Source: Patescibacteria group bacterium
Lineage (GTDB): Bacteria > Patescibacteriota > Patescibacteriia > 2-01-FULL-39-33
Direction of reading: 5' to 3'
Assembly: GCA_041649655.1 (NCBI GenBank)
Contig: JBAZMO010000001.1
Coordinates: 173-64,172 of the forward strand
DNA length: 64,000 nucleotides
The translations under genes and the position numbers were made by a program. The notes beneath the pieces were generated by a model. The model was not told the origin of the DNA and searched no databases. It saw only the letters and a program-made list of their open reading frames with translations. This document shows, in pieces, positions 1 to 64,000 of this stretch (position 1 is the first letter of the stretch; each line of letters starts with the position of its first letter).

Positions 1-395
1 GATTTATTACTGTCGTATTTTAATATGGCCATGGCCTCGGCGCAAGTAAGCCATTGGCATTCCTTGTGTTCATCGCTTAATTTAATCTCCCGGGTCGGCA
101 GCTCCACGCCAAAAGAGATTTCCGGGATCATGATTATGTCGCCCCAAAGCAACCCATGGATATTGGTTGCCGGAATAGTCGTCGTCGCTGATAACCTTAT
201 ATAGTTGCAATTCCGGTCAATAGAAGCTTCTTCGAAGGCCTCGCGTTTGGCCGCTTCGAGCGCGGTTTCTTCTCCTTCGCCACCGCCGGCGATGGCTTGC
301 CAAATGCTCATATCATGCCTTTTAAAAACGGCATATAAATACTCATTTTGTTCTTTGACAAAGGGGAAAACTAGGACTTGGAAAGGGGCTCGCAT
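1..395 (-). CDS. Nudix hydrolase, C-terminus runs off the window edge
   Basis: Minus-strand translation from ATG at 395..393 gives MRAPFQVLVFPFVKEQNEYLYAVFKRHDMSIWQAIAGGGEGEETALEAAKREAFEEASI..., a canonical Nudix box GX5EX7REUXEEXGU. No in-window stop, so it is absent from the ORF track. Sits 14 nt downstream of the rSAM gene stop, suggesting an operon. Confidence 0.6.
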   Translation of the reverse strand, partial: MRAPFQVLVFPFVKEQNEYLYAVFKRHDMSIWQAIAGGGEGEETALEAAKREAFEEASIDRNCNYIRLSATTTIPATNIHGLLWGDIIMIPEISFGVELPTREIKLSDEHKECQWLTCAEAMAILKYDSNK

Positions 396-408
396 AAATT
401 TATTTAAG

Positions 409-1638
409 TTATAATCTGGGTTGATTTTTTTTGAGCGGGCATAGTGGGTCAATTGCATTAATATCTCCATATTCCCAGAGTGCTCGAGCTCGACAACCGC
501 CACGGCATTTTTTGTAAGCGGAACAGCTGCGGCAGGCGTGGTTGCCACATAATTTTACCATATCCACCGATTTGCGCCAGAGATCCAAGAAACTTGCATT
601 TTTTATATTGCCGGCCAGATAATTATCTCCGAAAAAGATACACGGGTAGAAATCTCCGGTTTGAGTGATCCAGCAAGCTTCTTTCCCGCAGTGGCAGCCG
701 AAATCATCAGGGCTGACAAACCATTTTTTGTCGTTAACTGTGTCGGGGTTGATGATTTCGATCTTGGATTTAAAATTTTTTATTTTGTCTAGAAAATTCA
801 GAAATTGATCCTGGGTGATAAGAAGATCATCATTTTCCTTAGCTCGTCCCAGCAGTAAGATCGGAGTGAACCGAATTAAATCCAATTTTAAATCCTCGAC
901 TAGCTTGATTATCTCTGCGTATTGGTTGATGTTTCTGCTGTTAATGGTAACGCGAGCGGCTAGTTTGGCCGTCTGGCAATGCCGCCTTAGTATTTTTATG
1001 CCAGCTATGGTTTTATCAAAAGTGTCGAGACCGCGGATGGACTCGTGGTTTTCCTTTAAGCCGTCAATACTGACGGTGATGGTATCAAGGTTTAGAGCAT
1101 TCAATTTTTGAGCATTCTTTTCGGTAATCAAGAGTCCGTTGGTAACAATAGAAACGGCGATGTCTTTTTGTCTGGCGTAGTCGATAACTTCAAATAGGTC
1201 TTCGCGAATCAGTGGTTCGCCGCCGCCTATAGTGATGAAAAAACAGCCGGTTTTTTGCATTTGGTCGAATAGGCGGAAATAATCTTGGGTCGTCAGCTCG
1301 TTTTCATCGGCTTGGTCGCCGGCGTTGCTCAAACAGTGTTTGCATTTAAGATTGCAGCGTTTGGTGAAATTCAAGGAAATTTTCATCGGGGAGGTCAGAT
1401 TCTGGCTTGGCGGATTATTGATAGTTATGACGTTAGATGTCAAAATACCCTTGGCGATTAAATCTTGTTTTAAAATTTCAAGCTCGGGATTATTCGTTGT
1501 CATCCCAGCGGTTAACAGTTGCTTGATGCGCGATGTTTCAAGCGGATTCAAATAGTATTCTTTCTTGTCCCTGGCGCTGTAGATTCTGGAACCGAAAAAT
1601 TCTTCAAGAAAGTATGTTTTATGGTTTGGTAGATCCAT
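409..1638 (-). CDS. radical SAM protein with C-terminal SPASM/twitch Cys-rich domain (peptide or protein maturase-like)
   Basis: CNLKCKHC (CxxxCxxC) radical SAM cluster motif about 90 aa from the N-terminus. GGGEPL glycine-rich SAM motif. C-terminal CHCG...C...CGNHACRSCSAYKKCRGGC auxiliary-cluster cysteines typical of SPASM domains. An N-terminal extension of about 90 aa precedes the core. Confidence 0.8.
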   Translation of the reverse strand: MDLPNHKTYFLEEFFGSRIYSARDKKEYYLNPLETSRIKQLLTAGMTTNNPELEILKQDLIAKGILTSNVITINNPPSQNLTSPMKISLNFTKRCNLKCKHCLSNAGDQADENELTTQDYFRLFDQMQKTGCFFITIGGGEPLIREDLFEVIDYARQKDIAVSIVTNGLLITEKNAQKLNALNLDTITVSIDGLKENHESIRGLDTFDKTIAGIKILRRHCQTAKLAARVTINSRNINQYAEIIKLVEDLKLDLIRFTPILLLGRAKENDDLLITQDQFLNFLDKIKNFKSKIEIINPDTVNDKKWFVSPDDFGCHCGKEACWITQTGDFYPCIFFGDNYLAGNIKNASFLDLWRKSVDMVKLCGNHACRSCSAYKKCRGGCRARALWEYGDINAIDPLCPLKKNQPRL

Positions 1639-1650
1639 ATTTTATATCCC

Positions 1651-1678
1651 AATATAGCACATCTAAAAAAATTGTCAA
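1651..1678 (-). promoter_or_regulatory. sigma70-like promoter for the rSAM-Nudix operon
   Basis: On the minus strand: TTGACA (revcomp of 1673..1678), 16-nt spacer, TATATT (revcomp of 1651..1656), about 12 nt upstream of the ATG at 1638. Confidence 0.45.
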
Positions 1679-1886
1679 GGGTTTATCTTTTTATGTCTTT
1701 TCAGTGTTTTTTGGCATATTTGGGGATCCTTATTTTTCTGGTATTTTTTGTATGTTATACTAATGAAATGGAAATTAGATAATACTTGCTTTTGGGGTGG
1801 GGGCGATTTTAAGAAGGCCAAGGATTTGATTCACAGCAATTATTTGTGCACCATAATCTTACGATAATTATTAAAATATAAAAAGT

Positions 1887-2282
1887 ATGGATAAAATATT
1901 TGGTATCGCCACTAAGGCAATCATCAGGAATGCGGATAATAAATTCCTAGTTATTTTTAAAAGCGAAACGGAAGATGTTAATCCTAATGAGATTGATATT
2001 CCGGGCGGACGCTTGAAATTCGGCGAAGACATCGAAGCCGGCTTAAGAAGGGAAGTCGAGGAGGAGCTGGGCATTGAGATAGAAATATTAAAGCCGTCCC
2101 GCGTTTGGAGCTTGCTTAAGGATGATTTGCATTTGGTCGGCATAACTTTTTTGGCGAATTACGTCAGCGGCGAAATAAAATTAAGCGGAGAGCATACTAA
2201 TCACCAGTGGATTGAGAAGGATGCTATTATGACTGGCGATTATCCGAAATGGATTAAGAAGGAATTCGGGGAGATTGCCTAG
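1887..2282 (+). CDS. Nudix hydrolase
   Basis: GGRLKFGEDIEAGLRREVEEELGIE Nudix box; 131 aa. Confidence 0.8.
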   Translation: MDKIFGIATKAIIRNADNKFLVIFKSETEDVNPNEIDIPGGRLKFGEDIEAGLRREVEEELGIEIEILKPSRVWSLLKDDLHLVGITFLANYVSGEIKLSGEHTNHQWIEKDAIMTGDYPKWIKKEFGEIA

Positions 2283-2415
2283 GGCTGTTGAAAATTTTAT
2301 TTGACAAAATTTAATATATGTGCTAAGATGATAAGTCAAGTAGGAGCTCATTAAAACTAGATTCAAACGCCTATTGTGTGTTATAATATAAACAAGCAAT
2401 CGAAAGGAGACGGTC

Positions 2416-2877
2416 ATGAACAATGTTTTCAGACATGTTGTCCAAATTACCATTGGTGATACGAATTTCGAAGAAACTGTTTATTGGCTGAATTATCTCA
2501 AGTGGTTCGGCCAAGCTCGAGAGCTGTTTATGCTTGAGTTTATGAAGCCGGTGATTCCCGAAGGTGTTCGGCCGCATGAGTTTTTTAAGGCGATTAATGT
2601 GAGTATTGTCACGGTTAAAGCCCAGATGGAATTCCGGCGCCCGGTTTATTTTGGCGATGTTGTTGAGGTTAGAATCCAGGTTAGTGATTTTCGCGAGAGT
2701 CGGGTGACAGTCATTTGCAATATCGTTGATCAGAAAACCGGAGAGTTGGTAGCGACAGGCAATCAGGTACTGGCTTTCGCCAATCTGGCCGGTAAGATTA
2801 TCCGGATGCCGGACGCTATCCGCGATCTGGCCAAAGAATATGAAGTCGAACCTGGCAGTACAGAAGTAAGACAATAG
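2416..2877 (+). CDS. hotdog-fold acyl-CoA thioesterase (4HBT/YbgC-like)
   Basis: 153 aa of typical size for the family; RBS AAAGGAGA at 2402..2409. Confidence 0.65.
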   Translation: MNNVFRHVVQITIGDTNFEETVYWLNYLKWFGQARELFMLEFMKPVIPEGVRPHEFFKAINVSIVTVKAQMEFRRPVYFGDVVEVRIQVSDFRESRVTVICNIVDQKTGELVATGNQVLAFANLAGKIIRMPDAIRDLAKEYEVEPGSTEVRQ

Positions 2878-2881
2878 TCCT

Positions 2882-4522
2882 ATGAATCTATTTTCCATAC
2901 CCCCATTAGCAAGTTCAGTGTTGTTTTTGCTTTTGGGGTTTTTTATTTTTTTAAGCAATAAGAAATCAAAGTTGAATCTGACGTTTTTTTTGGTCTGTCT
3001 GTCGACTTTTTGGTGGCAATTCAGTTGGTTTGTTTTGTTCAATACTGAGAATAGAAATTTAGTCGATATTATCGTCAAGGTTGGCTATATCGGCATAATT
3101 TTCATTCCGGTATTTTTTTATCATTTTTTTGTCTTATTTCTGGAAGATAATAATAAACTCGATAAGGTTTTGTTGAAAGCTGCTTATTTAATATCATTTA
3201 TTTTTCAATTGTGCCTAGTCGCCGGCAGTTGCTTCGTGAGCGGTTCTTATTTGTATTTTTTTGGTTATTACCCCCAAGCCGGCTTTGTGCATTTGATTTA
3301 CTTGTTATTTTTAGCTCTGATTCTGTTCAGGATAATTTATATTTTATCTTCTTACCTGAAGAAAAACGTTTCCAATAAGAATCTAAAGTATCATCAAATA
3401 AAATATTTGTTGCCCAGCATGGTTTTCTATGCCTCGGCCAGCGTCGATTTCAGCGCTAATTATGGCCTGGGGATTTATCCTTTTGGTTTTGTTTTTATTG
3501 TTATTTTTTCGTTAATTATAGCTTATTCTATTATTAAGTTGCAGTTACTAGATGCTAAGGCGATTGCCACTGAGATATTTGCTGTGTTTTTAACCTTAGT
3601 TTCTTTTGTCGAAGTATTTTCAGCCGGCTCTACTACGGCATTGATTTATCGCTTGATAATTTTTCTTATCACCCTGATCTTCGCCATCCTCCTGATCCGT
3701 TCCGTCTTGCAGGAAGTCCGCCGGCGCGAGGAGATGGAAGTCCTTAATAAGAAACTGAGCAAGGTTTCCAAGGAATTGGCTTCGGCCAACAAAGAACTGC
3801 GGCGCTTGGACGAATCCAAGTCGGAATTCATGTCGATTTCTTCCCATCAATTGCGCACACCTCTGACGATTATCAAGGGCTATTCATCGATGCTATTGGA
3901 AGGCAATTTCGGCAAATTATCCGCTCCGGTCAAAGACAGCATCAATAAGATTTTCATTTCCACCGAACGTCTGATCAATCTGGTCGAGAGCTTGCTTAAT
4001 ATCTCCCGCATTGAAGCCGGCCGGATCGACTTCAAGATCGAGCCGGTCGATTTGAGCGAGGTGACCAAATTGATGGTTAATGATTTCCAAGCCAAAGCTA
4101 AAGCGAAGAAACTAAAATTGGAATTCGTCGAGGATAAGAGCGTCCCCAAGGTGGCCGCTGACGCGCAAAAGATTAAAGACATTGTTTCCAACTTGATTGA
4201 CAACTCGATCAAGTATACCAAGCAGGGCGAAATCATGATCAACCTCCATCAGGAAGGCCAATCAGTGGTTTTTGCCTCCCAGGATACCGGCATCGGCATT
4301 GATCCGGAGGATTTGTCCCGGTTATTCAATAAATTCACTCGAGGCAAGGATTCGGCCAAGGTTAATACGGAGGGCACGGGCTTGGGCTTGTATTACGCCC
4401 GAGTTTTGATTGAGAACATGGGTGGCCGCATCTGGGTAGAATCGCCGGGCAAGAATCAGGGCAGCAAGTTTTCTTTCTCTTTGCCGTTGGCGGATAAGAA
4501 AATGGCGAAGAAAATTAGGTAG
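2882..4522 (+). CDS. membrane sensor histidine kinase
   Basis: Multi-TM N-terminal half. Coiled-coil linker. HisKA H-box SHQLRTPLT. HATPase_c N, G1 and G2 boxes (NLIDNSIKYT, DTGIGI, GTGLGL). Confidence 0.85.
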   Translation: MNLFSIPPLASSVLFLLLGFFIFLSNKKSKLNLTFFLVCLSTFWWQFSWFVLFNTENRNLVDIIVKVGYIGIIFIPVFFYHFFVLFLEDNNKLDKVLLKAAYLISFIFQLCLVAGSCFVSGSYLYFFGYYPQAGFVHLIYLLFLALILFRIIYILSSYLKKNVSNKNLKYHQIKYLLPSMVFYASASVDFSANYGLGIYPFGFVFIVIFSLIIAYSIIKLQLLDAKAIATEIFAVFLTLVSFVEVFSAGSTTALIYRLIIFLITLIFAILLIRSVLQEVRRREEMEVLNKKLSKVSKELASANKELRRLDESKSEFMSISSHQLRTPLTIIKGYSSMLLEGNFGKLSAPVKDSINKIFISTERLINLVESLLNISRIEAGRIDFKIEPVDLSEVTKLMVNDFQAKAKAKKLKLEFVEDKSVPKVAADAQKIKDIVSNLIDNSIKYTKQGEIMINLHQEGQSVVFASQDTGIGIDPEDLSRLFNKFTRGKDSAKVNTEGTGLGLYYARVLIENMGGRIWVESPGKNQGSKFSFSLPLADKKMAKKIR

Positions 4523-4539
4523 TATGCTAATTTATAATT

Positions 4540-4974
4540 ATGAAAACACACGTTACCGCCGGCGGGGTTCTTTATGACCCACGGCAGCAAAAAGTTTATT
4601 TGATTTACAAGAAAGAACGCGATGAATGGTTGTTGCCCAAGGGCCATATTGAAGGGGGAGAAGGAATCGAAGAGGCGGCCTTGCGTGAGATTAAAGAAGA
4701 AACCGGCTATAATGGAATTGAGTTAGTTAAGGATGGTTTACTCGGCAAGACGGAATTTGAATTTGAGTTGAATGGCGAGAAAGCTTTTAAAGTTATTTAT
4801 TATTATTTGGCTAAGTTACTAGAGGCGGATTTTAGGGAAACTAAAGAGAGAAATACTGAAGGATTAGAGGGGAAATGGTTTAATTTGCCGGAAGCAATCG
4901 AGAAGGCCAAACACGAAGACACTAAAAAATTATTAGAAAAAGTCGGGTTGTTTATCAATAGGTCAAAATTATAA
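4540..4974 (+). CDS. Nudix hydrolase
   Basis: GHIEGGEGIEEAALREIKEETGY Nudix box; 144 aa. Confidence 0.8.
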   Translation: MKTHVTAGGVLYDPRQQKVYLIYKKERDEWLLPKGHIEGGEGIEEAALREIKEETGYNGIELVKDGLLGKTEFEFELNGEKAFKVIYYYLAKLLEADFRETKERNTEGLEGKWFNLPEAIEKAKHEDTKKLLEKVGLFINRSKL

Positions 4975-5065
4975 TATGAGGAGTCCAAAAGAACGGTCGA
5001 GTGCCGGCCAAGAAATTAAAGAAACTTTACCGGTTATGGAAAAAGTAAATTCAAATCTAAATCTA

Positions 5066-5103
5066 AAAACACACCTCAGCTAAAACCGAGGTGTGTTTTT
5101 TAT
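5066..5103. terminator. bidirectional rho-independent terminator between the Nudix gene (+) and thrS (-)
   Basis: Hairpin AAACACACCTC...GAGGTGTGTTT flanked by A-run and T-run. Confidence 0.6.
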
Positions 5104-5111
5104 GACAGAGA

Positions 5112-6842
5112 TTATTTTTTTTCTTCAATTTCTTTTTTGATATTTTTTATGAAGTCCTCAATCTTGACAGCTCCGAGATCGCCCTCGATTCTTTTTCTAA
5201 CGGCGACGGTTCCAGCCGTTTGTTCTTTGTCGCCGACTACCAAGATGTAGGGCGTTTTTTGTTTTTCGGCGTTACGGATCCGTTTGCCCAGCGACTCGTC
5301 GGCGTCATCCAATTCGGCGCGCAGGCCGGCGGCTTGGAGTTCTGTTAGGATTTTTTGTCCGTAACCGTTGAATTTTTCCGAGACCGGAATAATGACCGCT
5401 TGGACGGGTGAGAGCCAAGCCGGAAAAGCGCCGGCGTAATGCTCGATCAGGACGCCCAAGAATCTTTCTAGCGATCCGTAGATGACGCGATGGATCATGA
5501 TCGGGCGTTTTTCCTGTCCGTCGGCGTCGATGTAGGCCAATTGGAAGCGTTCCGGCAGATTCATGTCGAGTTGGATAGTACCGCATTGCCAGGTGCGGCC
5601 GATGGCGTCTTTGATGTGGATGTCGATTTTCGGTCCGTAAAAAGCGCCGTCGCCCTCGTTGATTTTGTAGTCCTTGCCGGTGCCGTCCAGGGCTTCTTTC
5701 AGGCCGGCGGTCGCGGTTGCCCAGGCCTCATCGCTGCCGATGGATTTTTCCGGCCGGGTTGACAACTCCAGATGATATGACAAGCCGAAAGCGGCATACA
5801 TTTGATCGACCAGATTAAGCACGCCCAAGATCTCGTCTTTGATTTGGTCGGGACGCATGAAGATATGGGCGTCGTCTTGATGGAAGGCGCGGACGCGGAA
5901 CAATCCGGACAAAACGCCGGAGAGTTCGTGGCGGTGCACTAGGCCGATTTCGCCCCAGCGCAGCGGCAGGTCGCGGTAGGAATGCAGATCTTCTTTGTAC
6001 ATCAGCAGGCCGCCCGGGCAGTTCATCGGCTTGATGGCGAATTTTTCTTCGTCAATCGTCGTCTCGTACATGTTTTCGCGGTAATTTTCCCAGTGGCCGG
6101 AAATCTCCCAGAGGCGTTGCGACAGCATGATCGGCGTCTTGATTTCGCTGTAGCCGGCTTCGGCGTGCATTTGGCGCCAGTAAGCCAGCAGTTCATTCCA
6201 GACAGCCATGCCCTTTGGTTTGAAGAAAGGAAAGCCCGGCCCTTCGTCATGAAAGGCGATGAGTCCCAGCTCTTTGCCGAGTTTGCGGTGGTCGCGTTTT
6301 TCCGCTTCGGCGATCATTTCCAAATGCGCGGCCAATTCTTCTTTGGTTGCGAAAGCCGTGCCGTAGATCCGCTGCAGCATCTTGTTTTTTTCCGAGCCCT
6401 TCCAGTAGGCGCCGGCGATCTTCATCAATTTGAAAGCGCCAAGTTCCTTGGTGTTGTTGACGTGAGGCCCTTTGCATAAATCAGTGAAATCGCCGACAGT
6501 ATAAAAACTGACTTCCGTCGCTCCGTCAGCGGCCAAATCGCGGATCAGTTCCTGCTTATAGGGCTGTCCGGCCATTTTTTCCAGCGCCGCCTCGATCGGC
6601 AAGTCGAATTTTTCGAAGGGCAATTTTTGCTTGATGAGCTTGGCCATTTCGGCTTCGATTTTTTTCAGGTCTTCGGGAGTGAAGGTCTGTTGGCCGAGAT
6701 CGAAATCATAATAAAAGCCGTCGTCGATTGTCGGGCCGATGGCGAATTTTACCTGATTCCCGAATAGCTCTTGCACGGCGTAAGCCAGAAGATGCGAAGT
6801 GGAATGGCGGATTTCGTTGAGATTTTCTTTGGTGTTTGGCAT
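5112..6842 (-). CDS. thrS: threonyl-tRNA synthetase (no N-terminal TGS domain; begins in the editing domain)
   Basis: HSTSHLLAYAV and DLCKGPHV editing-domain zinc motifs. Class II aaRS motifs 2 and 3. C-terminal anticodon-binding domain. 576 aa. Confidence 0.95.
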   Translation of the reverse strand: MPNTKENLNEIRHSTSHLLAYAVQELFGNQVKFAIGPTIDDGFYYDFDLGQQTFTPEDLKKIEAEMAKLIKQKLPFEKFDLPIEAALEKMAGQPYKQELIRDLAADGATEVSFYTVGDFTDLCKGPHVNNTKELGAFKLMKIAGAYWKGSEKNKMLQRIYGTAFATKEELAAHLEMIAEAEKRDHRKLGKELGLIAFHDEGPGFPFFKPKGMAVWNELLAYWRQMHAEAGYSEIKTPIMLSQRLWEISGHWENYRENMYETTIDEEKFAIKPMNCPGGLLMYKEDLHSYRDLPLRWGEIGLVHRHELSGVLSGLFRVRAFHQDDAHIFMRPDQIKDEILGVLNLVDQMYAAFGLSYHLELSTRPEKSIGSDEAWATATAGLKEALDGTGKDYKINEGDGAFYGPKIDIHIKDAIGRTWQCGTIQLDMNLPERFQLAYIDADGQEKRPIMIHRVIYGSLERFLGVLIEHYAGAFPAWLSPVQAVIIPVSEKFNGYGQKILTELQAAGLRAELDDADESLGKRIRNAEKQKTPYILVVGDKEQTAGTVAVRKRIEGDLGAVKIEDFIKNIKKEIEEKK

Positions 6843-6995
6843 ATATTTGTTAGCTACAATATACTCTTTTCCGGCCTAATCGTAAAGGTCTTGACAGAAT
6901 TAATCTTTTTTATTAGAGTTGACTTAATATCAACAAGTTCTTTAAAGCTTAACTGGTGTTTTGTTATTATCAGACAACCAAGAGGAGGCAGAGTT

Positions 6996-7820
6996 ATGGA
7001 AGCACCAGCAGGAAGGGCGGAGGGATTACTTGAAGGGATCTTGAATCTTGATCTTCTGATTACTGGTTCGAATAAAATGATTAAAAAATGGCAAAAAGTC
7101 AGAAGTGAAAAATTGAAGTTGTTGGCTGAAGAAGTCAGGGCCGGCAATTCAACGGGAAATCCGCTTGTTGATTTTGTGGTGCTTCATTCCGGTTTGATCG
7201 GAGATCAGGATATTGCCGATGGACCGGTGGCGGAGTATGTCAAAGAGTTGTACGACCGTTGCAGCCGGGCGAAAGATGAGCCCGTGCTTGTCGTCCGGCG
7301 GGAAATTAAAATAGATGATTTCCGCCCGCGTTATTTTTCGGAGTCGTGCGGTTTGACCGAAGACGGATTAGTGGTGAGCGGACAGCGTAGTTTTGTGCCG
7401 CCGCCGACACATCGGTCTGTCAATTATCTTGTTAGCTTTGGCGTTCTCAGTGACTCGGGATTATTTTTTGATTTGGACGAGAAAAAAGCATACCTTCTTT
7501 CCGACAGTTGGAGTATGGTTAATAGTGCCGATGGTATTGTCAAACCATCGCCGTCAGCCGTGGTTCTTGGTGATGGCAGCCAGGAATTGGCTTTGCCGCC
7601 GCTTGCCAATTTGATTATGGCAAAATCTAATCCCGGCTGTTCCCCGCATTGGTCAGTGGTGGTCGGATGTCAGGCGGTTAAAGATTGGGTGTCTGATTGC
7701 GAAGATTTTCGAATTCACGGTGTGTTATCCAAATGGTTTAAATTGCACTTTGATGCTGAGGAAGAGTCGGAGCCGGAAAAAGATCCGCCGGCTGACAATC
7801 ATTATTCTCCCTCTGATTAA
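6996..7820 (+). CDS. hypothetical protein
   Basis: ATG at 6996 preceded by RBS AGAGGAGG (6981..6988). The ORF-track start at 6771 is a TTG overlapping thrS and is rejected. Confidence 0.5.
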   Translation: MEAPAGRAEGLLEGILNLDLLITGSNKMIKKWQKVRSEKLKLLAEEVRAGNSTGNPLVDFVVLHSGLIGDQDIADGPVAEYVKELYDRCSRAKDEPVLVVRREIKIDDFRPRYFSESCGLTEDGLVVSGQRSFVPPPTHRSVNYLVSFGVLSDSGLFFDLDEKKAYLLSDSWSMVNSADGIVKPSPSAVVLGDGSQELALPPLANLIMAKSNPGCSPHWSVVVGCQAVKDWVSDCEDFRIHGVLSKWFKLHFDAEEESEPEKDPPADNHYSPSD

Positions 7821-7906
7821 TTGATAACCAAGTGCAAATCGTTCTTTCATACGCAGGTCTTCGGATCTGCTTTTTTTTGCGTTCAACTTGCGTTAGACGC
7901 TTAATT

Positions 7907-9640
7907 ATGGTAAATTATAGCCATCAATTTATGGATTATGCCATTGAAAAAATCAAACGCGAGTTGATTGAGGCCGTGGCCGCGGCCGTCGGCCAGCCGG
8001 TAGACAAGTCGAAACTGGAAGTGACTCGGCCGCCGGAAGAGAGTTGGGGCGATTTTAGCGTATCTTGTTTTTATCTGACTAAACTCCTGCGCATTTCGCC
8101 CAATCAGATCGCCCAGGAATTGCAAAGCAAAATTTCCGCCAAGGGCTCAATCAAGTCCGTGAAGAATATCGGTCCCTACCTTAATTTTTATTTGGATGAC
8201 AAGCAATTGATTTCCAGAGTTATTAAAGAGATTAAAAGTAAGGGCGAAAAATACGGCCGCCGGCCGGCCGTCAAAGAAAAAATCATGGTGGAGTATTCCC
8301 AACCCAATACTCATAAGGAATTCCATATTGGTCATTTGCGCAATGTTGTTCTGGGATCATCACTAGTCAATCTGATCCGCGCGTCAGGCGCAAAAGTGAT
8401 CGCCGCCAATTATATCGGCGATATCGGCTCGCATGTCGCTAAGACGCTGTGGGTCTTGGAAAAATTCCATCAGAGCGAGCTGGAGCCGGCGCAGCACAAG
8501 GGCCAGTATTTGGGCAAATTGTATGCCGAAGCGGTTAACTTGTGCGAAGCTAATGAAGAGCATAAGCAAGAGGCCGCCGAAGTCCAAAAAAAATTGGAAA
8601 GCGGCGACAAGCATTTGACGGCTTTATGGAAAAAAACCAGGCAATGGTCATTGCAGGAATTCGATGGCATTTATGATACTCTGGGCGTCAAGTTTGACAA
8701 AGTTTTTTTTGAGAGCGAAGTTGAGAAACCGGGCAAGCAGATGGTAGCTGAGTTGTTGGAAAATAAAATCGCCGAGCGATCTCAGGGCGCAGTCATCATT
8801 AATTTGGAAAAATACGGCCTGAAGCAATTCTTGCTGTTGAAGTCCGACGGTTCGTCTTTGTATTCGACTAAGGAACTGGCGCTGGCCAAATTGAAATTCG
8901 AAAAGTACAAAATCGACGCCTCCTATGTCGTGGTCGACAGCCGCCAGAGTTTTTATTTCCAGCAATTTTTCAAGACACTGGAAGTGATCGGCTTCCGCAA
9001 GAAGACCGCGCATATCGCTTATGAATTCGTCACTTTGCCGGAGGGTGCGATGGCTTCCCGCAAGGGTAATGTGGTATTATTCGAGGATTTGTTGGCGGAG
9101 ATGACGGCTTTGGCTGAGGCGGAAACTGCGCAACGGCATGGCGATTGGTCGGAAGCGGAGATTAAAACCGTGGCGAATAAGATCGCTTTAGCGGCCATTA
9201 AATTCTCGATGATTCGAGTCGGGCGCGGCAGCGCGATTGTCTTTAATCAAGCTGAGGCCTTGTCATTCGACGGCTATTCCGGCCCTTATCTGCAGTACAC
9301 TGTTTCTAGGATTAATAGCTTGCTTAAAAAAGCCAAAGCCGGTCCGGCCAAAGAGGCGGATTACTCGCTTTTAAACGAGGCATCGGAAAGAGAGTTAGTC
9401 ATCAAGCTGGCACAATTCCCGGAAACGATCTCGATGGCCGTTGAAGAATTCGAGCCGAGCCGGCTGGCGCAATACTTGTTCGAATTGGCCAAGATTTTTT
9501 CCGGCTATTACCAAGCCGTGCCGATTTTGGGTTCTCCGGCCGAGACCGCCGCGGCGCGTTTGGCATTGGTTGCTTCTGTCAGGCAGGTGCTCGCCAATGG
9601 CTTGTCGCTTTTGGGCATTGAAATTCTGGAGCGGATGTAG
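7907..9640 (+). CDS. argS: arginyl-tRNA synthetase
   Basis: HIGH-type motif variant (HIGHLRNVVLG). DALR anticodon-binding C-terminal domain. Overall ArgRS-like sequence. Start assigned to ATG at 7907 (MVNYSHQF...). Confidence 0.9.
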   Translation: MVNYSHQFMDYAIEKIKRELIEAVAAAVGQPVDKSKLEVTRPPEESWGDFSVSCFYLTKLLRISPNQIAQELQSKISAKGSIKSVKNIGPYLNFYLDDKQLISRVIKEIKSKGEKYGRRPAVKEKIMVEYSQPNTHKEFHIGHLRNVVLGSSLVNLIRASGAKVIAANYIGDIGSHVAKTLWVLEKFHQSELEPAQHKGQYLGKLYAEAVNLCEANEEHKQEAAEVQKKLESGDKHLTALWKKTRQWSLQEFDGIYDTLGVKFDKVFFESEVEKPGKQMVAELLENKIAERSQGAVIINLEKYGLKQFLLLKSDGSSLYSTKELALAKLKFEKYKIDASYVVVDSRQSFYFQQFFKTLEVIGFRKKTAHIAYEFVTLPEGAMASRKGNVVLFEDLLAEMTALAEAETAQRHGDWSEAEIKTVANKIALAAIKFSMIRVGRGSAIVFNQAEALSFDGYSGPYLQYTVSRINSLLKKAKAGPAKEADYSLLNEASERELVIKLAQFPETISMAVEEFEPSRLAQYLFELAKIFSGYYQAVPILGSPAETAAARLALVASVRQVLANGLSLLGIEILERM

Positions 9641-9693
9641 TTGGATTTGGTTGGAGTTTTGTGCTATAATTATTTCAGTTAACTTTTTCAATC

Positions 9694-10077
9694 ATGGCTC
9701 AATCATCAAAGAAAATCGCCTTAATTGAAGACGAAAAAGATCTCGCCGGAATTTATAATCTCAAATTGCAAATGGATGGCATCAATACGGTTGTCATTAA
9801 TGACAGCTTGAAAGCGCTGGAGGTTTTACGTCGGGAAAAACCAAATCTTGTCCTTTTAGACATTATGATGCCGGATTTGAATGGTTTTGAACTTTTTGCT
9901 AAAATCAAAAAAGACCATAATCTTAAGGATGTTAAGGTTTATATCTGGAGTAATCTGGCTCAGAAAAGAGAGCAGGATCAGGCAAAAAAAATGAAAGTCG
10001 ACGGTTATCTGATTAAGTCCGATTACACGCCGTCAACTTTATCAGCTAAGGTCAGGGAGTTGTTGGGAAAAAAATAA
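9694..10077 (+). CDS. stand-alone response-regulator receiver (CheY-like) protein
   Basis: LLDIMMPDLNGFELFAKIKK phospho-acceptor region. Conserved K near the C-terminus. No output domain. A TGTGCTATAAT extended -10 lies at 9660..9670. Confidence 0.85.
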   Translation: MAQSSKKIALIEDEKDLAGIYNLKLQMDGINTVVINDSLKALEVLRREKPNLVLLDIMMPDLNGFELFAKIKKDHNLKDVKVYIWSNLAQKREQDQAKKMKVDGYLIKSDYTPSTLSAKVRELLGKK

Positions 10078-10095
10078 TAAATAATCTAATAAATT

Positions 10096-10290
10096 ATGTC
10101 CAAACCAGTTATCAGCGACGCCTGCATCGCTTGCGGCACTTGCGAAGCGATTTGCCCGGAAGTTTTTAAGGTCTCAGAAATCGAAGGCAAAATGATTGCT
10201 CATGTTTTGGAAGCGGATTATGAGGCCTTGGCGGCCAAGATCGATGAAGCGATTGGCGCCTGTCCCGTGCAGTGCATTTCTAAAGAGTAA
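10096..10290 (+). CDS. 4Fe-4S ferredoxin
   Basis: CIACGTCEAICP ... CPVQCI cysteine motifs; 64 aa. Confidence 0.8.
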   Translation: MSKPVISDACIACGTCEAICPEVFKVSEIEGKMIAHVLEADYEALAAKIDEAIGACPVQCISKE

Positions 10291-10406
10291 TCTTAGCCGT
10301 TGAAACCGTCCGTCTGCCGGGCGGTTTTTTTGATCGATTCGCTAAGTTATGGTTGACTTTCATAGGACTTTTCTGGTATATTTCAGATATTAAATTCGCA
10401 TCATTT

Positions 10407-13337
10407 ATGTCAACAGCCAAATCCAATTCGAGCGCCGGGACAGAAAAAAAATGGATCAACCCGATTCCTGAAAGAGAAAAGGAGATTCAGAAGTTTTGGG
10501 AAGATCAGAAAATTTTTGAGAAATCCTTGCAGCAAACTAAAAATGGCCAGGCCTATTCTTTTTACGATGGTCCGCCTTTTGCCACTGGCCTGCCGCATTA
10601 CGGTCACATGGTCGCCAGTTTGATGAAAGATGTCGTACCGAGATTTTGGACGATGCGCGGGCGTTATGTCGAGCGGCGTTGGGGCTGGGATTGTCATGGT
10701 TTGCCGATTGAGAATATCGTGGAAAAGGAATTGGGTTTCAAAAGCAAGAAAGACATCGAGGATTACGGCGTGGCCAGGTTCAATGAATATTGCCGCAGCA
10801 AGGTTTTGGGTTATGCTGGGGATTGGAAAAAGACTATTGCGCGTTTCGGCCGCTGGGCGGATATGGAGCATCCCTACCAGACCATGGATTTGGATTATAT
10901 GGAAAGCATCTGGTGGGTGTTCAAGGAACTGTATGATCGCGGCTTAGTGTACGAGGGCTATAAATCCATGCATGTCTGCCCCAGATGCGAGACCACTTTA
11001 AGCCAGCAGGAAGTCAGCGAGGGCTATAAAGATATCAAGGACTTATCAGTGATCGCTAAATTCGAACTAACCGATGAGCCGGGAACTTATGTCTTGGCTT
11101 GGACGACGACGCCCTGGACTTTGCCGGGCAATGTGGCTTTGGCGGTGGGGGAAGAGATTGAATATATTGAAGTAAGAATCATGAATCATGAATTGCGGAC
11201 TAATGAATTATGTATTTTAGCTAAGGCGCGGCTGGTGGATATTATGGGCGATAAAGAGTATGAAATAGTTAAAGAATTAACAGGAAAAGAATTAGTCGGC
11301 AAGAAATATAAGCCGTTGTTTCCGTATTACGAAAGCGATGAGGCCAAGGCTAAAATTCCTAACGCTGAAAACTTGTATACTATTGTAAGCGCTGATTTCG
11401 TGACGACTGAAGATGGCACTGGTGTGGTGCATATCGCTCCGGCTTATGGCGAAGAAGACATGCAGCTTGGCCGGGAAAAGGACTTGGCTTTCATCCAAAA
11501 TGTCACCTTAAGCGGCAATTTCAAAGATGAGGTCGTTGATTTCGCCGGCCTGAATGTTAAGCCGATAGGGGAGACCCAAAAGACAGATGTGGAAATCATT
11601 AAGTACTTGGCTGATAAGGGATTATTGTTTGCTAAAGAAAAATATGAGCATAGTTATCCGCATTGCTGGCGTTGCGATACTCCGTTGATTAATTACGCTA
11701 CCAGTTCGTGGTTTGTTAAAGTCACTGATATCAAATCGAAGGCCTTAAAATACGCTCAGGATATCAATTGGTCGCCGGATCATATTAAAGAAGGCCGTTT
11801 TGGCAAATGGCTGGAAGGCGCGCGCGATTGGTCGATTTCCCGCCAGCGTTTCTGGGCGTCAGTCATTCCGATTTGGAAATGCGAGTGCGGAGAAATGAAG
11901 GTTTACGGTTCAGCGGCTGAGTTGGAAAAGGACAGTGGTGAAAAAATCACTGATTTGCACAAGCATTTTGTCGATCAGATTGAAGTGCCATGTTCTTGCG
12001 GCCGGAAAATGAAACGGATTCCCGATGTTTTGGATACTTGGTTTGATTCCGGTTCCATGCCCTATGCCCAGCAGCATTATCCGTTTGAAAATAAGGAAAA
12101 ATTCGAGGCCGGTTTTCCGGCGGAATTCATTGCCGAGGGTATTGATCAGACCCGCGCTTGGTTTTATTATCTGCAGGTGATTGCGGCGGCGATCAAACAA
12201 GGCGCGGCCTTCAAGAATGCGATTGTCAACGGCATTGTCGTAGCTGGCGACGGCAAGAAGATGTCCAAAAAATTAGGCAATTATACCGAGCCGGAAGTTA
12301 TCATGGATCAATACGGCGCTGATGCCCTGCGTTATTATCTTTTGACTTCGCCGGTGATGCAGGCGGAGAATCTGAGCTTTGACGATAACGGCGTCAAAGA
12401 AGCGATGCAGAAAGTTGTCATGCTGTTGAATAATATTTTGAGCTTTTATAAATTGTATGAGATTGACGGCGATCAAACGGCCGGCGTCTCGGAAAATATT
12501 TTGGATCAATGGCTGTCGGCCAAGCTTAACGCTCTAGTCAGGGATGTGACCGCCGCCATGGAGGCCTATGATTTGCCGCGCGCCACTCGGCCATTGGCGG
12601 AATTTATCGATGAATTTTCCACTTGGTGGCTGCGGCGCAGCCGCGATCGTTTCAAATCGGACGACGAGAAAGATAAACAGCAGGCGTTAAGGACTTTCAG
12701 ACGTGTTTTAATCGAATTGTCGAAAGTAATGGCGCCGTTCACGCCGTTTGTCGCCGAATATGTCTATAAAGAAATCGGCGGAGAGTTAGAGTCGGTGCAT
12801 TTGGAAAAATGGCCGGCGGCCGGAGAAATCGACGGGAAAATTTTAGAGCAAATGGATCAGGCGAGAAAAATCGTTGAATTGGGGCTGGCGAAGCGCGCCG
12901 AAGCCGGAATCAAGATCAGGCAGCCTCTTGCTTCGCTCAAATTTCCAATTTCCAATTTCCAATTTCCAAAAGAATCGGAACAATATTATGATTTGATTCG
13001 TGATGAGATTAATGTTAAAGACGTGCTCGGAGAAGAAATTGAAAATCTTGAACTCGATTTTGAATTAACCGAAGGATTGAAGCAGGAAGGCGCTTTACGC
13101 GAATTGGTCAGGACGATCAACGGCCAACGCAAAGAGGCGGGGCTGACAATTAAGGATGAGATTAAAATCAGCTGGCAAAGCGACGGCGAAATTGTCAGAA
13201 ACGTCCTGGCTGATCATAATTTTTCAGAAGAATTAAAAAAGTCAACCCTCACCAGTGAATTATTAGAAGCGGAAAATGACGCCAAGCCGGTTGATATCAA
13301 CGGCGAGAAAGTTAAAATTAAAATAAAGAAAATCTGA
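10407..13337 (+). CDS. ileS: isoleucyl-tRNA synthetase
   Basis: PPFATGLPHYGH HIGH motif, KMSKKLGN KMSKS motif, CP1 editing domain, zinc ribbon CPRCETTL. Carries the in-frame repeat at 12939..12969. Confidence 0.95.
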   Translation: MSTAKSNSSAGTEKKWINPIPEREKEIQKFWEDQKIFEKSLQQTKNGQAYSFYDGPPFATGLPHYGHMVASLMKDVVPRFWTMRGRYVERRWGWDCHGLPIENIVEKELGFKSKKDIEDYGVARFNEYCRSKVLGYAGDWKKTIARFGRWADMEHPYQTMDLDYMESIWWVFKELYDRGLVYEGYKSMHVCPRCETTLSQQEVSEGYKDIKDLSVIAKFELTDEPGTYVLAWTTTPWTLPGNVALAVGEEIEYIEVRIMNHELRTNELCILAKARLVDIMGDKEYEIVKELTGKELVGKKYKPLFPYYESDEAKAKIPNAENLYTIVSADFVTTEDGTGVVHIAPAYGEEDMQLGREKDLAFIQNVTLSGNFKDEVVDFAGLNVKPIGETQKTDVEIIKYLADKGLLFAKEKYEHSYPHCWRCDTPLINYATSSWFVKVTDIKSKALKYAQDINWSPDHIKEGRFGKWLEGARDWSISRQRFWASVIPIWKCECGEMKVYGSAAELEKDSGEKITDLHKHFVDQIEVPCSCGRKMKRIPDVLDTWFDSGSMPYAQQHYPFENKEKFEAGFPAEFIAEGIDQTRAWFYYLQVIAAAIKQGAAFKNAIVNGIVVAGDGKKMSKKLGNYTEPEVIMDQYGADALRYYLLTSPVMQAENLSFDDNGVKEAMQKVVMLLNNILSFYKLYEIDGDQTAGVSENILDQWLSAKLNALVRDVTAAMEAYDLPRATRPLAEFIDEFSTWWLRRSRDRFKSDDEKDKQQALRTFRRVLIELSKVMAPFTPFVAEYVYKEIGGELESVHLEKWPAAGEIDGKILEQMDQARKIVELGLAKRAEAGIKIRQPLASLKFPISNFQFPKESEQYYDLIRDEINVKDVLGEEIENLELDFELTEGLKQEGALRELVRTINGQRKEAGLTIKDEIKISWQSDGEIVRNVLADHNFSEELKKSTLTSELLEAENDAKPVDINGEKVKIKIKKI
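12939..12969 (+). repeat. (AATTTCC)n heptamer tandem repeat inside ileS, encoding FPISNFQFP
   Basis: AAATTTCCAATTTCCAATTTCCAATTTCCAA; the same 31 nt occurs in leuS at 24654..24684. Confidence 0.8.
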
Positions 13338-13354
13338 ATTTTATAATTAAAAAA

Positions 13355-13379
13355 AGCGGCTCGATTGAGCCGTTTTTTT
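13355..13379 (+). terminator. rho-independent terminator after ileS
   Basis: GCGGCTC-GATT-GAGCCG hairpin followed by TTTTTTT. Confidence 0.6.
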
Positions 13380-13387
13380 GTCCATAA

Positions 13388-13412
13388 AAAAACCGCAACC
13401 CGAGAGTTGCGG
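13388..13412 (-). terminator. rho-independent terminator after the HAD hydrolase gene
   Basis: CCGCAAC-CCGAGAG-TTGCGG hairpin, with a T-run on the minus strand (A-run 13385..13391). Confidence 0.5.
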
Positions 13413-13421
13413 CCGAAGAGA

Positions 13422-14078
13422 TTAACAGAGCGATTCCATTATCAATTGTTCTAATCTTTCCGGACTGTCAGCTGAAACAAAGTCAGTTTCTTGGCCAGTG
13501 ATCTGCCAGCCGTAGCTGACGCCGATGAAGCGCAGGCCGGCTTGTTTGGCGGCCGCATAATCGCTAAGCGCGTCGCCGATATAAATCGCTTGTTCAGGCG
13601 GGATGCCCAGATAAACAGAGGCCGATCTCAGGGCTGGCGGCTTAGTTGAGAATTGGTCAAATGCGTAGATGACTTCGAAACGATCAGCCAACTCTCCCAA
13701 GGCCTTGGAAATATTAGCCAAATTATTTAGCGAAACAATGCCTAAATAATAACCCTGGTCGTGGAGTTTTTTCAATAACTCGGGAACGCCGGGATAAAAC
13801 GGTGGCGGAGCATGATGGCTGCCGAGGCAACCGAATTCATTCAGATAATCGGCGTCATGGATCAATCCCGCTTGTTCGGCGGTCAGGCCGATATTGGTCA
13901 GGAATTTAATCATCGGGAAACCGACCAGCCGGCGCCAGGCGGCGATGTCTGAGGCCTTTGGCAGAGGCAAGCCCAGAGCGTGTTTTTTGTTTATTCCCAG
14001 GCAAAATTCAATGTGCGGCTGTAGAGAATCGACTAAGACGCCGTCAAAATCGAATAGGACTAACTTGTCCATGTTCAC
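13422..14078 (-). CDS. HAD-superfamily hydrolase (phosphatase)
   Basis: Motif I LVLFDFDGVLVDS; 218 aa. Confidence 0.8.
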   Translation of the reverse strand: MNMDKLVLFDFDGVLVDSLQPHIEFCLGINKKHALGLPLPKASDIAAWRRLVGFPMIKFLTNIGLTAEQAGLIHDADYLNEFGCLGSHHAPPPFYPGVPELLKKLHDQGYYLGIVSLNNLANISKALGELADRFEVIYAFDQFSTKPPALRSASVYLGIPPEQAIYIGDALSDYAAAKQAGLRFIGVSYGWQITGQETDFVSADSPERLEQLIMESLC

Positions 14079-14218
14079 CTCCTGTTCCGTGTTCGTGTAA
14101 AGGACTGTCAGAGCAAGAAAAGATTAGCAAAATAAGTTGGGAATGTCAAGCTGGCATCATCATCTATTATCGTTCAAGAGTCCTTTTTATTTGCCGATTA
14201 ATCTGCTAAGATGGAATT

Positions 14219-14968
14219 ATGAAAAAGATGGGAATAATCATTTTGGTTTTAGCGGTTTTGGCGATCATCAGCGGCGTTTATCTTAATCGCGCCTATGCTT
14301 TTATTTATTCTAAATTCCGGCTGGTTCAGCCGCCGGCCGTCAGGGATTATCTGACTGAAAAAACTTTAAGCGAAAAATCGCAATTAATAACTTATGTCGC
14401 ATTGGGCGATTCGCTGACTTCCGGCGTCGGCGCTTCGTCCGTTTCTTCGACTTTGCCGGCGCTCTTGGCGGAAAAAATCTCCGCCGAAAAAGGATTAATG
14501 GTGGCGGTTAAGAATCTGGGCGCGCCCGGAGCGACCAGTTTCGAACTTTTGACCGGCCAAGTTCTCGATGCCGCTCGGTATAATCCGGAGATCATTACGC
14601 TGTTTATCGGCACTAATGATCTGCATAATTTCGTGCCGTTGGAAAAATTCAAGGGCAATTTGTTGGCGGCCATCGGCGCGCTCCAACATAGCACCCAAGC
14701 CGATATTTATTTGATTAACTTGCCGTATTTAGGCGCTAAGGATTTGGTTTTATCGCCGTATGATTTATATTTTGAATGGGAATTGAAAAAATATAACGCC
14801 GCTGTCAGCGAGGCGGCGCAGGCGACCGGCGTCAGATTAATCGATTTGTATTCAATTTCGGAGCAGCCGCTGAAAGCCGATTCTAATTTGTATTGCTCGG
14901 ATCGTTTCCATCCCTCGGATCGAGGTTACGCTCTGTGGGCTGATTTGATTTATGGAGATTTTAAATAA
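14219..14968 (+). CDS. SGNH/GDSL hydrolase with N-terminal membrane anchor
   Basis: VALGDSLTSGVG GDSL block; catalytic DxxH near the C-terminus (DRFHPSDRGY). Confidence 0.8.
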   Translation: MKKMGIIILVLAVLAIISGVYLNRAYAFIYSKFRLVQPPAVRDYLTEKTLSEKSQLITYVALGDSLTSGVGASSVSSTLPALLAEKISAEKGLMVAVKNLGAPGATSFELLTGQVLDAARYNPEIITLFIGTNDLHNFVPLEKFKGNLLAAIGALQHSTQADIYLINLPYLGAKDLVLSPYDLYFEWELKKYNAAVSEAAQATGVRLIDLYSISEQPLKADSNLYCSDRFHPSDRGYALWADLIYGDFK

Positions 14969-16151
14969 TTATTGGGGATCGCAAACGGCGATTTTCACCG
15001 TTATTTTTCTGGCGGCGGTTTTTATTTCCATTTGCCGCAAAAGCGATATTCGCATCCTGTCCAAAGAGACCTCCAATGAGTTGCGCGGCTTGGCGATTTT
15101 AGGGATAATTTTCACTCATCTGACTTACGGCAAATTTTATGGCACGGAATTCTTGTTCCCCTTGGGCATTTGGGGCGGCATCGCCGTCAATTTATTTTTT
15201 TTCTTATCCGGCTACGGCTTAGCCGCTTCCGCGATTTATCATCCTAAAACATTGCTGGAGTTCTATCGCAAACGCGTAGCTAAGATCTACCTGCCACTCT
15301 GGCTTTTTTTATTTTTTGTCTTGTTGGCTGATGCTTATTTATTGAATCGTTTTTATCCGTTGGCCGAGGTTATCGCCGCTTTTTTCGGTTTTTTTCCGAG
15401 AGCCGATCTTTTTGTTTCCATTAATTCGCCTTTGTGGTTTTTAACTCCGTTGTTGTTTTATTATTTGATTTTTCCTCTCATTTTCCATCAGCGTCATCCG
15501 CGTTGGTCAGTATTGGCTATTTTTATCGTTAGTTTTTCGGCTTACTGGCCCGGTTGGCCGGTAACGGAGCAGATTTGGGAGTATTATCAAACGCATTGGC
15601 TGGCTTTTCCGTTAGGCGTGTTGCTGGCGGTGTTGACGGTCTCGCCGCAAGCGGTTTGCGCCGCGTGCGTAAGAAGCAAGCGTTGCCGATCTTATCGGTG
15701 GCTGCTTTCGGCTTGGACTAAAGACACGGAGGCCGCCGCTAAACCGTTAGCTCGCCTGATTAAAAATTTTCGATCATTGCCGTCGGTCTGGCATTGGCTG
15801 ATTTTGGTTCTTTTAACCGGTTTGGCTTGGCAGACGGCCTATCATTCCGGAGTGGGCCAGGGCTTGGAAATTGAGCAAGCTTATGCCTTAGTCACGATGG
15901 CTTGTCTGATTCTGCTGTTTGCGTTTAAGAAAACCAAATTCCGCTTACTGGAAATAATCGGTGTTTATTCTTTTGAAATTTATCTGTGGCATTGGCCGCT
16001 TTTTGGCCGTTACGGTTTTTTGTATGATTATCTGCCGCCCTGGCTGGCAACCGTTTTGTATCTGCCGCTTATACTGGGTTTGGCTTACTTTTTTAATCAT
16101 TTGGCGAAATTTGCGGTCGATCGGATTATGGCAAAAAAATGCTTTAAATGA
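14952..16151 (+). CDS. acyltransferase family 3 (membrane O-acyltransferase)
   Basis: About 10 TM helices; AT3-family profile; overlaps the SGNH gene by 17 nt. Confidence 0.7.
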   Translation: MEILNNYWGSQTAIFTVIFLAAVFISICRKSDIRILSKETSNELRGLAILGIIFTHLTYGKFYGTEFLFPLGIWGGIAVNLFFFLSGYGLAASAIYHPKTLLEFYRKRVAKIYLPLWLFLFFVLLADAYLLNRFYPLAEVIAAFFGFFPRADLFVSINSPLWFLTPLLFYYLIFPLIFHQRHPRWSVLAIFIVSFSAYWPGWPVTEQIWEYYQTHWLAFPLGVLLAVLTVSPQAVCAACVRSKRCRSYRWLLSAWTKDTEAAAKPLARLIKNFRSLPSVWHWLILVLLTGLAWQTAYHSGVGQGLEIEQAYALVTMACLILLFAFKKTKFRLLEIIGVYSFEIYLWHWPLFGRYGFLYDYLPPWLATVLYLPLILGLAYFFNHLAKFAVDRIMAKKCFK

Positions 16152-16209
16152 ATTGATTGGAAGTTTTGTCAATCAGGCCGTTTCATGTTAAAATACAAGA
16201 GTAAAAACT

Positions 16210-17118
16210 ATGGATTTTAACGAACATCAGCAATTAAATCAGATGATCGAGCCGGTTGCCGATTATCCCGCTTATCCGGCCGGCTCGCCTCTTTTTAGAA
16301 AAAATAAGAACTGGCTGAAATGGCTGTCAGTGATGGCGGCAATCTTGGCGATTTTGGGCGCGTTGGTTTTTCTATTCGTAGTTTATTCGGAAGTCGCGGC
16401 GCGCGATGCCAAGCTTAAGGGGCTTTTGAAGTCGGCGCAGCAGGGAACTTCCGGCGCGATTATCGAGAGCCAGCTGCTTGGCAGTTTGATGAACGGCCGG
16501 GATGAGGCCAGTTCGACTATTGCTGCATCAGCAACGACAACCACTGGCGACCCGTTGTTCGGAGCATCGGCCGGTTCGCAAGACAGCAACCGCCGGTTGG
16601 CCGAGAAAAGCGGCCGGCCGCAATTAGGCAATGCTTCTTCCGGCTTGGTCATAGTGGAATTCGCCGATTTCAATTGCTCCGTTTGTTTGGAGGAATTTCC
16701 GATCATTCGAGCGATTTCTAATAAGTATGCTCAAGATATTTTATTTATTTTTCGCAACTATCCGGTGATTGATCAGAATTCGCTGATGCTGGCGCAAGCC
16801 GGATTGTGCGCCGAGGAGCAAGAAAAATTCTGGCCGTTTCATGATCGTCTTTTCTCGAGTCAGGGCCGGATTTCCAGCTTGGCTGATTTTCAGAAAATCG
16901 CTGTCATGTCCGGCTTGGATTGGAATCGACTTCAAGATTGCATCAATACGGAAAAATATCGGCCGCAAGTAATGGAAGATATGCAGGACGCTTTGGATTT
17001 GGGCGCGCGCGGCACGCCGACTTTCTTTGTCAACGGTAGCAAGCTGGACGGTCCGGTCAGCGAGAGCGTTTGGGAGGAAATAATCGCCAAATATAAGGAA
17101 TTAACCAAACAGCAATAA
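16210..17118 (+). CDS. DsbA-like thiol:disulfide oxidoreductase, membrane-anchored
   Basis: N-terminal TM; thioredoxin-fold CxxC (FADFNCSVCLEEFP). Confidence 0.75.
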   Translation: MDFNEHQQLNQMIEPVADYPAYPAGSPLFRKNKNWLKWLSVMAAILAILGALVFLFVVYSEVAARDAKLKGLLKSAQQGTSGAIIESQLLGSLMNGRDEASSTIAASATTTTGDPLFGASAGSQDSNRRLAEKSGRPQLGNASSGLVIVEFADFNCSVCLEEFPIIRAISNKYAQDILFIFRNYPVIDQNSLMLAQAGLCAEEQEKFWPFHDRLFSSQGRISSLADFQKIAVMSGLDWNRLQDCINTEKYRPQVMEDMQDALDLGARGTPTFFVNGSKLDGPVSESVWEEIIAKYKELTKQQ

Positions 17119-17119
17119 T

Positions 17120-17659
17120 ATGGTGGAGATAAGGATACATGGCCGGGGCGGCCAGGGCTCAGTGACAATGGCGGAACTTTTGGCGGAGGCAGCGTTTTAC
17201 AGCGGCAAGATTTCCCAGGCCTTTCCGAATTTCGGCGTGGAGCGGCGCGGCGCGCCGGTGACGGCTTTTGTCCGTCTTGATGACAAATTCATCCGTTTGC
17301 GCAGCCAGGTCTACTCGCCTGATTATGCCATTGTCCAGGATGTGACGCTGCTGGAGGGCGGCAAGATTATGTCTGACTTAAAAAATACAGCTGCTATTTT
17401 GATGAATTCTTGCAAAGAATATGTCTGTGTTGTGCCGCGAGGAGTTAAAATCAGGGATTTGGACGCGACCGGTATCGCGCGGGAGGTTATTGGCCGGCCG
17501 ATTATCAATACGGTTCTGTTGGGGGCGTTTGCCGCCATGTCCGGATTGATCAAGTTGGACGCCGTAGAAAAAGCGATCCGCCAGCGCTTCCAAGGCGAAG
17601 TCGCCGAGCTTAACGTCCAAGCGGCGAAGCGCGGCTATGAAACTATGAGTAATAATTGA
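17120..17659 (+). CDS. porG: pyruvate:ferredoxin oxidoreductase gamma subunit
   Basis: MVEIRIHGRGGQGSVTMAELLAEAA signature. Confidence 0.85.
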   Translation: MVEIRIHGRGGQGSVTMAELLAEAAFYSGKISQAFPNFGVERRGAPVTAFVRLDDKFIRLRSQVYSPDYAIVQDVTLLEGGKIMSDLKNTAAILMNSCKEYVCVVPRGVKIRDLDATGIAREVIGRPIINTVLLGAFAAMSGLIKLDAVEKAIRQRFQGEVAELNVQAAKRGYETMSNN

Positions 17660-17937
17660 TTATGAAAAATATTTTAACTTGCCAGCCGGGAACATCCAGT
17701 CAAGTCAAAACCGGCAATTGGCGCGAAGAGCATTATCCGGAATTCAACCATGAAATCTGCATCGGCTGCAAATTGTGCGAAACGATTTGTCCCGAGGGGA
17801 TTTGTTTTGACACCGGTGAAAAAAATTCCCGGGGCAAAAATATTTTTGAAGCCGATTTGGATTATTGCAAGGGCTGCGGCCTGTGCGCCGAGGTTTGTCC
17901 GGTTAAAGCCATCACGATGCGGGAAGAAAATAAGTAA
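17656..17937 (+). CDS. porD: pyruvate:ferredoxin oxidoreductase delta subunit (2x[4Fe-4S] ferredoxin)
   Basis: CIGCKLCETICP and CKGCGLCAEVCP motifs. Confidence 0.85.
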   Translation: MIMKNILTCQPGTSSQVKTGNWREEHYPEFNHEICIGCKLCETICPEGICFDTGEKNSRGKNIFEADLDYCKGCGLCAEVCPVKAITMREENK

Positions 17938-17986
17938 TTTAAAATTTATTAAAAATTGAAAATTAATCATTAGAAATTATCATATT

Positions 17987-19150
17987 ATGATGAGGATTTT
18001 AGAGGGTTCGCGAGCAATCGCGGAAACAATCAATAATATCAAGCCGGCGGTGGTCTCTTGCTATCCGATTACGCCTCAGACCCATATTGTCGAGGATTTG
18101 GCCAAATTCAAAGCTGATGGCGAGGCGGATTATGAGTATGTGTTGGCGGAAAGCGAATTCAGCGCCATTTCCGTTCTGGCGGGAGCGGCGGCGGCCGGGG
18201 TCCGGACTTATACCGCCACTTCTTCGCAGGGCCTGCTGCTGATGACTGAGGTGTTGTATAATATCGCCGGAATGCGTTTGCCGGTGGTTATAACCAATGC
18301 CAATCGCGCGGTTTCCGCTCCGATCAATATTTGGAATGATCAGCAGGACGCGGTGACGATGCGCGATGCCGGTTGGATCATGTTTTTCGGCGAGACCAAT
18401 CAGGAATCCTGCGATCTGCATGTTCTGGCTTACAAGGTGGCGGAACAATCGGCGTTGCCGGCTATGGTTAATCTTGACGGTTTTGTCCTGACTCATACGG
18501 TGGAGCCGGTGGAGGTGCCGGCGCCGGCCTTGATCAAGAAATATCTGCCTGATTGGCGGCCGGCGGAAAAATTGGATGTCAAACATCCTTTGACTTTCGG
18601 CGCTTTTGCTACGCCGGAGCATTATTTTGAAATTCGCCGAGGGTTGCATGAGGATTTGGCCTTAAGCCGGAAATTGATCGCTAAGGAAATGTCGGAATTC
18701 AAAAAGGTCTTCGGCCGGAAATTATCTTTGGTTGAATATTATGGCGATAAAAATGCCGAGACAGTCGTGGTGGCTATGGGTTCGGTTTTGGGCACGATCA
18801 AGGAAACAGTCGACGAGCTTAATAAACCCCTCCCGACCTCCCCTTTAGTAAAGGTGAAGGGTAAGGTTGGAGTGTTAAAGATTACGGCGTTCCGGCCGTT
18901 TCCGGCTGAAGAAATCATTAAGCTGATCGGCGGCAAGAAAAACATCTTGGTAATTGACAAGTCGGTGTCGCTGGGCGAGGAAGGGGTTTTGGCCGGTGAG
19001 TTGCGCCGCGCTTTCTACGGCCGGTCGAAGGCGAAAATCGTCGGCGCCATTATGGGCTTGGGCGGTCGGGATATCACTAAGGAAATGATTAAAAAAACCA
19101 TCGCCTTGGCCGTTAAAACCAAAGAAAAAACCATTTTCGTCGGCAAATAA
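17987..19150 (+). CDS. porA: pyruvate:ferredoxin oxidoreductase alpha subunit
   Basis: PorA-type domain; 387 aa. Confidence 0.85.
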   Translation: MMRILEGSRAIAETINNIKPAVVSCYPITPQTHIVEDLAKFKADGEADYEYVLAESEFSAISVLAGAAAAGVRTYTATSSQGLLLMTEVLYNIAGMRLPVVITNANRAVSAPINIWNDQQDAVTMRDAGWIMFFGETNQESCDLHVLAYKVAEQSALPAMVNLDGFVLTHTVEPVEVPAPALIKKYLPDWRPAEKLDVKHPLTFGAFATPEHYFEIRRGLHEDLALSRKLIAKEMSEFKKVFGRKLSLVEYYGDKNAETVVVAMGSVLGTIKETVDELNKPLPTSPLVKVKGKVGVLKITAFRPFPAEEIIKLIGGKKNILVIDKSVSLGEEGVLAGELRRAFYGRSKAKIVGAIMGLGGRDITKEMIKKTIALAVKTKEKTIFVGK

Positions 19151-19159
19151 GCAAATTTT

Positions 19160-20074
19160 ATGGAAAAAAACATTAAACGATATAAAGCCCCTCTGGCCCA
19201 TCTGCTTGATCCCGGCCATTCCGCTTGCGCCGGCTGCGGCATGATTATCGCTGTTCGATTATTGGTTGATGCAGCCGGTCCGAAGACGATTATGACCAGC
19301 GCCACCGGCTGCAGCGAGGTGACTACGACTCAGTATCCAATGACGTCTTTTAAGATTCCCTGGATCCATTCCTTGTTTGAAAATTCTTCCAGCGTAGCGA
19401 CGGGCGTAGCGGCGGCCTTGAAATACCAAAAGCAAGAAGATGTCAATGTGATTGCGGTCGGCGGCGATGGCGCGACTTTCGATATCGGTTTCGGCCAGCT
19501 GTCCGGCTTATGGGAGCGGGGCGATAACGTGCTGTATGTCTGCTATGACAATGAGGCCTATGAAAATACCGGCAATCAATCCAGCGGTGCGACGCCGTTA
19601 AGCGCCAGCGCGACAACGGCGCCGGCCGGCAAGAAGTCCTTCGGCAATCCGACTCGGAAAAAGGATATGATTAAAATCGCTTTGGCTCACCGATTGCCCT
19701 ATGTCGCTACTGCTACTGTCGCTTATCCCTATGACATTATTGCCAAAGTCAAAAAGGCCTTGACGATCAAAGGGCCGAAATATTTGCAGATTTATACGCC
19801 TTGCGTGCCGGGTTGGGGCATTGAGCCGCAGGACACTATTAATATTTCAAAATCAGCTGTCCAGTCCGGCTATTATCCGCTTGTCGAATATCTTGACGGC
19901 GAGTTGGCGAATAAAATGAAAATTAATGCCCGAGAGCCGATTGAGAAGTTTTTGAAGCCGCAGAAGCGATTCAGGCATTTATTCAATGCGTCCAATGGAG
20001 AAGCCGGCCTGGCGGAAATCGCCAAATGGCAGGCCTTGTGCGATGCCAACATTAAGGAATACGGTTTGATGTAA
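19160..20074 (+). CDS. porB: pyruvate:ferredoxin oxidoreductase beta subunit (TPP-binding)
   Basis: GCGMIIA ... GDGATFDIGFGQLS TPP-binding GDG motif; 304 aa. Confidence 0.85.
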   Translation: MEKNIKRYKAPLAHLLDPGHSACAGCGMIIAVRLLVDAAGPKTIMTSATGCSEVTTTQYPMTSFKIPWIHSLFENSSSVATGVAAALKYQKQEDVNVIAVGGDGATFDIGFGQLSGLWERGDNVLYVCYDNEAYENTGNQSSGATPLSASATTAPAGKKSFGNPTRKKDMIKIALAHRLPYVATATVAYPYDIIAKVKKALTIKGPKYLQIYTPCVPGWGIEPQDTINISKSAVQSGYYPLVEYLDGELANKMKINAREPIEKFLKPQKRFRHLFNASNGEAGLAEIAKWQALCDANIKEYGLM

Positions 20075-20097
20075 AAATATCAAACGAATCAACAAAA

Positions 20098-20125
20098 ATC
20101 CCTAAATATTTAGGGATTTTTTGCA
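20098..20125 (+). terminator. rho-independent terminator after porB
   Basis: TCCCTAAATATTTAGGGA palindrome followed by TTTTTT. Confidence 0.6.
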
Positions 20126-20331
20126 TTTTTGTCTTATTTTAGCTTATTTTTTTGATTAGCTATTGACAAAAACTGTAAAATAGCATAAGATTTTAGCGCA
20201 TAGTTCATAAGAAACACGGCTCCCTGGGAGTCAAAAGAGGAGGACGGCCGATGTAAGAGACAGCGCGCGCAGTGATTTTTAATTGATTTTGTTTTCAAAC
20301 TGGGAAAAAAAACAAGGAGAAACAAGTCATC

Positions 20332-20817
20332 ATGAAGAAACTCATCGTTGTCGCTATCGTTGCTATCTTTTTGACCATGTCGTCGCTTACTGCCAGCGCG
20401 GACTTCTCGCGTGCCGAGAAGAACGTTGGTCGGACGTTGATTTGCCCGTTCAAGGCCGTTGGAGCTGTCGTTACCGACGTCTTCAAGTCGTTGACGCTTC
20501 AGAAATCGACCGCTATTTTGGCAATACCGAAGCATGTCCGTCAGCAGACGACTGATATGCTCGAGAGCGCCGGGCGGACGATCGTCGGCGCCGAACCGAT
20601 TGCCGATGACGGCAACGGCGCGGCCACGACCTGGATCGCCGACAATAATTTAGATCCATTGGTGGACTTTTTCGTTTATGGCGTAACGGCCGGGGTCTGG
20701 ACTCATAACAAGTCCAATCTGGCTTTGCATCATAACCACCTCGGCCTTAAGGTGCTGGGTTGGACCGGCGGCGGAGTCGTCGCCGCTGATCTGATCGACC
20801 AAGCGGTCGAGAAGTAA
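20332..20817 (+). CDS. secreted hypothetical protein
   Basis: Signal peptide MKKLIVVAIVAIFLTMSSLTASA. RBS AAGGAGA. Preceded by a long (about 140 nt) 5' leader from a TTGACA promoter at 20163. Confidence 0.5.
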   Translation: MKKLIVVAIVAIFLTMSSLTASADFSRAEKNVGRTLICPFKAVGAVVTDVFKSLTLQKSTAILAIPKHVRQQTTDMLESAGRTIVGAEPIADDGNGAATTWIADNNLDPLVDFFVYGVTAGVWTHNKSNLALHHNHLGLKVLGWTGGGVVAADLIDQAVEK

Positions 20818-20849
20818 ACGCAATACTGCGTAGTTAATATTCGCACCCC

Positions 20850-20882
20850 GCGGGGTTCCGGAAACGGAGCCCCGCTTTTTTA
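20850..20882 (+). terminator. rho-independent terminator
   Basis: GCGGGG...CCCCGC hairpin followed by TTTTTT. Confidence 0.6.
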
Positions 20883-20950
20883 TTCTTACTTGACCCGGTT
20901 TGAAGAATGTGCTATGCTTGTGGTTGACGCATTAATTTTTTTTATTATCT

Positions 20951-23818
20951 ATGGCTAAAAGCAAAACGGCTGATTATTCGGCTATCAGAGTAGTCGGCGC
21001 TCGCGTTAACAATCTCAAGAATGTTTCCGTGGATATTCCCCGCGGCAAGCTGGTGGTTATTTCCGGCTTGTCCGGCTCCGGCAAATCCTCACTGGCTTTC
21101 GATACGATTTACGCCGAGGGCCAGCGCCGTTATGCCGAATCGCTGTCTTCTTATGCCAAGCAGTTTTTGGATTTGATGGATAAGCCGGATGTCGATTCGA
21201 TCGAGGGCTTGTCGCCGACGATCGCCATCGATCAGAGGTCATCTTCCATCAATCCACGTTCCACGGTCGGCACGATTACAGAAATTTATGATTACCTGCG
21301 GTTGCTTTACGCCCGGGTCGGCCAAGTCCATTGCCATAAATGCGGCGCGGCGCTCAAGCGCCAGACCCCGACGCAGATTCTGGAACAGCTGGCTAAATTG
21401 CCGGAGGGGCAAAGGATCAAGATTCTCGCTCCGGTGGTTTTGAATAAGAAGGGCAGCCAGCAGAAAATCATCGATAATCTTCTGAAAGCCAATCATGAGA
21501 TTTTCCGGATCGACGGCAGTTTTTATCAGGCGTCTGAAATCTCGCAGAATCGTTTGACGCTCGATAAGGATGTCAGCCATACGATCGAAGTCCAGGTTGA
21601 CGATTTGGCTATCGTTAAAGAAATAAAGAATCTGGAGACCAAGGATATCTCTTACGCCCGCCTGAATAAGGCGTTGCTGCTAGCTTTGGATTTGAGCAAC
21701 GGTTTTGTCAATGTCGCCAGTGACGGCCGGCCGGATCTTAATTTCAATCTGTATTATTTCTGCCCCAATTGCCAGATCAGCTTGCCGGAAATCGAGCCGA
21801 GCACTTTTTCTTTCAATTCGCCGTTCGGCGCTTGTCCGGCTTGCCGCGGCTTAGGCGTCAAGCTCAGCCCGGATCGCGATTTAATCATTCCCAATAAGCG
21901 ATTGACGCTGGCTGAGGGAGCGATCAAGCCCTGGTCGCGCAATTTCGCCTCGCAAAACTCCAACATGAAGCTGTTGGAAGCAGTCGCCAAGAAATACGGC
22001 TTCTCGCTTAATGCGCCGGTGTCGGAATTGCCGGAAAATGTTTTGACTTTGATTCACGAGGGCGATGGCCGGGAGTATGCCATTGATGGCAAGCCGATGA
22101 TTTTTGACGGCGTTTTGAAATTTTTAGATGATAAATATAATGATACTAAGTCGGAGTATTTGCAGAAGACGCTGGAGGATTACATGCGGGTTTCGACTTG
22201 CCAAGTTTGTTCGGGCACCAGATTGCGGCCGGAAAGCTTGGCCGTTAAAGTCGATGATCTGAGCATCTTCCAAATCACGGCTTTATCGGTCGACAGCTTG
22301 GCAAAATTGATCGCCGCTTTAGCTAAGAAGTGGGGCGAAAAAAAAGAAGGCAAGATTTCCAAGCAGTTGCTTAAGGAGATCCTGAAAAAGATTGCTTATT
22401 TGCAGAATGTCGGCTTGGGTTATCTGACTTTATCTCGCAGCGCCAACACTTTGGCCGGCGGCGAAGCGCAGCGGATCCGGCTGGCGACTCAGATCGGCTC
22501 CGGCTTGGAATCTGTCACTTATGTCTTGGACGAACCGTCAATCGGTTTGCATCCCCGCAATACCGAAAAATTAATTAATACTTTAAATGCCTTGCGTGAT
22601 AAAGGCAATTCGGTCATTGTCGTCGAACATGACGAGCAGATCATGAATGCCGCTGATTGGCTGATCGATGTCGGACCGGGCGCCGGCATCTATGGCGGTG
22701 AAATCACGGCCGAAGGCACGGTCAAAGAAGTCAAAAAAAACAAGAAATCAATCACCGGCCAATATCTTTCCGGCGCGAAAAAAATCGAAGCCAGAAGTAA
22801 TCTGCGCGAAGGCAACGGCAAGTTCATCGAGATCATCGGCGCCTCGGAATTCAATTTGAAAAATATCAATGTCAGGATTCCCTTGGGCAAATTGGTGGTG
22901 ATTACTGGCGTTTCCGGTTCGGGCAAATCCACATTAATGAATGAGATCCTGGCTAAGGCCTTGTCGGCCAGATTTTATCGCACCAAGGATCTGCCCGGCC
23001 GCCATCGGGAAATCAAGGGCTTGGAAAATTTGGATAAAGTCATTAATATCGATCAATCGCCGATCGGCCGGACGCCGCGCAGCAACCCCGCCACTTACAC
23101 CGGCGTTTTCACTTATATCCGCGATCTTTACAGCGAATTGCCGGAAGCCAAGATGCGCGGCTTTAAGCAAGGTCATTTTTCTTTCAATGTCAAAGGCGGC
23201 GGACGCTGCGAAACCTGCGGCGGCGACGGCATGATCAAGATCGAAATGCAGTTTTTGCCGGATGTCTACGTCGAGTGCGAAGAATGCCATGGCAAACGCT
23301 ATAATCACGAGGCGTTGGAGATTTATTTCAAGGAGAAAAATATCGCCGATGTGCTGGCGATGTCTGTCAGCGAGGCCAAGAAATTTTTTGGCGGCCAAAG
23401 CCAGATCATTGATAAATTGGAGATTTTGGAGCAGGTCGGATTGGGTTATCTGAAACTCGGCCAATCGGCGACAACATTGTCCGGCGGCGAGGCCCAACGG
23501 GTTAAATTGGCGACAGAATTATCGCGCCGGCCGACCGGCAAGACCCTGTATGTTTTGGATGAACCGACGACCGGCTTGCATTTCGATGATATCAAGCGGC
23601 TCTTGCAGGTTTTGAATAAGCTGGCCGACAAAGATAATTCGGTTCTGATTATCGAGCATAATTTGGAGGTGATCAAGTCAGCCGATTGGATCATTGATTT
23701 GGGGCCGGAAGGTGGTGATCGGGGGGGGTACGTGGTGGCAACTGGCACGCCATTCGAGGTGGCGGAAGTCAAAGAGAGTTATACCGGCCAGTATTTGAAA
23801 AAGGCCTTGGAGAAATAA
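20951..23818 (+). CDS. uvrA: excinuclease ABC subunit A
   Basis: Two ABC ATPase modules ([10 protein letters not shown] and [10 protein letters not shown] Walker A; two LSGGE signatures) and zinc-finger CxxC pairs; 955 aa. Confidence 0.95.
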
Positions 23819-23840
23819 CTTAATAATGTTTATTTAATTT

Positions 23841-23872
23841 AGCCCGAGGCTGTGTTGTCCTCGGGCTTTTTT
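23841..23872 (+). terminator. rho-independent terminator after uvrA
   Basis: AGCCCGAGG...CCTCGGGCT hairpin followed by TTTTTT. Confidence 0.6.
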
Positions 23873-23953
23873 ATGCGCCGGTCTAGTTAAATAGGATTTG
23901 AAATCGTTAGATTTTTGTGATAATCTTTAAATATCCTAAATTAAGACAATTAT

Positions 23954-26857
23954 ATGACATACAAGGAGTTCTTGAATGATGGAGGAGAGAAGAAGTGGCA
24001 GGATCAATGGCTGAACACAAAAATTGATCGAGCCGATGACTTCAGTTCCAAGCCCAAGAAATATGTGCTGGATATGTTCCCGTATCCGTCCGGCGCGGGC
24101 TTGCATGTCGGCCATCCGGAGGGTTATGCGGCGACTGATATTTATTCTCGTTATTGGCGGCTGAAGGGATTCAATGTCCTGCATCCGATGGGCTGGGACG
24201 CTTTCGGTTTGCCGGCGGAAAATTACGCCATCAAAACCGGCACCCAGCCGCAATTGACCACTGATAATAATGTCGCCACTTTTAAACGCCAAATTCAGTC
24301 GCTTGGCTTTTCTTATGATTGGGATCGGGAAATCAATACCACTGATCCGAAATATTATAAATGGACGCAATGGATTTTTTTGCAATTGTTCAAAAAAGGC
24401 CTGGCTTATGAGGCGACCGTGCCGATTAATTTTTGTCCGTCATGTTTGACTGGTTTGGCTAATGAAGAAGTCAAAGACGGCAAATGCGATCGCTGCGGCA
24501 CGTCGGTCGAGAAGAAGGATTTGCGCCAATGGATGTTGAAGATTACCGCTTATGCCGACAGGTTGTTGGAAGGGGTTGATAAGCTGGATTGGCCGGAGTC
24601 GATCAAGGCCCTGCAGCGGAATTGGATCGGCCGATCGGAGGGAGCAACGGTGAAATTTCCAATTTCCAATTTCCAATTTCCAATTGAGGTTTATACTACT
24701 CGCCCCGACACTCTTTTTGGCGCGACCTATATGGTTTTGTCCCCTGAACATAATCTTTTGGATGAATTGAAACCTAGAATTACTAATTGGGAAGAGGTTC
24801 AGGATTATATCGCTAAAGCCAAGAATAAATCCGATCTGGAACGGACAGAACTTAATAAGGATAAGACCGGCGTTGAGCTGAAGGGCATTAAGGCGATTAA
24901 TCCGGTCAACGGCCAGGAGATCCCGATCTGGATTTCCGATTATGTGCTGGCGTCTTACGGCACCGGCGCGATCATGGCGGTGCCAGCTCATGATGAGCGT
25001 GATTTTGAATTCGCGAAGAAGTTCGGTTTGCCGATCATCGAGGTGATTATTCCGGAAAGGATTGATAAAAGGAATCCGCCCGTAGCCGGCAAAGAAAAGG
25101 TTGAGAGAAAAAATGTCCAAGTCATTGTTCGCAATCCTCGGACGGGAAAAATTCTTTGCCTTCATTCCCATAAATACGGCTGGGTCACTTTTCCAATGGG
25201 CGGCGTCGGGACTGATGAAGATCTGTTGGCTGCCGCTAAGCGCGAGGTGATAGAAGAAACCGGTTATCGGAATTTAATTAATGGCGAAGTGCTCGGCGGG
25301 CAAGTTCGCGCTGAATATTTCGCTAATCATAAGGATGTTAATCGAGTTTCTTTCACTAACTTAGTTCGATTTGATTTGGCTGATGAAGAACAGATCGGAA
25401 TTTCTGAGGAGGAAAAAATAGCCGAGAATGAAATCCTTTGGAAAAATCCGGAAGAATTAACGTTGGATTTCATGGTTCATGCGGAAATGGATGTTTGGCT
25501 GGAACGGATTAAAAAAGGCGATATCGCTTATACGGACGTCGATAATGGTGTCATGATCAATTCGGAATTTTTGAACGGCCTTGTGCCGGCTGAAGCAATC
25601 GGCAAGATGATCGACTGGCTGGAAGAAAAAGGTGTCGGCCATAAAGCGATCAATTACAAATTGCGCGATTGGGTTTTTTCTCGCCAAAGATATTGGGGCG
25701 AACCGATCCCGCTGGTGCACTGCGAGAAGTGCGGTCCGCCAGCTGGCGGATGTGCCATTCCGCTAAATGAAAAGGATTTGCCATTAACACTGCCCCAAGT
25801 GGAAAAATACGAGCCGACCGGCACCGGCGAATCGCCGCTCGCGACAATCGATGAGTGGGTCAATACGATTTGCCCGAAATGCGGCGGTCCGGCTAAGCGC
25901 GAGACCAACACAATGCCGCAATGGGCAGGCAGTTCTTGGTATTGGCTCAGGTATATTGATCCGCATAATGATGAGGCCTTTGCCGATCAGGATAAATTGA
26001 AATACTGGCTGCCGGTCGATTTGTATTTGGGCGGAGCTGAGCATGCGGTTTTGCATTTGCTTTATGCTCGTTTTTGGAATATGGTTTTGTTTGATCTGGG
26101 CGTTGTGCCGCAAGAAGAGCCGTTTGCTAAGTTGATTAATCAGGGTTTGATTCTGGGCGAAGACGGCGAGAAGATGTCGAAGTCGCGCGGCAATGTGGTC
26201 AATCCCGATGAAATCGTCAAGGACTTCGGCGCCGACACTTTCCGTTTATATGAGATGTTTATGGGGCCATTGGAAGCGATGAAGCCCTGGAGCACCAAGA
26301 ATATTCTGGGCGTCCATCGGTTTTTGAATAGGGTTTGGGAGTTAGTTCCCCTCCTTTCCAGGGAGGGGCTAGGGGAGGTTTCGGAAGGGAATGACAAGGC
26401 AGAATTAGAAATTTTATTTAATAAGACCATTAAAAAAGTCGGCGAGGATATTGAGGCGATGAGTTATAATACGGCTATTTCAGCGCTGATGGTTCTGGTC
26501 AATAAATTCCAGTCGGCTGGTGGTATTAATCAAGAGCAATTAGAAAAATTTTTAATCATCCTGTCGCCGTTCGCGCCGCATTTGGCAGAAGAATTGTGGG
26601 GAAAGTTAGGCCAGGTGGAAAGTATTTTTAAAGAAAAGTGGCCGGAGTATGATGCAAGCAAAGTCATTGACACGGAAATTGAAATGCCGGTGCAGATCAA
26701 TGGCAAAGTACGGGCTAAATTGAAATTGCCGGCCAATATTAGTGAAACTGAGGCGAAAGCAGCTGCTCTTAGTGATGAGAATGTCAAAAAATATCTGGTT
26801 GGCGAACCAAAGAAGATTATTTTCATTAAAGGCAAGTTGATCAGTATCGTGGTTTAG
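23954..26857 (+). CDS. leuS: leucyl-tRNA synthetase carrying an internal Nudix hydrolase domain
   Basis: [20 protein letters not shown] motif, CP1 editing domain, KMSKSRGN, C-terminal KGKLISIVV. About 130 extra aa between the post-editing [19 protein letters not shown] block and [12 protein letters not shown] contain a full Nudix fold. Confidence 0.95.
24654..24684 (+). repeat. (AATTTCC)n heptamer tandem repeat inside leuS, encoding FPISNFQFP
   Basis: AAATTTCCAATTTCCAATTTCCAATTTCCAA, identical to the ileS copy. Confidence 0.8.
25115..25525 (+). other. Nudix hydrolase domain embedded in LeuRS (Nudix box at about 25198..25266)
   Basis: [51 protein letters not shown] is a perfect GX5EX7REUXEEXGU Nudix box, with the preceding beta-strands typical of the fold. 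E. coli LeuRS has only about 45 aa in the corresponding segment. Confidence 0.75.
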
Positions 26858-26877
26858 TCATATTTTAAGTTATTTTT

Positions 26878-27840
26878 ATGAAGAATATCAATGAGCAGAC
26901 AGAGCGGATCAGGGTTAGTCGTTATGAATTAGGCGGCGGAGAAATGCTGGCTTTATCTGAAAGCAATCCGCAAGAATTTTTATTAAAATATGGCGTTGAG
27001 CCGGCTTTAGAAATGTTGGAGCAAGGTCGTTATGATTATGATACGATAGTGACTAAATCTCAGCGGACGGAAGAAGAGGATAAAATTTTTATTGAAAAAT
27101 GGAAATCGGTCATCGGTTATGATCCTGACGGCAATCCTGGCAATTTGCCCTGGGTAGGACAAATACGAGATAGATACCGGCAAATATTATCGCCGGGTTT
27201 TTGTCAGTTTATTGATAAAGATAATTTTTCTGAATTCGGCGGAGAAGTCCGGTTCTATCTCTCCATTAAACAAGATTATTTATTGGATTTTTTGGAGCAG
27301 TTAGCGGGGGCGTTTGAGGAGCTGCCGGATTTATTCGCTTTCAAGATAAATATCAGCAATCAGGAGAGAAATGAAAATGCTGTTTTGTATTTGACTGAGG
27401 CCGCTACTCGTTCTGAAATAGATAAGTTGCTGCAAGTTCTTAGCGGTTTGCGTGTTCAGATCCATGATTCACAAGAGGTCTTTAATGGCTTTGACTTTCA
27501 GACGCCATTCAGCCAGCCGATTGTGGAAGAGTCAAACCGAGCCATTATCGGCCAACTGGCTTTTAATCCTTTTGCCAGCGCTAAGGGCAAAGTTAAATTA
27601 AGTTATGACGGCAGAGAAATCGGTCGGGCGCGAACTGTTAATCAGCTGTTTTCCAAGTTGGTCGAGCTAGTCAGATATTGTCGTCCCACCGATAGTTCCC
27701 CGGAGGAAACCGCTCAAATGATAGCGGCCGAAGCCCAAGTAACTTGCAGCTTTGAAGACGGCAGTGAGGAGAAAATTTTAAGTTTAGTCCAATACTGCCA
27801 GCTTTGTTTGCAAAAACTTTCTGATATCTGCAAATCTTAA
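26878..27840 (+). CDS. hypothetical protein
   Basis: 320-aa ORF; no recognisable motif. Confidence 0.5.
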   Translation: MKNINEQTERIRVSRYELGGGEMLALSESNPQEFLLKYGVEPALEMLEQGRYDYDTIVTKSQRTEEEDKIFIEKWKSVIGYDPDGNPGNLPWVGQIRDRYRQILSPGFCQFIDKDNFSEFGGEVRFYLSIKQDYLLDFLEQLAGAFEELPDLFAFKINISNQERNENAVLYLTEAATRSEIDKLLQVLSGLRVQIHDSQEVFNGFDFQTPFSQPIVEESNRAIIGQLAFNPFASAKGKVKLSYDGREIGRARTVNQLFSKLVELVRYCRPTDSSPEETAQMIAAEAQVTCSFEDGSEEKILSLVQYCQLCLQKLSDICKS

Positions 27841-27852
27841 ACCAAGTAAAAA

Positions 27853-27880
27853 AGACGCCCCGACAGCGGTCGGAGCGTTT
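27853..27880. terminator. bidirectional terminator between convergent genes
   Basis: GCCCCGAC...GTCGGAGC imperfect hairpin with an A-run and a T-run on either side. Confidence 0.45.
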
Positions 27881-27885
27881 TAAGT

Positions 27886-29523
27886 TTAATGAAAGATCAA
27901 TTCGATCACATCGTCTTTTTTGAGGCGGCTTTGAGTGAAATTGGCGATTAGAGTGCCGTTAATAATGACGCTGACTTTTTCGGCCATATAACCGCAGTTA
28001 TCCAGCCAGTCGGCAATCGATGTTTCACCGGCAATGATTAGGCGTTTGCCTTGGCAGGGAACCAGAGTAATCGAACTGGCTACTAACAATTGTTTGACTA
28101 ATTCTTTCAATTCATTGATCGCGCGGACTCCGGCCTCTCGAATGAATTCCTTTTTGATCACTAAGTCGTAGATGTTGCTAATTAACTTAGCAAGTTCTCG
28201 GAGTAGCGGATCAGGCGTTTTATCGGGGTGGACGAGTTTTTGCCAAATGTGGAAACCGCGTTGAAGCTCTTTAGTCGGCGGGTCGGCTTGGCCGCACAAG
28301 ATATGGCAGAGCCATTCGCGGCAGTAACTGTCGTATTGGTTGATTTTGAAGATATCGATCTCATTTTTTTCAAAAATCGTCTGCAGGCGGGCCAGCGGAT
28401 TTTGGCCGTCGCCCTCAGGCATCTTGACTTTCGGTTGAGGCGTGGCTTTTTCCATTGGCGTTTGCTGTTGGATCGCCGGCTCCTTGAGTGTCGCCGGTTC
28501 AGTGTCCGCCGAAGCCGATCGAAAGTATTCCCAATCCAGACCATCGAACAATTTGGGATTAACTTGGCATAATTCGGCGATCCCGGCCGTTACCGACGGC
28601 CGCAAGCCCGGGGATTGCTTGACCGCTTCAGCCAGGATATTGCCAAAAGTTGATTTGATTGGGTCTGACAGCCGATCCGGTTTCTTGAAGATCTTGATGA
28701 CTTTTTCCGCCGCTTTTTTTCCGGCTCGGGCTTCCGGCGGCAGATTATTGTTGAATAGCAACCGTATGATTGTGAATAGTTGGCCTAGGGCTTCAGTCAT
28801 CTTCCCGGTTTGGCTGGCTGTTTGAAGTGAGGCAGCGACTGCGAATCCATTGGCGGTCAAACTGTTCAAGTTGGAAGCGATGATCTCTTGGGCAAAAATA
28901 TGTCCGGGATATTCCGGCTTGGTTTCAGTTATGGATTTGGCGCCGGATTTTTTGCTTTTCGAGCCATCGCTTGGCCCGGTTAAGAGTAGTCGGCCCTGGC
29001 TCGTTTCCGGCAGGGACAACCGGGCTTGGCCGGTCGTTTGATCGTGCGCAATCAAGCCGGTCGGCTCGCCGGTCCAGAACGATCTGACTTTCTTAATGAC
29101 CGAAACCGGCAATTCCTCGTCGACTCGTTTGGCTAAATGAGGGTTAACTTCGAACAGGATGGAAATGATCGTTTCCTTGTCTTCCGGATGAAGATGAAGA
29201 TGGATCCGGTAGAGCATCGATTGGACGGCGCGGATCATTATTTCTCGGCCGTCCTCCGAGCCGAAGCAATTATTGATTCGCCGCAGCGTTTCGTGCTGCG
29301 CGGTTCGATCCTGCGTCATTAGCCAGGTGAGAAGGCCGTAAAGATAGGCGCAATGAATGTCATCTTTGGTTATCGCCCAGCATCTTGCTGCCGTCGAATT
29401 GCGGACATTGATGAAAACCAACTGCCAAAATTGATGGACAGCTGCTTTGATCAAGCGCTGATCATTGAAACGTTCATTATCCGGTGGCAGGACGCCTAAG
29501 CCAGCCAGTTGTTTCTTAGACAT
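27886..29523 (-). CDS. hypothetical protein with a beta-grasp-like C-terminus
   Basis: Start assigned to ATG at 29523 with a strong RBS GGAAGGAGGACGACTT. Promoter on the minus strand: TTGACA (29629..29624), 17 nt, TACAAT (29606..29601). Confidence 0.55.
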   Translation of the reverse strand: MSKKQLAGLGVLPPDNERFNDQRLIKAAVHQFWQLVFINVRNSTAARCWAITKDDIHCAYLYGLLTWLMTQDRTAQHETLRRINNCFGSEDGREIMIRAVQSMLYRIHLHLHPEDKETIISILFEVNPHLAKRVDEELPVSVIKKVRSFWTGEPTGLIAHDQTTGQARLSLPETSQGRLLLTGPSDGSKSKKSGAKSITETKPEYPGHIFAQEIIASNLNSLTANGFAVAASLQTASQTGKMTEALGQLFTIIRLLFNNNLPPEARAGKKAAEKVIKIFKKPDRLSDPIKSTFGNILAEAVKQSPGLRPSVTAGIAELCQVNPKLFDGLDWEYFRSASADTEPATLKEPAIQQQTPMEKATPQPKVKMPEGDGQNPLARLQTIFEKNEIDIFKINQYDSYCREWLCHILCGQADPPTKELQRGFHIWQKLVHPDKTPDPLLRELAKLISNIYDLVIKKEFIREAGVRAINELKELVKQLLVASSITLVPCQGKRLIIAGETSIADWLDNCGYMAEKVSVIINGTLIANFTQSRLKKDDVIELIFH

Positions 29524-29651
29524 AAGTCGTCCTCCTTCCAGTCCGGTGTTGGGCTTTTTTGCTTTTATTCCTAATTTCATTGTCAATGAGCTGATAGTTT
29601 ATTGTAGGCCGCTTATTAATTATTGTCAAGTGTTTTTAAGGTTTTTTAGAA

Positions 29652-29684
29652 AACAAAAAATACCCATTGCTTTGCAGCAAGGGC
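29652..29684 (-). terminator. rho-independent terminator of the GC-rich three-gene operon
   Basis: Minus-strand hairpin CCCTTGCTGCAAAGCAATGGG followed by TTTTTTGTTTT. Confidence 0.55.
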
Positions 29685-29706
29685 GTGATGGTAAAAGTGC
29701 GGGTTC

Positions 29707-29904
29707 TTAGTATTCCCAGCCCCGTCCGATTAGGCCGCGCTGGGCATACCAGGCCTTCAGGGGCAGGTAGGGGAAGCGTCGCTCAAACTCGGCTCGGGAC
29801 AACCCCTCGACCAATCCTTGCCGCTTAACGCCTTCGTGGCGACGACGCAGGTGGTCGCGGGATCGATTGAGCCGGCGGGTTTCAGCTCGTCGGAGCTTAC
29901 TCAT
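29707..29904 (-). CDS. small basic protein (65 aa), third gene of a coupled operon
   Basis: MSKLRRAETRRLNRSRDHLRRRHEGVKRQGL...; its ATG overlaps the upstream stop as ATGA; GC about 60%. Confidence 0.45.
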   Translation of the reverse strand: MSKLRRAETRRLNRSRDHLRRRHEGVKRQGLVEGLSRAEFERRFPYLPLKAWYAQRGLIGRGWEY

Positions 29905-30062
29905 GAGTCGCCTTTCTGCCAAGCCCGCTTGGCTTGTTTGCGGTCATAGCCGCGTTTGCCTCTTGGCGAAGAGTGGACTTTTTCCGTCTGCCGCGGGAAA
30001 GCGCGACGGACTTTCTTGTCCAACTCGCGCAAGTTTATTGTACCGATATGGATGGTGCTCAT
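29901..30062 (-). CDS. small basic protein (53 aa), second gene of a coupled operon
   Basis: MSTIHIGTINLRELDKKVRRAFPRQTEKVHSSPRGKRGYDRKQAKRAWQKGDS; RBS GGAGAGAA; ATGA start/stop overlap with both neighbours. Confidence 0.45.
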   Translation of the reverse strand: MSTIHIGTINLRELDKKVRRAFPRQTEKVHSSPRGKRGYDRKQAKRAWQKGDS

Positions 30063-30349
30063 GTCGTTCTCTCCTTTTGCTCGAGATCCTGTTTGATCCC
30101 GAGCAGTTGCGGACACTGCTTGACCCAGAAGTCCTGCACTTGCCGTTCGGTCCGCTTGGCGGTCCATTCGGCTTTCAGCTCCGGACTCGGGATAAGCGCG
30201 GCCTTCAGTTCGGCCGGGGCGGAAGCGATCAGTTGGCCGCCGCAGGGCTTATGCACCCTGGCGACCTTGTCGTCGGCCGTCCGTACTAGCCACCGCGCGC
30301 CGTTGTTGCCGACTGTGCCGCAAAACTCGCATGTGTGTTTCTCGCTCAT
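30059..30349 (-). CDS. small zinc-ribbon-like protein (96 aa), first gene of a coupled operon
   Basis: MSEKHTCEFCG...HKPCGG cysteine pairs. Confidence 0.5.
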   Translation of the reverse strand: MSEKHTCEFCGTVGNNGARWLVRTADDKVARVHKPCGGQLIASAPAELKAALIPSPELKAEWTAKRTERQVQDFWVKQCPQLLGIKQDLEQKERTT

Positions 30350-30398
30350 GATTCTCTTCTCCTTGTGGTTGGGGTTGCAGTTTGAATGTCCGCTTCAA

Positions 30399-30417
30399 TG
30401 AACAAGTAATTTGTTCA
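30399..30417. promoter_or_regulatory. palindromic operator-like site upstream of the GC-rich operon
   Basis: TGAACAA-gtaat-TTGTTCA perfect 7-5-7 inverted repeat, about 50 nt upstream of the first gene. Confidence 0.35.
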
Positions 30418-31419
30418 CTCAAGTGGACTGCCGATTTTTTCATTTTTAGGGAAATCGGCGGAAACCTTTTTGACAGTGGAGCGGGATTTAAGCTGGCTTT
30501 TTTGCCAACCGGCCGAGCTAGTTCAGGATCGTTCCCGATACCGCCAGGCCTCTAATATCCCCGCTCCTGGGCTCGTCCAAGCCCGCCTCTTTTTCGAGGT
30601 ATAAGGCGATTTTTTCGCCCTCAGTCGAGATGTCCGACCGCGTGTTGCCGCTGTCACGGCTCACAACCGACTTTCTTGCAGGCGTTCTCGCCAGACAAGG
30701 GACTAGGTATAGTCGCAGTGGGAACCAACGCCTCTTCAGCGTTGCTTCCCGGGCGTGCTAGCACCCGTTCAGCCGTCCTCTAGCAAGGATGGTTGTCTCT
30801 CATGCAAGTTGCCCAGATTTCCGCTCGGGTCTCGCATAAGATTAGACGCGCTCCATCTGTGCGTTCCCGCAGAGATGAAGTGTTGGCAGCCAAGCCAAAC
30901 GTGCCCGGATGCCTGCGCGCATCTGCACCGGAATGTTTTCCAATCGTTTGAAAAATAATCCGGCGCAGACGCGCATCATTAGTAATCCATTATAAGGTGC
31001 CAGTCGAGATATATTACTTTTAACTTTGACCTGTTATCAATTACTTTTTTTTGGCACGACAAGTGTTGTTGCGAGTTAACACTATTAACGTCAATTAATC
31101 TTTCCGACAGCCGGGAAAAGTGGATTTTTTTCACCCCAACCGCTAAGGGCAGGGCAGAGTCCGCGAGGGACTGATCCGCTGTTTTCCAGTTAAACCGGGT
31201 TTTAGCCGGTTTTTTTGGCTAAATCGCCGTTAGCGGGCGATCGGCCAAATTCAGCTTTCAACTCTGGGTTTGTACTTGTCGGAAAGTTTTGACATTGGTT
31301 TTACCAGGTTGATAAATCAGTATATCACACGGAAATTATTTTGTCAATAGTCATTATAATTAATTATTATTTTTGTTATTATTTTAGCTAAATTTAAACA
31401 AAATAAATCATAATAATTC

Positions 31420-31437
31420 TGTCAATCATAATTGACA
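31420..31437. promoter_or_regulatory. inverted repeat TGTCAAT-cata-ATTGACA
   Basis: Perfect 7-4-7 palindrome in an AT-rich intergenic region. Confidence 0.3.
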
Positions 31438-31454
31438 ATTTGTTATTTTCCGAC

Positions 31455-31476
31455 CATGATTCATGATTCATGATTC
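31455..31476 (+). repeat. (CATGATT)3 heptamer tandem repeat
   Basis: CATGATTCATGATTCATGATTC; related TGAATCATGA motifs recur at 38874..38903. Confidence 0.7.
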
Positions 31477-31524
31477 TAAATTCATAATTCTAGCCCGCCT
31501 GTGGATAACTTTTGTTTATGCCTC

Positions 31525-31553
31525 TTGACAAAATTTATTGGGTATGCTATACT
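31525..31553 (+). promoter_or_regulatory. near-consensus sigma70 promoter
   Basis: TTGACA - 17 nt - TATACT with TGn-like upstream GC (GGTATGCTATACT). Confidence 0.6.
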
Positions 31554-31618
31554 GTTATATTGAGTCAAAAGCCGCATTGGGCGGCTGGCGATCAATGGAC
31601 ATTCAAAGGGAGAACGAA

Positions 31619-31816
31619 ATGTCGAAAAAAGCAAAATACGTGGTTGCAGTTAAAGATATTTCCACGGGGAAGATTCTTCCTGGCAAAGTTCTGGGGAGTT
31701 TTCGAGCCGAGGAATTTGCTCGACGCGATTTTTCAAAACTCGCTCAACGCGAATGCGGTTGGGCTCGCACCTATCATTGCGGTATTTTTTTTGAGGGTAA
31801 AATTGTTAGTTTCTAG
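31619..31816 (+). CDS. small hypothetical protein (66 aa)
   Basis: RBS AAAGGGAGA 6 nt upstream of the ATG; MSKKAKYVVAVKDISTGKILPGKVLGSFRAEEFARRDFSKLAQRECGWARTYHCGIFFEGKIVSF. Confidence 0.45.
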   Translation: MSKKAKYVVAVKDISTGKILPGKVLGSFRAEEFARRDFSKLAQRECGWARTYHCGIFFEGKIVSF

Positions 31817-32164
31817 TAAACCTCAACCGGTTTCTGCCGACGGCAAGGCGTCCTGAGGCAAATAGAAGCCACAACCTCAGAAAGGAGGCGGCTATGGGCA
31901 GCGGTTGACTCCAAACCCACCCTTCGCCATATTCCGGTTCTAACCTGGATATGGCGCGTGTCGGGCTCGGAGTAATCGCCGGTTCCATAGTTGTCAGCAC
32001 CGCTGCGACAGAAAGGAGAAGTATGGACGGAGTAGGATGAACTAGGTGAAAGACCTCTCATTATTAAAAAAAACGGAAAAGAGGTCGGGTAGGCCGCCAT
32101 CACCGATGGGCAGAATAAGCCAGTCCGGCGAGCGGCGAAACAAAAAAGAACATTGTTGATTCCT

Positions 32165-32208
32165 GGGGCGTTATCCGGCAGTTGCGGAGACGCCCCCTTT
32201 TTTTAAAA
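32165..32208 (+). terminator. rho-independent terminator closing the 31.5-32.2 kb transcription unit
   Basis: GGGGCG...CGCCCC stem followed by TTTTTTT. Confidence 0.5.
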
Positions 32209-32250
32209 ACCAATTTGAGTTATAATAGTAGGGACATTAACTATCATCCT

Positions 32251-33012
32251 ATGTTAATCAATGAATTGAAAAAAATCGGCTTGTCCGACAAAGAAGCCAA
32301 AGTTTATTTGGCGGCTTTGGAATTGGGCCAGGCCTCGGTCCATGACATTGCCGGCAAGGCGGGCATCAACCGTCCGACCGCTTATACGATTCTGGATTCG
32401 TTGATCAAGAAGGGTTTATGCAGCACTTATGCCGGCAAGGATAAGAAGATCCGCTACATCGCCGAGTCGCCGGAAATGATCATCAGCGTTTTGGAATTGC
32501 AGAAGCAGGAGATCGAGGCCAAGCAGAAGATGATCGATGAACTGATGCCGCAACTGCGCGCCATTTATAATCGCCAGGAGCACAAGCCGGTGGTCAGATT
32601 TTTCGAAGGCAAGGAGGGCTTGCGGGCCATGACCCAGGAGCAGATGCCGGCCAAGCCGCAATTAATCCGGTCGTTTTTTTCATTAGACGATTTGAGGCGG
32701 GTTTATTCCAAGGAAGAGGTAGACCAGGCCTATCAGAATCGGGTGAATAATAAGACCAAAGTCAAGGCCATGTTCACTTTGAAAGAAGGCGAGGATCGCT
32801 CTCGGCCCAGTCCGTTGGACGAACGCCAGCGTTTGCCGGCTGATCGTTTTCCCATCAATTGCGATGTCGCTTTTTTCGACAATAAAGTCCGCATTGCCTC
32901 GCTTAAAGACCGTTTGAACGGCGTAATCATCGAAGACAAGAATATTTACGAGACGATGGTTTCCTTGTTCGAATTGGCTTGGCTGGGCGCGCAGAGTTTG
33001 AAGAAGAAATAA
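32251..33012 (+). CDS. TrmB-like winged-helix transcriptional regulator
   Basis: N-terminal HTH LSDKEAKVYLAALELGQASVHDIAGKAGINRPTAYTILDSLIKKGL. ATG at 32251. -10 TATAAT at 32219. Confidence 0.7.
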   Translation: MLINELKKIGLSDKEAKVYLAALELGQASVHDIAGKAGINRPTAYTILDSLIKKGLCSTYAGKDKKIRYIAESPEMIISVLELQKQEIEAKQKMIDELMPQLRAIYNRQEHKPVVRFFEGKEGLRAMTQEQMPAKPQLIRSFFSLDDLRRVYSKEEVDQAYQNRVNNKTKVKAMFTLKEGEDRSRPSPLDERQRLPADRFPINCDVAFFDNKVRIASLKDRLNGVIIEDKNIYETMVSLFELAWLGAQSLKKK

Positions 33013-33020
33013 AAATTTTT

Positions 33021-34385
33021 ATGGAGAAAAAATTTAAGCATTTGGAAAAAAATTCGGATAAAAATGAGACGGCCGAAGAACAAACCAGGGTTGAAGAATT
33101 ACTGGAGAAGCTTTTTGATTCCGAGTCGATTAATAAGGTCAATGAGGGCCATCACGGCGCTATATTCGAGCTTGATTTCAGCGGGTTGTCCGAATCGGAA
33201 AAACAAGAATTTTGTCGGCATTTTCAAATACCGATTAGTGATGCCGGCGAGGTGGCCGTCAAGATGTTGAAATTGTACCAGCCCAGGGAAGCGGAAAAAG
33301 AATTCCTTGCTCAGGAAAAGGCGGTTCAAGCCGTTAATGGCCGGGAAGAGTTAAGGGCGAATGTCGGCATACCGGAATGTTATTTCGGCGGCGAGATTTC
33401 TATTTCCGGCCGGCCGTTGAAAGATAAATTGGAAGCCGCTGGCATTAATGTCGCTACTGACCATTTTGGAGTGATTATGATGGATTTTGTCAAAGGCGAG
33501 GACTTGGGCATTTATTGCTATAAGCAATTCATTAAGGCCCATTTTGATCGATTCAAGGAGTTGGCGGGCATTGAGAAAGAAGTCGCTGCCGAGGAATATG
33601 ATTTATATTTGAACGGTGAATCAATTGATAATTTGATTTTGTTTTGTCATCGTCTTCTGGGCGTACGAGCTAAGTATCATTACCTTGATGATTCGTTTGA
33701 AGCCAGGCAGGAACGCAGCGATATAGCGAATAAACTGTTGGCTGGCATCGAAAATAAGGGGCTGTTTGACCGAAGCAAAATTAAGGATTTGCGGGCGGCC
33801 ATCAGCGCTATGCATGAGCAAGGAGTTTTTCATCGCGATTTGCATTGGCGCAATATTGTGCAAGATAAGGATGGAAAGTTGTTTATCGTTGATTTTGGTT
33901 CGGCAAAAATTGTCGAGGCGGGGGTTGGTGAAATGTCGAGTATTTACCAGTCGGAAGACGGCCGTTTGATGGATAAGGACGAAGCAATTTTGAGTTTTCT
34001 TCAGCGATTATCCGTTACTGCTGAGGAGGCGGATAAAATCAAGATTGAGCGGAATTTGGCAATGGCTGTCAAGGTGAAAAATATCGCTAATCAGGATGTT
34101 TTTAAGAGCCCTAAAGAAAGAAAAATCAATAATGCTTGGATGATTCTTCAGGAGAGTGTCGGCGCCGGCTTGAAATTAGGCCAGGTCTTGAGAGAGTTCA
34201 GTAATAACTTGGGAGAATATGCAGATAGCGATCTTTCATTCGATTATCAAATTTCTGCCTTATTGCTATTGGCGGAAAATGGTTATCGGGAAAAAGTGAA
34301 GGAATTCTGCCTGGAAAAGATTTTAGATGATAAAATCAGTCCTGTGTTTTTATCAAAGTTGGTTTCATTGGAACAATCTTTGTAA
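33021..34385 (+). CDS. atypical protein-kinase-like (RIO/Kdo-kinase-like) protein
   Basis: Catalytic loop HRDLHWRNIV and metal-binding IVDFGSAK (DFG) motifs; start 9 nt after the regulator gene. Confidence 0.6.
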   Translation: MEKKFKHLEKNSDKNETAEEQTRVEELLEKLFDSESINKVNEGHHGAIFELDFSGLSESEKQEFCRHFQIPISDAGEVAVKMLKLYQPREAEKEFLAQEKAVQAVNGREELRANVGIPECYFGGEISISGRPLKDKLEAAGINVATDHFGVIMMDFVKGEDLGIYCYKQFIKAHFDRFKELAGIEKEVAAEEYDLYLNGESIDNLILFCHRLLGVRAKYHYLDDSFEARQERSDIANKLLAGIENKGLFDRSKIKDLRAAISAMHEQGVFHRDLHWRNIVQDKDGKLFIVDFGSAKIVEAGVGEMSSIYQSEDGRLMDKDEAILSFLQRLSVTAEEADKIKIERNLAMAVKVKNIANQDVFKSPKERKINNAWMILQESVGAGLKLGQVLREFSNNLGEYADSDLSFDYQISALLLLAENGYREKVKEFCLEKILDDKISPVFLSKLVSLEQSL

Positions 34386-34403
34386 TTTTTATTATTAACA
34401 AAA

Positions 34404-34436
34404 ACAGTCCGTTACTAGGCGGACTGTTTTTGTTTT
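34404..34436. terminator. bidirectional rho-independent terminator
   Basis: CAGTCCG-ttactagg-CGGACTG hairpin flanked by A-run and T-run. Confidence 0.6.
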
Positions 34437-34439
34437 GCC

Positions 34440-36110
34440 TTATTTCCCCAAGATAATCAGGACATCGCTCGCGGCTTTGAGGCCGGCGGGCGGCGGAGCG
34501 GCGCTGACGCCGGAAAGTATCTGGAGCTCGGAAACCGTCAATGAGTATTTGCCGCCGGAAAAGTCGTAGATCTTGGTCGTCGTATAACCCTTGGTCGCGG
34601 CATTGCCGGTTTTGGTCACCGTAAAACCCTTAGCTCTTAGCCGGCTGGCTTCTTTGGCCGCCCAGCCCTCGATCGTCGTGCCGTTTTGGATTTCTAATTT
34701 TGCGCCTTCGTTCTGATACGAGTAGTCCTTGGGCGCCGCCGGTTCCAGAGTGTTAAGATCGGTCGGGGCTTCATTGCCGAAAGGAATAGTTTCAGCCGGC
34801 TTGGCGGCGATTGCCGGCTCGGTTGTTTTGGTGGTGGTCGCCTTGGTTGAAGTTGGTTGGTCTTTGAATTCGGCCCACTTGGTATAATCGATTGCCGGCG
34901 TTGACGTTCCTAAGGTAAAGATATTCTGCCAGATGAAGCCGATCTTGTCGTAATTGCCGCCGTAGGGCAGCAGCACATAAGCATCGTTGACGATTTGATC
35001 GTACAATAACGGCGTTTGGCCGTTAACCAAGCTGTAATTGATCGGATCAGTCGCTTCGATATTCTTAAAAATCTTGGCTAGTTTCAAAATTTCCCACATT
35101 TCCAAGTCGGTCGAGACGTTCTCTTTGTAAGCGGTGAACAAACTGGAGATTTTGGCCGGATCAAGGATGAAGTTGTATTGGCTGATTTTTTCTTTTAGCG
35201 CAATCAGGACTTTTTGCTGGCGTTTGGAACGGGCGAAATCCGAACCCTCGGCGCCTAAGGCGTGCCGGGATCGGGAATATTTCAAGGCGGTCGCGCCGTC
35301 GAAATGCTGCCAGCCCTTCTTGATATTCAGGGTCTCGTAACGCGATTCGATCGGCCAGTCGTTTTCTCTGCCGTTGATCGGATAGGAGTAATCGATTAAA
35401 TTATTATCGACATAAACGTCAATCCCGCCGAATTCATCAATCAGTTTTTCAAAGCCGTCGAAATCAATGACGGCGTAATAATCAATTTCGACGCCGAGCA
35501 GTTCCCCGATGAATTTACCGGTTTCCTCGCCGCCCGATCCGGGTGATTTTTTTTCGGCGTAAGCGTTGACAGCGTTGATTTTGGTCCAGCCGATGCCGGC
35601 GACTTTGACGTACATGTCTCGGGGCAGGGAGAGCATGGCTAATTGCCCGGTCGATGGCTTGTAGGTGGCGAGAATCATCGTATCGGCCAGATTGCCGGCT
35701 TCATGTTCTTTGCCCCCGATTCCCATCAGTAAGAAATTAATCCGGTCATTGGCCTCGCCTTGAAGCGGCCGGTCGCTGGAAACAATCAAGCTGCCGAGTT
35801 GGCCTAAAAAATTAAGATTAGTGAAATTTTTAATCAGATTCTCATTGGAAAAGATGATTGAAGAGGAAAAGACGGCGAAAGCGATGACGGCGACAATGGC
35901 AATGCTGGCCAGCAATCTTTTAATCTTGCCCCTTTTTTTCTTTTTAAAAATCGGCCGCACTCCTGGTGAAGATTGCAGTGAGAGTTGATTGGCGGCAGCT
36001 GAACTTGGCGCCGGTGAGGCCGGTGGCGGAGAATGGCGTTCAGAATTGACAGAATTGAATTTTTCTGTTTTTTGGTCGGAGATGAAGTTTATTTTTACCG
36101 GTTCGGTCAT
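34440..36110 (-). CDS. LytR-CpsA-Psr (LCP) family cell-envelope phosphotransferase
   Basis: N-terminal TM; LCP core LLMGIGGKEHEAGNLADTMILATY...LSLPRD; C-terminal LytR_C-like domain. Confidence 0.85.
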   Translation of the reverse strand: MTEPVKINFISDQKTEKFNSVNSERHSPPPASPAPSSAAANQLSLQSSPGVRPIFKKKKRGKIKRLLASIAIVAVIAFAVFSSSIIFSNENLIKNFTNLNFLGQLGSLIVSSDRPLQGEANDRINFLLMGIGGKEHEAGNLADTMILATYKPSTGQLAMLSLPRDMYVKVAGIGWTKINAVNAYAEKKSPGSGGEETGKFIGELLGVEIDYYAVIDFDGFEKLIDEFGGIDVYVDNNLIDYSYPINGRENDWPIESRYETLNIKKGWQHFDGATALKYSRSRHALGAEGSDFARSKRQQKVLIALKEKISQYNFILDPAKISSLFTAYKENVSTDLEMWEILKLAKIFKNIEATDPINYSLVNGQTPLLYDQIVNDAYVLLPYGGNYDKIGFIWQNIFTLGTSTPAIDYTKWAEFKDQPTSTKATTTKTTEPAIAAKPAETIPFGNEAPTDLNTLEPAAPKDYSYQNEGAKLEIQNGTTIEGWAAKEASRLRAKGFTVTKTGNAATKGYTTTKIYDFSGGKYSLTVSELQILSGVSAAPPPAGLKAASDVLIILGK

Positions 36111-36380
36111 TTTTTCAGTATTTTAAAATGCCAAATAATGGTTGGCATAGGGTGTTAAACTAAAGTAGATTATAACATTATTATAATAATTACTCAAATC
36201 GCCAGTATTTCCAGCAAATTTTTTCAAGTCGGCTGTTTTTTCGGATTAGTCAGTCGGATTTTTGGCGCTGAAATGGCCTTCACCCCTTGATTTGTATGCC
36301 TCTTTTATGTTATGCTGTAGATAGTTATCAACAGGCAGCCGGCCTGTGGAAAAATGAATATTAAACCTTAATCCGCAATA

Positions 36381-36974
36381 ATGAATAATTCGATGAATAG
36401 CGACGGCTTGCCGATCGGCAAACCTAAATGGCGGGCAATTTCGGAGTTTTTTTGGGAAATGGTCCGAGTCGCCATTATTTCCTTGGTGATAATCCTGCCG
36501 GTCAGGTATTTTTTAATCCAGCCGTTTTATGTCAAAGGCGCTTCGATGGAGCCGAATTTTTATGATCATGAATATCTGATCATCGATGAAATCAGCTATC
36601 GTTTCAACCAGCCGGCGCGCGGCGACATCGTGGTTTTCAAGTATCCTAAAGATCCCAAGCAGTATTTCATCAAGCGCGTCATCGGCTTGCCCGGGGAAAA
36701 AATCAAGATTCAGGATAATAATATTTACGTTAACGGCGCTAAGCTCAATGAAACTTATCTGCCAGAGGCGGTCGAGACGATTCTGCCGCTGCGAGGCTAC
36801 GGCGATGTCGCTTTGGCTGCTGATGAATATTTTTTGTTGGGCGATAATCGCAATCAAAGTTTGGATTCACGGATTTTCGGGCCGGTCAAGCGCGATTTGA
36901 TCGTCGGCCGCACCTGGATCCGCGGTTGGCCGTTCGGCCGGATTACTGTGTTCAATACGCCGGAGTATAAGTAA
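36381..36974 (+). CDS. lepB: signal peptidase I
   Basis: Catalytic GASMEP (Ser) and KRVIGLPGE (Lys) boxes; GDNRNQSLDSR box. Confidence 0.9.
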   Translation: MNNSMNSDGLPIGKPKWRAISEFFWEMVRVAIISLVIILPVRYFLIQPFYVKGASMEPNFYDHEYLIIDEISYRFNQPARGDIVVFKYPKDPKQYFIKRVIGLPGEKIKIQDNNIYVNGAKLNETYLPEAVETILPLRGYGDVALAADEYFLLGDNRNQSLDSRIFGPVKRDLIVGRTWIRGWPFGRITVFNTPEYK

Positions 36975-36994
36975 AATTTTTAAGATATTAAGAA

Positions 36995-38506
36995 ATGCCT
37001 AATCTGAAAAAAAATGTGACTGAAAATCCATCTAAAAAAAGAACTTCTCGCGGCAAACGGGAGATTATTACTGTTACCGGCATGCGGGATATTTTGCCGC
37101 AAGATCAGAAATATTGGCAAATCGCCATCAATTCCATTAAGAAGATCGCTAATGATTATGATTACGGCTTGATCGAGACGCCGATTTTGGAATACGCCGA
37201 TCTGTTTGTCAAAAGCACCGGCAAACAATCCGATATCGTTGAGAAGGAAATGTTCGCCTTTGTCGATCAAGGCGGCGATCAGCTGGCTTTGCGTCCGGAG
37301 GGTACGCCCGGCGTGGTCCGCGCCTATATCCAGCATGGCATGGTCAACCAGCCCCAGCCGGTTCGAATGTATTATATCGAACAGATGTTTCGCCATGAAA
37401 AGCCGCAATCCGGCCGTTATCGCCAATTTTTTCAAGCCGGTTTCGAAGCGATCGGAGAGGCCGGTCCGACTTTGGACGCCCAGATGATTCTGATGGGTTA
37501 TAATATCATTAGCGGTCTGGGTATTGGCGCGGTGGTGCAAGTCAACTCGATCGGCTGTACGGTTTGCCGCGAAGAATACAAAAAAGCGCTGTTGAAATAT
37601 TATAAACAGCACAGCAAGGCGTTGTGCGAGAATTGCCTGAACCGGTTGGCTCGCAATCCGCTCCGTCTTTTGGATTGCAAGGAGCCGAGCTGCGAAACGA
37701 TCAAGGAGGGGGCGCCGCAGATTCTTGATTATCTTGATGATGACTGTAAAAAGCATTTTATGAAAGTTCTGGAATATCTGGATGAACTCAATCTGCCTTA
37801 CGTACTCAATCCTCGCATTGTCCGAGGTCTCGATTATTATAATCGCACCGTTTTTGAATATTGGGCGGCCGAAGACCAGGAAGGCAAGACGGCTTTGGGC
37901 GGCGGCGGCCGGTTTGATGATCTGGTTGAATTGATGGGCGGCCGTGAAAAGACCCCGGCTTGCGGTTTTTCTTTGGGGCTGGATCGCGTTGTCGCCAAGA
38001 TCCGCGAGAGCGAAGCGCTGATGGAAGAAATTTATCAACCCGATGTATTTTTAGCGCAATTGGGCGAGAATGCCAAAAAGAAGGCCTTGGTGTTATACGA
38101 AAAAATGCGCCATAAATTCAAGATGTCCCAGGCCTTTTATAAAGACAGCTTGAAGGCGCAGCTGGAGCAGGCCAATAAGCTGAAAGTCAAATACACTTTG
38201 ATTCTGGGTCAGAAAGAAGTCAGCGACGGCACGATCATGTTGCGCGATATGAATGGCGCGGTTCAGGAAGTCATCGATTTCAATAAGATCGAGAGCGAAC
38301 TCTCGAAACGGCTGGAACGATATTCGGGCGCCGAGGGAGTAGCGGTCATCGATACGGAAGAAACCCGGGCGGCTATGTCGTCTAAGAAAAAGCACGATTA
38401 CGGCGATCGAGTCGCGGAAGAAACCAATGATTTTCAGGACTTCGGCGGCGGCGCAAGTTTCGGCGGCGATGAGGCCGAGCCGTCTGATGCGGCCGGCAGC
38501 TACTAA
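36995..38506 (+). CDS. hisS: histidyl-tRNA synthetase with acidic Gly-rich C-terminal tail
   Basis: MRDILP and class II motifs; HisRS-specific GGRFD (GGGGRFDDL). C-terminal anticodon-binding domain plus a DFQDFGGGASFGGDEAEPSD tail. Confidence 0.95.
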   Translation: MPNLKKNVTENPSKKRTSRGKREIITVTGMRDILPQDQKYWQIAINSIKKIANDYDYGLIETPILEYADLFVKSTGKQSDIVEKEMFAFVDQGGDQLALRPEGTPGVVRAYIQHGMVNQPQPVRMYYIEQMFRHEKPQSGRYRQFFQAGFEAIGEAGPTLDAQMILMGYNIISGLGIGAVVQVNSIGCTVCREEYKKALLKYYKQHSKALCENCLNRLARNPLRLLDCKEPSCETIKEGAPQILDYLDDDCKKHFMKVLEYLDELNLPYVLNPRIVRGLDYYNRTVFEYWAAEDQEGKTALGGGGRFDDLVELMGGREKTPACGFSLGLDRVVAKIRESEALMEEIYQPDVFLAQLGENAKKKALVLYEKMRHKFKMSQAFYKDSLKAQLEQANKLKVKYTLILGQKEVSDGTIMLRDMNGAVQEVIDFNKIESELSKRLERYSGAEGVAVIDTEETRAAMSSKKKHDYGDRVAEETNDFQDFGGGASFGGDEAEPSDAAGSY

Positions 38507-38563
38507 TCGAGTTATTGATTAATAATTGATATAAACTAATCATAGAAAGCGAGGTGAATTAAT

Positions 38564-38806
38564 GTGGCAGAAGTAAAAAGAAAAAAAGGCGAATCATTTG
38601 AAGCGCTGGTCAGGCGTTTTTCCAGAAAAGTCCAACAAAGCGGACGTTTGTTGCAGTCGCGAAAAATCCGCTACCATTCCAAAGATAAGAATAAGACAGC
38701 CGTTCGAGCCGCAGCGTCCAGGCGGTCGGAAATCACTGCCAAGCGCGAATATTTGAAGAAAATCGGCAAGTTAATCGAAGAGCCGACCAGGACTTTCAGA
38801 CGATAA
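38564..38806 (+). CDS. rpsU: 30S ribosomal protein S21
   Basis: MAEVKRKKGESFEALVRRFSRKVQQSGRLLQSRKIRYHSK; start codon may be GTG or ATG within 1-2 nt. Confidence 0.9.
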   Translation: MAEVKRKKGESFEALVRRFSRKVQQSGRLLQSRKIRYHSKDKNKTAVRAAASRRSEITAKREYLKKIGKLIEEPTRTFRR

Positions 38807-38923
38807 TTTTTAGGTTTTTAAATTTGCTCCGAAGCTGGCGACAGGTTCGGAGAAATGTGAAAAACTATTGATTGAATCATGAATTTTGAATTATGAATCA
38901 TGATTTAGAATTTGGAATTAATT

Positions 38924-38947
38924 ATTCATAATTCATAATTCATAATT
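38924..38947 (+). repeat. (ATTCATA)3.5 heptamer tandem repeat in the yqeY promoter region
   Basis: ATTCATAATTCATAATTCATAATTC, preceded by two TGAATCATGA motifs at 38874..38883 and 38894..38903. Confidence 0.7.
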
Positions 38948-38954
38948 CCGCATT

Positions 38955-39410
38955 ATGTTAGAATCCCAAATAAATTCCGCTTTTCTTGAGGCCTACAAGG
39001 CGAAAGACGAGGCCTTGGTTTCGACGTTAAGAATGTTGAAGTCCGCCATACTTAATAAAAAGATTGAGAAATCGTTGCCAAAGGAAGAAATTCTGGCTGA
39101 TGATGAGGTGATGGCTGTTTTGAAATCAGAAGCCAAGAAACGAGCTGATTCGGTGGAATCCTATCGCGCCGCCGGCCGAGAGGACTTGGCGCAGAAAGAA
39201 GAAGCGGAAATCATCATTATCAAGAAATTCCTGCCGGAACAACTGTCGGAAGAAGCTGTTAGGGAGTTGGTGGTGGCGGTTATCGCCGAGTCAGGCAACC
39301 CTGGGCCGTCCGGTTTCGGCAAGATCATGAGCGCGGTTATGGCTCGAGCCAAGGGCGCGGCTGATGGCGCGGCTGTCTCAAAGGCAGTGAAAGAAGAGTT
39401 GGGAAAATAA
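38955..39410 (+). CDS. GatB/YqeY domain protein
   Basis: 151 aa; full-length YqeY-family similarity. Confidence 0.85.
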   Translation: MLESQINSAFLEAYKAKDEALVSTLRMLKSAILNKKIEKSLPKEEILADDEVMAVLKSEAKKRADSVESYRAAGREDLAQKEEAEIIIIKKFLPEQLSEEAVRELVVAVIAESGNPGPSGFGKIMSAVMARAKGAADGAAVSKAVKEELGK

Positions 39411-39503
39411 TTCAATCTCAAGTTAGTAACTTAATAAAATCATTTTTAAATACTGAGGTAGCTTAAACTATTTCACATTACGCGCCCGGAAGGTGACAAA
39501 CAT

Positions 39504-42500
39504 ATGATTAAGAGACAAATCGTTTCTAATCAAAGGTCGTTTTTCAAAAACGCTAGAGCCGCTACTATCGGTTCCTTAGCGTTTTTTATTGCTTTATTTT
39601 TAATGCCGGCTTTGGCTTGGGCGGCCGGCGATATTCCGACATTATCCGGAGTAGTCGAGGGGACTGGTTTGCCCATGGTTAATCTGACGGTCTTTTTGCT
39701 GGCGATCTTGCGGATCTTTTTCGGCTTATTGGGAGTGCTCGCGATCGCGCTTTTGATGTATGGCGGCTTCATTTGGATGACCGCGGCCGGCGAGCCGGAT
39801 AAAGTCACCAAAGCCAAACAAATCATCTATAATACGATTATCGGCTTGATCGTGATCTTTTCCGCTTTTGCCATTACCTCTTTTTTAATGGCTTGGCTGA
39901 ACGGCTTGGGTGGCGGCGGCGATGGCGGCGGCACGACTCGGATTCCCGGCGGCAATGGCGATTGGGGCCGTTCGGCGATTGGGGCCGGACCGATTCAAAG
40001 CGTTTATCCGGCTCCTAATGCGGTCAATGTCCCGATCAATACCAGGATTGCTGTCACTTTTAAAGTTAATATCGATCCTTCCAGTATCTGCGAATTAGTC
40101 GCTGGCGAAACTTATTGCAATGGCGGATTGATGAAGAATGTCACGATTTGCGCGATTAGTTCAACCAGTTCCGATTGCCTGCCGGATCCGGAATTCAACG
40201 CTAATGTTTATGCCGATACCAAGGTCTACCAAGCGACTTCCAGCGATCAAAGGACTTTCATTTTTTCAACCAATAATTATTTAGGCCTTGATGACAATCA
40301 AGTCAGGATTTTCAAGGTTCATTTGGGCGCCGACATAGAAGCGGCTGCTACCAATGAATCGGTTTTTGCTAATCTTCGTTATCCTGATTATGCCTGGGCT
40401 TTCAAGACCAACGGCGTTCTTGATTTCTCGCCGCCTGAGGTGGCTCGAATGGAAATTTATCCCAATCCGGATAATACTCCCGACACTTACAATGTCGGCG
40501 CGCAGTCGACTGTTGGCTCGGCTTCAATTACCGCCTCAATCACCCCTCGACTGGAAACCCCACCGACGATCCAAGGCCGTCCGTTTACTGGTACGCCGTT
40601 GGTTGATATATCTCTAACTGAGGATCTTGATAATGATCCAATTATTCCAGATGATTATTTGAAATTAGGCACCTCTGGTTTTAGTGTTACTAGCACTAAT
40701 TCTGTAAAAAAAATATCATTTCAGATTAGTCCGGCTGGCGAATATATTGAATTTGATATTTCACCGGATGCGGCCAGTATCTTAGGCGTTACTTTTTCTA
40801 GAACAGGAGTTTGCGCCAATAAGGAACGTTGCTTGTTAGTAGATGATAATAAGCGTGTGACGTTGACCGGCTCCGGATTAACAATCGCTTCAACTGGCAA
40901 TTTTTCCGAGGCGCGCGGTTCAAAGTGGTCATTTACCGTCTCTCCCGCTGTTAATGGCGATGAAGTGATTTTGGCTAACGGTACTAATAAGATTAATTTT
41001 ATTTTTGCGGATACATCTTTGCCTGCTAAAATTACTAAGCGTTCAGTGGCGAGCGATGGCCGGACGATAGTCAACACTGATTATTTCACTGTTAAGTCGG
41101 CTGCGACTTCGACGGCCGGCTATCTGAAGGGCCTTAATGACGCCCTGATTGCTCACGCTGGCAATTTTGTAACATCAACTGTTGCTACTAATAAAATAAT
41201 CGTCACGCCGAAAGCGGCTGGCGCTAATTCTTTAAGCTTAACGACTAATAGCTCGGCGCTGGCTATCGACGGCAATTTATCAGGAGAAGCCAGGGTTACC
41301 GCTCGAACGCCTTTGCCGCCCGGTTCAAAGGGCGATGCCTACAATAATTCGGTTTTCCGGGTGTCTTTTACCGAGGCAATCAGCCCGATCAATATTGAAC
41401 AGCATGTCATAATCAAGATTAACGGAGATATTGTCACGGCTTCCACCACTTTGACTAATCAATACCGCACGCTGGAATTTTTGGGCACTAAGCCGTGCGG
41501 CGTTAACAGTTGCGGCAAACAGATGTATTGCTGGCTGGATCCCAACAGCGCCGATGTTTCTTTGCCGGCGAGTATAGAAATCGTGGCGGCCGGCTTGAAG
41601 ACCTGTGTCGGGACGAATGATGATTGGTGCGTTAAATTCGGCGGCACTTGCCAAGTCGGAGTTGATGGTGGCCGTTGCCAATTAACCAATGGCTTGCATT
41701 ATCCTCAGGCCGATGTTTCAGCTGATGGCGTTACCGACATGGCTAATAATTCTTTCAACGGCAATTTTAATAAATCAGAGAATAATAAAGGCGTCATGGT
41801 CGGCAATGCTGAAGGCCGATCGGGAACCGGCGCTGGCAGATCTGGCCAGCCGGCTTATAACGCCAATAGCATTACAACACCAATACACTTCGACGGCTTA
41901 GTCACTTCTTTTGCCAACGACGGCGATGCCAATGGTGATAACTTTTCTTGGTCATTCTTCGTTTCCACTCAGATTGATCGGGCCGCTCCGTTGATTGCCA
42001 AAATCTTACCAACCGGCGACAGTTCCCATGGTATCGGCCTTGATCAGACCTTCCGCGATCCGGTCACTTTAGTTTTTAATGGCTTGATGCGTCTGGCGAC
42101 TCTTCAGCCGGGCTGGGGTTATGGCGAGCGCGAGGCCGACCCCCGTTGGCATACCAGGTATTTGATTTTGAAAACGATTACGGCCGGAGCCAATCCGATC
42201 GGCTATTGGGTTAGCGCGCTCAACTTGGATGAGGGTGATTTTTCGACCGAGGCCGGCCGAGGCGATGGCCTGGCTGATTATACTGAAGCCCGCATCAATC
42301 ACAGCGCTTACGATCAGGCGGTTAATTACGGTCCGCTCGCCGGTAATGGTATTGAGTCAATCACTCAGAATTGCCTTTTGCCCGGTAATGGTCCGATAGA
42401 TGCCGGTGCTACCGGCGATAATAAGTGCGTTTATAATTCTGATGGTTCTGGCAATACTTCCGGTTGTGTCACTGATCTGGATATTGACTCGAATAGACGC

Positions 42501-42710
42501 GTTACCTCGACTAATCCGTCTTCTTATGGCTATTTGCTTTGCAAAGATATTGACGGAGCGGTTTTGTGCGCCAGTGACAAAAAATGCAAGGCCCATGTTG
42601 CTACTTCCACAAATTCTGTTTTGAATGGCAGTTGGATTATTACCAAGGATAAATCCATCACTGATTTTACTACCGGAGAAACCGGCTGCTGCTTTGGCAA
42701 GTGTTTTTAA
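39504..42710 (+). CDS. giant secreted/surface protein 1 (1068 aa) with conserved N-terminal helical-hairpin membrane module
   Basis: Signal peptide then two TM helices around the invariant MYGGFIWMTAAGEPDKVTKAK. Gly-rich linker. Long Ser/Thr/Asn/Gly-rich beta-type extracellular region. C-terminal Cys cluster CCFGKCF. Confidence 0.7.
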   Translation: MIKRQIVSNQRSFFKNARAATIGSLAFFIALFLMPALAWAAGDIPTLSGVVEGTGLPMVNLTVFLLAILRIFFGLLGVLAIALLMYGGFIWMTAAGEPDKVTKAKQIIYNTIIGLIVIFSAFAITSFLMAWLNGLGGGGDGGGTTRIPGGNGDWGRSAIGAGPIQSVYPAPNAVNVPINTRIAVTFKVNIDPSSICELVAGETYCNGGLMKNVTICAISSTSSDCLPDPEFNANVYADTKVYQATSSDQRTFIFSTNNYLGLDDNQVRIFKVHLGADIEAAATNESVFANLRYPDYAWAFKTNGVLDFSPPEVARMEIYPNPDNTPDTYNVGAQSTVGSASITASITPRLETPPTIQGRPFTGTPLVDISLTEDLDNDPIIPDDYLKLGTSGFSVTSTNSVKKISFQISPAGEYIEFDISPDAASILGVTFSRTGVCANKERCLLVDDNKRVTLTGSGLTIASTGNFSEARGSKWSFTVSPAVNGDEVILANGTNKINFIFADTSLPAKITKRSVASDGRTIVNTDYFTVKSAATSTAGYLKGLNDALIAHAGNFVTSTVATNKIIVTPKAAGANSLSLTTNSSALAIDGNLSGEARVTARTPLPPGSKGDAYNNSVFRVSFTEAISPINIEQHVIIKINGDIVTASTTLTNQYRTLEFLGTKPCGVNSCGKQMYCWLDPNSADVSLPASIEIVAAGLKTCVGTNDDWCVKFGGTCQVGVDGGRCQLTNGLHYPQADVSADGVTDMANNSFNGNFNKSENNKGVMVGNAEGRSGTGAGRSGQPAYNANSITTPIHFDGLVTSFANDGDANGDNFSWSFFVSTQIDRAAPLIAKILPTGDSSHGIGLDQTFRDPVTLVFNGLMRLATLQPGWGYGEREADPRWHTRYLILKTITAGANPIGYWVSALNLDEGDFSTEAGRGDGLADYTEARINHSAYDQAVNYGPLAGNGIESITQNCLLPGNGPIDAGATGDNKCVYNSDGSGNTSGCVTDLDIDSNRRVTSTNPSSYGYLLCKDIDGAVLCASDKKCKAHVATSTNSVLNGSWIITKDKSITDFTTGETGCCFGKCF

Positions 42711-42744
42711 GTTATACAATACAAAAAGAAATTTTAATTCTTCA

Positions 42745-45700
42745 ATGTTAGTTCGAACAAAAAAAACACTTTTAGTCATTCTTGTAATTCTGGCGGCAGC
42801 GACTTTAGCGTTGCCGGCGGCGGTTTTGGCTGCGGGCGAAGTCCCGTCGATCGGCTTATTCGGCAGTATTTTCGGCACAGCGACTTTGGCGCAGATCATT
42901 ATTCGGATCATTCAGCTGTTTATGGCGCTTCTCGGCGTCATTGTTGTGGTATTTTTGATGTATGGCGGCTTTATTTGGATGACGGCCTCAGGCGATCCGG
43001 ACAAAGTCACCAAGGCCAAGCGTATCATCTTGCAGGCGATTATCGGCTTGGTTATAATTTTTTCGGCTTTTGCCATCTCCGCTTTCATTTTTGATCGTTT
43101 CGGCCCGCCGGACGGCGGTTCTCCGACTGAGCCCTGCGAAACTGTCGGAGAAACCGACAATTGTTCGGTCGGCGGCTGCACCGGTTTGCGGACTTGTCTG
43201 GAAGGCAATATCTGGGGTCCATGCCAATTCGATCCTAATTGCGATCCGATCAATCCTCCTTATAACCTAATTCCGCCGGTCATCACTTATATTGACCCGG
43301 CTTGGGACGTTAATGGCGATACTGATCCGAGCAATATCACGGAGGCCTCTACGGCTGATGACATTTCCAATGGTGCTCCGGGCAATGCCATCAGTATTTT
43401 CGGCCGTTATTTCGGCCAAGTCAGGGGCAAGGTTTATTTTGTCAGAAATAGTGACAATATTAGAACCGAGGCCGACATTGCCGATTGTTTCGGCGCTTGG
43501 ACTAGCAATCAGATCATTGTCGTGGTGCCGGACGGTTTGGATCAAATGGATATCAGCTCGGAAACGGCCATCGTCAATGCCAGTCCGCTCAGGAATTACA
43601 ATGTAATTGTCGAGAAAAATTCGACCGGGGCGACGTCTTTGGTCTCCAATGACTGGGGGTTTCAAGTCAATAAAATCGAACGGCCGGGGATTTGTTCTAT
43701 GGTTCCCAAGAGTGGCGCCTATCCGGCGACGACGACGATTGTCGGTTGGAGATTTCCCAGCGCTTCGCCGCAGAATGTTTTGTGGTCGCTGTCGCCTTAT
43801 CATGCAACATCAAGCGCTAGTGCTTGGACCGTCAGTTCGACGATCGATACCGTGCCGCAGGATTTAAGCGGCCGCGCTCTGGTAAATATTTTTAATGGCG
43901 TTGTCAAGAGTAATTCATATTTGTTCATGGTTTCTCGAGGCCGATTGGATGATCCTTGCGGCTATGATAATCGTTCATGCGACGAGGATATTAATACTTG
44001 CGGCCAAGATGAGGGCGTAGTTTTGGCCTGCCAATTCTGTTCTGATGATCCGGCTAATGATGATCATTATCAAGCCGGCTGTGATTTGTCGAAGAATTGC
44101 ACTTGCCAAATCAACTCGAAAGACGCCTGCGTTTATAATTCTGATCAGTTGCAAAATGATAAGCAGGCCTGCTTTATTGGCGGTTGCGCCGGCTTTAAAT
44201 ATTGCACTGATAGAGGTGTTTGGAGTAGCACTTGTGTGCCATCAGCAGTCGATTGCGTGCCATATCTGGGCAATCGTTCCGGCATCGCCTCATTTTCTTG
44301 GGCTTTTAACGCTTTGAAACGGCCGATAGCCGGCATGAGCTGTAAGTCGGATATTTGGAGCGATGATACTTGCGATCTTAACGGCTGTTTTGACGCCAAT
44401 CTCGGCTGTGATACTTCTCAAACGACTGAAGAGTGGGTTGAGATTTATAATCCGACCGATAGTGCGATTGATATCAGTGATTTAAGAATCAGCTATATTG
44501 ATGATTATTTCGGCACTGAAGAAAAAACCTTTTTTTCTTTTTCTAATCCGACTGGCAAATTTATCGGCGGCAAGAGTTACATGGCCCTAAGGAACACCGG
44601 AGCCCGTTTGCCGAATATTTCTGGAAAAATAATTTTAAATAATAATTTCAGCCAAGTTGATATTGTTGAGTATGGCAATAATGATTTATCGGCGGCTTTT
44701 TCGCCCGCTTCTTTTGGTCGGAAAATAGACGGTTTGGATACCGGCAACGCGTCTGATTTTGTTTATTTTCCTAATTCGAGCGGCGATTTTCCTAACAATA
44801 CGGCCAGTTCGACGATCGGTGATCATTTGGTTATAAATGAGGTTTCTTTGGCTCATGATGCCTGTACTTGCGTGCCGAAGTCGCAATTATGCGCCCCTGG
44901 CGAAGTTGATGCCCAGACCTGCGATCCGGTCGGGCAGTGCCGGCAGGCGAGGACCTGTTCGGCCGACGGCCATTGGGGCGCTTGCGTTCAAAGCGATCCC
45001 AATTGCATTCCTTATCCGCTTGTGCCGGCCTCGACTATCGCTTCTTACAGCTGGTCGTTCGGCGCGAATGCCGGGCTCTCTGGCGCCGGTCCGATGGTGG
45101 TTAAGTCGTGCGACGGTTCGGTCGATTGCAGCCGAAACAGTTTGCCCAGCCCTTCGCCCTGGGAAGAGTGGACGCCGGAAAATTCCAATGTGGAAAATCA
45201 AGCCAGTATCGATGCCTGTTTGAATGCCACGATTTTTGCGCGTTTTACACAAACGATGGATCAAGCGACTTTGAATACGGAGAATATTAAATTGTATAAA
45301 TATAATAATAGTAACGCAACTTGGGAAGATAATCGCTTAATTGATGATATTGAATCATTACCATTAAGTGACAGTGGTGTAGATTCTTTCAATTTAAAGC
45401 TTAATCAGAATTTAATTTCAAGTACCACTTATCGTGTTTATTTAAGCAAGTCGATTCGTGATGGATTGGGGCGCAATTTGATTGATACTCCTAATGGTCC
45501 GCGGCAGGAATTATGCGGCGGTGTCGGCGATGGCAATGGCGTCTGCTGGAGTTTTAAAACTCGCGCAGCCAGCGATCCTAATAAGATGTGCGAAGTCGGC
45601 TGCGTCAATTGCGGTCCGGACAAGTACTTCAATCGTTATTACGGCCAAAAGAAACAGCACGCCGCTTATCCGATCAGCATTGATAATTCTTGCATTGTGC

Positions 45701-48700
45701 TGGATGCTACGAATTATGAATGGGACTGGACGGTCGAGCAGCAAACCACTGGTAACAGTAATAATCGCGGTTGGGAAATCATGCGGACTATGGCGAGCGC
45801 CTATTCATGGCTGTTGGATCCAATCAGCCAGTTGGCTCTGACGGCAACTGATGGCATTTTACATCAGATAAGCGGCACAGTCATATCTGGCAAAGCGACG
45901 ACGACGGCGCAGTTGGAAACACGCTGGCGCACTAATTCCAATTATTCCGCTTGGTTCGAAGGCGATGATTTTGATTTTTTTGCAGTTAGGTCTAAGGAGG
46001 CCGCGACTCAAAATTCGGGAATCTGCCGGGCGCATAACAATTTTACCGATCCAGTGGTGATTGAAAGCCAATACTGCACCAAGAGTGATACTGAGGGTGA
46101 TGCTGACAGCGATAATTGGTCCAAGCAGGTCTTGCAAAGCCCGAGTCCCTGGAAGGGGCAAACTGATGCCTGCACTAATGGCGTTATCTTCGTGCTGTTT
46201 TCCCGTAATATGATGAATGGAAGTTTATTGAACGGCGGCCTAATTAAAAATTTTGAAATTTATAAGTGCGACAATGCCGCAGCCGCTACTTCTTCTGATT
46301 TCAGCAGTTATAATGATGATTGCGAACTTCAGCCGGCTTGGCAGGCTAAAGTTTTCAATTATACTCATCAAAATATCACCTTGCAGGAGTTAATGGCCGC
46401 TGCTGACAGCGTCCAAGGATCTACAACTCCGGAGGGAATCCGGATTTATCCTCCGAATAAATTAGCGTCCAACACTTGGTATAAAGTCCTTATTAGGGGC
46501 GGCGAGAACGGGGTGCGCGGAGGAAATTCTGATTCCAATGAGCAATCCGAGGGTGTTTTGCAAGTCCCCAATCCCAATGCCAGGATAATCAACGGTGCGG
46601 AAACTTGGTATTATTGGTATTTCAAGACAGGCGCCGGCGATTGCCCGATCGATCAGGTGGCGGTCTTGCCGCAAATCAAGTTTATGCCGGTAGTCGGAGA
46701 GTCCCAGGATTATTTAGCCGACCCGTATGCTGCCAATTGCAACCATCTTAATTCTAATAATTATGTTTGGCAGTGGGATTCTTTGATCAATCCCTTTGTC
46801 GACCGTTGTCCGAACGGCAATAATTCGGGCGATTATGTCGCTTCTATTCTTTCGACCACTTCAGACGAAACGATAGCGACTTCCAGAAGCGAGGGTAATA
46901 CTAAGATCACGGCCGCCGCCGAGCAGGGCGAGTGCGAAGCTAATAAATGGGGCGCCGGCGAATTGCAGGTCGGTTATGGCGGATTCAAGGTGTCTTCTTA
47001 TGACAACACCAATTGCTTGAACACTGATATTAATATCAATTTTTCTCAAGAGGCCAAAAGCGATACTCTTAAGAATAATATTGAGCTTTACCGATGCGGT
47101 AATTCTGATTGCCGTTTTGATGATTTACAGAACTTGCAGATTACTATAAGAAATCCGCAAGGCCTTTATGAAGATCCTATCAAACCAGATCCTTTTTATT
47201 CCAATTCGGTTTATCTGGTGCCGAATATCAATCTGACTCCGGGCGCAACTTATCGAGTGGTGGTTAAGGGAGGTGATACCGGCGTTAAGTCATTTGCTAA
47301 CTCCTCATTATTGGATTTGAATTATAATTCTGAGGCCAAAGCCGGTGGTGAAGTTTGCGATCCGGGGCTTTATCCTTGGCGGTCGGGCGATCCGTTTGTC
47401 GGATTATGCAGTAATGCCTGCAAGCTCATCGGCAACTTATGCGGCACGCCACTGGCGGAATGCCAGCCGGCTGATTTATTGTGCGATGACAACTGCCACA
47501 AAGTCGGCAATAGCAATACTTCGGCCAGTTGCGGTAATAATAAGATCGATCCCGGCGAGCAATGCGACGACGGCAATACCAGAGATGGCGATAGTTGCAG
47601 CTCGTTATGCTTGCTCGAAGGCAGCAACACCAGATACGGCTCGCTATGTGGCAACGGCAAGATAGAAAAAGGCGAGCAATGCGACGACGGCAATATCGTA
47701 GATAATGATGGCTGCAGTTCCGAATGTTTGCTGGGGGTAGAGGGCGTCACTACTAACATTTTATTTAATACCAGTTTTGAAGAAGACGACATACGTACTG
47801 GTGCGTTGAAAAATTGGTCTACATATTCACAAAAGCATTCTAAAGTGGAAGTTACATCAGTTGAGTATCAATCAGGAGCTCGAAGCGTTTTAATATTGCA
47901 GGAATCTAATCAAGTATTTCCCGGTACTTGTACGGAGGCGATTTGTAATGACTTGAGTCCAGCCCTCCCAACTAATATCGGTTGCACTTGGTTGAGTGCT
48001 ACCAATCAGTGTAGTTTTAATCAGCAGGATAGTGCGCATCTTGGCAACTCCAATCCCATTTATAATTTTGGCAACACTCTATATGCACCAAATAACCATG
48101 CGGTGGTGTGGGGTGCTCTTTCTTATAATGTATCTTCGCCCGGCTTTGTGGTAGGTCAGAAGTATACTGTTAAATTTTGGTACAAGGGAATAGTTGATAA
48201 GAATAGCACTACTAGTTTGGTTTTTGGTTATAACCCTGGCAATCTTAGTCAATGCAACTCGACTAGCACATTAAATTTGAAAGATGACCCAAGTAATCCT
48301 GGCAATGAAATTTGTAAAACTGGTAAATTTTGTTCTGACGATCCTAGTCATTGCTGTTTTCAGGCGCCTTACCAAACTAAATGTTATAGCGGCATATCTA
48401 AAACAGCGATTAATCCCGGTACTTATGATGATTGGCAGCCACATACGACCGAATTTATTTACACTTCGGAATTAGCCAGCTTGCGAGATAGTGCCGGCAG
48501 ATTATTAAATGTGATAGCCCTAGTTATTCCTAATGCGCCAACAACTGATAGTGGTACCAGGCTTTATATTGATGATTTTTCGGTCGAGCAAGTCGGTTCT
48601 GTCTCTGACGCGCCGATTTGCGGCAATGGCAAGATTGAAGCCGGTGAGCAATGCGATGATGGCGCTGATAATGCGGTTGATAGTTCGTCTCTTAATCGTT

Positions 48701-51700
48701 GCACCTCCAATTGTCTTTTAAGCGGCGCGAATGCTACGAGCACAGGCGGCACTTGCGGTGACCGCAAATTACAGAATGGCCAATTTGACAGTTACTCTTG
48801 GACTTTCAATCTTGATGACAATGTCAGAGTTTGCCAAGCTGTCAGAGCCGATCTCAATCCTTGCCCTAATGGTGTTTGGTCGGTCAGCGCTGATGCCAGT
48901 GTCAGCAGTTTTGATATCTTGTTTTATCGTGGGTTTGAAGGCAATAATAAACCTGCGTCTAATTGCATTTCTGACGCAGAGATGCGGCAATACGGCTTTT
49001 GGCGGCGGATGTTTAATGAATTAGCCAAGATAGTTAAAAGTTTCTTCGGTTTCCATTCGGCTTTGGCGGCCGATTGGTGGTGTACGATGAATAATTCTAA
49101 TGACAGTAAATTTTCAGCTGAAGATTTGCAAAAAATGAGCTTGGGTAATTTCAAGCGTGATATTTTGCTGGACGGGGTGTCGACTGAGATCATCGGTTAT
49201 ACTGATGATAATGACGGTTATAAAGTTAATTTTATCCGTAAAAATAACTATCAGCCGAACACCCAGTATAAGGCGGTGGTGAATTATGTCCGCAATGGCG
49301 TCAGCAATATCCGGACTTCCGATGTGACGACTTACTCCTCAAGCTGCCGAATGGACAGCGTTAAATTCGATGTCTGGCCGCGCGGCGCGGCTAAGAATTC
49401 GGATGCGTTTTTCTGCGCTTCTGATCCGGTTGCCGGCAAGTTGGACGAGTGCGGCCGTTTCAGCGATGATCCTTATGACGACGATATGTCGGCGGCTTGG
49501 ACCATGAATCAACTGGATAACGGCTATAACTTGAACAGCAATGGCGATGCTCAAACCGCTATTAATAATCCCAATTACAAGCCGGGCAATAATCATCTTT
49601 ATCGCGTCTGGCCGCTTGATCAAGACGGGCATGTTTTGCGCGGCATTAATTTTGAGCAGAATGTGGCCAATGTCGGCGCTCTGGTCAATCAGTCGGCTTT
49701 AGGCAGCACTGGTTATGCCGGCGATTTCTGGCTGACTTCGGGGCCAACCCAGGGCCGATCTCTTTTTAACGTCAAGATCAGTGATTTGAATGATGCCGGC
49801 GCCGGCAGCGTCAGCGGCAGTTTGCCGATTTATACTTTTTTCTGCAAGAATCCCTGGCCGTCCCCCAATGATTTCCCGTTTGTTGATAGTAACGCAAATT
49901 GTCCAACTGGCACTTGTATTAATACTAATTTCGCCGCTTACTATTGCCGCGATGCCGGACTGGACAGCACGACGGCTGATGATTTGCCGTCGATCGGCAG
50001 GATAAATTCCGGGGTGGCGGTCATCGGCTCTGAAGCTTGCCCAACCACTGATCCGTGCGACAATAAGATTAAGGAGTTCTTATTCAGCGGTTCGGCTGCC
50101 GGCATAGCGACCTCCAGCAATACCATCGGCTTGAGGATTTACAACAATAATAATCATTATTCGCCGACTTTGTGGTATCAATCGCGATTCAATCCCGCTT
50201 CCCAAAGCAATTTGTCGAAATTAAGCGTCGACGGCTATAGCGCCAGCCGAGAAGGCCGGACGACTTATATTAATGCGGCTGATTTTAAAGATGGCCAGGA
50301 CAAGGTTTATTCCGACATATTTATTTTGTCTTATGACCAGAACGCCGGCGAAGCGGTTAAGAATATTTATGACCAACTCTTAGCCAACTGGTTTTTCAAT
50401 GCCGGCTCCTTGTCAGTCGGCGGCTTGGAATATTATGAAGCCCTTGGTTTTTGCAGTGAAGGCAGCCAGGCCGATCAAGATAACAGATGCTTCAGCGATG
50501 TCGATTGCTTGAAACGCGGCGCCGGTTATTGTAAGTCGGAAAAAGCCAAGATCACCCGCGATACTCAGCGCTTGGCTGATGTCCAGGATATTTACAAGGA
50601 GTTGGCTGGTTATTATGGCCGCTTACGCTGTTCTAATGATTTCAATCGTGTTTGCCGGTCCAATGCCGACTGTTACGGCGGCGGAGCTTGCGGTAATTTC
50701 TATCCTAATTTGCGCGCCGGCACTTACCTGACCGGCAAAACCTTCAGTGTTTGGCCGAGCTGGCAGGATAACCTGGGCAAGGACTTGGGAACCGCTTTGC
50801 CAGTTGATCCGATTAATAAATTGTGGGCTTGGTATGGTAAGTCAGTTGATTGCTCTAATCCTTATAATCCCGTCACTTGTTGGGACCAGACCGGCAAAAA
50901 AATGGAGTCGAATCTTGATTGGAATTCTGCCGTCTATGCTTATTACGGCACTAAAGCCGGCACTTCGACTAAGATTTATATCAAGGGTGAAAAGGACTCG
51001 ACCGGTTCGATTTGGCATGAAGATTGGGTTTCGTTGGCGACTTGGGGTTATAACCCTTTCAGTGGTTATGTAGTTGGTGGTTTTCATTCAATAGTCAGCG
51101 ACAGTTGCGGCAATAATGTTTGTGATAATTCTGCCGGTGAGACCTGCTCTAGTTGTCCTTTGGATTGTGCTTGCTTAATTGGCAAATCTTGCCAAAAAAT
51201 TTCTAGTGTTTGGCAATGCGCGACATCGACATTACCGATTGCTGCATCCGCGACCTGCGGCAATGGGATTATAAATCATAGTATTAATTATATGACTGGA
51301 GCGAATATCGGAGAAGAGTGTGATTTTATTAATGGCGTGCCGAATTGTCCTAGTCCAAATGAGCTATTTGGGAATCCTAATATTATAAAACTTGTAACAT
51401 CTACTGTTCAAGGCGCTCTTTGCTGCACTGACCAATGCAAATTATCTGATTGGTATAAATCAGTTAATTCAAATCCCAGATGTGGCGACGGCTTAAGGAC
51501 TGACCAGGAAGAATGTGATTGTGGAACGGTTGGTTATACGCCAGCAAAATATAATCCCTTTGTCTGTAATAATCTAAATTATAATCCGATAACTACATAT
51601 TTAGAACCGCCAGCTAGGCCGGTTGATAAGCCATATTGCGACACTAATTGTTTTCTTCACATTAATACTGATTACAGGTTTTGCGGTGATGGTTTAAAGA

Positions 51701-52491
51701 CAGACGAGGAAAAATGCGATCAAGGTGATCGAAATGGCGTATCCGGCGGTGATTGTAGTAATCTTTGCGAATTTACTTGTACTATTAATAACTATAATAG
51801 TGCGGCGTTGACTTTTGGGTCGGCAAAATCAATAACTCAAATCTGGGAAAATTCCGGCGGTTCAGTGACGTTGAATACGCCCATTTGCCGCTTATCAGAC
51901 AAGATAAAATTGACAGTTGAAGCAGCTGCTGTTTCTGCCGCTTCGCCGGTTTTATCAGCTTTTGCCACTGGCGCAGACGGCCAGGAATATAGTTGCAATC
52001 GAGCTAGCGCAGCTGATTATTTTCAGAATAATGGCAGTTTAAGCCCCGGTTATAATGTTAATGATTCGAATGATTGTTACGTCAAGGTGATTGATAATAA
52101 TAAAAAATGTGATGATATCAGCTGGTTTCAAAGTAATCAGGGGTGTTGTCTTTTTAATAGAGATGATAAGATGTGGCATAAACCTTTTTGGACGCCTTTT
52201 ACTGGCATTAATGCTACTGGTGATTTGTGCGATCAAAATAATACTCTATTATTGGCGTTTCCGGTCCCTATTTTAAATCCAGGCGCGGTTATTCCTAAAA
52301 TTACAATTAAAATCGACGATCAACCGACTAATATCATTGACCAGGAAATTAATGGCAGTCAAACTCTTGATGTTACTATCTCTGCCGGTTTCTGCGATGA
52401 CGTTAATCATAACATCAGTTTGTCTTACAGCGATGCTGCTTCCGTTAAGCTTTCCTCGGTCTCGCTTGGATACTGCCCTAAATTAGATTAA
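42745..52491 (+). CDS. giant secreted/surface protein 2 (about 3250 aa)
   Basis: The same N-terminal module (MYGGFIWMTASGDPDKVTKAK). EEWVEIYNPTDSAIDISDLRISY lamin-tail-domain motif. At least five CGNGKIE.GEQCDDGN..D.DGCS..CL repeats (Myxococcus-type Cys-rich repeat). Many paired-Cys modules. Start set at ATG 42745 (MLVRTKK...). Confidence 0.75.
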   Translation: MLVRTKKTLLVILVILAAATLALPAAVLAAGEVPSIGLFGSIFGTATLAQIIIRIIQLFMALLGVIVVVFLMYGGFIWMTASGDPDKVTKAKRIILQAIIGLVIIFSAFAISAFIFDRFGPPDGGSPTEPCETVGETDNCSVGGCTGLRTCLEGNIWGPCQFDPNCDPINPPYNLIPPVITYIDPAWDVNGDTDPSNITEASTADDISNGAPGNAISIFGRYFGQVRGKVYFVRNSDNIRTEADIADCFGAWTSNQIIVVVPDGLDQMDISSETAIVNASPLRNYNVIVEKNSTGATSLVSNDWGFQVNKIERPGICSMVPKSGAYPATTTIVGWRFPSASPQNVLWSLSPYHATSSASAWTVSSTIDTVPQDLSGRALVNIFNGVVKSNSYLFMVSRGRLDDPCGYDNRSCDEDINTCGQDEGVVLACQFCSDDPANDDHYQAGCDLSKNCTCQINSKDACVYNSDQLQNDKQACFIGGCAGFKYCTDRGVWSSTCVPSAVDCVPYLGNRSGIASFSWAFNALKRPIAGMSCKSDIWSDDTCDLNGCFDANLGCDTSQTTEEWVEIYNPTDSAIDISDLRISYIDDYFGTEEKTFFSFSNPTGKFIGGKSYMALRNTGARLPNISGKIILNNNFSQVDIVEYGNNDLSAAFSPASFGRKIDGLDTGNASDFVYFPNSSGDFPNNTASSTIGDHLVINEVSLAHDACTCVPKSQLCAPGEVDAQTCDPVGQCRQARTCSADGHWGACVQSDPNCIPYPLVPASTIASYSWSFGANAGLSGAGPMVVKSCDGSVDCSRNSLPSPSPWEEWTPENSNVENQASIDACLNATIFARFTQTMDQATLNTENIKLYKYNNSNATWEDNRLIDDIESLPLSDSGVDSFNLKLNQNLISSTTYRVYLSKSIRDGLGRNLIDTPNGPRQELCGGVGDGNGVCWSFKTRAASDPNKMCEVGCVNCGPDKYFNRYYGQKKQHAAYPISIDNSCIVLDATNYEWDWTVEQQTTGNSNNRGWEIMRTMASAYSWLLDPISQLALTATDGILHQISGTVISGKATTTAQLETRWRTNSNYSAWFEGDDFDFFAVRSKEAATQNSGICRAHNNFTDPVVIESQYCTKSDTEGDADSDNWSKQVLQSPSPWKGQTDACTNGVIFVLFSRNMMNGSLLNGGLIKNFEIYKCDNAAAATSSDFSSYNDDCELQPAWQAKVFNYTHQNITLQELMAAADSVQGSTTPEGIRIYPPNKLASNTWYKVLIRGGENGVRGGNSDSNEQSEGVLQVPNPNARIINGAETWYYWYFKTGAGDCPIDQVAVLPQIKFMPVVGESQDYLADPYAANCNHLNSNNYVWQWDSLINPFVDRCPNGNNSGDYVASILSTTSDETIATSRSEGNTKITAAAEQGECEANKWGAGELQVGYGGFKVSSYDNTNCLNTDININFSQEAKSDTLKNNIELYRCGNSDCRFDDLQNLQITIRNPQGLYEDPIKPDPFYSNSVYLVPNINLTPGATYRVVVKGGDTGVKSFANSSLLDLNYNSEAKAGGEVCDPGLYPWRSGDPFVGLCSNACKLIGNLCGTPLAECQPADLLCDDNCHKVGNSNTSASCGNNKIDPGEQCDDGNTRDGDSCSSLCLLEGSNTRYGSLCGNGKIEKGEQCDDGNIVDNDGCSSECLLGVEGVTTNILFNTSFEEDDIRTGALKNWSTYSQKHSKVEVTSVEYQSGARSVLILQESNQVFPGTCTEAICNDLSPALPTNIGCTWLSATNQCSFNQQDSAHLGNSNPIYNFGNTLYAPNNHAVVWGALSYNVSSPGFVVGQKYTVKFWYKGIVDKNSTTSLVFGYNPGNLSQCNSTSTLNLKDDPSNPGNEICKTGKFCSDDPSHCCFQAPYQTKCYSGISKTAINPGTYDDWQPHTTEFIYTSELASLRDSAGRLLNVIALVIPNAPTTDSGTRLYIDDFSVEQVGSVSDAPICGNGKIEAGEQCDDGADNAVDSSSLNRCTSNCLLSGANATSTGGTCGDRKLQNGQFDSYSWTFNLDDNVRVCQAVRADLNPCPNGVWSVSADASVSSFDILFYRGFEGNNKPASNCISDAEMRQYGFWRRMFNELAKIVKSFFGFHSALAADWWCTMNNSNDSKFSAEDLQKMSLGNFKRDILLDGVSTEIIGYTDDNDGYKVNFIRKNNYQPNTQYKAVVNYVRNGVSNIRTSDVTTYSSSCRMDSVKFDVWPRGAAKNSDAFFCASDPVAGKLDECGRFSDDPYDDDMSAAWTMNQLDNGYNLNSNGDAQTAINNPNYKPGNNHLYRVWPLDQDGHVLRGINFEQNVANVGALVNQSALGSTGYAGDFWLTSGPTQGRSLFNVKISDLNDAGAGSVSGSLPIYTFFCKNPWPSPNDFPFVDSNANCPTGTCINTNFAAYYCRDAGLDSTTADDLPSIGRINSGVAVIGSEACPTTDPCDNKIKEFLFSGSAAGIATSSNTIGLRIYNNNNHYSPTLWYQSRFNPASQSNLSKLSVDGYSASREGRTTYINAADFKDGQDKVYSDIFILSYDQNAGEAVKNIYDQLLANWFFNAGSLSVGGLEYYEALGFCSEGSQADQDNRCFSDVDCLKRGAGYCKSEKAKITRDTQRLADVQDIYKELAGYYGRLRCSNDFNRVCRSNADCYGGGACGNFYPNLRAGTYLTGKTFSVWPSWQDNLGKDLGTALPVDPINKLWAWYGKSVDCSNPYNPVTCWDQTGKKMESNLDWNSAVYAYYGTKAGTSTKIYIKGEKDSTGSIWHEDWVSLATWGYNPFSGYVVGGFHSIVSDSCGNNVCDNSAGETCSSCPLDCACLIGKSCQKISSVWQCATSTLPIAASATCGNGIINHSINYMTGANIGEECDFINGVPNCPSPNELFGNPNIIKLVTSTVQGALCCTDQCKLSDWYKSVNSNPRCGDGLRTDQEECDCGTVGYTPAKYNPFVCNNLNYNPITTYLEPPARPVDKPYCDTNCFLHINTDYRFCGDGLKTDEEKCDQGDRNGVSGGDCSNLCEFTCTINNYNSAALTFGSAKSITQIWENSGGSVTLNTPICRLSDKIKLTVEAAAVSAASPVLSAFATGADGQEYSCNRASAADYFQNNGSLSPGYNVNDSNDCYVKVIDNNKKCDDISWFQSNQGCCLFNRDDKMWHKPFWTPFTGINATGDLCDQNNTLLLAFPVPILNPGAVIPKITIKIDDQPTNIIDQEINGSQTLDVTISAGFCDDVNHNISLSYSDAASVKLSSVSLGYCPKLD

Positions 52492-52514
52492 AAATTTAGT
52501 TTTAATTAATTTCT

Positions 52515-53291
52515 ATGTTCGAACAAAACTCCAACACGCCGCAGCCGCCGTCGAATTTGCCTTTCGGCCAGCCGCAAAACCCTTTTATGCCACCGCCGCC
52601 GGCTAATATTCCGCCGATTGCTAATAATTTGCCGCCGCCGGCTTTTCAGCCGCCAGTCAATCAATTTGCGCCGGTGCCAAATTCTGCTCCTCAGACCGAA
52701 GATATGTTTGCCGCGACTGATCGTCCGGCATCGCCGGCAAGCGGCTATGCGGCTCAGCCGGCTGCTTTTCCGGCTTATCAGCCGGGGCCGCGTATTTCTG
52801 ATACTGATCTGTTCGGCGGCGGCGGAACCCCTTGGGGCAAGATTATTACTATCATTATTATTGTTCTAGTGGCGATCGGCGGCATCGGAGCGGCGATTTG
52901 GGGTTATAATTATTGGATTAGCGGCCTTAAACCGACTGCTCCGGCCGCCGAGACCCCGGTTGCTCCGGCTGCGGCCGCGCCGGCAATTACTGCTCCGGCC
53001 GCCGAGACCCCGGCGGTTATAGCTACTACCACGGTTGTTGCCGAAACAGTCGTTGATTCTGACGGCGATGGCTTGACTGATAGCGAAGAGACAGCGCTAG
53101 GCACTGATCCGCAGAAAGCGGATACGGACAGCGACGGCTTGACCGATTGGGCGGAGATTAAGATTTATAAGAGCGATCCCTTGAATCCCGATACTGATGG
53201 CGATACTTATAAGGATGGCGCGGAAGTGATCAATGGTTATGATCCGTTGAAGCCGGGCAGCGCGCGGCTCTATGAAGTGCCGCAGCCATAA
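52515..53291 (+). CDS. Pro-rich membrane protein with thrombospondin-type-3-like Ca-binding repeats
   Basis: Pro-rich N-terminus, TM, then DSDGDGLTDSEE...DTDSDGLTDWAE...DTDGDTYKDGAEVINGYDPLKPG. Confidence 0.6.
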   Translation: MFEQNSNTPQPPSNLPFGQPQNPFMPPPPANIPPIANNLPPPAFQPPVNQFAPVPNSAPQTEDMFAATDRPASPASGYAAQPAAFPAYQPGPRISDTDLFGGGGTPWGKIITIIIIVLVAIGGIGAAIWGYNYWISGLKPTAPAAETPVAPAAAAPAITAPAAETPAVIATTTVVAETVVDSDGDGLTDSEETALGTDPQKADTDSDGLTDWAEIKIYKSDPLNPDTDGDTYKDGAEVINGYDPLKPGSARLYEVPQP

Positions 53292-53315
53292 AGCTGATTA
53301 TCCATATTTTAAAAT

Positions 53316-54503
53316 ATGTTTTTCAAACCGAAAAAGGCGATTCCGGCCCCTGAGCCGGCCGCCGCTGAAGCGCCGCAGGGGTTTTCTGATGTTTATGTGA
53401 TGCCGGAAAAATATGTGATGCCCGGAGCGAAAACTGGCGGCAAGGGCTTACTGATTGTTTCCATTATTTTGATCGCAGTCATTTTGCTGACGGCCAGTTA
53501 TTTGATTTATGATATGATGAACAGCCAGCCGGCTGCGGTAACACCGGCTCCGATTCCGCCCCAAATCGAGGTGATGGAAGTTGAACAGCCGCTGATTGAG
53601 GCGACCAGTACAATTGAAGCTGTTGCTACGACGACTGGAACAGAAATCACCAGCCAGCCAACTAGTACCCCGGCCTTGACGCCGGCCGCACTTTCGGTCA
53701 GTTTGGATTCCGACGGCGACGGCCTGTCGGATATAGAAGAGACCTTGCTGGGGACTCTGCCGACGAACATTGATACTGATGGAGACGGTTATCGCGATGG
53801 CAGCGAGGTGGCCGGCGGCTATAATCCCACCAAGCCGGGCGATTCTCGGTTGAAGGAGTCGCCATTTATCAAATCATTGGCTACTAATTTCAGCTCGGAT
53901 AATTTTAAGACCCTTTACCCTAAGGATTGGTTGGCGGCCTTCGTTGCCGCCAATCGGCAGGCCTTGATCACGGCGGCGACCGGCGAAATCATCAGAATCA
54001 GTATTCGGGATAATCAGCTTGGCCAATCGGCGCTGGGCTGGTATCTGCAGGATCATCCCGAGGCGATTGTCAGCCAATTGCGAGTGGCGGAAGCCGGCGT
54101 TCTGTCAGGTATTTATACTGCCAACGGCTTGACGGCTTATTTGACTGATCCGGCCAAAACCAAGTTTTATGTTTTTGAATATTTAGCCGGCCAGCAGCTG
54201 GAAGTCCGTTATGGCACGGTTTTTGCGGCGATTATTAAAAGTTTTGAATTGACGGCGCCGGCCGCGGCTTTGGCGCCGAATGCCTCATCCTCAGCCGATC
54301 AGGTTTGCCAAGGATATTTGTGTTATGAGGAACCCTGCGGGCCGTTGGTCAGCGGAGAAAATTCTTGCCTGAGCGCCACGCTAAAAAAAACTTGCCATGA
54401 GCGGGCTTGCGAAATTGATAGCGATTGTCCGACCGGACAGATTTGCGTTGAGATCAGTTGTTGGAATGGTGATTTGGGGGAAATCGCCAAGGTTTGCAAA
54501 TAG
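53316..54503 (+). CDS. paralogous TM plus TSP3-like repeat protein with Cys-rich C-terminal domain
   Basis: DSDGDGLSDIEE...DTDGDGYRDGSEVAGGYNPTKPG; C-terminal CQGYLCYEEPC...CHERACEIDSDCPTGQICVEISC. Confidence 0.6.
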   Translation: MFFKPKKAIPAPEPAAAEAPQGFSDVYVMPEKYVMPGAKTGGKGLLIVSIILIAVILLTASYLIYDMMNSQPAAVTPAPIPPQIEVMEVEQPLIEATSTIEAVATTTGTEITSQPTSTPALTPAALSVSLDSDGDGLSDIEETLLGTLPTNIDTDGDGYRDGSEVAGGYNPTKPGDSRLKESPFIKSLATNFSSDNFKTLYPKDWLAAFVAANRQALITAATGEIIRISIRDNQLGQSALGWYLQDHPEAIVSQLRVAEAGVLSGIYTANGLTAYLTDPAKTKFYVFEYLAGQQLEVRYGTVFAAIIKSFELTAPAAALAPNASSSADQVCQGYLCYEEPCGPLVSGENSCLSATLKKTCHERACEIDSDCPTGQICVEISCWNGDLGEIAKVCK

Positions 54504-54961
54504 TTATGCTGCGTTACGAAATTTACAATTCCACCGGCTTAGCCGTTAATGAAAAGATGATCAAAAGATGCGTCCGGTCTTTTGCGACGGCTGCCAGAAT
54601 CAAGAAGTCGAGAAGCTTTTCTTTGGCTTTTGTCGACGGCCGGACGATCAGGAAATTCAATCGTCTTTATCGAGGCCGGGACAAAATGACTGATGTTTTG
54701 AGTTTTGCCGAACGCGACAGCGAGTTTGTCGGGCCGGGCGAAGCCGAGGAATTAGGCGAGATATTAATCTGCTCCGCTCAAGCCAAACTCCAAGCTCGCA
54801 GTAACGGCTGGCCGGTCGATTATGAGATTTGCCGTTTATTGGTCCATGGCTTGTCGCACCTCGTCGGCTATGAACATGAGGGCGTCAGCCGGCAGGAGGA
54901 ACAGCGGATGATTGATTTTGAAAAAAAAGCGCTGGCCGGATCAGAGGATTTGTCGGACTGA
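54494..54961 (+). CDS. ybeY: rRNA maturation endoribonuclease YbeY
   Basis: LVHGLSHLVGYEHEG zinc-binding H..H.....H motif. Confidence 0.85.
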   Translation: MQIVMLRYEIYNSTGLAVNEKMIKRCVRSFATAARIKKSRSFSLAFVDGRTIRKFNRLYRGRDKMTDVLSFAERDSEFVGPGEAEELGEILICSAQAKLQARSNGWPVDYEICRLLVHGLSHLVGYEHEGVSRQEEQRMIDFEKKALAGSEDLSD

Positions 54962-55080
54962 CTGAACACATTTTTTGTTCAGTAGGCGGTTGCTAAGAAA
55001 ATCGTTTCTTGATATAATTTAACAGAATTTAACTTGGAGACGGACGGCTGATTATCGGCTGTTGGTCCCCGCCCAGTACC

Positions 55081-56322
55081 ATGCTTAAAGACCATCTCAT
55101 CACCGGGCTCGATATCGGTTCAACCGCCATCAGGATCGTGACAGGCGAACGGCCGAGAAACGAAGCCAAAATCAGGATTATCGGCGCCGTGGAAGGCCCG
55201 TCCAAGGGAATTTCCAAGGGCGCGGTCGTGGACGCCGATGACGCCATTTCCGCCATTTCGGCGGTCTTGGAAAAAGCGGAACGCATGGTCGGCCAAGCTA
55301 TCAGCCATGCTTGGGTCGGCATCAGCGGCAATCATATCATTACAGCCGAGAGCCGCGGCGTCGTGGCGGTTTCCAAAGTTAACGGCGAGATCCGTGAGGC
55401 CGATGTAGAGCGAGTAGTTGAGAATGCGAAGTCGGTTTCGGCGCCGCCCAATTATGAGATACTTCATGTCATCCCCAGGAATTTCACCGTTGACTCCCAG
55501 GTCGGCATCAAGGATCCGGTCGGCATGACTGGCATCCGTTTGGAAGTGGAGACCCAGATTATCCAGGGATTGTCGGCGCAGATCAAGAATTTGACTAATT
55601 GCGTTTATCGCACCGGCTTGGAAATCGATGATTTGGTTTTATCGATCCTGGCCGCTTCAGAAAGCGTTTTGACCAATCGCCAAAAGGATCTGGGAGTCGT
55701 CGTGATCAATTTGGGAGGCCGCACCACTTCCTTGGCTGTTTTTGAAGAAGGCGACTTGTTGCATACGGCTGTCATTCCGATCGGTTCCGACCATATCACT
55801 TCTGATATTAATTTATTATTCCGGATTTCGATCGACACGGCGGAAAAAATAAAAGTTCGGGAGGGTAGTTGCTTGGCCAAAGAGTTCAAGCGCCATGACG
55901 AGATGAGATTTTCCGGCGTAGGCGGGATTGAAGAGGGTTATTTTTCCAAAAAACAAGTGGCCGAAGTCATCGAAGCCAGAACGGAGGAAATATTCCAATA
56001 CGTTGATAGGGAGCTTAAGAAGATCAGTAAATCCGGCCGTTTGCCGGCCGGCGCTGTCATTACCGGCGGCGGTGCCAAGTTAGACGGCATTGTCGAAATC
56101 GCCAAGCGTGTTCTGCATCTGCCGGCGATTGTCGGCTATCCCCATGACCTAGTGTCTTCTTTGGACAAAGTTTCTGATCCGTCATTTACGACGGCCGTCG
56201 GCTTGGCGCTGTGGGGCAATCAGGTGATTAATAAGTCAGGCGGACGCGGGCCGTCCGGAGCGAAAGTCATGAATTCCGCCATTGCCAGCTTCAGAAACAT
56301 TTTCAAATCGCTTTTGCCATAA
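55081..56322 (+). CDS. ftsA: cell division protein FtsA
   Basis: Actin-like ATPase fold LDIGSTAIRIV...; 413 aa. Confidence 0.9.
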   Translation: MLKDHLITGLDIGSTAIRIVTGERPRNEAKIRIIGAVEGPSKGISKGAVVDADDAISAISAVLEKAERMVGQAISHAWVGISGNHIITAESRGVVAVSKVNGEIREADVERVVENAKSVSAPPNYEILHVIPRNFTVDSQVGIKDPVGMTGIRLEVETQIIQGLSAQIKNLTNCVYRTGLEIDDLVLSILAASESVLTNRQKDLGVVVINLGGRTTSLAVFEEGDLLHTAVIPIGSDHITSDINLLFRISIDTAEKIKVREGSCLAKEFKRHDEMRFSGVGGIEEGYFSKKQVAEVIEARTEEIFQYVDRELKKISKSGRLPAGAVITGGGAKLDGIVEIAKRVLHLPAIVGYPHDLVSSLDKVSDPSFTTAVGLALWGNQVINKSGGRGPSGAKVMNSAIASFRNIFKSLLP

Positions 56323-56344
56323 TAATCAATAATATTTTGATCAT

Positions 56345-57160
56345 ATGCCCAGAAAACAGCCAGCCAATATAATGAGTCCTTTGGAGCCGCCGATCGCTCG
56401 GCCGAAACTGAAGAAATCTCCGCGCCGCGCTTCGGATATCTCGGCTCCGGCTGTCGGTTCGACCTCGGTCCAGTTGCCGGCCAAAGCCGGCCGCCGTTCT
56501 CGCAGTTCATCTTCTTCGGCGGCGGCTATCACACTGTTCGTCTTGTTGATTCTGGCTGTCGGCGCTTATTTTACAACCGAGTATTTGAAGAATAAAACTG
56601 AGCGGGAAATTTCAGCGGCGAATGAAGCCGCGGCGATAGCCGGCGGCCAAGCGGCCGGCCAAGCTGATTTGATCGGCCAAGCGGCTCCGGTTGATCCGAC
56701 CGCTGATTGGAAGGCATTCAATTTGTCGGCTATTTCGACATCCAGTCCGGCTTCAACTTCTTTATCTTTCAAATACCCGGCTGAATTGCAACTGACTCAG
56801 AATTCTAATAATTTGATTTTGAGCAATCCTGAAACCACCAGCACCCAGCTTAACATTAATTGGGTCAAAAGCGCTAAGACCTTAACTGAATATCTGGCCG
56901 CTTTGGACAAACTCAATGAAACCGGCTGGGAAGGCCAACCCTCAGTTGAAGTGGCGACTTCGACGGCGGCAGCGGTCATTTCCGGTTATCCGGTGATTTT
57001 CCGCCAGCAAAAACTGTTGGCTGCCGATTTGGATCAGTTCATCGTTTATGTCAAGACCTCCGACACCCTTTATGCCATCAGCTTGACTGCGTCCGGGCTT
57101 AATCAGGATTTATTGAATTTTTTTGTCACCTTTTTGAACAATTTCAAGTTCGCGCAATGA
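56345..57160 (+). CDS. hypothetical single-pass membrane protein inserted between ftsA and ftsZ
   Basis: Basic cytoplasmic N-terminus, Ser-rich, one TM, extracytoplasmic domain. Confidence 0.5.
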   Translation: MPRKQPANIMSPLEPPIARPKLKKSPRRASDISAPAVGSTSVQLPAKAGRRSRSSSSSAAAITLFVLLILAVGAYFTTEYLKNKTEREISAANEAAAIAGGQAAGQADLIGQAAPVDPTADWKAFNLSAISTSSPASTSLSFKYPAELQLTQNSNNLILSNPETTSTQLNINWVKSAKTLTEYLAALDKLNETGWEGQPSVEVATSTAAAVISGYPVIFRQQKLLAADLDQFIVYVKTSDTLYAISLTASGLNQDLLNFFVTFLNNFKFAQ

Positions 57161-57184
57161 AGCTAAGGAATTTAACCATCAATT

Positions 57185-58564
57185 ATGCCTGAAATAAAAC
57201 CGGATATCGAGACGATTGCCAAAATAAAAGTAGTAGGCGTGGGCGGCTCGGGCGGCTCGGCCGTTAATCGCATGATCGCGACAAAAATTCGCGGCGTGGA
57301 TTTTATTGCGGTCAATACCGACGTGCAGGCCCTGCACCATAATACAGCCAAAACCAAGTTCCATATCGGCCAGAAAATCACGCGCGGCCTGGGCGCCGGC
57401 ATGAATCCTTCAGTCGGTCTGGCCTCGGCTCAGGAGAATGCCGGCGAAATCCGCGATATCCTGAAGGGCTCGGACATGGTTTTTATCACTTGCGGTTTGG
57501 GCGGCGGCACCGGAACGGGAGCTTCGCCGGTCATTGCTCAGATTGCCAAAGAAGCCGGCGCGTTAGTGGTGGCTGTCGTCACTAAACCTTTCACTTTTGA
57601 GGGCAAACAGAGGATGAAGATTGCTGATGAGGGTTTGGAGATCCTTCGGCCCAATGTCGATGCCATCATCACCATCCCCAATGAGAAGATCTGGCAGATC
57701 GTCGATCAGAAGACCTCTTTTTTGGATGCCTTCAAGGAAGTCGATGATATCTTGCGCCAAGGCATTCAGGGTATCTCAGAAATTATCACGATTCCGGCGC
57801 TGATCAATGTTGATTTTGCCGATGTCAAGGCGATTATGAAGGACGCCGGTTCAGCTTTGATGTCGATCGGCGAAGGCGCCGGAGAAAATCGCGCCGTCCA
57901 GGCGGCCAAAGCGGCCGTAGCTTCGCCGTTGTTGGATTTATCAATCGATGGCGCCCAAGGCGTGCTGTTTGTCATCTCCGGCAGCTCTGATTTGGCGATG
58001 AGCGAAGTCAATGAAATCGCTTCGATCATTACGGCCGGCGCGGATGAGAATGCTAAGATTATTTTTGGCGCCAATATCGACGAAAGTTTGAAAGATCGCA
58101 TCCGGGTGACTTTGGTGGCGACCGGTTTTGGAGAACCGATGAAAAAGCCGTCTCGATCGGGAGAGCGCAGCACTTGGGGCGACAAGATCAATAATATTTT
58201 CGTGGATAAGAGTCCGGCCAACGATGACGAAGGCCCGAAATTCGGTTCTAAAGCGGTCGGCGGCGATAATGAGCCGGTTGTGATCAGATCAAGATCAGTT
58301 AATGAAGAAAACCGGAAATCGTTGTTTCATTTAGGCAGTCGCGGTTCGTCAGCTGTCGGCGACGAGGATTTCGATGTGCCGCCGATCATTAGGAAAGGCG
58401 GTTTATTCAAGCCGATCGAGGCGGTGTCGCGGAATGAATCGGCAACGGCTAATGATGATTTTGATTCTCGTTCTGTTCCTTCCAAGGCCCCGGTCCGGCT
58501 TTTGGACGAAGACGATGATGATGACTTGGAATTGCCCAGTTTTATCAGGAAGAAGATGAAATAA
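57185..58564 (+). CDS. ftsZ: cell division GTPase FtsZ
   Basis: GGGTGTG tubulin signature ([16 protein letters not shown]); long disordered acidic C-terminus. Confidence 0.95.
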
Positions 58565-58780
58565 TCGGTAAAAAATCGGCTTGGCCATGGTCAGTCCGCT
58601 TCTGGCGGATTGATTTTTTTTGAGTTATCTTCGGGTTGAAAACTTTATCCACAGCGCCGGTTTATTTTCTAAAAAAGCCAATGAAAAAGCGCCTTGCCAG
58701 TGTTGTCTTGGACGGGTATAATTAGATTCTAAGAGGGGGCGGCCATTAGGTCAGTAGCGGAAAAATCATTTCTTATAATT

Positions 58781-60829
58781 ATGGAGTCAAAAATAGCGCA
58801 AATCAAAAAACGCAACGGAGAAATCGCCGAATTCAGCCAAGCTAAAGTGACTTTGGCGATTTATAAGGCGCTGGCGGCCGTCGGGCGCGATGATGAGCCG
58901 TTGGCTCAAAGATTGTCTGATCAAGTCATCGGCGTTTTGAATGATAAATTCCATCCCCGGTCGATTCCGGCCATTGAAGAGATCCAGGACATTGTTGAGG
59001 AGGTCATGATCAAGGAGGACTTAGTCAAAGCGGCCAAGGCCTATATCATCTATCGCGAACAGCACGCCCGTTTGAGAGAATTGAAGCAATTATTGAATTC
59101 CAATGATATCATCGAGGGTTATCTGAAGAAAATGGATTGGCGGGTCAAAGAGAACGCCAATATGGCTTATTCCCTTCAAGGTTTGAATAATCATGTCGCT
59201 TCGGCGGTTTCGGCCAATTATTGGCTTAATAAGATTTATCCGCCGGAAATCAGGAACGCCCATAATGACGGCGTCATGCACATTCATGATCTCCAGATTT
59301 TGGCGGTTTATTGCTGCGGTTGGGATTTGCAGACCTTGATCCGAGTCGGTTTTTGCGGCGTCGAGGGCAAGGTGCAGAGCAAACCGCCTAAAAGATTCCG
59401 TGCCGCTTTGGGCCAAGTGGTTAATTTTTTCTATACTTTGCAGGGCGAGGCGGCCGGCGCTCAGGCCTTTGCCAGTTTCGACACTTTGATGGCGCCGTTT
59501 ATCCGCTATGAGGGTTTGGATTACAAGCAGGTCAAGCAAGGCATTCAGGAATTCGTTTTCAATATGAACGTGCCGACTCGGGTGGGCTTCCAAACGCCAT
59601 TTACCAATCTGACTTTTGATTTGATCTGTCCGTCGACGATGGCCAATGAGCCGGCGGTTATCGGCGGTGTGCCGCAGCCGGAGACCTACAAAGAATTCCA
59701 GCTGGAAATGAATCTGATCAATCGCGCTTTCGCCGAAGTCATGATGGAGGGCGATGCCAAGGGGCGGGTTTTCACTTTTCCGATTCCGACGTATAATATC
59801 AGCAAGGATTTTAATTGGGATAATGAGAACCTGGATCCGATTTGGGAGATGACTGCCAAATACGGCATTCCTTATTTCGCTAATTTCGTCAATTCCGACA
59901 TGAAGGCGGAAGATGCCCGTTCGATGTGCTGTCGGTTGCGGTTGGATAACCGCGAACTCAGGAAACGCGGCGGCGGCTTGTTTGCCGCCAATCCTTTGAC
60001 CGGTTCGATCGGCGTAGTCACGATCAATTTGCCGCGGATCGGCTATCAATTCAAGGGCAACGAATCGGCTTTTTTCTCCCGTTTGTCCCAAGTAATGGAT
60101 TTGGCGCGTCAGTCGCTTAAATTGAAGCGCGCAGTATTGGAGGACTTCACTGAAATGGGCTTATACCCTTACGCTCGATTTTATTTGTCGGAAATCAAGG
60201 AACGTTTCGGAGAATACTGGCGGAATCATTTCAATACGATCGGCATCAATGGCATGAACGAGGCCATCGTCAATTATTTGGGCAAGCCGTTATCGTCCAA
60301 AGAGGGCGGAGAATTTGCCGAGAAAATCATGGATTTCATGCTTTCTCGCTTGACTCAATATCAAGAGGAAGATGATGAGATGTATAATTTGGAAGCAACG
60401 CCGGCCGAGGGCGCCACTTATCGTTTCGCCAAAAAAGACAAAGAACTTTATCCCGATATTGCGGTCGCCAATGAACAGCAGTACCGCTTGAATAATGCCG
60501 CGCCCTATTACACTAATTCTTCGCATTTTCCCGTTAATTACTCCACTGATATTTTTGATGTTTTGGAAAAGCAAGACGGTTTGCAGATTAAGTATACTGG
60601 CGGCACGGTCGTCCATGTTTTTTTAGGCGAGAGGATGCCGGATATTGCCAGCACCAAGAATTTGGTCAGAAAAATCGCTGAGAATTTCCATTTGCCTTAT
60701 TATACCCTGACCCCGACTTTTTCGATCTGCCCCAAGCACGGCTATCTGCCGGGCGAACAGCGCTTCTGCCCGATTTGCGACGGTGAAATCGGCTATATCA
60801 GGGAGCAGAAGGAGAAGTTACCGTTATAG
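58781..60829 (+). CDS. nrdD: anaerobic ribonucleoside-triphosphate reductase (class III), body lacking the glycyl-radical segment
   Basis: N-terminal ATP-cone. NrdD core. C-terminal zinc ribbon CPKHG...CPICDG. Stop TAG at 60827 before the expected RVxGY glycyl-radical motif. Confidence 0.9.
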   Translation: MESKIAQIKKRNGEIAEFSQAKVTLAIYKALAAVGRDDEPLAQRLSDQVIGVLNDKFHPRSIPAIEEIQDIVEEVMIKEDLVKAAKAYIIYREQHARLRELKQLLNSNDIIEGYLKKMDWRVKENANMAYSLQGLNNHVASAVSANYWLNKIYPPEIRNAHNDGVMHIHDLQILAVYCCGWDLQTLIRVGFCGVEGKVQSKPPKRFRAALGQVVNFFYTLQGEAAGAQAFASFDTLMAPFIRYEGLDYKQVKQGIQEFVFNMNVPTRVGFQTPFTNLTFDLICPSTMANEPAVIGGVPQPETYKEFQLEMNLINRAFAEVMMEGDAKGRVFTFPIPTYNISKDFNWDNENLDPIWEMTAKYGIPYFANFVNSDMKAEDARSMCCRLRLDNRELRKRGGGLFAANPLTGSIGVVTINLPRIGYQFKGNESAFFSRLSQVMDLARQSLKLKRAVLEDFTEMGLYPYARFYLSEIKERFGEYWRNHFNTIGINGMNEAIVNYLGKPLSSKEGGEFAEKIMDFMLSRLTQYQEEDDEMYNLEATPAEGATYRFAKKDKELYPDIAVANEQQYRLNNAAPYYTNSSHFPVNYSTDIFDVLEKQDGLQIKYTGGTVVHVFLGERMPDIASTKNLVRKIAENFHLPYYTLTPTFSICPKHGYLPGEQRFCPICDGEIGYIREQKEKLPL

Positions 60830-60955
60830 TCAAGAGTAAAATAATTTTTAATTTTGTAATTTTTAAATAATGTCTAAATGTTTTAATGTTTAAAAATTAA
60901 GAAATTAAAAAATTATTTATAAAATTAAAAATTAAAAATTCTTAAAAAAAACCAT

Positions 60956-61125
60956 ATGGAAGGTGACAACAAAGAGAATCTCAGGCAGCCCTGCGAGGTT
61001 TATTCGCGCGTGGTCGGCTATATCCGGCCGGTCGATCAATGGAACCCCGGCAAGCAGTCGGAGTTCGGCGATCGAGCCAACTTCGAGTCCCATTGCGCCT
61101 GCCAAGGCGAAGCAGCGGCTTCATG
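60956..61125 (+). CDS. stand-alone NrdD glycyl-radical domain peptide (56 aa)
   Basis: MEGDNKENLRQPCEVYSRVVGYIRPVDQWNPGKQSEFGDRANFE matches the NrdD C-terminal glycyl-radical consensus (vySRVvGYyrPv..WN.GKq.E..dR). Separated from the nrdD body by 126 nt of AT-rich low-complexity DNA. Confidence 0.6.
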
Positions 61126-61151
61126 AGGATAAGAATGCACCGCTTAAAGAT

Positions 61152-61841
61152 ATGAGAATCGGAGGACTCCAGCCCGTAACCTTGTTGGATTATCCGCAAA
61201 AATTGGCAGCCATCATTTTCACCGCCGGGTGCAATATGCGCTGTCCTTTTTGCTATAATTACAAATTGGTCTTGCCGGAATTGCTCAGCGATGATAATCT
61301 TTATGATGAGCGGGAAGTCATCGCTTTTCTGAAGAAACGCAAGAAGTATCTTGACGGCTTAGTGATTAGCGGCGGCGAGCCGTTGGCGCAAGAAGATCTG
61401 CCGGATTTTCTCAAGCAGATGAAACAGATCGGCTATGCGATCAAGTTGGATACGAACGGCTTGGCGGCCGATATTTTGCAGCACTTGATCGGCGAACAGC
61501 TGATTGATTATATCGCTATGGACATCAAGGGACCGCTGGCTGATTATCAGAAGTTTTCCGGCGTGCCGGCCGGCCAAGTTGCCGATAGCATCAAGCTGGT
61601 CATGAAATCAGGCCTGCCTTATGAATTCCGTTCGACTTTGGTCAAAAATCTGCATACCTCGGAAGACGTTGGAAAAATGGCACAAGCCATTAAGGGGGCT
61701 AAGCTGTATTATTTGCAGAATTATTCCCAGAACGTTCCGTTGGCCGGCGATAAATTCTGCGGCCGGCAGTTTGCTGCTGAAGAATTGGAAACGATGCGAG
61801 CTTTAGCGGCCGGCAGCGTCAAAAAATGCTTAATCCGATAA
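61152..61841 (+). CDS. nrdG: anaerobic RNR activating protein (radical SAM)
   Basis: CNMRCPFCYN CxxxCxxC motif; start assigned to ATG 61152 (MRIGGLQP...). Confidence 0.85.
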   Translation: MRIGGLQPVTLLDYPQKLAAIIFTAGCNMRCPFCYNYKLVLPELLSDDNLYDEREVIAFLKKRKKYLDGLVISGGEPLAQEDLPDFLKQMKQIGYAIKLDTNGLAADILQHLIGEQLIDYIAMDIKGPLADYQKFSGVPAGQVADSIKLVMKSGLPYEFRSTLVKNLHTSEDVGKMAQAIKGAKLYYLQNYSQNVPLAGDKFCGRQFAAEELETMRALAAGSVKKCLIR

Positions 61842-61850
61842 GATAAAAAT

Positions 61851-62090
61851 ATGACTGATGCCAATATCGATGATGACATAAAAAAATTACTGGTGGAAAA
61901 TCTGGCCGATACCAAGATTTTGAAAGAAGAAATTTGCAGGATCAAATCCTATATGCGGTGGCGGACGATCGTTTCTCTTATTTGGATCGCCTTGATTGTC
62001 TTGCCGGCGATTTTAGCGCTTTTTTATGTGCCTGATTTCATTAAGGGCTTTGCCACTAGCGCGAGTTTGATTAAAAGTTTGGGGCTTTAG
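61851..62090 (+). CDS. small membrane protein
   Basis: 79 aa with one TM helix (VSLIWIALIVLPAILALFYV). Confidence 0.4.
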   Translation: MTDANIDDDIKKLLVENLADTKILKEEICRIKSYMRWRTIVSLIWIALIVLPAILALFYVPDFIKGFATSASLIKSLGL

Positions 62091-62170
62091 CGCTCGGCGT
62101 TATTTTGATTGGAGTGGAGGAGTTTTTTTCTTTATTTCTTAATTTCTTGTTTCTTTATTTCTATTAATTT

Positions 62171-63326
62171 ATGGATGAAATAATAACTCAAATCAAGGTC
62201 TTGGCCGATCGGATCAACGGCACGTGGAGGTTACTTTGACCTGGACCAAAAGAAACTAAAATTGAAGTCATTGGAAGGGGAAATGAACGCCCCTGATTTT
62301 TGGTCTGATCAGGATCGGGCGAAAGGACTGAGCCGTAAACAGCAGAATCTGCAGGCGGAAATTTCAACTTGGGAAAAATTGCGCCAGGAGACGGCGGAAT
62401 TGTTGGAATTGGCTCACATTTTTATCGAGGCGGAGGAGATCAGCCAGCATGAGCAAGAGATAAAGGATAAGTTGTTGGGGTTAGAGCAGCAATTCCAGAC
62501 GCTGGAGTTCGCCATCCTTTTTTCTTCCGATTATGACCAGGGCAATGCTATTTTATCCATCCATGCCGGCACGGGCGGCGTTGATGCGATGGATTGGGCC
62601 GGCTTATTGCTGCGGTCTTATTTGCGTTTTTGCGAACGGCACGGCTTTGAAGCGAAAATTGTGGATGAAACGGCCGGCGCCGAGGCCGGCATCAAGAGCG
62701 TCACCTTGGAGATAGCCGGCAATTACGCCTATGGCTGGCTCAAAAGCGAGAACGGCGTTCATCGCCTGGTCAGGATATCGCCCTATGACGCCGAAAAAAT
62801 GCGTCATACTTCTTTTGCCTTAGTTGAGGTTTTGCCGGAAATTGAGGAGACGGGTAAGATCGAATTGAAAGAGGACGACTTGAAAATTGATGTGTTTCGA
62901 GCCGGCGGCCATGGCGGCCAGTCAGTCAATACCACCGATTCGGCGGTGCGGATTACTCATCTGCCCAGCGGTATTGTGGTCAAGTGTCAGAATGAGCGTT
63001 CTCAATTGCAGAATAAGAATACGGCGCTGAAAGTCCTTAAGGCCAAATTGGTCAAATATTACGAAGAGCGAGCCGAGTCGGATTTGCAGAAGATAAAAGG
63101 CGAACATCGCCAAGCCGAATGGGGCAATCAGGCCAGATCTTATGTCTTGCAGCCCTATCGCTTGGTCAAGGATCATCGCACCGGCCAGGAGACCAACGAC
63201 ACTGATCGGGTTTTGAACGGAGAGTTCGATGATTTTGTCGAGGCCTATTTGAAGTGGCTGGCCGGCGGGTCGGTCGAAGCCGATAAGGCCGGAGTCGGCG
63301 TTAAAAAGAAAATAATTAAGAAATAA
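62171..63326 (+). CDS. prfB: peptide chain release factor 2 with programmed +1 frameshift (frame 0 is 62171..62236; the +1 frame runs from 62238)
   Basis: Frame 0 reads [22 protein letters not shown] then stops at UGA. Classic shift site GGAGG-tta-CTT-TGA-C at 62226..62240. The +1 frame continues LDLDQKKL... to the SPY tripeptide (SPYDAEKM) and GGQ motif ([19 protein letters not shown]). Confidence 0.9.
62226..62240 (+). promoter_or_regulatory. RF2 autoregulatory +1 frameshift site
   Basis: Internal SD-like GGAGG, 3-nt spacer, then CUU UGA C. Confidence 0.85.
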
Positions 63327-63335
63327 TTTTCAGTC

Positions 63336-64000
63336 ATGGAGGCGTTTTGGTTTGATCTTTGCCGGTCCAGATCCAGGGCGCTTTTTTATTATTCGTTGTT
63401 GTTTATAATCGGCGTCGCTGCCGCTGATTTTTTTACCTGTCCGCCCTTGGCGGTTTTTTGCTTGCTCTTATCGCTGTGCGCCGGCGTTATCTCGCTTGGC
63501 TTATTTTTTAACCAACGTCGCCGGCTGTTGCGATGTTGTTTGATTTTCACCTGCTGCCTGTTATTCGGTTTTTGGCGTTACGGCGTTTCCTTGCCTGATT
63601 ACGGCGATCAGTCGAAAATTTATCATTATGTCAGTTCGACGCAGGAGTTTATCGGCGCAGTCCGAGCGGTTGACAATCGTTTAGGCAGTCAAAAACTGAC
63701 TGTAGCGGTTGCGGAGCTGAAACAAGCCGGATTAGTAAAAAGGGTCTCCGGTTCAGTGCTGATCACCGCGCCGCTTTATCCGGACTATCGCTATGGCGAC
63801 ACGCTTAAGGTCAAATGCTTTTTGAAGTTGCCGGGATTGATTGAGGACTTTGATTACGGCCGTTATCTGGCCAAGAGCGGGATTTTTGTCTATTGCGGGT
63901 TTGCCGACATTAATACCGCGATTTCGGCCAGTCGTTCGCCGGTCGGTTTATTTTTTGATTTTAAGGATCATCTGTTCCGTTCGCTTAATGCCGCTATTAG
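63336..64000 (+). CDS. comEC: competence protein ComEC/Rec2, N-terminal part (continues beyond the window)
   Basis: ATG at 63336. N-terminal TM helices, then DUF4131-type OB domain (YPDYRYGDTLKVKCFLKLP...FDYGRYLAKSGIF). Confidence 0.7.
   Translation, partial: MEAFWFDLCRSRSRALFYYSLLFIIGVAAADFFTCPPLAVFCLLLSLCAGVISLGLFFNQRRRLLRCCLIFTCCLLFGFWRYGVSLPDYGDQSKIYHYVSSTQEFIGAVRAVDNRLGSQKLTVAVAELKQAGLVKRVSGSVLITAPLYPDYRYGDTLKVKCFLKLPGLIEDFDYGRYLAKSGIFVYCGFADINTAISASRSPVGLFFDFKDHLFRSLNAAI

Follow-up and report, generated by a model that had tools for sequence, protein, structure and literature searches.

The 64-kb stretch of DNA analyzed here (hereafter the window) encodes, next to a TrmB-like regulator gene, a predicted transcript that runs from a near-consensus promoter to a strong unconditional terminator and has a core of ~180 nt (31869–32046). 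Comparison of related loci indicates that the conserved unit is this RNA part, which the initial annotation had described as untranslated sequence, and not the 65-aa ORF that precedes it. That description overlooked two extended Shine-Dalgarno (SD) sequences, each accompanied by an ORF of 3–6 codons (hereafter mini-ORFs 1 and 2). Because the constrained features are SD strength, the spacing between SD and start codon, start-codon identity, and early in-frame stops, engagement of ribosomes is the best-supported reading, and we see about an even chance that the whole locus is explained by a structured RNA that would engage ribosomes through its twin mini-ORFs.

Relatives, promoter, and exchangeable cargo

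Relatives were collected from loci around TrmB orthologues and by scanning metagenomes for a motif of the conserved stretch. In the close relatives L001 and L002, DNA similarity detected by blastn and nhmmer spans 31865–32050 and excludes the ORF; the metagenome scan returned L076, from the species of L001, and L077, and further TrmB orthologue loci with the RNA were L078, L080, L081, L082, L085, L086, and L090. Homologues thus gathered lie at 10 related Patescibacteria loci, with looser versions at five more distant loci. A covariance model run over 1.25 Mb of fetched sequence matched these 11 loci only; a weak nhmmer match in L026 fell in FtsH coding sequence and was discarded as not being the RNA. 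Since promoter, hairpin, and terminator recur at every homologous locus, the observed features are more than chance. The coordinates of the features are collected in Table 1.

Table 1. Features of the locus, in window coordinates
Feature	Position	Strand	Details
Perfect DnaA-box sequence TGTGGATAA	31500..31508	+	16 nt 5′ of the −35 hexamer
Sigma-70 promoter with extended −10 (TTGACA-17-TGcTATACT)	31525..31553	+	Near-consensus, score 11/12; −35 TTGACA 31525–31530; 17-nt spacer; TG 31545–31546; −10 TATACT 31548–31553
Transcription start (predicted)	near 31560
5′ leader	31570..31607	+	Conserved; hairpin AGCCGC-ATTGG-GCGGCT 31570–31586, then GGACATTCAAA motif 31597–31607
Exchangeable cassette slot (here 65-aa ORF and 3′ flank)	31596..31871	+	Window versus L077
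65-aa ORF	31619..31816		65 aa plus stop; RBS AAAGGGAG
CCACAACC motif and first extended SD (SD1)	31869..31888	+	SD1 AGAAAGGAGG 31879–31888; invariant in close relatives
Rod domain	31889..31995	+	One long irregular hairpin; MFE −50.6 kcal/mol, z = −5.5
Mini-ORF 1	31894..31908	+	ATG GGC AGC GGT TGA (MGSG, stop); linked to SD1
Apical hairpin with tRNA-type T-loop	31925..31956	+	CGCCATA(T)TCCGG-TTCTAAC-CTGGA-TATGGCG; loop TTCTAAC 31938–31944
Second SD and mini-ORF 2	32010..32040	+	SD AGAAAGGAG 32010–32018; ATG GAC GGA GTA GGA TGA 32023–32040 (MDGVG, stop)
Variable 3′ region	32041..32164	+	Hairpin GACCTCT/AGAGGTC 32052–32086; conserved AAGAACATT just 5′ of the terminator
Intrinsic terminator	32165..32204	+	GGGGCGT 32165–32171 / ACGCCCC 32190–32196; T7 32198–32204; stem probability 0.95
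TrmB-like HTH regulator gene	32251..33012	+	Pfam TrmB E = 8e-15; directly 3′ of the RNA

The near-perfect sigma-70 promoter reported in the initial annotation is indeed present, and TTGACAAA...TGCTATA(C/A)T is kept across all homologous loci; promoter-like sites in the 4-kb region numbered nine, versus 3.4 ± 2.1 in shuffled sequences. The window holds two perfect DnaA boxes (at 31500 and 58645), the first of them 5′ of the promoter, and the 9-mer is also found 5′ of the promoter in L001, L002, L077, L080, L082, and L085, and in inverted orientation in L086. This box may regulate the promoter. An origin of replication, which the AT-rich spacer and the DnaA box had led us to consider, was rejected: there is a single perfect box at the site and GC skew is positive throughout the 64 kb, and without a flip in skew here we conclude that the locus is not oriC. 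In the 5′ leader, which may stabilize the RNA, the hairpin occupies the same position in each relative with differing stem sequences; homology of the leader between the window and L077 ends at 31595.

The small ORF with its good ribosome-binding site was correctly called, and it is conserved at the amino-acid level. An exhaustive HMMER search placed its product in a family of ~10 clusters (61–86 aa) with conserved blocks VAVKD, PGKVLG, and GIF.NGKLV, in which the pairwise identity to the 63-aa copy in L085 is 60%; the only database copy of the product itself comes from a metagenome-assembled genome that NCBI labels “Patescibacteria group bacterium.” The presence of the ORF is, by contrast with that of the RNA, not fixed. 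The window and L077 are 91.6% identical over 29001–31595 and 89% identical over 31872–32668, and in place of 31596–31871 L077 has an unrelated 262 nt encoding a hydrophobic 69-aa protein. Hydrophobic ORFs of 69–77 aa with the motif GTPQRF fill the slot in L077, L078, L080, and L081; L085 carries a membrane ORF and the 63-aa homologue, L001 a basic 59-aa ORF and the hydrophobic ORF, L002 a zinc-ribbon ORF and a basic ORF, L082 a zinc-ribbon ORF, and L086 no cargo. Because other loci hold different cargo or none, the 65-aa ORF is optional and interchangeable cargo outside the conserved unit. Genuine cassette ORFs are preceded by junction motifs: GGACATTCAAA lies 5′ of them on both sides of the locus (31597–31607 on the plus strand and 30391–30381 on the minus strand), and CTGCAACC..CCACAA stands ahead of an SD before cassette ORFs.

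Downstream of the core, the variable region is poorly alignable among relatives. The second hairpin of the initial annotation, ending in GAGGTC, is present and appears in the MFE fold, AAGAACATT shows no variation among the window, L001, and L002, and the terminator that had been placed after the RNA was likewise found, with an equivalent in relatives. The whole 3′ part had been called GC-rich and ORF-free. The first holds in relative terms only (52–53% GC, versus ~47% for the whole window, beside an adjoining spacer of 24% GC). The second is strictly incorrect, given ORFs of 37, 64, and 96 aa within the RNA part, but none of these has a Pfam match and none is kept open in relatives. A decayed or antisense coding gene was rejected on the same grounds, with no Pfam match and no frame on either strand that stays open in relatives; as the initial annotation had favored, the 3′ part is not a decayed gene but a conserved structured RNA, retained where the ORF is not.

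The RNA is surrounded by chromosomal genes (UvrA, LeuRS with a NUDIX insert, the TrmB-like HTH regulator, a kinase-like protein, and LytR). Searches for a mobile or phage origin gave no blastn match in phage and plasmid collections, two pattern scans of viral contigs were empty, and PHROGs and PADLOC returned nothing specific for the neighbor genes. At every locus that carries it, the RNA adjoins the 5′ side of the TrmB-like gene in the same orientation, even where TrmB protein identity is 34–57%; this linkage is partly an ascertainment effect, because distant loci were sought solely upstream of TrmB genes. The TrmB-like gene is thus a constant downstream neighbor, and possibly the regulated gene. 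Conversely, the RNA is absent at a TrmB orthologue with 67% identity, and most other TrmB loci lack a twin SD and tiny-ORF pair (found in 5 of 67, versus 8 of 275 background windows).

No known family accounts for the RNA. Rfam gave no match anywhere in the window at gathering thresholds, only chance miRNA-type matches over 29400–32400 in E-value mode (E up to 10), and ARAGORN detected no tRNA or tmRNA. Among the Rfam models without a match were those for tRNA, tmRNA, and YrlA. We found no related description in the literature.

Twin Shine-Dalgarno modules and the rod

The two modules were compared at 16 loci (11 near and five distant), hence in 32 cases. In the window the SDs extend over 9–10 nt (AGAAAGGAGG type); the SD core measures 6–10 nt across the 16 loci, and (G)AAAGGAG(G) is found at the first SD in all loci. 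Complementarity of these SDs to the 16S rRNA 3′ end is presumed on the basis of the CCUCCUUUCU tail that bacteria generally have, because the organism's own 16S 3′ end lies outside the window. An AUG or GUG follows 3–10 nt past the SD core in 32/32 cases, and frame 0 closes after 3–6 codons in every one of the 32; frames +1 and +2 are usually much longer, often 10–40 or more codons. The second start codon lies 97–172 nt after the first in all 16 loci. Starts alternate between AUG and GUG, all three stop codons are used, and changes in mini-ORF 1 among close relatives are synonymous or stop-to-stop. In the peptides themselves, conservation is confined to a glycine at codon 2 (near group) and a final aspartate (most distant versions).

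Comparably strong SD-plus-start sites are rare, numbering 18 on both strands of the window. Four of the 18 are followed by an ORF of at most six codons, and two of those four are the RNA's own mini-ORFs. We noted that the mini-ORF SDs are stronger than the SDs of the genuine cassette ORFs. Comparison of the window with L001 or L002 shows 1-nt indels that interrupt the long +1 frame running on from AUG1, and programmed frameshifting was therefore dropped.

The distant versions share this layout without detectable sequence similarity: a consensus promoter, a leader hairpin, an SD and tiny ORF at the base of a stable domain, a second SD and tiny ORF, a terminator, and TrmB. Their mini-ORFs encode MGS and MGGL in L007, where the GUUCGAUUC loop is retained, MCD and VFD in L028, and MND and MGD(Y) in L087, L089, and L091.

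Between the two SDs lies the rod, whose 5′ strand begins at its base with the spacer, AUG1, and mini-ORF 1. Its topology is common to ten homologues, with z-scores of −3.8 to −6.8 in nine and −1.7 in one; in L082 it carries two T-loop hairpins at a junction, and the equivalent domains of L007, L028, L089, and L091 have z-scores of −4.5 to −5.8. Mini-ORF 1 is 60–92% paired at the rod base in 11 homologues (13 of 15 nt in the window) and is also paired in four distant versions. Counted from AUG1, positions −4, −3, −2, −1, and +5 show pair types with both partners altered, which is supportive rather than a formal test because the pairing partners come from per-sequence folds. Base pairing may partly account for the G-rich codons of the mini-ORFs, since codon 2 covaries at its third base with the partner in the rod. 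In L080 and L081, the 5′ strands are identical and the 3′ strands differ yet stay complementary. A column alignment of the whole rod from 11 homologues was unreliable, as the covariance model put large insertions in divergent members; evidence for covariation in the rod therefore rests on the per-sequence folds and on the tool-tested stem of the apical hairpin.

For that stem, 12 hairpins from 10 loci were aligned on the loop. Paired cells amounted to 84.5%, versus 62 ± 3.7% in shuffles, five of seven pairs had changed on both sides, and 22 cells were doubly changed, versus 8.5 ± 2.2, a count reached in 0 of 500 shuffles and in none of the slid controls, all of which were lower. The stem of the T-loop hairpin in the 3′ region hence covaries, a check that the initial annotation had proposed. 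In tRNA numbering, G52, G53, U54, A58, and C61 of the loop region do not vary, and C56 hardly does. This 7-nt loop closed by G53–C61 on a covarying stem resembles the T-arm and T-loop of tRNA, tmRNA, YrlA, T-box, and RNase P RNAs, but the RNA has no constant acceptor-stem length, discriminator, CCA, D arm, or anticodon arm. Of the tRNA-minihelix-like element described in the initial annotation, the hairpin, the T-loop signature, and a covarying stem are real, whereas the 7 + 5 bp geometry is not seen in relatives: stems measure 6–9 bp, bulges vary, and the helix is followed by CGUG. Because stem length varies and no CCA follows, we describe it as a T-loop module and not as a tRNA minihelix. 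Most of the distant versions (L028, L087, L089, and L091) are without the T-loop. A closing helix, CAACCK/MGGUUG, was seen in L001, L002, and L080 and is not claimed here because its register is inconsistent elsewhere.

Proposed ribosome engagement and competing explanations

In the mechanism that we propose, the core would hold two ribosome-loading sites flanking a stable rod. A 30S subunit could dock on the exposed SD1, with AUG1 and mini-ORF 1 locked in the rod base; because SD1 is exposed and AUG1 and mini-ORF 1 lie inside the base, ribosome occupancy and folding of the rod would exclude each other. Ribosomes that are bound, or that translate briefly, might report translation status, as in leaders with tiny uORFs such as vmlR, or they might protect the RNA and its cargo mRNA from 5′ exonuclease, as a STAB-SD does. 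The output could be exerted in trans, or else in cis through the extent of read-through into the TrmB-like gene or through the stability of the transcript.

The consequences of occupancy for folding were modeled by placing a 31-nt ribosome footprint on ORF1, ORF2, or both in constrained partition-function folding of 13 loci, which describes equilibrium only. The pair probability of the terminator was almost unchanged with footprints in 12 of the 13 loci (0.9–1.0 in most) and fell only in L090 (0.98 to 0.63). Accessibility of the other SD or AUG showed no consistent change, and hence no consistent coupling between the modules. Because the terminator and the SD and AUG accessibilities hold under the footprint, no switch is predicted at equilibrium, and because the terminator stays intact, a simple attenuator is unsupported at equilibrium.

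These results weigh on the possibility that the RNA controls the TrmB-like gene as a cis-acting, ribosome-dependent transcription attenuator of the vmlR, lmo0919, or ermC type, in which a translation inhibitor or a shortage of charged tRNA would stall a ribosome on a tiny uORF, so opening the rod and permitting read-through of the terminator into the regulator gene. We regard this as unlikely, although no described layout comes closer. In the vmlR leader of B. subtilis, an unpaired SD is followed by a 3-codon uORF (MIN) in SL-1, further hairpins, and a downstream intrinsic terminator (PMC9226507), and the RNA described here matches it point for point: an SD in an unpaired stretch and a very short uORF upstream of a gene (twin here, with 3–6 codons), a uORF inside a stem-loop (mini-ORF 1 in the rod base), further hairpins, and, past the uORF, an intrinsic terminator ahead of a gene in the same orientation. 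The constant, co-oriented position of the RNA directly upstream of TrmB-like genes also speaks for an attenuator, as does the promoter scan, which turned up no −35 element for a promoter of TrmB's own. On the other hand, no antiterminator is predicted, a variable stretch of ~100–200 nt separates ORF2 from the terminator, entire protein-coding cassettes sit within the supposed leader, and the 67%-identical TrmB orthologues do without the RNA. Moreover, a conserved TAAAAT/TATAAT between the terminator and the TrmB-like start codon could be that gene's own −10. Leaders of the vmlR type (also lmo0919, ermC, and cat) have one uORF module where the RNA here has two, the vmlR gene is a resistance factor whereas the gene here is a TrmB-like regulator, and protein cassettes upstream in the same transcript and a T-loop-capped rod further set the RNA apart.

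A bolder form of ribosome engagement, which we think rather unlikely, is that the RNA is abundant and stands alone as a twin minigene, the first of a new class, that captures ribosomes or 30S subunits on its two very strong initiation sites around the T-loop-capped rod and so, acting in trans, adjusts the translation capacity, tRNA pools, or dormancy of the ultra-small Patescibacteria; the DnaA box on the promoter might tie such an RNA to the cell cycle.

A decoy for a protein or for RNA polymerase, either a CsrB/RsmZ-like sponge with SD-like GGA motifs to titrate a translational repressor or a 6S-like rod that has an internal bubble, with the AUGs and stops incidental in both, is improbable. 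The strong promoter, the discrete terminator, the core of ~180 nt, and the rod shape would suit a decoy, as would the two purine-rich AGAAAGGAG strands flanking the rod, which the CAACCK/MGGUUG helix of some homologues would bring face to face. Nevertheless, none of the Rfam matches at E up to 10 was to 6S, CsrB, or Rsm, there are two GGA sites only and these lie outside hairpin loops, and the closing helix is inconsistent; a decoy also leaves unexplained the AUG–GUG switches, the kept SD-to-start spacing, and the short in-frame stops in 32/32 cases. It is more improbable still that the mini-ORFs are leftover initiation regions of lost cassettes, that is recombination scars, with the core serving mainly as homology arm or processing site in the exchange of cassettes and having no ribosome-linked role. 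Cassettes do swap, and the junction motifs recur ahead of genuine cassette ORFs on both sides, but scars would be expected to decay, yet SD strength, spacing, starts, and the 3–6-codon length are kept in lineages without sequence similarity, and the SDs of the mini-ORFs exceed those of real cassettes in strength.

The dual-function sRNA of the initial annotation, with the 65-aa protein and the 3′ RNA as one functional unit, is very improbable, the cassette swap having largely refuted it: the two do share one predicted transcript, the ORF belongs to a real family that co-occurs with the RNA in L085, and the 3′ part has the structure and conservation of an RNA, with a rod much more stable than shuffled sequence, but the ORF is no fixed partner, being absent or replaced in 9/11 near-group loci, including a relative with ~90%-identical flanks (L077), with the RNA also found without any ORF (L086), whereas dual-function sRNAs such as SR1, RNAIII, and SgrS inherit ORF and RNA domain jointly.

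Known ribosome-binding RNAs and implications for Patescibacteria

The proposed engagement of ribosomes by the twin mini-ORFs has parallels besides the uORF leaders. In minigenes of the phage lambda bar type, a transcript that does not code for protein bears an SD and an AUG, after which a stop comes within a few sense codons, or after just one; their effects come from the handling of ribosomes and peptidyl-tRNA, by drop-off and tRNA sequestration, not from the peptide, and are known only in Pth-deficient hosts. The mini-ORFs here share the minigene layout (SD, start, at most about five sense codons, stop, non-coding transcript), but bar minigenes are not known to come in pairs or to lie in a conserved rod, whereas the mini-ORFs here are twin and part of a conserved structured RNA.

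The second parallel is the STAB-SD, a stabilizer at the mRNA 5′ end of B. thuringiensis cry3A, the published element of which we take to be the same nonamer, GAAAGGAGG. In a STAB-SD, an SD-like sequence pairs over an extended length with the 16S 3′ end; the RNA here carries AGAAAGGAGG twice, for which such pairing is presumed. A STAB-SD binds the 30S subunit without translation and blocks 5′–3′ decay by RNase J1 (PMC4113751), and the ribosome-protected hbs mRNA is a comparable case (PMC5737220). A STAB-SD, however, has no start codon at working distance. The RNA described here has an AUG or GUG 3–10 nt downstream of each SD (32/32), and two SDs, each with a spaced start and a closed 3–6-codon frame.

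The RNA is a new family with no Rfam match or, conservatively, a variant of the uORF- and SD-based regulatory RNAs; a stand-alone ribosome-capturing RNA would, if true, be new in kind. In the Patescibacteria (CPR), genomes are tiny and hardly any regulatory RNA has been characterized, and here is a conserved RNA, absent from Rfam and, by prediction, highly expressed, in which the constrained features are ribosome-binding sites and frames of 3–6 codons. If ribosomes do load on it, the RNA would be a clear example from nature of minigenes or uORFs conserved as a pair inside a structured RNA, and could offer a handle on the sensing or limitation of translation in these organisms. The swapping of small-protein genes as cassettes behind one strong promoter, moreover, bears on how small ORFs are annotated in metagenome-assembled genomes.

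Exchange of small-protein cassettes

Comparison of the window with the related locus L077 revealed a clean cassette swap: window positions 31596-31871 are replaced by 2813-3074 of the reverse complement of L077, with flanks ~90% identical but unrelated small-protein genes between the 5' leader and the conserved RNA core. Moreover, the placement of small ORF families in the left or the right operon shifts from genome to genome; these families are a basic one with the signature GTIH(I/V)G...GYDR..KR, a zinc-ribbon one, a hydrophobic one (GTPQRF), and a 65-aa family (VAVKD). In both divergent operons, the motif GGACATTCAAA lies ahead of the first ORF, and the C-rich junction motifs AAACCNCAACC and CCACAA occur repeatedly 5' of cassette ribosome-binding sites. 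Both kinds of motif may be processing or recombination signals.

Features of the divergent operons and of the spacer between their promoters
Feature	Position	Strand	Description
Leftward consensus promoter	31347-31319	-	TTGACA-17-TGaTATACT, score 11/12; mirror image of the rightward promoter
ORF-free stretch	31310-30350	-	~950 nt downstream of the leftward promoter; GC up to 60-66%
Zinc-ribbon-like small ORF	30349-30059	-	96 aa
Basic small ORF	30062-29901	-	53 aa
Third leftward small ORF	29904-29707	-	65 aa
Motif GGACATTCAAA	31597-31607	+	ahead of first ORF
Motif GGACATTCAAA	30391-30381	-	ahead of first ORF
Perfect DnaA box TGTGGATAA	31500-31508		16 nt 5' of the rightward promoter's -35 hexamer
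CATGATT units	31455-31475		three in tandem; spacer
Inverted repeat TGTCAAT-CAT-AATTGACA	31420-31437		spacer
A/T runs	31362-31418		palindromic; spacer

The leftward operon and its surroundings

The three leftward small ORFs are tightly coupled and lie 3' of the ORF-free stretch. Within and around this stretch, four blocks (31261-31320, 31093-31137, 30901-30977, which forms a long hairpin, and 30350-30470) are kept in L001, L078, L080, L081, and L085, all related loci that carry the RNA core. The ORF-free region had no Rfam match. We consider it a candidate for a structured RNA of large size or, alternatively, for a very long leader.

A 566-aa ORF (27886-29586, -) adjoins the variable region and had no match in Pfam, NCBIfam or PADLOC; in L083, another locus with a TrmB gene, a 578-aa ORF without a Pfam match lies close to that gene. 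Further away, in the leucyl-tRNA synthetase (23954-26857, +), Pfam places a NUDIX insertion at residues 385-516 (E = 2.6e-12); this insertion is also found in L081, but L078 gave no NUDIX match. A 1068-aa ORF, whose L078 counterpart has a weak T4SS-pilin match, is followed by a 3288-aa ORF (42625-52491, +).

Promoters and putative regulatory sites

Downstream of the RNA core, a TATAAT/TAAAAT hexamer (window 32205-32250) is conserved in relatives at a constant distance 3' of the terminator T-run; no -35 element was detected for it. The TrmB-like gene may have its own weak promoter that overlaps the terminator.

The spacer between the divergent promoters (31300-31500) has a GC content of 24%, and its CATGATT units, inverted repeat, and palindromic A/T runs are possibly operator sites. 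The DnaA box is retained in most of the closer relatives that carry the RNA core and is inverted in one of them, L086. Since GC skew ruled out this site as a replication origin, DnaA-dependent control of the rightward promoter is a possibility.

Follow-up and report, generated by a model that had tools for sequence, protein, structure and literature searches.

Can a single gene of exceptional length indicate how an ultrasmall bacterium makes contact with its partner? The stretch of DNA analysed here (64,000 nucleotides; hereafter the window) derives from an uncultured, metagenome-assembled Patescibacterium of the Ca. Buchananbacteria type, and one gene within it encodes a giant, cysteine-rich protein. 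To our knowledge, little is known about how CPR/Patescibacteria recognize and hold their hosts beyond a few cultured Saccharibacteria, and we know of no cultured member of the class ABY1 (Buchananbacteria, Magasanikbacteria, Uhrbacteria).

The listed open reading frame spans 42625-52491. According to the listing and its context, we preferred the ATG at 42745, which lies 34 nt beyond the stop of the upstream gene (42710). From this start the gene encodes 3,248 aa with no internal stop, in agreement with the initial annotation, which had described a single ORF of about 9.7 kb and roughly 3250 aa. The NCBI MAG protein WC517_00195 (P0001; 3,248 aa) shows full-length (100%) identity with the giant, whose 90% cluster has one member and whose closest relative shares 54-56% identity. 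The composition is rich in Ser (9.6%), Asn (8.7%), Gly (8.3%), Asp (7.7%) and Cys (4.4%, 142 residues), as had been noted for Cys, Asn, Gly and Ser. The DNA has a GC content of 47%, and the gene matches its flanks in this respect. A stop-free frame this long in 47% GC DNA makes a chance origin implausible. Horizontal acquisition was considered and found unsupported because of this match in GC content. Antisense or overlapping ORFs of 80-184 aa within the gene were taken as by-products of the long ORF. Inside the gene we found neither tandem DNA repeats nor simple-sequence tracts as a possible source of phase variation; the only repeat arrays detected lie in a downstream gene with a Pro/Ala-rich linker.

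We also considered whether a chimeric assembly or a decaying gene might merely resemble one ORF. The contig is metagenome-assembled and the exact sequence was seen on a single contig, which would leave room for such an error. However, the frame is uninterrupted over 9,744 nt in the present assembly, the protein is collinear end to end with same-locus orthologues of 3,246-4,196 aa, and invariant residues are retained along its full length. An artefact or pseudogene is thus scarcely credible. The intact gene, its predicted signal peptide and the MAG match are likewise in line with the original description of a giant exported protein of Patescibacteria (CPR). The features of the gene are as follows.

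42745-52491 (+): giant gene; ORF and translation, 3,248 codons plus stop
42745-42831 (+): predicted Sec-type signal peptide, aa 1-29; the sequence shows a K-rich n-region, a hydrophobic core and an A-x-A site
42877-43086 (+): VirB2/TrbC-type pilin hairpin (PF18895), aa 45-114; profile match and hydropathy
43162-43242 (+): paired-Cys spacer module 1, aa 140-166; regular expression and sequence
43276-43944 (+): conserved Ig-like region, probably IPT/TIG, aa 178-400; BLAST coverage and TIG of relatives
44170-44256 (+): paired-Cys spacer module 2, aa 476-504; regular expression and sequence
44401-44859 (+): putative lamin-tail domain, aa 553-705; PF00932 sub-threshold here, cassette in some orthologues only
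44920-45006 (+): paired-Cys spacer module 3, aa 726-754; regular expression and sequence
45022-47424 (+): Big_5-type (PF13205) Ig-like stalk, aa 760-1560; conserved in about 17-25 of 45 homologues
47530-47736 (+): Cys-rich acidic repeats 1 and 2 (TIGR02232/DUF4215), aa 1596-1664; 45.8 and 49.7 bits
47755-48594 (+): inserted jelly-roll-like cassette, weakly CBM_4_9-like, aa 1671-1950; PF02018 sub-threshold
48619-48717 (+): Cys-rich repeat 3, aa 1959-1991; TIGR02232 22.7 bits
48742-49761 (+): conserved unannotated region, aa 2000-2339; alignment and homologue coverage
49762-51057 (+): family-defining conserved module, aa 2340-2771; alignment A1 and profile search
50062-50454 (+): Mog1/PsbP-like alpha/beta domain within the module, about aa 2440-2570; limits approximate and inferred
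50539-50979 (+): type-IV-pilin/pseudopilin-like head without the hydrophobic N-terminal helix, about aa 2599-2745
51478-51780 (+): two degenerate Cys-rich repeats, aa 2912-3012; TIGR02232 15.7 and 20.1 bits
51781-52488 (+): lineage-specific C-terminal tip, aa 3013-3248; no homologue, at the VWA position of relatives

Architecture of the giant protein

The protein begins with the signal peptide, predicted from the sequence to be cleaved between ...AVLA and AGE, and continues into a VirB2/TrbC-type hairpin and about 3,100 Cys-rich residues. The VirB2-like head that had been proposed is borne out by the T4SS_pilin profile PF18895 (cut-off 26.6): the full protein reached 41.9 bits and its N-terminal segment alone 44.6 bits, the match extending over profile positions 2-70 of 71. 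Hydropathy and sequence place hydrophobic helices at approximately aa 45-83 and 91-120, joined by the basic loop GDPDKVTKAKR. The head is 59-62% identical to those of close orthologues, 52% to that of the upstream 1,068-aa protein, 38-48% to those of P0009 and P0013, and 40-58% to free-standing PF18895 pilins of 111-152 aa. In the full-length alignment, the head and its Lys-rich loop rank among the best-conserved parts of the giant, which suggests a role beyond passive anchoring. The hairpin bears ectodomains of many sizes, given that tandem small-pilin arrays also contain PF18895 proteins of 214-390 aa and that the upstream companions reach 700-1,100 aa.

Behind the head, the pattern C..GGC.G...C...G.W..C....C occurs in three copies, which places the paired-Cys modules of the earlier description at defined positions. 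The Ig-like region between the first two copies is BLAST-covered in 27-34 of 45 homologues. It is probably IPT/TIG, judging from distant homologues that bear PF01833 TIG; the giant's own IPT/TIG match in the PDB is non-significant (E 0.27), and the PDB sequence searches with the N-terminal part and with the whole giant returned noise only (the other matches being designed helical proteins, E 0.19-0.52). In the Big_5-type stalk, the best copy spans aa 822-914 (45208-45486) and scored 43.7 bits against PF13205 (cut-off 23.6), accompanied by two weaker copies.

The scaffold carries cassettes that come and go among relatives. The lamin-tail segment, with EEWVEIYNPT at nt 44428, scored 23.9-29.0 bits against PF00932 (E 5.7e-5 to 1.5e-6), below the gathering score of 34.3. 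The orthologous segments of P0003 and P0009 scored 44.1 and 51.8 bits, and moving the C-terminal LVINEVS strand to the front in silico raised the score of the giant from 29.0 to 36.9 bits. The lamin-tail assignment made earlier is therefore credible, although the domain as it stands in the giant falls short of the threshold; it is apparently circularly permuted. The cassette is missing from P0002 and P0013. The jelly-roll-like cassette scored 22.7 bits against PF02018, under the cut-off of 25.9; it is covered by only about 6 of 45 homologues, being kept in P0002 and deleted in P0003, P0004, P0009 and P0013. Relatives bear VWA, LamG, TIG, fn3 or BNR domains instead.

The Cys-rich repeats, with the pattern CGNG..E.GE.CDDGN...DGCS..C, lie at nt 47530, 47647, 48619, 51478 and 51679. 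Scored singly against the NCBIfam cut-off of TIGR02232 (myxo_disulf_rpt; 20.8 bits), three of the five pass and two are degenerate or borderline, so that the claim of at least five Myxococcus-type copies holds for all five positions but reaches the family threshold at only three. The whole giant scored 75.1 bits against TIGR02232, and segment scans gave 32-35 bits against DUF4215 (PF13948).

Downstream of the third repeat, aa 2000-2339 has no Pfam match and includes an amphipathic stretch, FWRRMFNELAKIVKSFFGF, at aa 2085-2103. This region is covered in about 16 of 45 homologues and is 40-72% identical to P0002, P0003 and P0004. It is followed by a module of about 430 aa that defines the family. 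In alignment A1, of which the giant is the first row, the module has 21 invariant columns, with invariant C, W, Y and P positions. With the A1 profile, 1,705 representative proteins were retrieved, of which 1,333 had E<=1e-30; almost all are 2,000-4,500 aa long. The module, which the initial annotation had overlooked together with the companion genes on both sides, has no Pfam, NCBIfam or PDB sequence match and was not found in the upstream 1,068-aa protein. A relation to MotY was set aside, as the only PDB profile match had an E value of 0.15 and was treated as chance. Predicted structure suggests that the module consists of a Mog1/PsbP-like domain and a type-IV-pilin-like head, the resemblance being one of fold. 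A Cys-rich loop interrupts the pilin-like part, between its helix and its 'YP' motif. This part has neither a class III signal peptide nor a hydrophobic alpha1-N helix, and is preceded by a Cys-rich segment with no hydrophobic helix. A Foldseek search of its predicted model against the PDB returned nothing better than E 3.9.

Neither BLAST nor phmmer found a homologue of the tip, the last 249 residues of the giant remaining without a match even with phmmer at E 10, and the tip shows 6-31% identity in the full-length alignment. At this position relatives carry a VWA domain. The shared last strand is kept in the giant as ...LGYCP, where relatives end in ...YCP.

Conserved locus and protein family

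The giant gene lies within a block of fixed order: signal peptidase I, HisRS, YqeY, a pilin-headed protein of 700-1,100 aa, the giant, two or three TSP3 membrane proteins, YbeY, FtsA and FtsZ. In the window, genes of this block outside the giant include the following.

36381-36974 (+): signal peptidase I (S26), PF10502 167 bits; head of the syntenic block in all loci
39504-42710 (+): companion 1,068-aa protein with a PF18895 head, 41.6 bits
52515-53291 (+): companion single-pass membrane protein with a Pro/Ala-rich linker and TSP3_bac calcium-binding repeats, PF18884 64.8 bits
53316-54503 (+): second companion, a single-pass TSP3_bac protein with a C-terminal globular Cys-containing domain, PF18884 35.9 bits

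The genome locus scan was built on 13 full-length close relatives and reaches the Buchananbacteria-like clade only. The order of the block is constant in 27 related loci (L001-L027, where the flanks suffice), down to about 25% identity. In all related loci with enough flank, a gene of the 1,068-aa pilin-headed type stands directly upstream of the giant, and the positions of both TSP3_bac genes are conserved. Across Buchananbacteria, Magasanikbacteria and other lineages, the giant locus is kept in single copy between hisS-yqeY and ybeY-ftsA-ftsZ. The signal peptidase is a candidate processing enzyme for both pilin-headed precursors. A DsbA-like gene is also encoded in the window. No VirB4, VirB6 or T4CP gene was found in the 64-kb window or within 8-10 kb in any of the 27 related loci.

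The surface genes of the locus diverge much faster than their housekeeping neighbours: compared with the closest genome, they are 52-62% identical, whereas HisRS, FtsA, FtsZ and signal peptidase I are 81-86% identical. The family to which the giant belongs, as its Ca. Buchananbacteria orthologue, is large, inherited vertically and fixed in synteny, and counts at least 1,705 representative clusters. The domain mix had been called unusual, a view that does not survive this comparison, as the combination is not peculiar to one genome. Searches of the freely readable literature on PF18895/T4SS_pilin, on giant proteins and genes of CPR bacteria and on lamin-tail domains in Patescibacteria yielded no account of the architecture. 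One ORF has been turned into a defined family of at least 1,700 representative clusters with a signature module and a fixed locus of four to five genes, together with a map that separates the conserved scaffold from exchangeable binding cassettes and a variable tip.

Likeness to known surface systems

Fibrillar adhesins of monoderms have an anchor at one end, an Ig-like stalk and distal binding domains. The giant resembles them in its terminal anchor, Ig-like stalk, putative binding domains towards the distal end, fast-evolving surface parts and shuffled domains. However, its anchor is an N-terminal VirB2-type hairpin rather than a C-terminal LPXTG/sortase signal, its stalk is predicted to be heavily disulfide-bonded, and it has in addition the Mog1/PsbP-like and pilin-like module. 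For that module, the closest known systems include type IV pilins and T2SS pseudopilins (EpsG/PulG, PilA, PilE) and pilins with adhesive modules, and the Mog1p/PsbP-like fold has LpqN, MTC28, Apa, DcrB and PsbP among its members. With the Myxococcus cysteine-rich acidic repeat proteins, the giant shares the TIGR02232/DUF4215 repeats, but these make up less than 5% of it and are spacer-like, and the remaining architecture is unrelated.

In plan, the N-terminal 115 residues are like T4SS pilins: the signal peptide is followed by a pair of hydrophobic helices with a short basic loop between them. VirB2/TrbC-like pilins of Patescibacteria (PF18895/PF04956) have been described in arrays by Quinonero-Coronel et al. 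2025 (PMC12102498), and VirB2-like pilins are essential in Ca. Southlakia epibionticum (Wang et al. 2023, PMC10633639). The giant gene forms a tandem pair with a second pilin-headed gene, much as in those arrays. Unlike the described small pilins, its hairpin bears about 3,100 extra residues, and its locus adjoins ftsA/ftsZ, with no VirB4 or VirB6 within 8-10 kb. No mention of a giant pilin fusion was found in the T4SS survey, its sole 'fused' case being VirB3-VirB4 (PMC12102498).

In Peregrinibacteria, a role in attachment was proposed for large extracellular proteins that are rich in Cys and weakly similar to Myxococcus repeats; they average 1,655 aa and 7.2% Cys and sit in a 14-gene cluster (Anantharaman et al. 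2016, PMC4736985). As described, they and the giant are alike in being large, exported and Cys-rich, in Myxococcus-repeat similarity and in a disulfide-forming protein in the genome, but neither a VirB2-type head nor a conserved module nor a fixed gene order is reported for the Peregrinibacteria proteins. Omnitrophota giants, which follow a T2SS/T4P-like secretion locus and are linked to cell-wall degradation (West-Roberts et al. 2023, 10.1101/2023.11.21.568195), likewise belong to ultrasmall bacteria that depend on a host, are very large and surface-located or secreted, and have conserved genes next to theirs; they are far larger than the Patescibacteria giant, with which no shared head or homology is known.

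Proposed role and competing explanations

We consider it fairly likely that the giant is a membrane-anchored modular surface fibre for host or surface contact. After export and cleavage of the signal peptide, the hairpin would be retained in the cytoplasmic membrane. If its topology is VirB2-like, with the basic loop inside and both ends outside, the entire C-terminal ectodomain would project from the wall-poor monoderm cell. Disulfides (142 Cys, with the DsbA-like protein encoded in the window) and calcium may stiffen this ectodomain, which comprises the Ig-like stalk, Cys-knot-like spacers, Cys repeats, optional cassettes, the module and the lineage-specific tip. The neighbouring pilin-headed and TSP3 proteins would form the membrane-proximal base. 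On the conserved scaffold, binding domains that can be exchanged and a distal tip that varies would face a partner surface, be it a host cell, a glycan or a mineral, so that the giant would act as an adhesin or contact fibre. The orthologue comparison supports a fibre, with cassettes gained and lost on a conserved scaffold and a divergent tip. Host attachment can reasonably be inferred from this architecture as a candidate role. In Saccharibacteria, adhesins are essential for epibiotic growth (PMC10633639). It counts against this reading that no domain with a demonstrated ligand lies above threshold in the giant, the lamin-tail and CBM-like matches being sub-threshold.

A universal single copy at a housekeeping locus next to ftsA/ftsZ also speaks against an accessory adhesin, being commoner among envelope-structural genes. 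The four-gene module might accordingly build a constitutive surface layer or a pole or division structure, S-layer-like or shape-determining, with domain variation reflecting phage or predator pressure instead of host specificity. Such a housekeeping scaffold would fit the very large family, the invariant core-genome position in several lineages, the match in GC content to the flanks and the TSP3 calcium-binding repeats of the companions, which are of the kind found in envelope proteins. We nevertheless judge it improbable: the giant has no S-layer, SLH or other lattice-forming domain, its anchor, Ig-like stalk, swapped cassettes and divergent tip are those of a fibrillar adhesin, and in genomes so tiny and so highly syntenic, genes may lie next to ftsA/ftsZ without sharing their function. 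Far less probable is a secreted effector or enzyme, such as a polymorphic toxin or a cell-wall degrader, for which the pilin head would serve as an export handle only. A link to cell-wall degradation has been drawn for the giant proteins of predatory nanobacteria (bioRxiv 10.1101/2023.11.21.568195), and Mog1/PsbP-like folds are found in T6SS immunity proteins too. However, no catalytic, toxin or peptidase family was found in the giant in Pfam/NCBIfam at E<=1, no immunity-like gene is adjacent, and the two hydrophobic helices predict membrane retention.

A different kind of adhesin would result if the VirB2-type head co-polymerised with small PF18895 pilins as a rare or terminal subunit of a T4SS-type pilus. 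The ectodomain would then decorate or cap the pilus, replacing the missing VirB5/PrgB-type adhesin. In VirB2/TraA-type pilins both termini lie on the pilus exterior, and a C-terminal extension on a pilus subunit is therefore topologically possible. The identity of the head to free-standing pilins in tandem arrays and the conservation of its Lys-rich loop also speak for this explanation. T4SSs are widespread in Patescibacteria and well represented in ABY1, VirB2-like pilin arrays are essential in S. epibionticum, and a T4SS survey found no PrgB-type adhesin (PMC12102498; PMC12857230). On the other side stand the missing secretion genes around the giant, and the small-pilin arrays examined had no VirB4 nearby either. 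Moreover, an appendage of 3,100 aa leaves no steric room for regular helical packing, and the giant could therefore be a minor pilus subunit only. Taking these points together, we regard a pilus-borne giant as possible but unlikely, and we continue to favour the membrane-anchored fibre. If the head does enter a T4SS pilus, the view of how an essential machine contacts hosts would change.

A bolder extension, which we put forward as a long shot, is that the giant and its 1,068-aa neighbour are the missing T4SS-pilus adhesins, their VirB2 heads being inserted among small PF18895 pilins, and that the pilin-like domain docks on the type IV pilus of the cell or its minor-pilin tip. If true, one polypeptide would physically link two filament systems, each of them indispensable to epibiotic growth. 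The giant would also be the first conjugative-type pilin with a multi-thousand-residue adhesin and the first case of two unrelated pilin folds in one protein.

For binding and structural work on the favoured surface fibre, the lamin-tail domain, the CBM-like cassette, the tip and the pilin-like head are singled out as fragments. The definition of the family also offers a handle for annotators, as its members are at present named 'hypothetical', 'LamG-like', 'VWA domain-containing', 'MopE-related' or 'pilin, partial'. Surveys that count PF18895 matches as small 'VirB2 pilins' probably include giant adhesin-like fusions.

The giant protein and its domains

A stop-free frame extends from 42625 to 52491 in the window. 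The gene upstream stops at 42710, and the first ATG past that point, at 42745, was used as the start, giving a product of 3,248 residues on translation. This product is a 100 % end-to-end match to the NCBI MAG protein WC517_00195 of a Patescibacteria group bacterium (P0001, a 'hypothetical protein' on a 64.6-kb contig), and the GC content of the gene (0.45-0.49) is the same as that of its flanks. To the extent that sequence alone can show, the gene is neither a pseudogene nor an assembly artefact.

The initial annotation had described a protein rich in Cys, Asn, Gly and Ser, and the computed composition bears this out (Ser 9.6 %, Asn 8.7 %, Gly 8.3 %, Asp 7.7 % and Cys 4.4 %, i.e. 142 Cys). 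Three paired-Cys modules of the kind that it mentioned were located, at aa 140, 476 and 726. Its five Cys-rich repeats were all recovered in position (nt 47530, 47647, 48619, 51478 and 51679). Scored singly with TIGR02232, they reached 45.8, 49.7, 22.7, 15.7 and 20.1 bits (cut-off 20.8; whole protein, 75.1 bits), so that three are solid and two degenerate. PF18895 T4SS_pilin matched aa 45-114 with 41.9 bits (cut-off 26.6) and Big_5 matched with 43.7 bits (cut-off 23.6). The last third, aa 2000-3248, gave zero matches in the Pfam and NCBIfam profile scans.

The proposed lamin-tail domain (LTD, PF00932) was correctly placed, with EEWVEIYNPT at nt 44428, but the segment itself scored only 23.9-29.0 bits, under the cut-off of 34.3; the orthologous segments of the relatives P0003 and P0009 scored above it (44.1 and 51.8 bits). 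In all three proteins the canonical LTD opening motif, LVINEVS, comes last in the segment, C-terminal to the EEWVEIYNP strand. Shifting this strand in silico to the front via a short linker raised the score of the giant to 36.9 bits and widened the profile coverage from positions 19-105 to 7-105. Together, the location of the motif and these gains suggest that the LTD is circularly permuted.

Residues 1-29 read as a typical Sec signal peptide, whose last residues, AVLA, precede AGE. They are followed by two hydrophobic helices, at about aa 45-83 and 91-120, connected by the basic loop GDPDKVTKAKR; beyond these, hydropathy revealed no other hydrophobic span in the giant. With the loop inside, as in the VirB2 arrangement, all residues past 120 would lie outside the cell. 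The head shares 52 % identity (E 8e-32) with the head of the 1,068-aa protein encoded upstream, and 40-58 % with PF18895 proteins of 111-152 aa that are free-standing. Two of the latter come from arrays in which PF18895 genes (120-390 aa) follow one another in tandem, four in one and eight in the other. An SBP_bac_1 solute-binding-protein gene stands ahead of each array, and no VirB4 was found within 10 kb of either. These arrays, which hold the small pilins closest to the head (L028, 6779-9205; L029, 5460-10876), are what has been described in Patescibacteria as 'VirB2 arrays'.

Relatives, conserved scaffold and variable segments

A search of 5.8 billion proteins found 45 relatives of 1,893-5,328 aa, all from Patescibacteria, the named ones being Ca. 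Buchananbacteria and Ca. Magasanikbacteria. PF18895 is present in nearly all, and the other domains differ (VWA, LamG, LTD, Big_5, TIG, fn3, BNR-like). BLAST coverage along the giant was high at aa 1-130, 200-400, 750-1650 and 2350-2750, with its peak in the last block (about 35 of the 45 relatives), and poor at aa 550-700 (the LTD), at 1650-1950 and over the final 250 residues.

A full-length alignment of 13 proteins refined this picture. The head and its Lys-rich loop are highly conserved, and the best-conserved 100-residue window is aa 2601-2700 (73-79 % identity to close orthologues); the last 250 residues show 6-31 % identity. The LTD is missing in P0002 and P0013. Other lineages have LamG or BNR-type repeats nested at its position, or jelly-rolls and beta-propeller-like repeats inserted in the conserved module. 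A cassette at aa 1671-1950, weakly CBM_4_9-like (22.7 bits, under the 25.9 cut-off), is shared with P0002 only. Many relatives end in a VWA domain and a final strand ...YCP; the giant retains ...LGYCP, with an unrelated Cys-containing segment replacing the VWA. Past ...YCP, P0002, P0003, P0013-P0016 and possibly P0006 extend with a QVAGA(F/Y)E-type motif and an amphipathic/hydrophobic helix of ~25 residues, e.g. LWQEILSIFWQLLPGNIIKSFVK, possibly a tail for sorting or for interaction with the membrane. The giant ends without such a tail; a comparable amphipathic stretch, FWRRMFNELAKIVKSFFGFHSALAADWWC, lies in its interior (aa 2085-2113, nt 48997-49083) and is conserved in close orthologues.

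To define the family, aa 2340-2800 were aligned with 14 homologous segments, and the resulting profile was scored on 1.84 billion representative proteins. Of these, 1,705 matched at E<=1e-3, of which 1,333 had E<=1e-30. The matching proteins are almost all 2,000-4,500 aa long, with the module about two-thirds along, and include Ca. Uhrbacteria A0A0G1MLC6 (UniProt, 'VWFA domain-containing protein'); some fragments are annotated 'pilin, partial'. The C-terminal half carries a second signature, K.K..RD..RL.D..DI...L..Y, then YP.L..GTY, WPSW and LP.DP.N, which we take to resemble the alpha1-C helix and 'P.DP' loop of Gram-positive/CPR type IV pilins and GspG-type pseudopilins.

A fixed locus with fast-evolving surface genes

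The giant is neither orphan nor mobile. In the window and six further loci (L001-L006) the order is (LytR), signal peptidase I, HisRS, (small ORF), YqeY, a pilin-headed protein of 696-1,106 aa, the giant, 2-3 TSP3_bac proteins, YbeY, (DAGK), FtsA, (unknown) and FtsZ. It is kept where the giants share 52 %, 37 % and 36 % identity, and even where they are only 25-26 % identical across 11-15 % of the query. Scanning the GTDB species genomes brought in another 21 loci, labelled Buchananbacteria, Parcubacteria or Patescibacteria, and tblastn with the window proteins recovered the same order wherever flanks were long enough. Eight loci (L009, L012, L015-L018, L020 and L023) are titled 'uncultured Gammaproteobacteria bacterium' (TPA_asm binchicken) yet carry the Patescibacteria-type locus; the titles appear to be placeholders or taxonomic errors.

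In the comparison with the closest genome (L001), identities are 81-86 % for HisRS, FtsA, FtsZ and signal peptidase I but only 52-62 % for the giant, its pilin-headed neighbour and the two TSP3 proteins. This contrast, with the constant synteny, points to a surface-gene module that is vertically inherited, yet fast-evolving.

Two further features of the locus were observed. The 271-aa ORF between ftsA and ftsZ (56345-57160, plus strand), without a Pfam match, occupies that place in the closer Buchananbacteria loci too, with identities of 26-53 %. The first TSP3 gene contains imperfect short tandem repeats (52593-52643 and 52935-53014; periods 18 and 30) encoding its Pro-rich N-terminus and an Ala/Pro-rich linker, where length variation could occur.

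Possible roles and other genes of the window

Architecture, topology signals, family, synteny and rate contrast are directly supported. We think it probable that the giant is a membrane-anchored fibre, stiffened by disulfides and calcium. It would be retained in the membrane with its ectodomain exposed on the surface and working in adhesion; the conserved scaffold would offer a partner surface both swappable binding cassettes and a variable tip. The co-located signal peptidase I may process it, and the neighbouring pilin-headed and TSP3 proteins may form a base complex with it. A candidate oxidase for its 142 Cys, which would act on the giant, is encoded elsewhere in the window:

16210-17118, plus strand, DsbA/thioredoxin-like protein (PF13462 87 bits, PF01323 58 bits)

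Enrichment of MdbA-like oxidoreductases has been reported for CPR (bioRxiv 10.1101/335083).

The head and the Lys-rich loop in it are strongly conserved, which suggests more than a passive anchor and keeps alive a different and rather unlikely reading, in which the head would join a T4SS-type pilus as one of its rare subunits. Less likely still is a constitutive envelope role, to which the invariant core-genome position next to ftsA/ftsZ lends some weight. A toxin or enzyme finds no domain support in the giant and is very improbable.

Giant Cys-rich CPR surface proteins with a proposed attachment role were already known (PMC4736985), as were Patescibacteria VirB2-like pilins and each Pfam domain found here. 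A T4SS survey (PMC12102498) reports VirB2-like pilins in 1,948 assemblies and arrays of 2-11 genes, with the T4SS well represented in class ABY1 and no PrgB-type adhesin detected; its supplementary table, in the passages covered, enters PF18895 matches as 'VirB2' with lengths not shown, and giants are probably counted among them. A T4SS review singles out these pilins as unique among monoderms (PMC12857230), and in Ca. S. epibionticum a pilin array and several adhesins are essential to epibiotic growth (PMC10633639). Giant C-terminal extensions on the pilin hairpin are not described in these three papers or in the keyword-searched literature. Judged by the literature and libraries searched, the new elements are the conserved, widespread joining of a conjugative-type pilin hairpin to an ectodomain several thousand residues long, the signature module lacking annotation, with Mog1/PsbP-like and pilin-like parts, the fixed locus of four to five genes and the apparently permuted LTD.

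Elsewhere in the window, the editing domain encoded by the leucyl-tRNA synthetase gene (23954-26857, plus strand) is directly followed by an inserted NUDIX domain (PF00293, aa 385-516, 47.3 bits); NUDIX is absent from the precomputed Pfam list of the partly visible L001 enzyme. Upstream of the LytR gene, 32182-34385 (plus strand) encodes a TrmB/MarR-type regulator and then a 468-aa protein with a partial protein-kinase match (PF00069, aa 268-316).

Follow-up and report, generated by a model that had tools for sequence, protein, structure and literature searches.

Results

The nrdD locus

Three genes follow one another on the plus strand of the window, that is, of the whole 64-kb stretch of DNA analysed here. 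These are the nrdD body (58781..60829, 682 aa, TAG stop at 60827-60829), a small open reading frame of 56 aa (60956..61126 including the TGA stop), and nrdG, encoding the radical-SAM activase (61152..61841), whose start lies 25 nt 3' of the small ORF. An earlier note, made from the sequence alone, had described an nrdD that stops at TAG right after its zinc ribbon, then a 126-nt spacer and a separate 56-aa ORF with the glycyl-radical loop upstream of nrdG. The coordinates and sequence agree with this description, except that the end of the small ORF had been set one base short, at 61125. The activase belongs to the NrdG2 family (TIGR02495, 198.9 bits with a cut-off of 131.15) and also matches the Pfam domains Radical_SAM and Fer4_12. 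Only one NrdD body and one Gly loop are present within the 64 kb.

A promoter-like site, TTGCCA-17-TATAAT, was found by a consensus scan upstream of nrdD (58694..58722, plus strand, 11 of 12 positions matching). Transcription of nrdD, the small ORF and nrdG as one unit may begin here. However, the number of such sites is not above the shuffled expectation, and thus this prediction is weak.

The body polypeptide

The body consists of an ATP-cone (aa 7-96 by Pfam), a ten-stranded barrel core, a zinc ribbon and a conserved 13-residue tail, and has no glycyl-radical loop. The Pfam family NRDD (PF13597) matches aa 124-667 and covers profile positions 1-528 of 562 (E 1.4e-181, 605.5 bits, cut-off 26.2). 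The NCBIfam models NF006126 (1023 bits, cut-off 548) and TIGR02487 (521.5 bits, cut-off 326) are also matched well above threshold. Membership in the NrdD family is seen in these models as well as in the finger-loop cysteine, the C-terminal zinc site and the cognate NrdG. The closest comparison is a Ca. Buchananbacteria body with 86% identity; the best aligned stretch with T4 NrdD pairs residues 408-666 with T4 residues 310-564.

The thiyl-radical cysteine loop is M382-C383-C384-R385 (59924..59935), of the MCCR class in the classification of finger-loop motifs (PMC9669993). Residues S381 to R385 (SMCCR) are invariant in alignment A2 of 55 sequences. In the same alignment two of the zinc ligands, C650 and C663, show no variation, and the other two, H653 and C666, hardly any (zinc ribbon C650-x2-H653 ... 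C663-x2-C666, 60728..60778).

The body ends 13 residues past the zinc ribbon and its C-terminus reads ...CPKHGYLPGEQRFCPICDGEIGYIREQKEKLPL*. The tail I670-L682 (IGYIREQKEKLPL) together with the TAG codon occupies 60788..60829. It occurs in split forms only and is absent from intact relatives (alignment A1). The conserved tail (EIGYIREQKEKLPL) is kept in type A loci, defined below. Its segment EIGYIRE does not amount to a radical site: it lacks the Ser-Arg found in front of the glycine in such motifs, and the WNxGK helix that comes after. The RVxGY glycyl-radical motif is thus not on the barrel polypeptide. As structurally defined, the glycyl radical domain includes the zinc ribbon. The earlier description of a separate glycyl-radical domain therefore holds for the Gly loop and the C-terminal segment, which are split off, and not for the zinc ribbon, which stays on the body.

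The small ORF

The small ORF encodes MEGDNKENLRQPCEVYSRVVGYIRPVDQWNPGKQSEFGDRANFESHCACQGEAAAS. It starts with a 10-residue leader, MEGDNKENLR, followed by the glycyl-radical loop QPCEVYSRVVG21YIRPV, a C-terminal helix WNPGKQSEFGDR and an acidic tail with Cys-x-Cys. The predicted radical site, read from the RVVG-Y motif, is Gly21 (GGC codon at 61016..61018). Realignment retains this glycine, on which the earlier reading depended: it is invariant in alignment A3 (G703 in the fused numbering), and the whole SRVVGY motif is conserved. The Pfam NRDD profile matches the small ORF at positions 532-562 (E 2.2e-9, 37 bits, cut-off 26.2). Since the body covers positions 1-528, the two ORFs partition one family model. 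Likewise, of the 684 positions of NF006126, 3-652 are covered by the body and 648-682 by the small ORF, which is far under the NCBIfam whole-protein cut-offs.

The best 120 database matches of the small ORF are stand-alone proteins of 45-65 aa. The word-indexed search used for them seems biased by length, as all proteins retrieved with a 120-aa query were 88-209 aa long. The claim of shortness rests on an exhaustive search for this reason: 2922 cluster representatives match, and 149 of the 150 best are stand-alone proteins of 49-160 aa. Thus the GrcA-like arrangement, a stand-alone small protein that is essentially the glycyl-radical loop region, is observed here. The expectation that automated gene callers would miss such ORFs was not borne out; public data contain hundreds of them as called genes, several already under the name anaerobic ribonucleoside-triphosphate reductase. 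A sequence search of the PDB with the small ORF gave no match at E <= 1.

The body and the small ORF were fused into one chain and modelled with AF2 from an alignment of 87 rows (pLDDT 84.7, pTM 0.80). In this model the Gly loop reaches pLDDT 82-91, with Gly21 at the apex of a beta-hairpin formed by strands 696-701 and 704-707. The model resembles solved NrdD structures with TM up to 0.77. The docking is not independent evidence, as the chains were fused and the full-length rows of the alignment are intact enzymes; without the alignment the fused chain gave a useless model (pLDDT 34.8). Solved structures of NrdD show a mobile glycyl radical domain, which moves out of the barrel (PMC11226230).

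The spacer

The spacer (60830..60955, 126 nt) was rightly described as A+T-rich and of low complexity. It has 9.5% G+C compared with 47.1% in the whole window, and consists of 7-8-nt A/T repeats forming a long imperfect palindrome. The lowest G+C content of any 100 nt in the window (0.06) is in this region, the next lowest being 0.13. No ORF of at least 30 aa was found inside the spacer on the coding strand, and an Rfam E-value scan of 58000-62500 gave no match.

Several candidate signals were considered and rejected. There is one promoter-like match in the spacer (9 of 12 positions, 60897-60925) and no terminator was found there; the regional counts are not clearly above the shuffled expectation. 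The spacer RNA of the window folds with -28.2 kcal/mol (z = -4.05). The spacers of loci L004, L008 and L013 also fold well, whereas those of L001, L010, L014, L015 and most others do not. As most relatives' spacers fold poorly and their sequences are unrelated, this is not a conserved hairpin. Translational coupling by a stem between the last codons of the body and the start of the small ORF was suggested by several minimum free energy folds. However, the stop/start pairing sum of -94.0 is matched by synonymous recodings (-98.7 +/- 8.3), 71% of which are at least as good. Recodings give equal or better duplex energies, and thus there is no evidence for selection on the RNA.

Finally, a 14-nt direct repeat encoding GYIR in both copies (60789-60802 and 61014-61027) would give an in-frame junction. 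It was rejected as a target-site duplication or a deletion junction. The relatives keep the peptide motif with different codons, and an insertion would not produce this geometry, since QPCEVYSRV is found downstream only.

The split in related genomes

The earlier note had suggested looking for the same split in related genomes. Of the 80 GTDB species whose NrdD bodies are closest, 38 have it, including many ultra-small bacteria and some spirochaetes. In all 38 species the small ORF lies directly downstream of a body that has no Gly loop of its own. The order body, small ORF, nrdG is conserved in relatives. Three sequence types can be distinguished, occurring in Buchananbacteria-like and other Patescibacteria, in Moraniibacteriota, and in Spirochaetota (type C); 17 species belong to type A, 15 to type B and 6 to type C. 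When small proteins of all three types were scanned with Pfam and NCBIfam, they matched NrdD models only, with additional weak sub-threshold matches of the zinc-ribbon type in type B. The small proteins of the latter hold a complete domain with its own zinc ribbon.

In neighbour-joining trees, all 100 of 100 bootstraps recover type B and type C each as a monophyletic group, and type C together with at least 10 intact sequences is set apart from A and B in 88 of 100. As the types are placed apart, the same site was probably split more than once.

Close intact relatives read CPxC-x3-QPCEVYSRVVGY. Compared with them, the split forms add 13 tail residues, a stop, a spacer, a start and 10 leader residues at this point. 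Hence only the linker is interrupted, as had been anticipated. The absence of these 23 residues from intact relatives also means that the split is not a simple stop-codon error in an intact gene.

One could suppose that the split is an assembly or indel error or a fresh pseudogene, as extreme low-complexity A+T DNA assembles poorly, the exact 35-mer across the junction has no match in public metagenome contigs, and a search for a second, independent assembly of this very organism found none. However, the same architecture was found in the 38 species mentioned above and in independent assemblies from JGI, ENA, Logan and NCBI, and the split-specific tail and leader are kept as protein while synonymous sites are saturated. 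We consider an artefact or a recent lesion extremely improbable. In particular, the suggestion of a recently disrupted gene is contradicted by the recurrence of the split and by purifying selection on both pieces. The 13 codons of the body tail have pS 0.65-1.6 (saturated) and pN 0.03-0.19. In the small ORF omega is about 0.06-0.09 where estimable, and the core of the Gly loop has dN 0.04-0.18 with saturated synonymous sites. Both the small ORF and the tail of the body are under strong purifying selection.

Signals of separate translation

The spacers of the relatives are 11-411 nt long (median 86, mostly below 150 nt) and cannot be aligned; a value of -53 for locus L017 is an artefact of the automatic choice of start. 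Frame offsets 0, 1 and 2 between the two ORFs occur in 19, 10 and 14 of the 43 split loci, respectively. The small ORF starts with an ATG conserved in relatives. Where a lineage makes use of Shine-Dalgarno boxes, one precedes the small ORF, as in Spirochaetota, CPR2 and Shapirobacteria, for example cAGGAGAcataatATG, aAGGAGGgtattATG and aAGGAGGtggtgataattATG. In the window no obvious ribosome-binding site precedes the small ORF, as had been remarked, but this is not unusual there: about 4 of 39 crudely called genes of the window have a Shine-Dalgarno-like motif.

These data bear on the possibility that the two ORFs are rejoined, either in RNA (an intron, bypass or readthrough) or in protein (an intein or trans-splicing). 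In the window both ORFs are in the same frame, the 14-nt repeat would yield an in-frame junction, and the minimum free energy folds bring the stop and start codons together; T4 nrdD, which carries a group I intron, is a precedent. On the other hand, all three frame offsets are found in relatives, spacers of 11-23 nt are too short for any intron, and spacer sequences are unrelated, with a blank Rfam scan. The tail and leader have no intein blocks or nucleophile, the only Pfam match there being NRDD. The Shine-Dalgarno boxes and the conserved ATG indicate an independent start, and the stop/start pairing is no better than in synonymous recodings. Thus rejoining is very improbable, if slightly less so than an artefact. 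For the same reasons, namely recurrence, unalignable spacers, three frame offsets and the lack of an Rfam match, the spacer is not a degenerate intron or insertion scar, as had been proposed as one alternative.

Taken together, the split in 38 of 80 species, the variable spacers, the three frames, the Shine-Dalgarno boxes and the purifying selection favour the two-polypeptide reading of the earlier note. Most likely, the locus encodes a class III (anaerobic) ribonucleotide reductase that occurs naturally in split form, with three proteins encoded in one operon.

Orphan copies in viruses

The small gene was found alone on 17 viral contigs, among them IMGVR_UViG_3300025764_000002, and in the published archaeal virus ANMV-1 (AJP62049.1). 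No NrdD body or activase was found in the viral sequences examined (the 17 contigs and ANMV-1). The ANMV-1 paper inferred a complete oxygen-sensitive reductase from this fragment-like gene of 144 aa. The orphan copies would fit a part supplied in trans, although this is a weaker inference.

They can also be read differently. If the small protein can act in trans on a host enzyme, it may be a GrcA-like spare for an intact NrdD encoded elsewhere, or a regulator titrating NrdG or the body. The complete domain with zinc ribbon in type B resembles a duplicated spare, and the genome is represented here by a 64-kb window only. However, the adjacent body has no Gly loop in 38 of 38 split species and thus could not work on its own. 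Body, small ORF and nrdG follow one another closely in a conserved order, as genes for subunits do, no second close NrdD locus from the split assemblies occurs among the 80 best, and full conservation of SRVVGY would be expected of a catalytic part, not of a decoy. We consider a spare or a regulator unlikely.

Discussion

The proposed mechanism of the split reductase is as follows. The 682-aa body would supply the catalytic barrel and its MCCR finger loop, together with the ATP-cone, the zinc ribbon and the short tail; the Gly loop with Gly21 and the C-terminal helix would come from the separately translated 56-aa protein. NrdG would remove a hydrogen from this glycine, after which the loop of the small protein would enter the barrel of the body like the covalently attached loop of an ordinary NrdD, and the glycyl radical would generate the thiyl radical on the finger-loop cysteine. 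Complex formation, installation of the radical on the small protein and enzymatic activity are predicted from sequence. As the body is genetically without the loop, the small protein is expected to be an obligate subunit.

Oxygen cleaves glycyl-radical proteins at the glycine. One may speculate that placing the loop on a subunit of 6 kDa limits what the cell must resynthesise after oxygen damage to this small protein. A broader hypothesis, which we put forward tentatively and hold somewhat less probable than its converse, is that the small protein is an exchangeable radical cofactor subunit, the first outside the formate-lyases, that it arose by repeated fission at one site, that it allows renewal of the part destroyed by oxygen, and that orphans of bacterial and archaeal phages charge the body of the host. 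The orphan phage genes would suggest a new kind of auxiliary metabolic gene.

To our knowledge, glycyl radical enzymes are treated as single chains that carry the radical loop on the catalytic polypeptide, with one exception, YfiD/GrcA of pyruvate formate-lyase (PFL). No description of a two-polypeptide NrdD of this kind was found in the searchable literature, and a 2026 review states that autonomous glycyl-radical proteins are unknown outside the formate-lyases. At the sequence level, the locus and its relatives answer the question whether the reductase has a separate radical part. They also offer a natural system of a body, a radical subunit of 45-110 aa and an activase, in which installation of the radical, docking, damage by oxygen and the exchange of subunits can each be investigated on their own. 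For genome annotation, bodies without the Gly loop look truncated, and small ORFs are named as whole reductases.

Interrupted reductase genes that are still functional are known from the NrdA of Aeromonas phage Aeh1 and from phage nrdD genes with introns or inteins, nrdD being the reductase gene most often split in phages (PMC3653736). There, the gene is interrupted by a mobile element, be it a group I intron, an intein or a homing endonuclease gene. The present spacer has no ORF and belongs to no known RNA family, the position of the break is fixed, and the split is stably inherited in cellular lineages. Genes in pieces of the Aeh1 type were rejected, as there is no homing endonuclease gene between the pieces and no spacer ORF of at least 30 aa. 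An intron or intein was rejected given the Rfam result and the lack of Pfam intein or endonuclease domains in the tail and leader. Bypass or readthrough of the T4 gene 60 type is at odds with the variable frame relation (19/10/14 in 43 loci) and with Shine-Dalgarno sites belonging to the small ORFs themselves.

In the class II enzymes NrdJa/NrdJb of Pseudomonas aeruginosa and Thermus phage phiYS40, the catalytic chain is likewise encoded by two consecutive ORFs. The C-terminal piece contains an accessory region with a zinc finger that is needed for turnover (PMC9669993, PMC3653736). However, these enzymes depend on B12, and the part split off is the reducing cysteine/zinc domain, not the radical site.

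Canonical NrdD with NrdG (T4, E. coli, T. maritima, P. copri, S. thermophilus) shares with the split reductase the family, the fold, the ATP-cone, the barrel, the motifs and the adjacent NrdG. In the canonical enzyme about 14 residues of the same chain separate the last zinc ligand from the Gly loop, whereas the split form is interrupted there by a stop codon, a spacer and a second start codon, with 23 additional conserved residues on the two sides of the break.

The closest analogy is with GrcA/YfiD of E. coli and Y06I of phage T4, which also are small stand-alone proteins carrying the glycyl-radical loop for a large subunit without a working loop. The small proteins of types A and C (45-65 aa) are shorter than YfiD, which has 127 aa. 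In both systems activation would presumably be by the activase of the parent enzyme, with insertion into the barrel, and both have phage-encoded versions: Y06I for PFL, and here the orphans in phage contigs and ANMV-1. The analogy drawn in the earlier note thus extends to the mechanism and not to homology, as YfiD has the PFL-type Gly_radical domain and the small ORF matches the NrdD C-terminus only. Moreover, YfiD is a spare for an intact PFL cleaved by oxygen (PMC13450708, PMC8683613), whereas the small protein described here is encoded in the operon and would replace a missing loop.

Structure and conservation of the split locus

The nrdD body occupies 58781..60829 on the forward strand (682 codons) and ends with a TAG stop codon (60827-60829) directly after ...ICPKHGYLPGEQRFCPICDGEIGYIREQKEKLPL. 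It is followed by a spacer of 126 nt (60830..60955) and, on the same strand, by a small ORF of 56 codons (60956..61126; ATG at 60956, TGA at 61124-61126). The gene of an NrdG2-type activase begins 25 nt downstream of the small ORF. The body and the small ORF cover positions 1-528 and 532-562, respectively, of Pfam NRDD (562 positions), and 3-652 and 648-682 of NCBIfam NF006126 (684 positions). No second body or Gly loop occurs in the 64-kb window. The spacer consists of A/T repeats of 7-8 nt forming an imperfect palindrome; its G+C content is 9.5% versus the window average of 47.1%, and no 100-nt stretch elsewhere in the 64-kb window is lower in G+C. Elsewhere in the window, a second very A+T-rich stretch (31281-31494) falls to a minimum of 13% G+C, and 42625-52491 holds a giant ORF of 3289 aa.

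The split described in the earlier note is real: the ORF coordinates were confirmed and related genomes carry the same arrangement. When the small ORF was used as a database query, 319 proteins were retrieved, the best 120 of which are all 45-65 aa long; several of them, in Parcubacteria, Patescibacteria and Dojkabacteria, carry the name anaerobic ribonucleoside-triphosphate reductase. Since this search appears to favour targets near the query length, an exhaustive search was added, giving 2922 representatives at E <= 1e-3, with 149 of the 150 best having 49-160 aa. In the genomic contexts of three of these proteins, a body gene and a spacer precede the small ORF and nrdG follows it, the spacers being 18, 19, 59 and 90 nt long. 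Scanning of the body against one genome per GTDB species produced 80 loci, 38 split and 42 intact, the closest body being that of Ca. Buchananbacteria (86% identity). Ten Patescibacteria-like loci come from records titled 'uncultured Gammaproteobacteria bacterium', which on these GTDB representative contigs is probably a placeholder or wrong taxonomy.

The split loci sort into three sequence types. Type A (17 loci: the group of the window, CPR2, Shapirobacteria and others) has the body tail CDxE-x-G-Y/F... and small proteins mostly starting with MEGDNK.... Type B (15 loci, Moraniibacteriota) has the body tail ...VKFEKVK and small proteins of 87-113 aa. Type C (6 loci, Spirochaetota / Leptospirales, including contigs of 3.7 and 4.9 Mb) has the body tail CPYDHSPEELLKYGIEVDI and small proteins starting with MEKKELKV. 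The type B small protein matches positions 509-562 of the NRDD profile and has its own CxxC...CxxC ribbon ahead of SRVVGFHTP, and the type B bodies also retain a zinc ribbon. The presence of the ribbon on both pieces suggests that the whole C-terminal domain was duplicated and the loop of the body was then lost. Two bodies probably carry inteins besides the split: one on a Dojkabacteria-type contig (L002, 1-3482), longer than 1333 aa and giving faint matches to LAGLIDADG and inteins, and one of 1002 aa, versus 682 aa in the window, on a Buchananbacteria-like contig (L004, 402-3410).

Position of the break

In intact close relatives, Parcubacteria-type, Chloroflexota and Syntrophomonadaceae sequences among them, CPxC is followed by three residues and QPCEVYSRVVGY, and the radical glycine lies 14 residues past the last zinc ligand. 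Alignment to these relatives places the interruption between the zinc ribbon and the Gly loop, as had been proposed: the window keeps both flanks, CPIC-DGE and QPCEVYSRVVGY, and between them has 13 tail residues (IGYIREQKEKLPL), the stop codon, the spacer, the start codon and 10 leader residues (MEGDNKENLR). The body stretch that aligns best stops at C666, facing residue 564 of T4 NrdD. In solved enzymes the glycyl radical domain consists, in order, of the zinc site, the buried Gly loop and the C-terminal tail (PMC11226230). Thus the break falls inside this domain, and the zinc ribbon is on the body side. A 14-nt direct repeat (60789-60802, TCGGCTATATCAGG; 61014-61027, TCGGCTATATCCGG) codes for GYIR in the body tail and in the radical loop alike, in identical codon phase.

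Translation and selection

Among 43 distinct split loci the spacers are up to 411 nt long (median 86 nt), and the small ORF is offset from the frame of the body by 0, 1 and 2 nt in 19, 10 and 14 cases. The spacers are unalignable, and the palindromes or tandem repeats present in some of them differ widely in sequence. The longest spacer (L018, 4553-4966) is filled with tandem repeats that are rich in G+C and about 20 nt in length (gcgttgtgagcagtgtggt...), as opposed to A+T-rich spacers elsewhere. Shine-Dalgarno sites at the right distance from the small ORF were found in Spirochaetota (cAGGAGAcataatATG), CPR2 (aAGGAGGgtattATG), Shapirobacteria and one further locus (L022). No Rfam match and no Pfam intein domain were found in scans of the locus. 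Taken together, these observations point to translation of the small ORF by independent initiation; an intron, bypassing, readthrough and an intein are ruled out by the same data. The lack of a Shine-Dalgarno site before the small ORF of the window is uninformative, as its genome hardly uses them (4 of 39 crude gene calls). GGAGG does, however, precede the classic +1 frameshift site CTT TGA C (about 62234-62240) of the release factor 2 gene prfB (62172-63326).

Codon comparisons of the window with ten type A relatives show saturation at synonymous sites. The 33-codon Gly-loop core has 10-27 synonymous differences across about 22 sites and dN of 0.04-0.18 (omega 0.056 and 0.091 where estimable), and the 13-codon body tail has pS >= 0.65 versus pN of 0.03-0.19. 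Hence both the tail, with its conserved type A motif E-I/V-G-Y/F, and the small ORF are likely to be translated and constrained.

Viral copies

Two IMG/VR scans with the small ORF identified 17 contigs, all with the Gly loop in a short ORF (48-119 codons stop to stop). Searches up to 10 kb to either side, which for five of the loci took in the whole contig, revealed neither an NrdD body (HMM) nor NrdG. In two contig families (IMGVR_UViG_3300025764_000002, loci L096/L113; L109) the Gly-loop gene is flanked by the genes of the terminase large subunit and the portal protein; in L090/L107 it is found amid head-tail connector genes, and in L118 it adjoins the terminase gene. In L105 an HNH endonuclease gene (9266-9946) is immediately upstream, which may be a clue to cassette movement or to splitting of host genes. 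The archaeal virus ANMV-1 (38.5 kb; KP703175.1, 25525-25959) encodes a 144-aa protein with the zinc ribbon and Gly loop only, annotated in GenBank as 'anaerobic ribonucleoside triphosphate reductase' and read by the authors of that genome as a complete oxygen-sensitive reductase, 'nrdD' (PMC4372165); the whole record contains neither an NrdD body nor an activase. These orphan copies speak for action of the small protein in trans.

Structural model and possible mechanism

A model of the body and the small protein fused head to tail was worthless without an alignment, but with 87 aligned rows it reached pLDDT 84.7 and pTM 0.80. Residues 14-39 of the small protein (score 82-91) form a beta-hairpin tipped by Gly21 (G703), followed by a helix; the body tail is a helix (pLDDT 58-82), and the leader lacks a well-defined conformation. 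Compared with solved NrdD structures, the model scores a match probability of 1.00, with TM values as high as 0.77. It shows that the modelled pieces are compatible with the canonical architecture, but is no independent proof of a complex, as the full-length rows are intact enzymes.

The system consists of two genes, each with a translation start of its own; the partners are conserved, and the activase is encoded next to them. By homology to single-chain NrdD and the YfiD precedent, NrdG would make the radical on Gly21, and the loop would sit in the barrel of the body beside the MCCR finger loop (59924-59935; double-cysteine class). A chain cut here is plausible, since the glycyl radical domain of P. 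copri NrdD is already a mobile rigid-body unit able to leave the barrel (PMC11226230). A speculative benefit is that replacement would be cheap once oxygen has cleaved the protein at the glycine. The small proteins end with Cys-x-Cys or Cys-Cys followed by acidic residues (HCACQGEAAAS in the window, residues 45-56, 61088-61123), and intact Gastranaerophilales relatives end in CCC. By analogy with the C-terminal cysteines of class I/II enzymes, this tail might shuttle reducing equivalents.

Origin of the split

The neighbour-joining tree of bodies recovers type B and type C as monophyletic groups (100/100 bootstraps each), the type A core has 94/100, and a bipartition (88/100) separates type C together with at least 10 intact sequences from all of A and B. 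The tails and leaders are unrelated between the types. An intact nrdD nested in clade A (L019, 1064-3241) has the junction CPKCDEDDMSPQKLERQKCEVY, resembling the type A motif CDE joined to an L018-like leader (MTSQKLERQKCEIY), with a Met inside the chain at the position corresponding to the start of the small ORF; judging from this junction, it may be a re-fused split gene. The most economical reading is that fission occurred repeatedly at a single permissive site and was now and then reversed by re-fusion; a distance tree is no proof of this.

Comparison with known systems

The conserved split, the separate starts and the selection on both pieces uphold, at the level of sequence, the first reading offered in the earlier note, a functional two-polypeptide NrdD resembling GrcA. 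The locus belongs to a large variant group of class III reductases that appears to be undescribed. Pfam and NCBIfam scans gave no curated family for the stand-alone small protein, and searches of openly accessible full texts found no description of a split NrdD or of a spare part other than that of PFL; two papers state that none is known beyond PFL (PMC13450708, PMC8683613). The locus belongs to the NrdD family, but the defining loop is not on the same chain. Formal analogues of a split reductase are NrdJa/NrdJb and Aeh1 NrdA. The small protein is no member of the GrcA family, as it has no PFL-type domain and is not a spare; nevertheless, it would work like GrcA/YfiD, and the orphan viral copies parallel Y06I of T4, which serves pyruvate formate-lyase.
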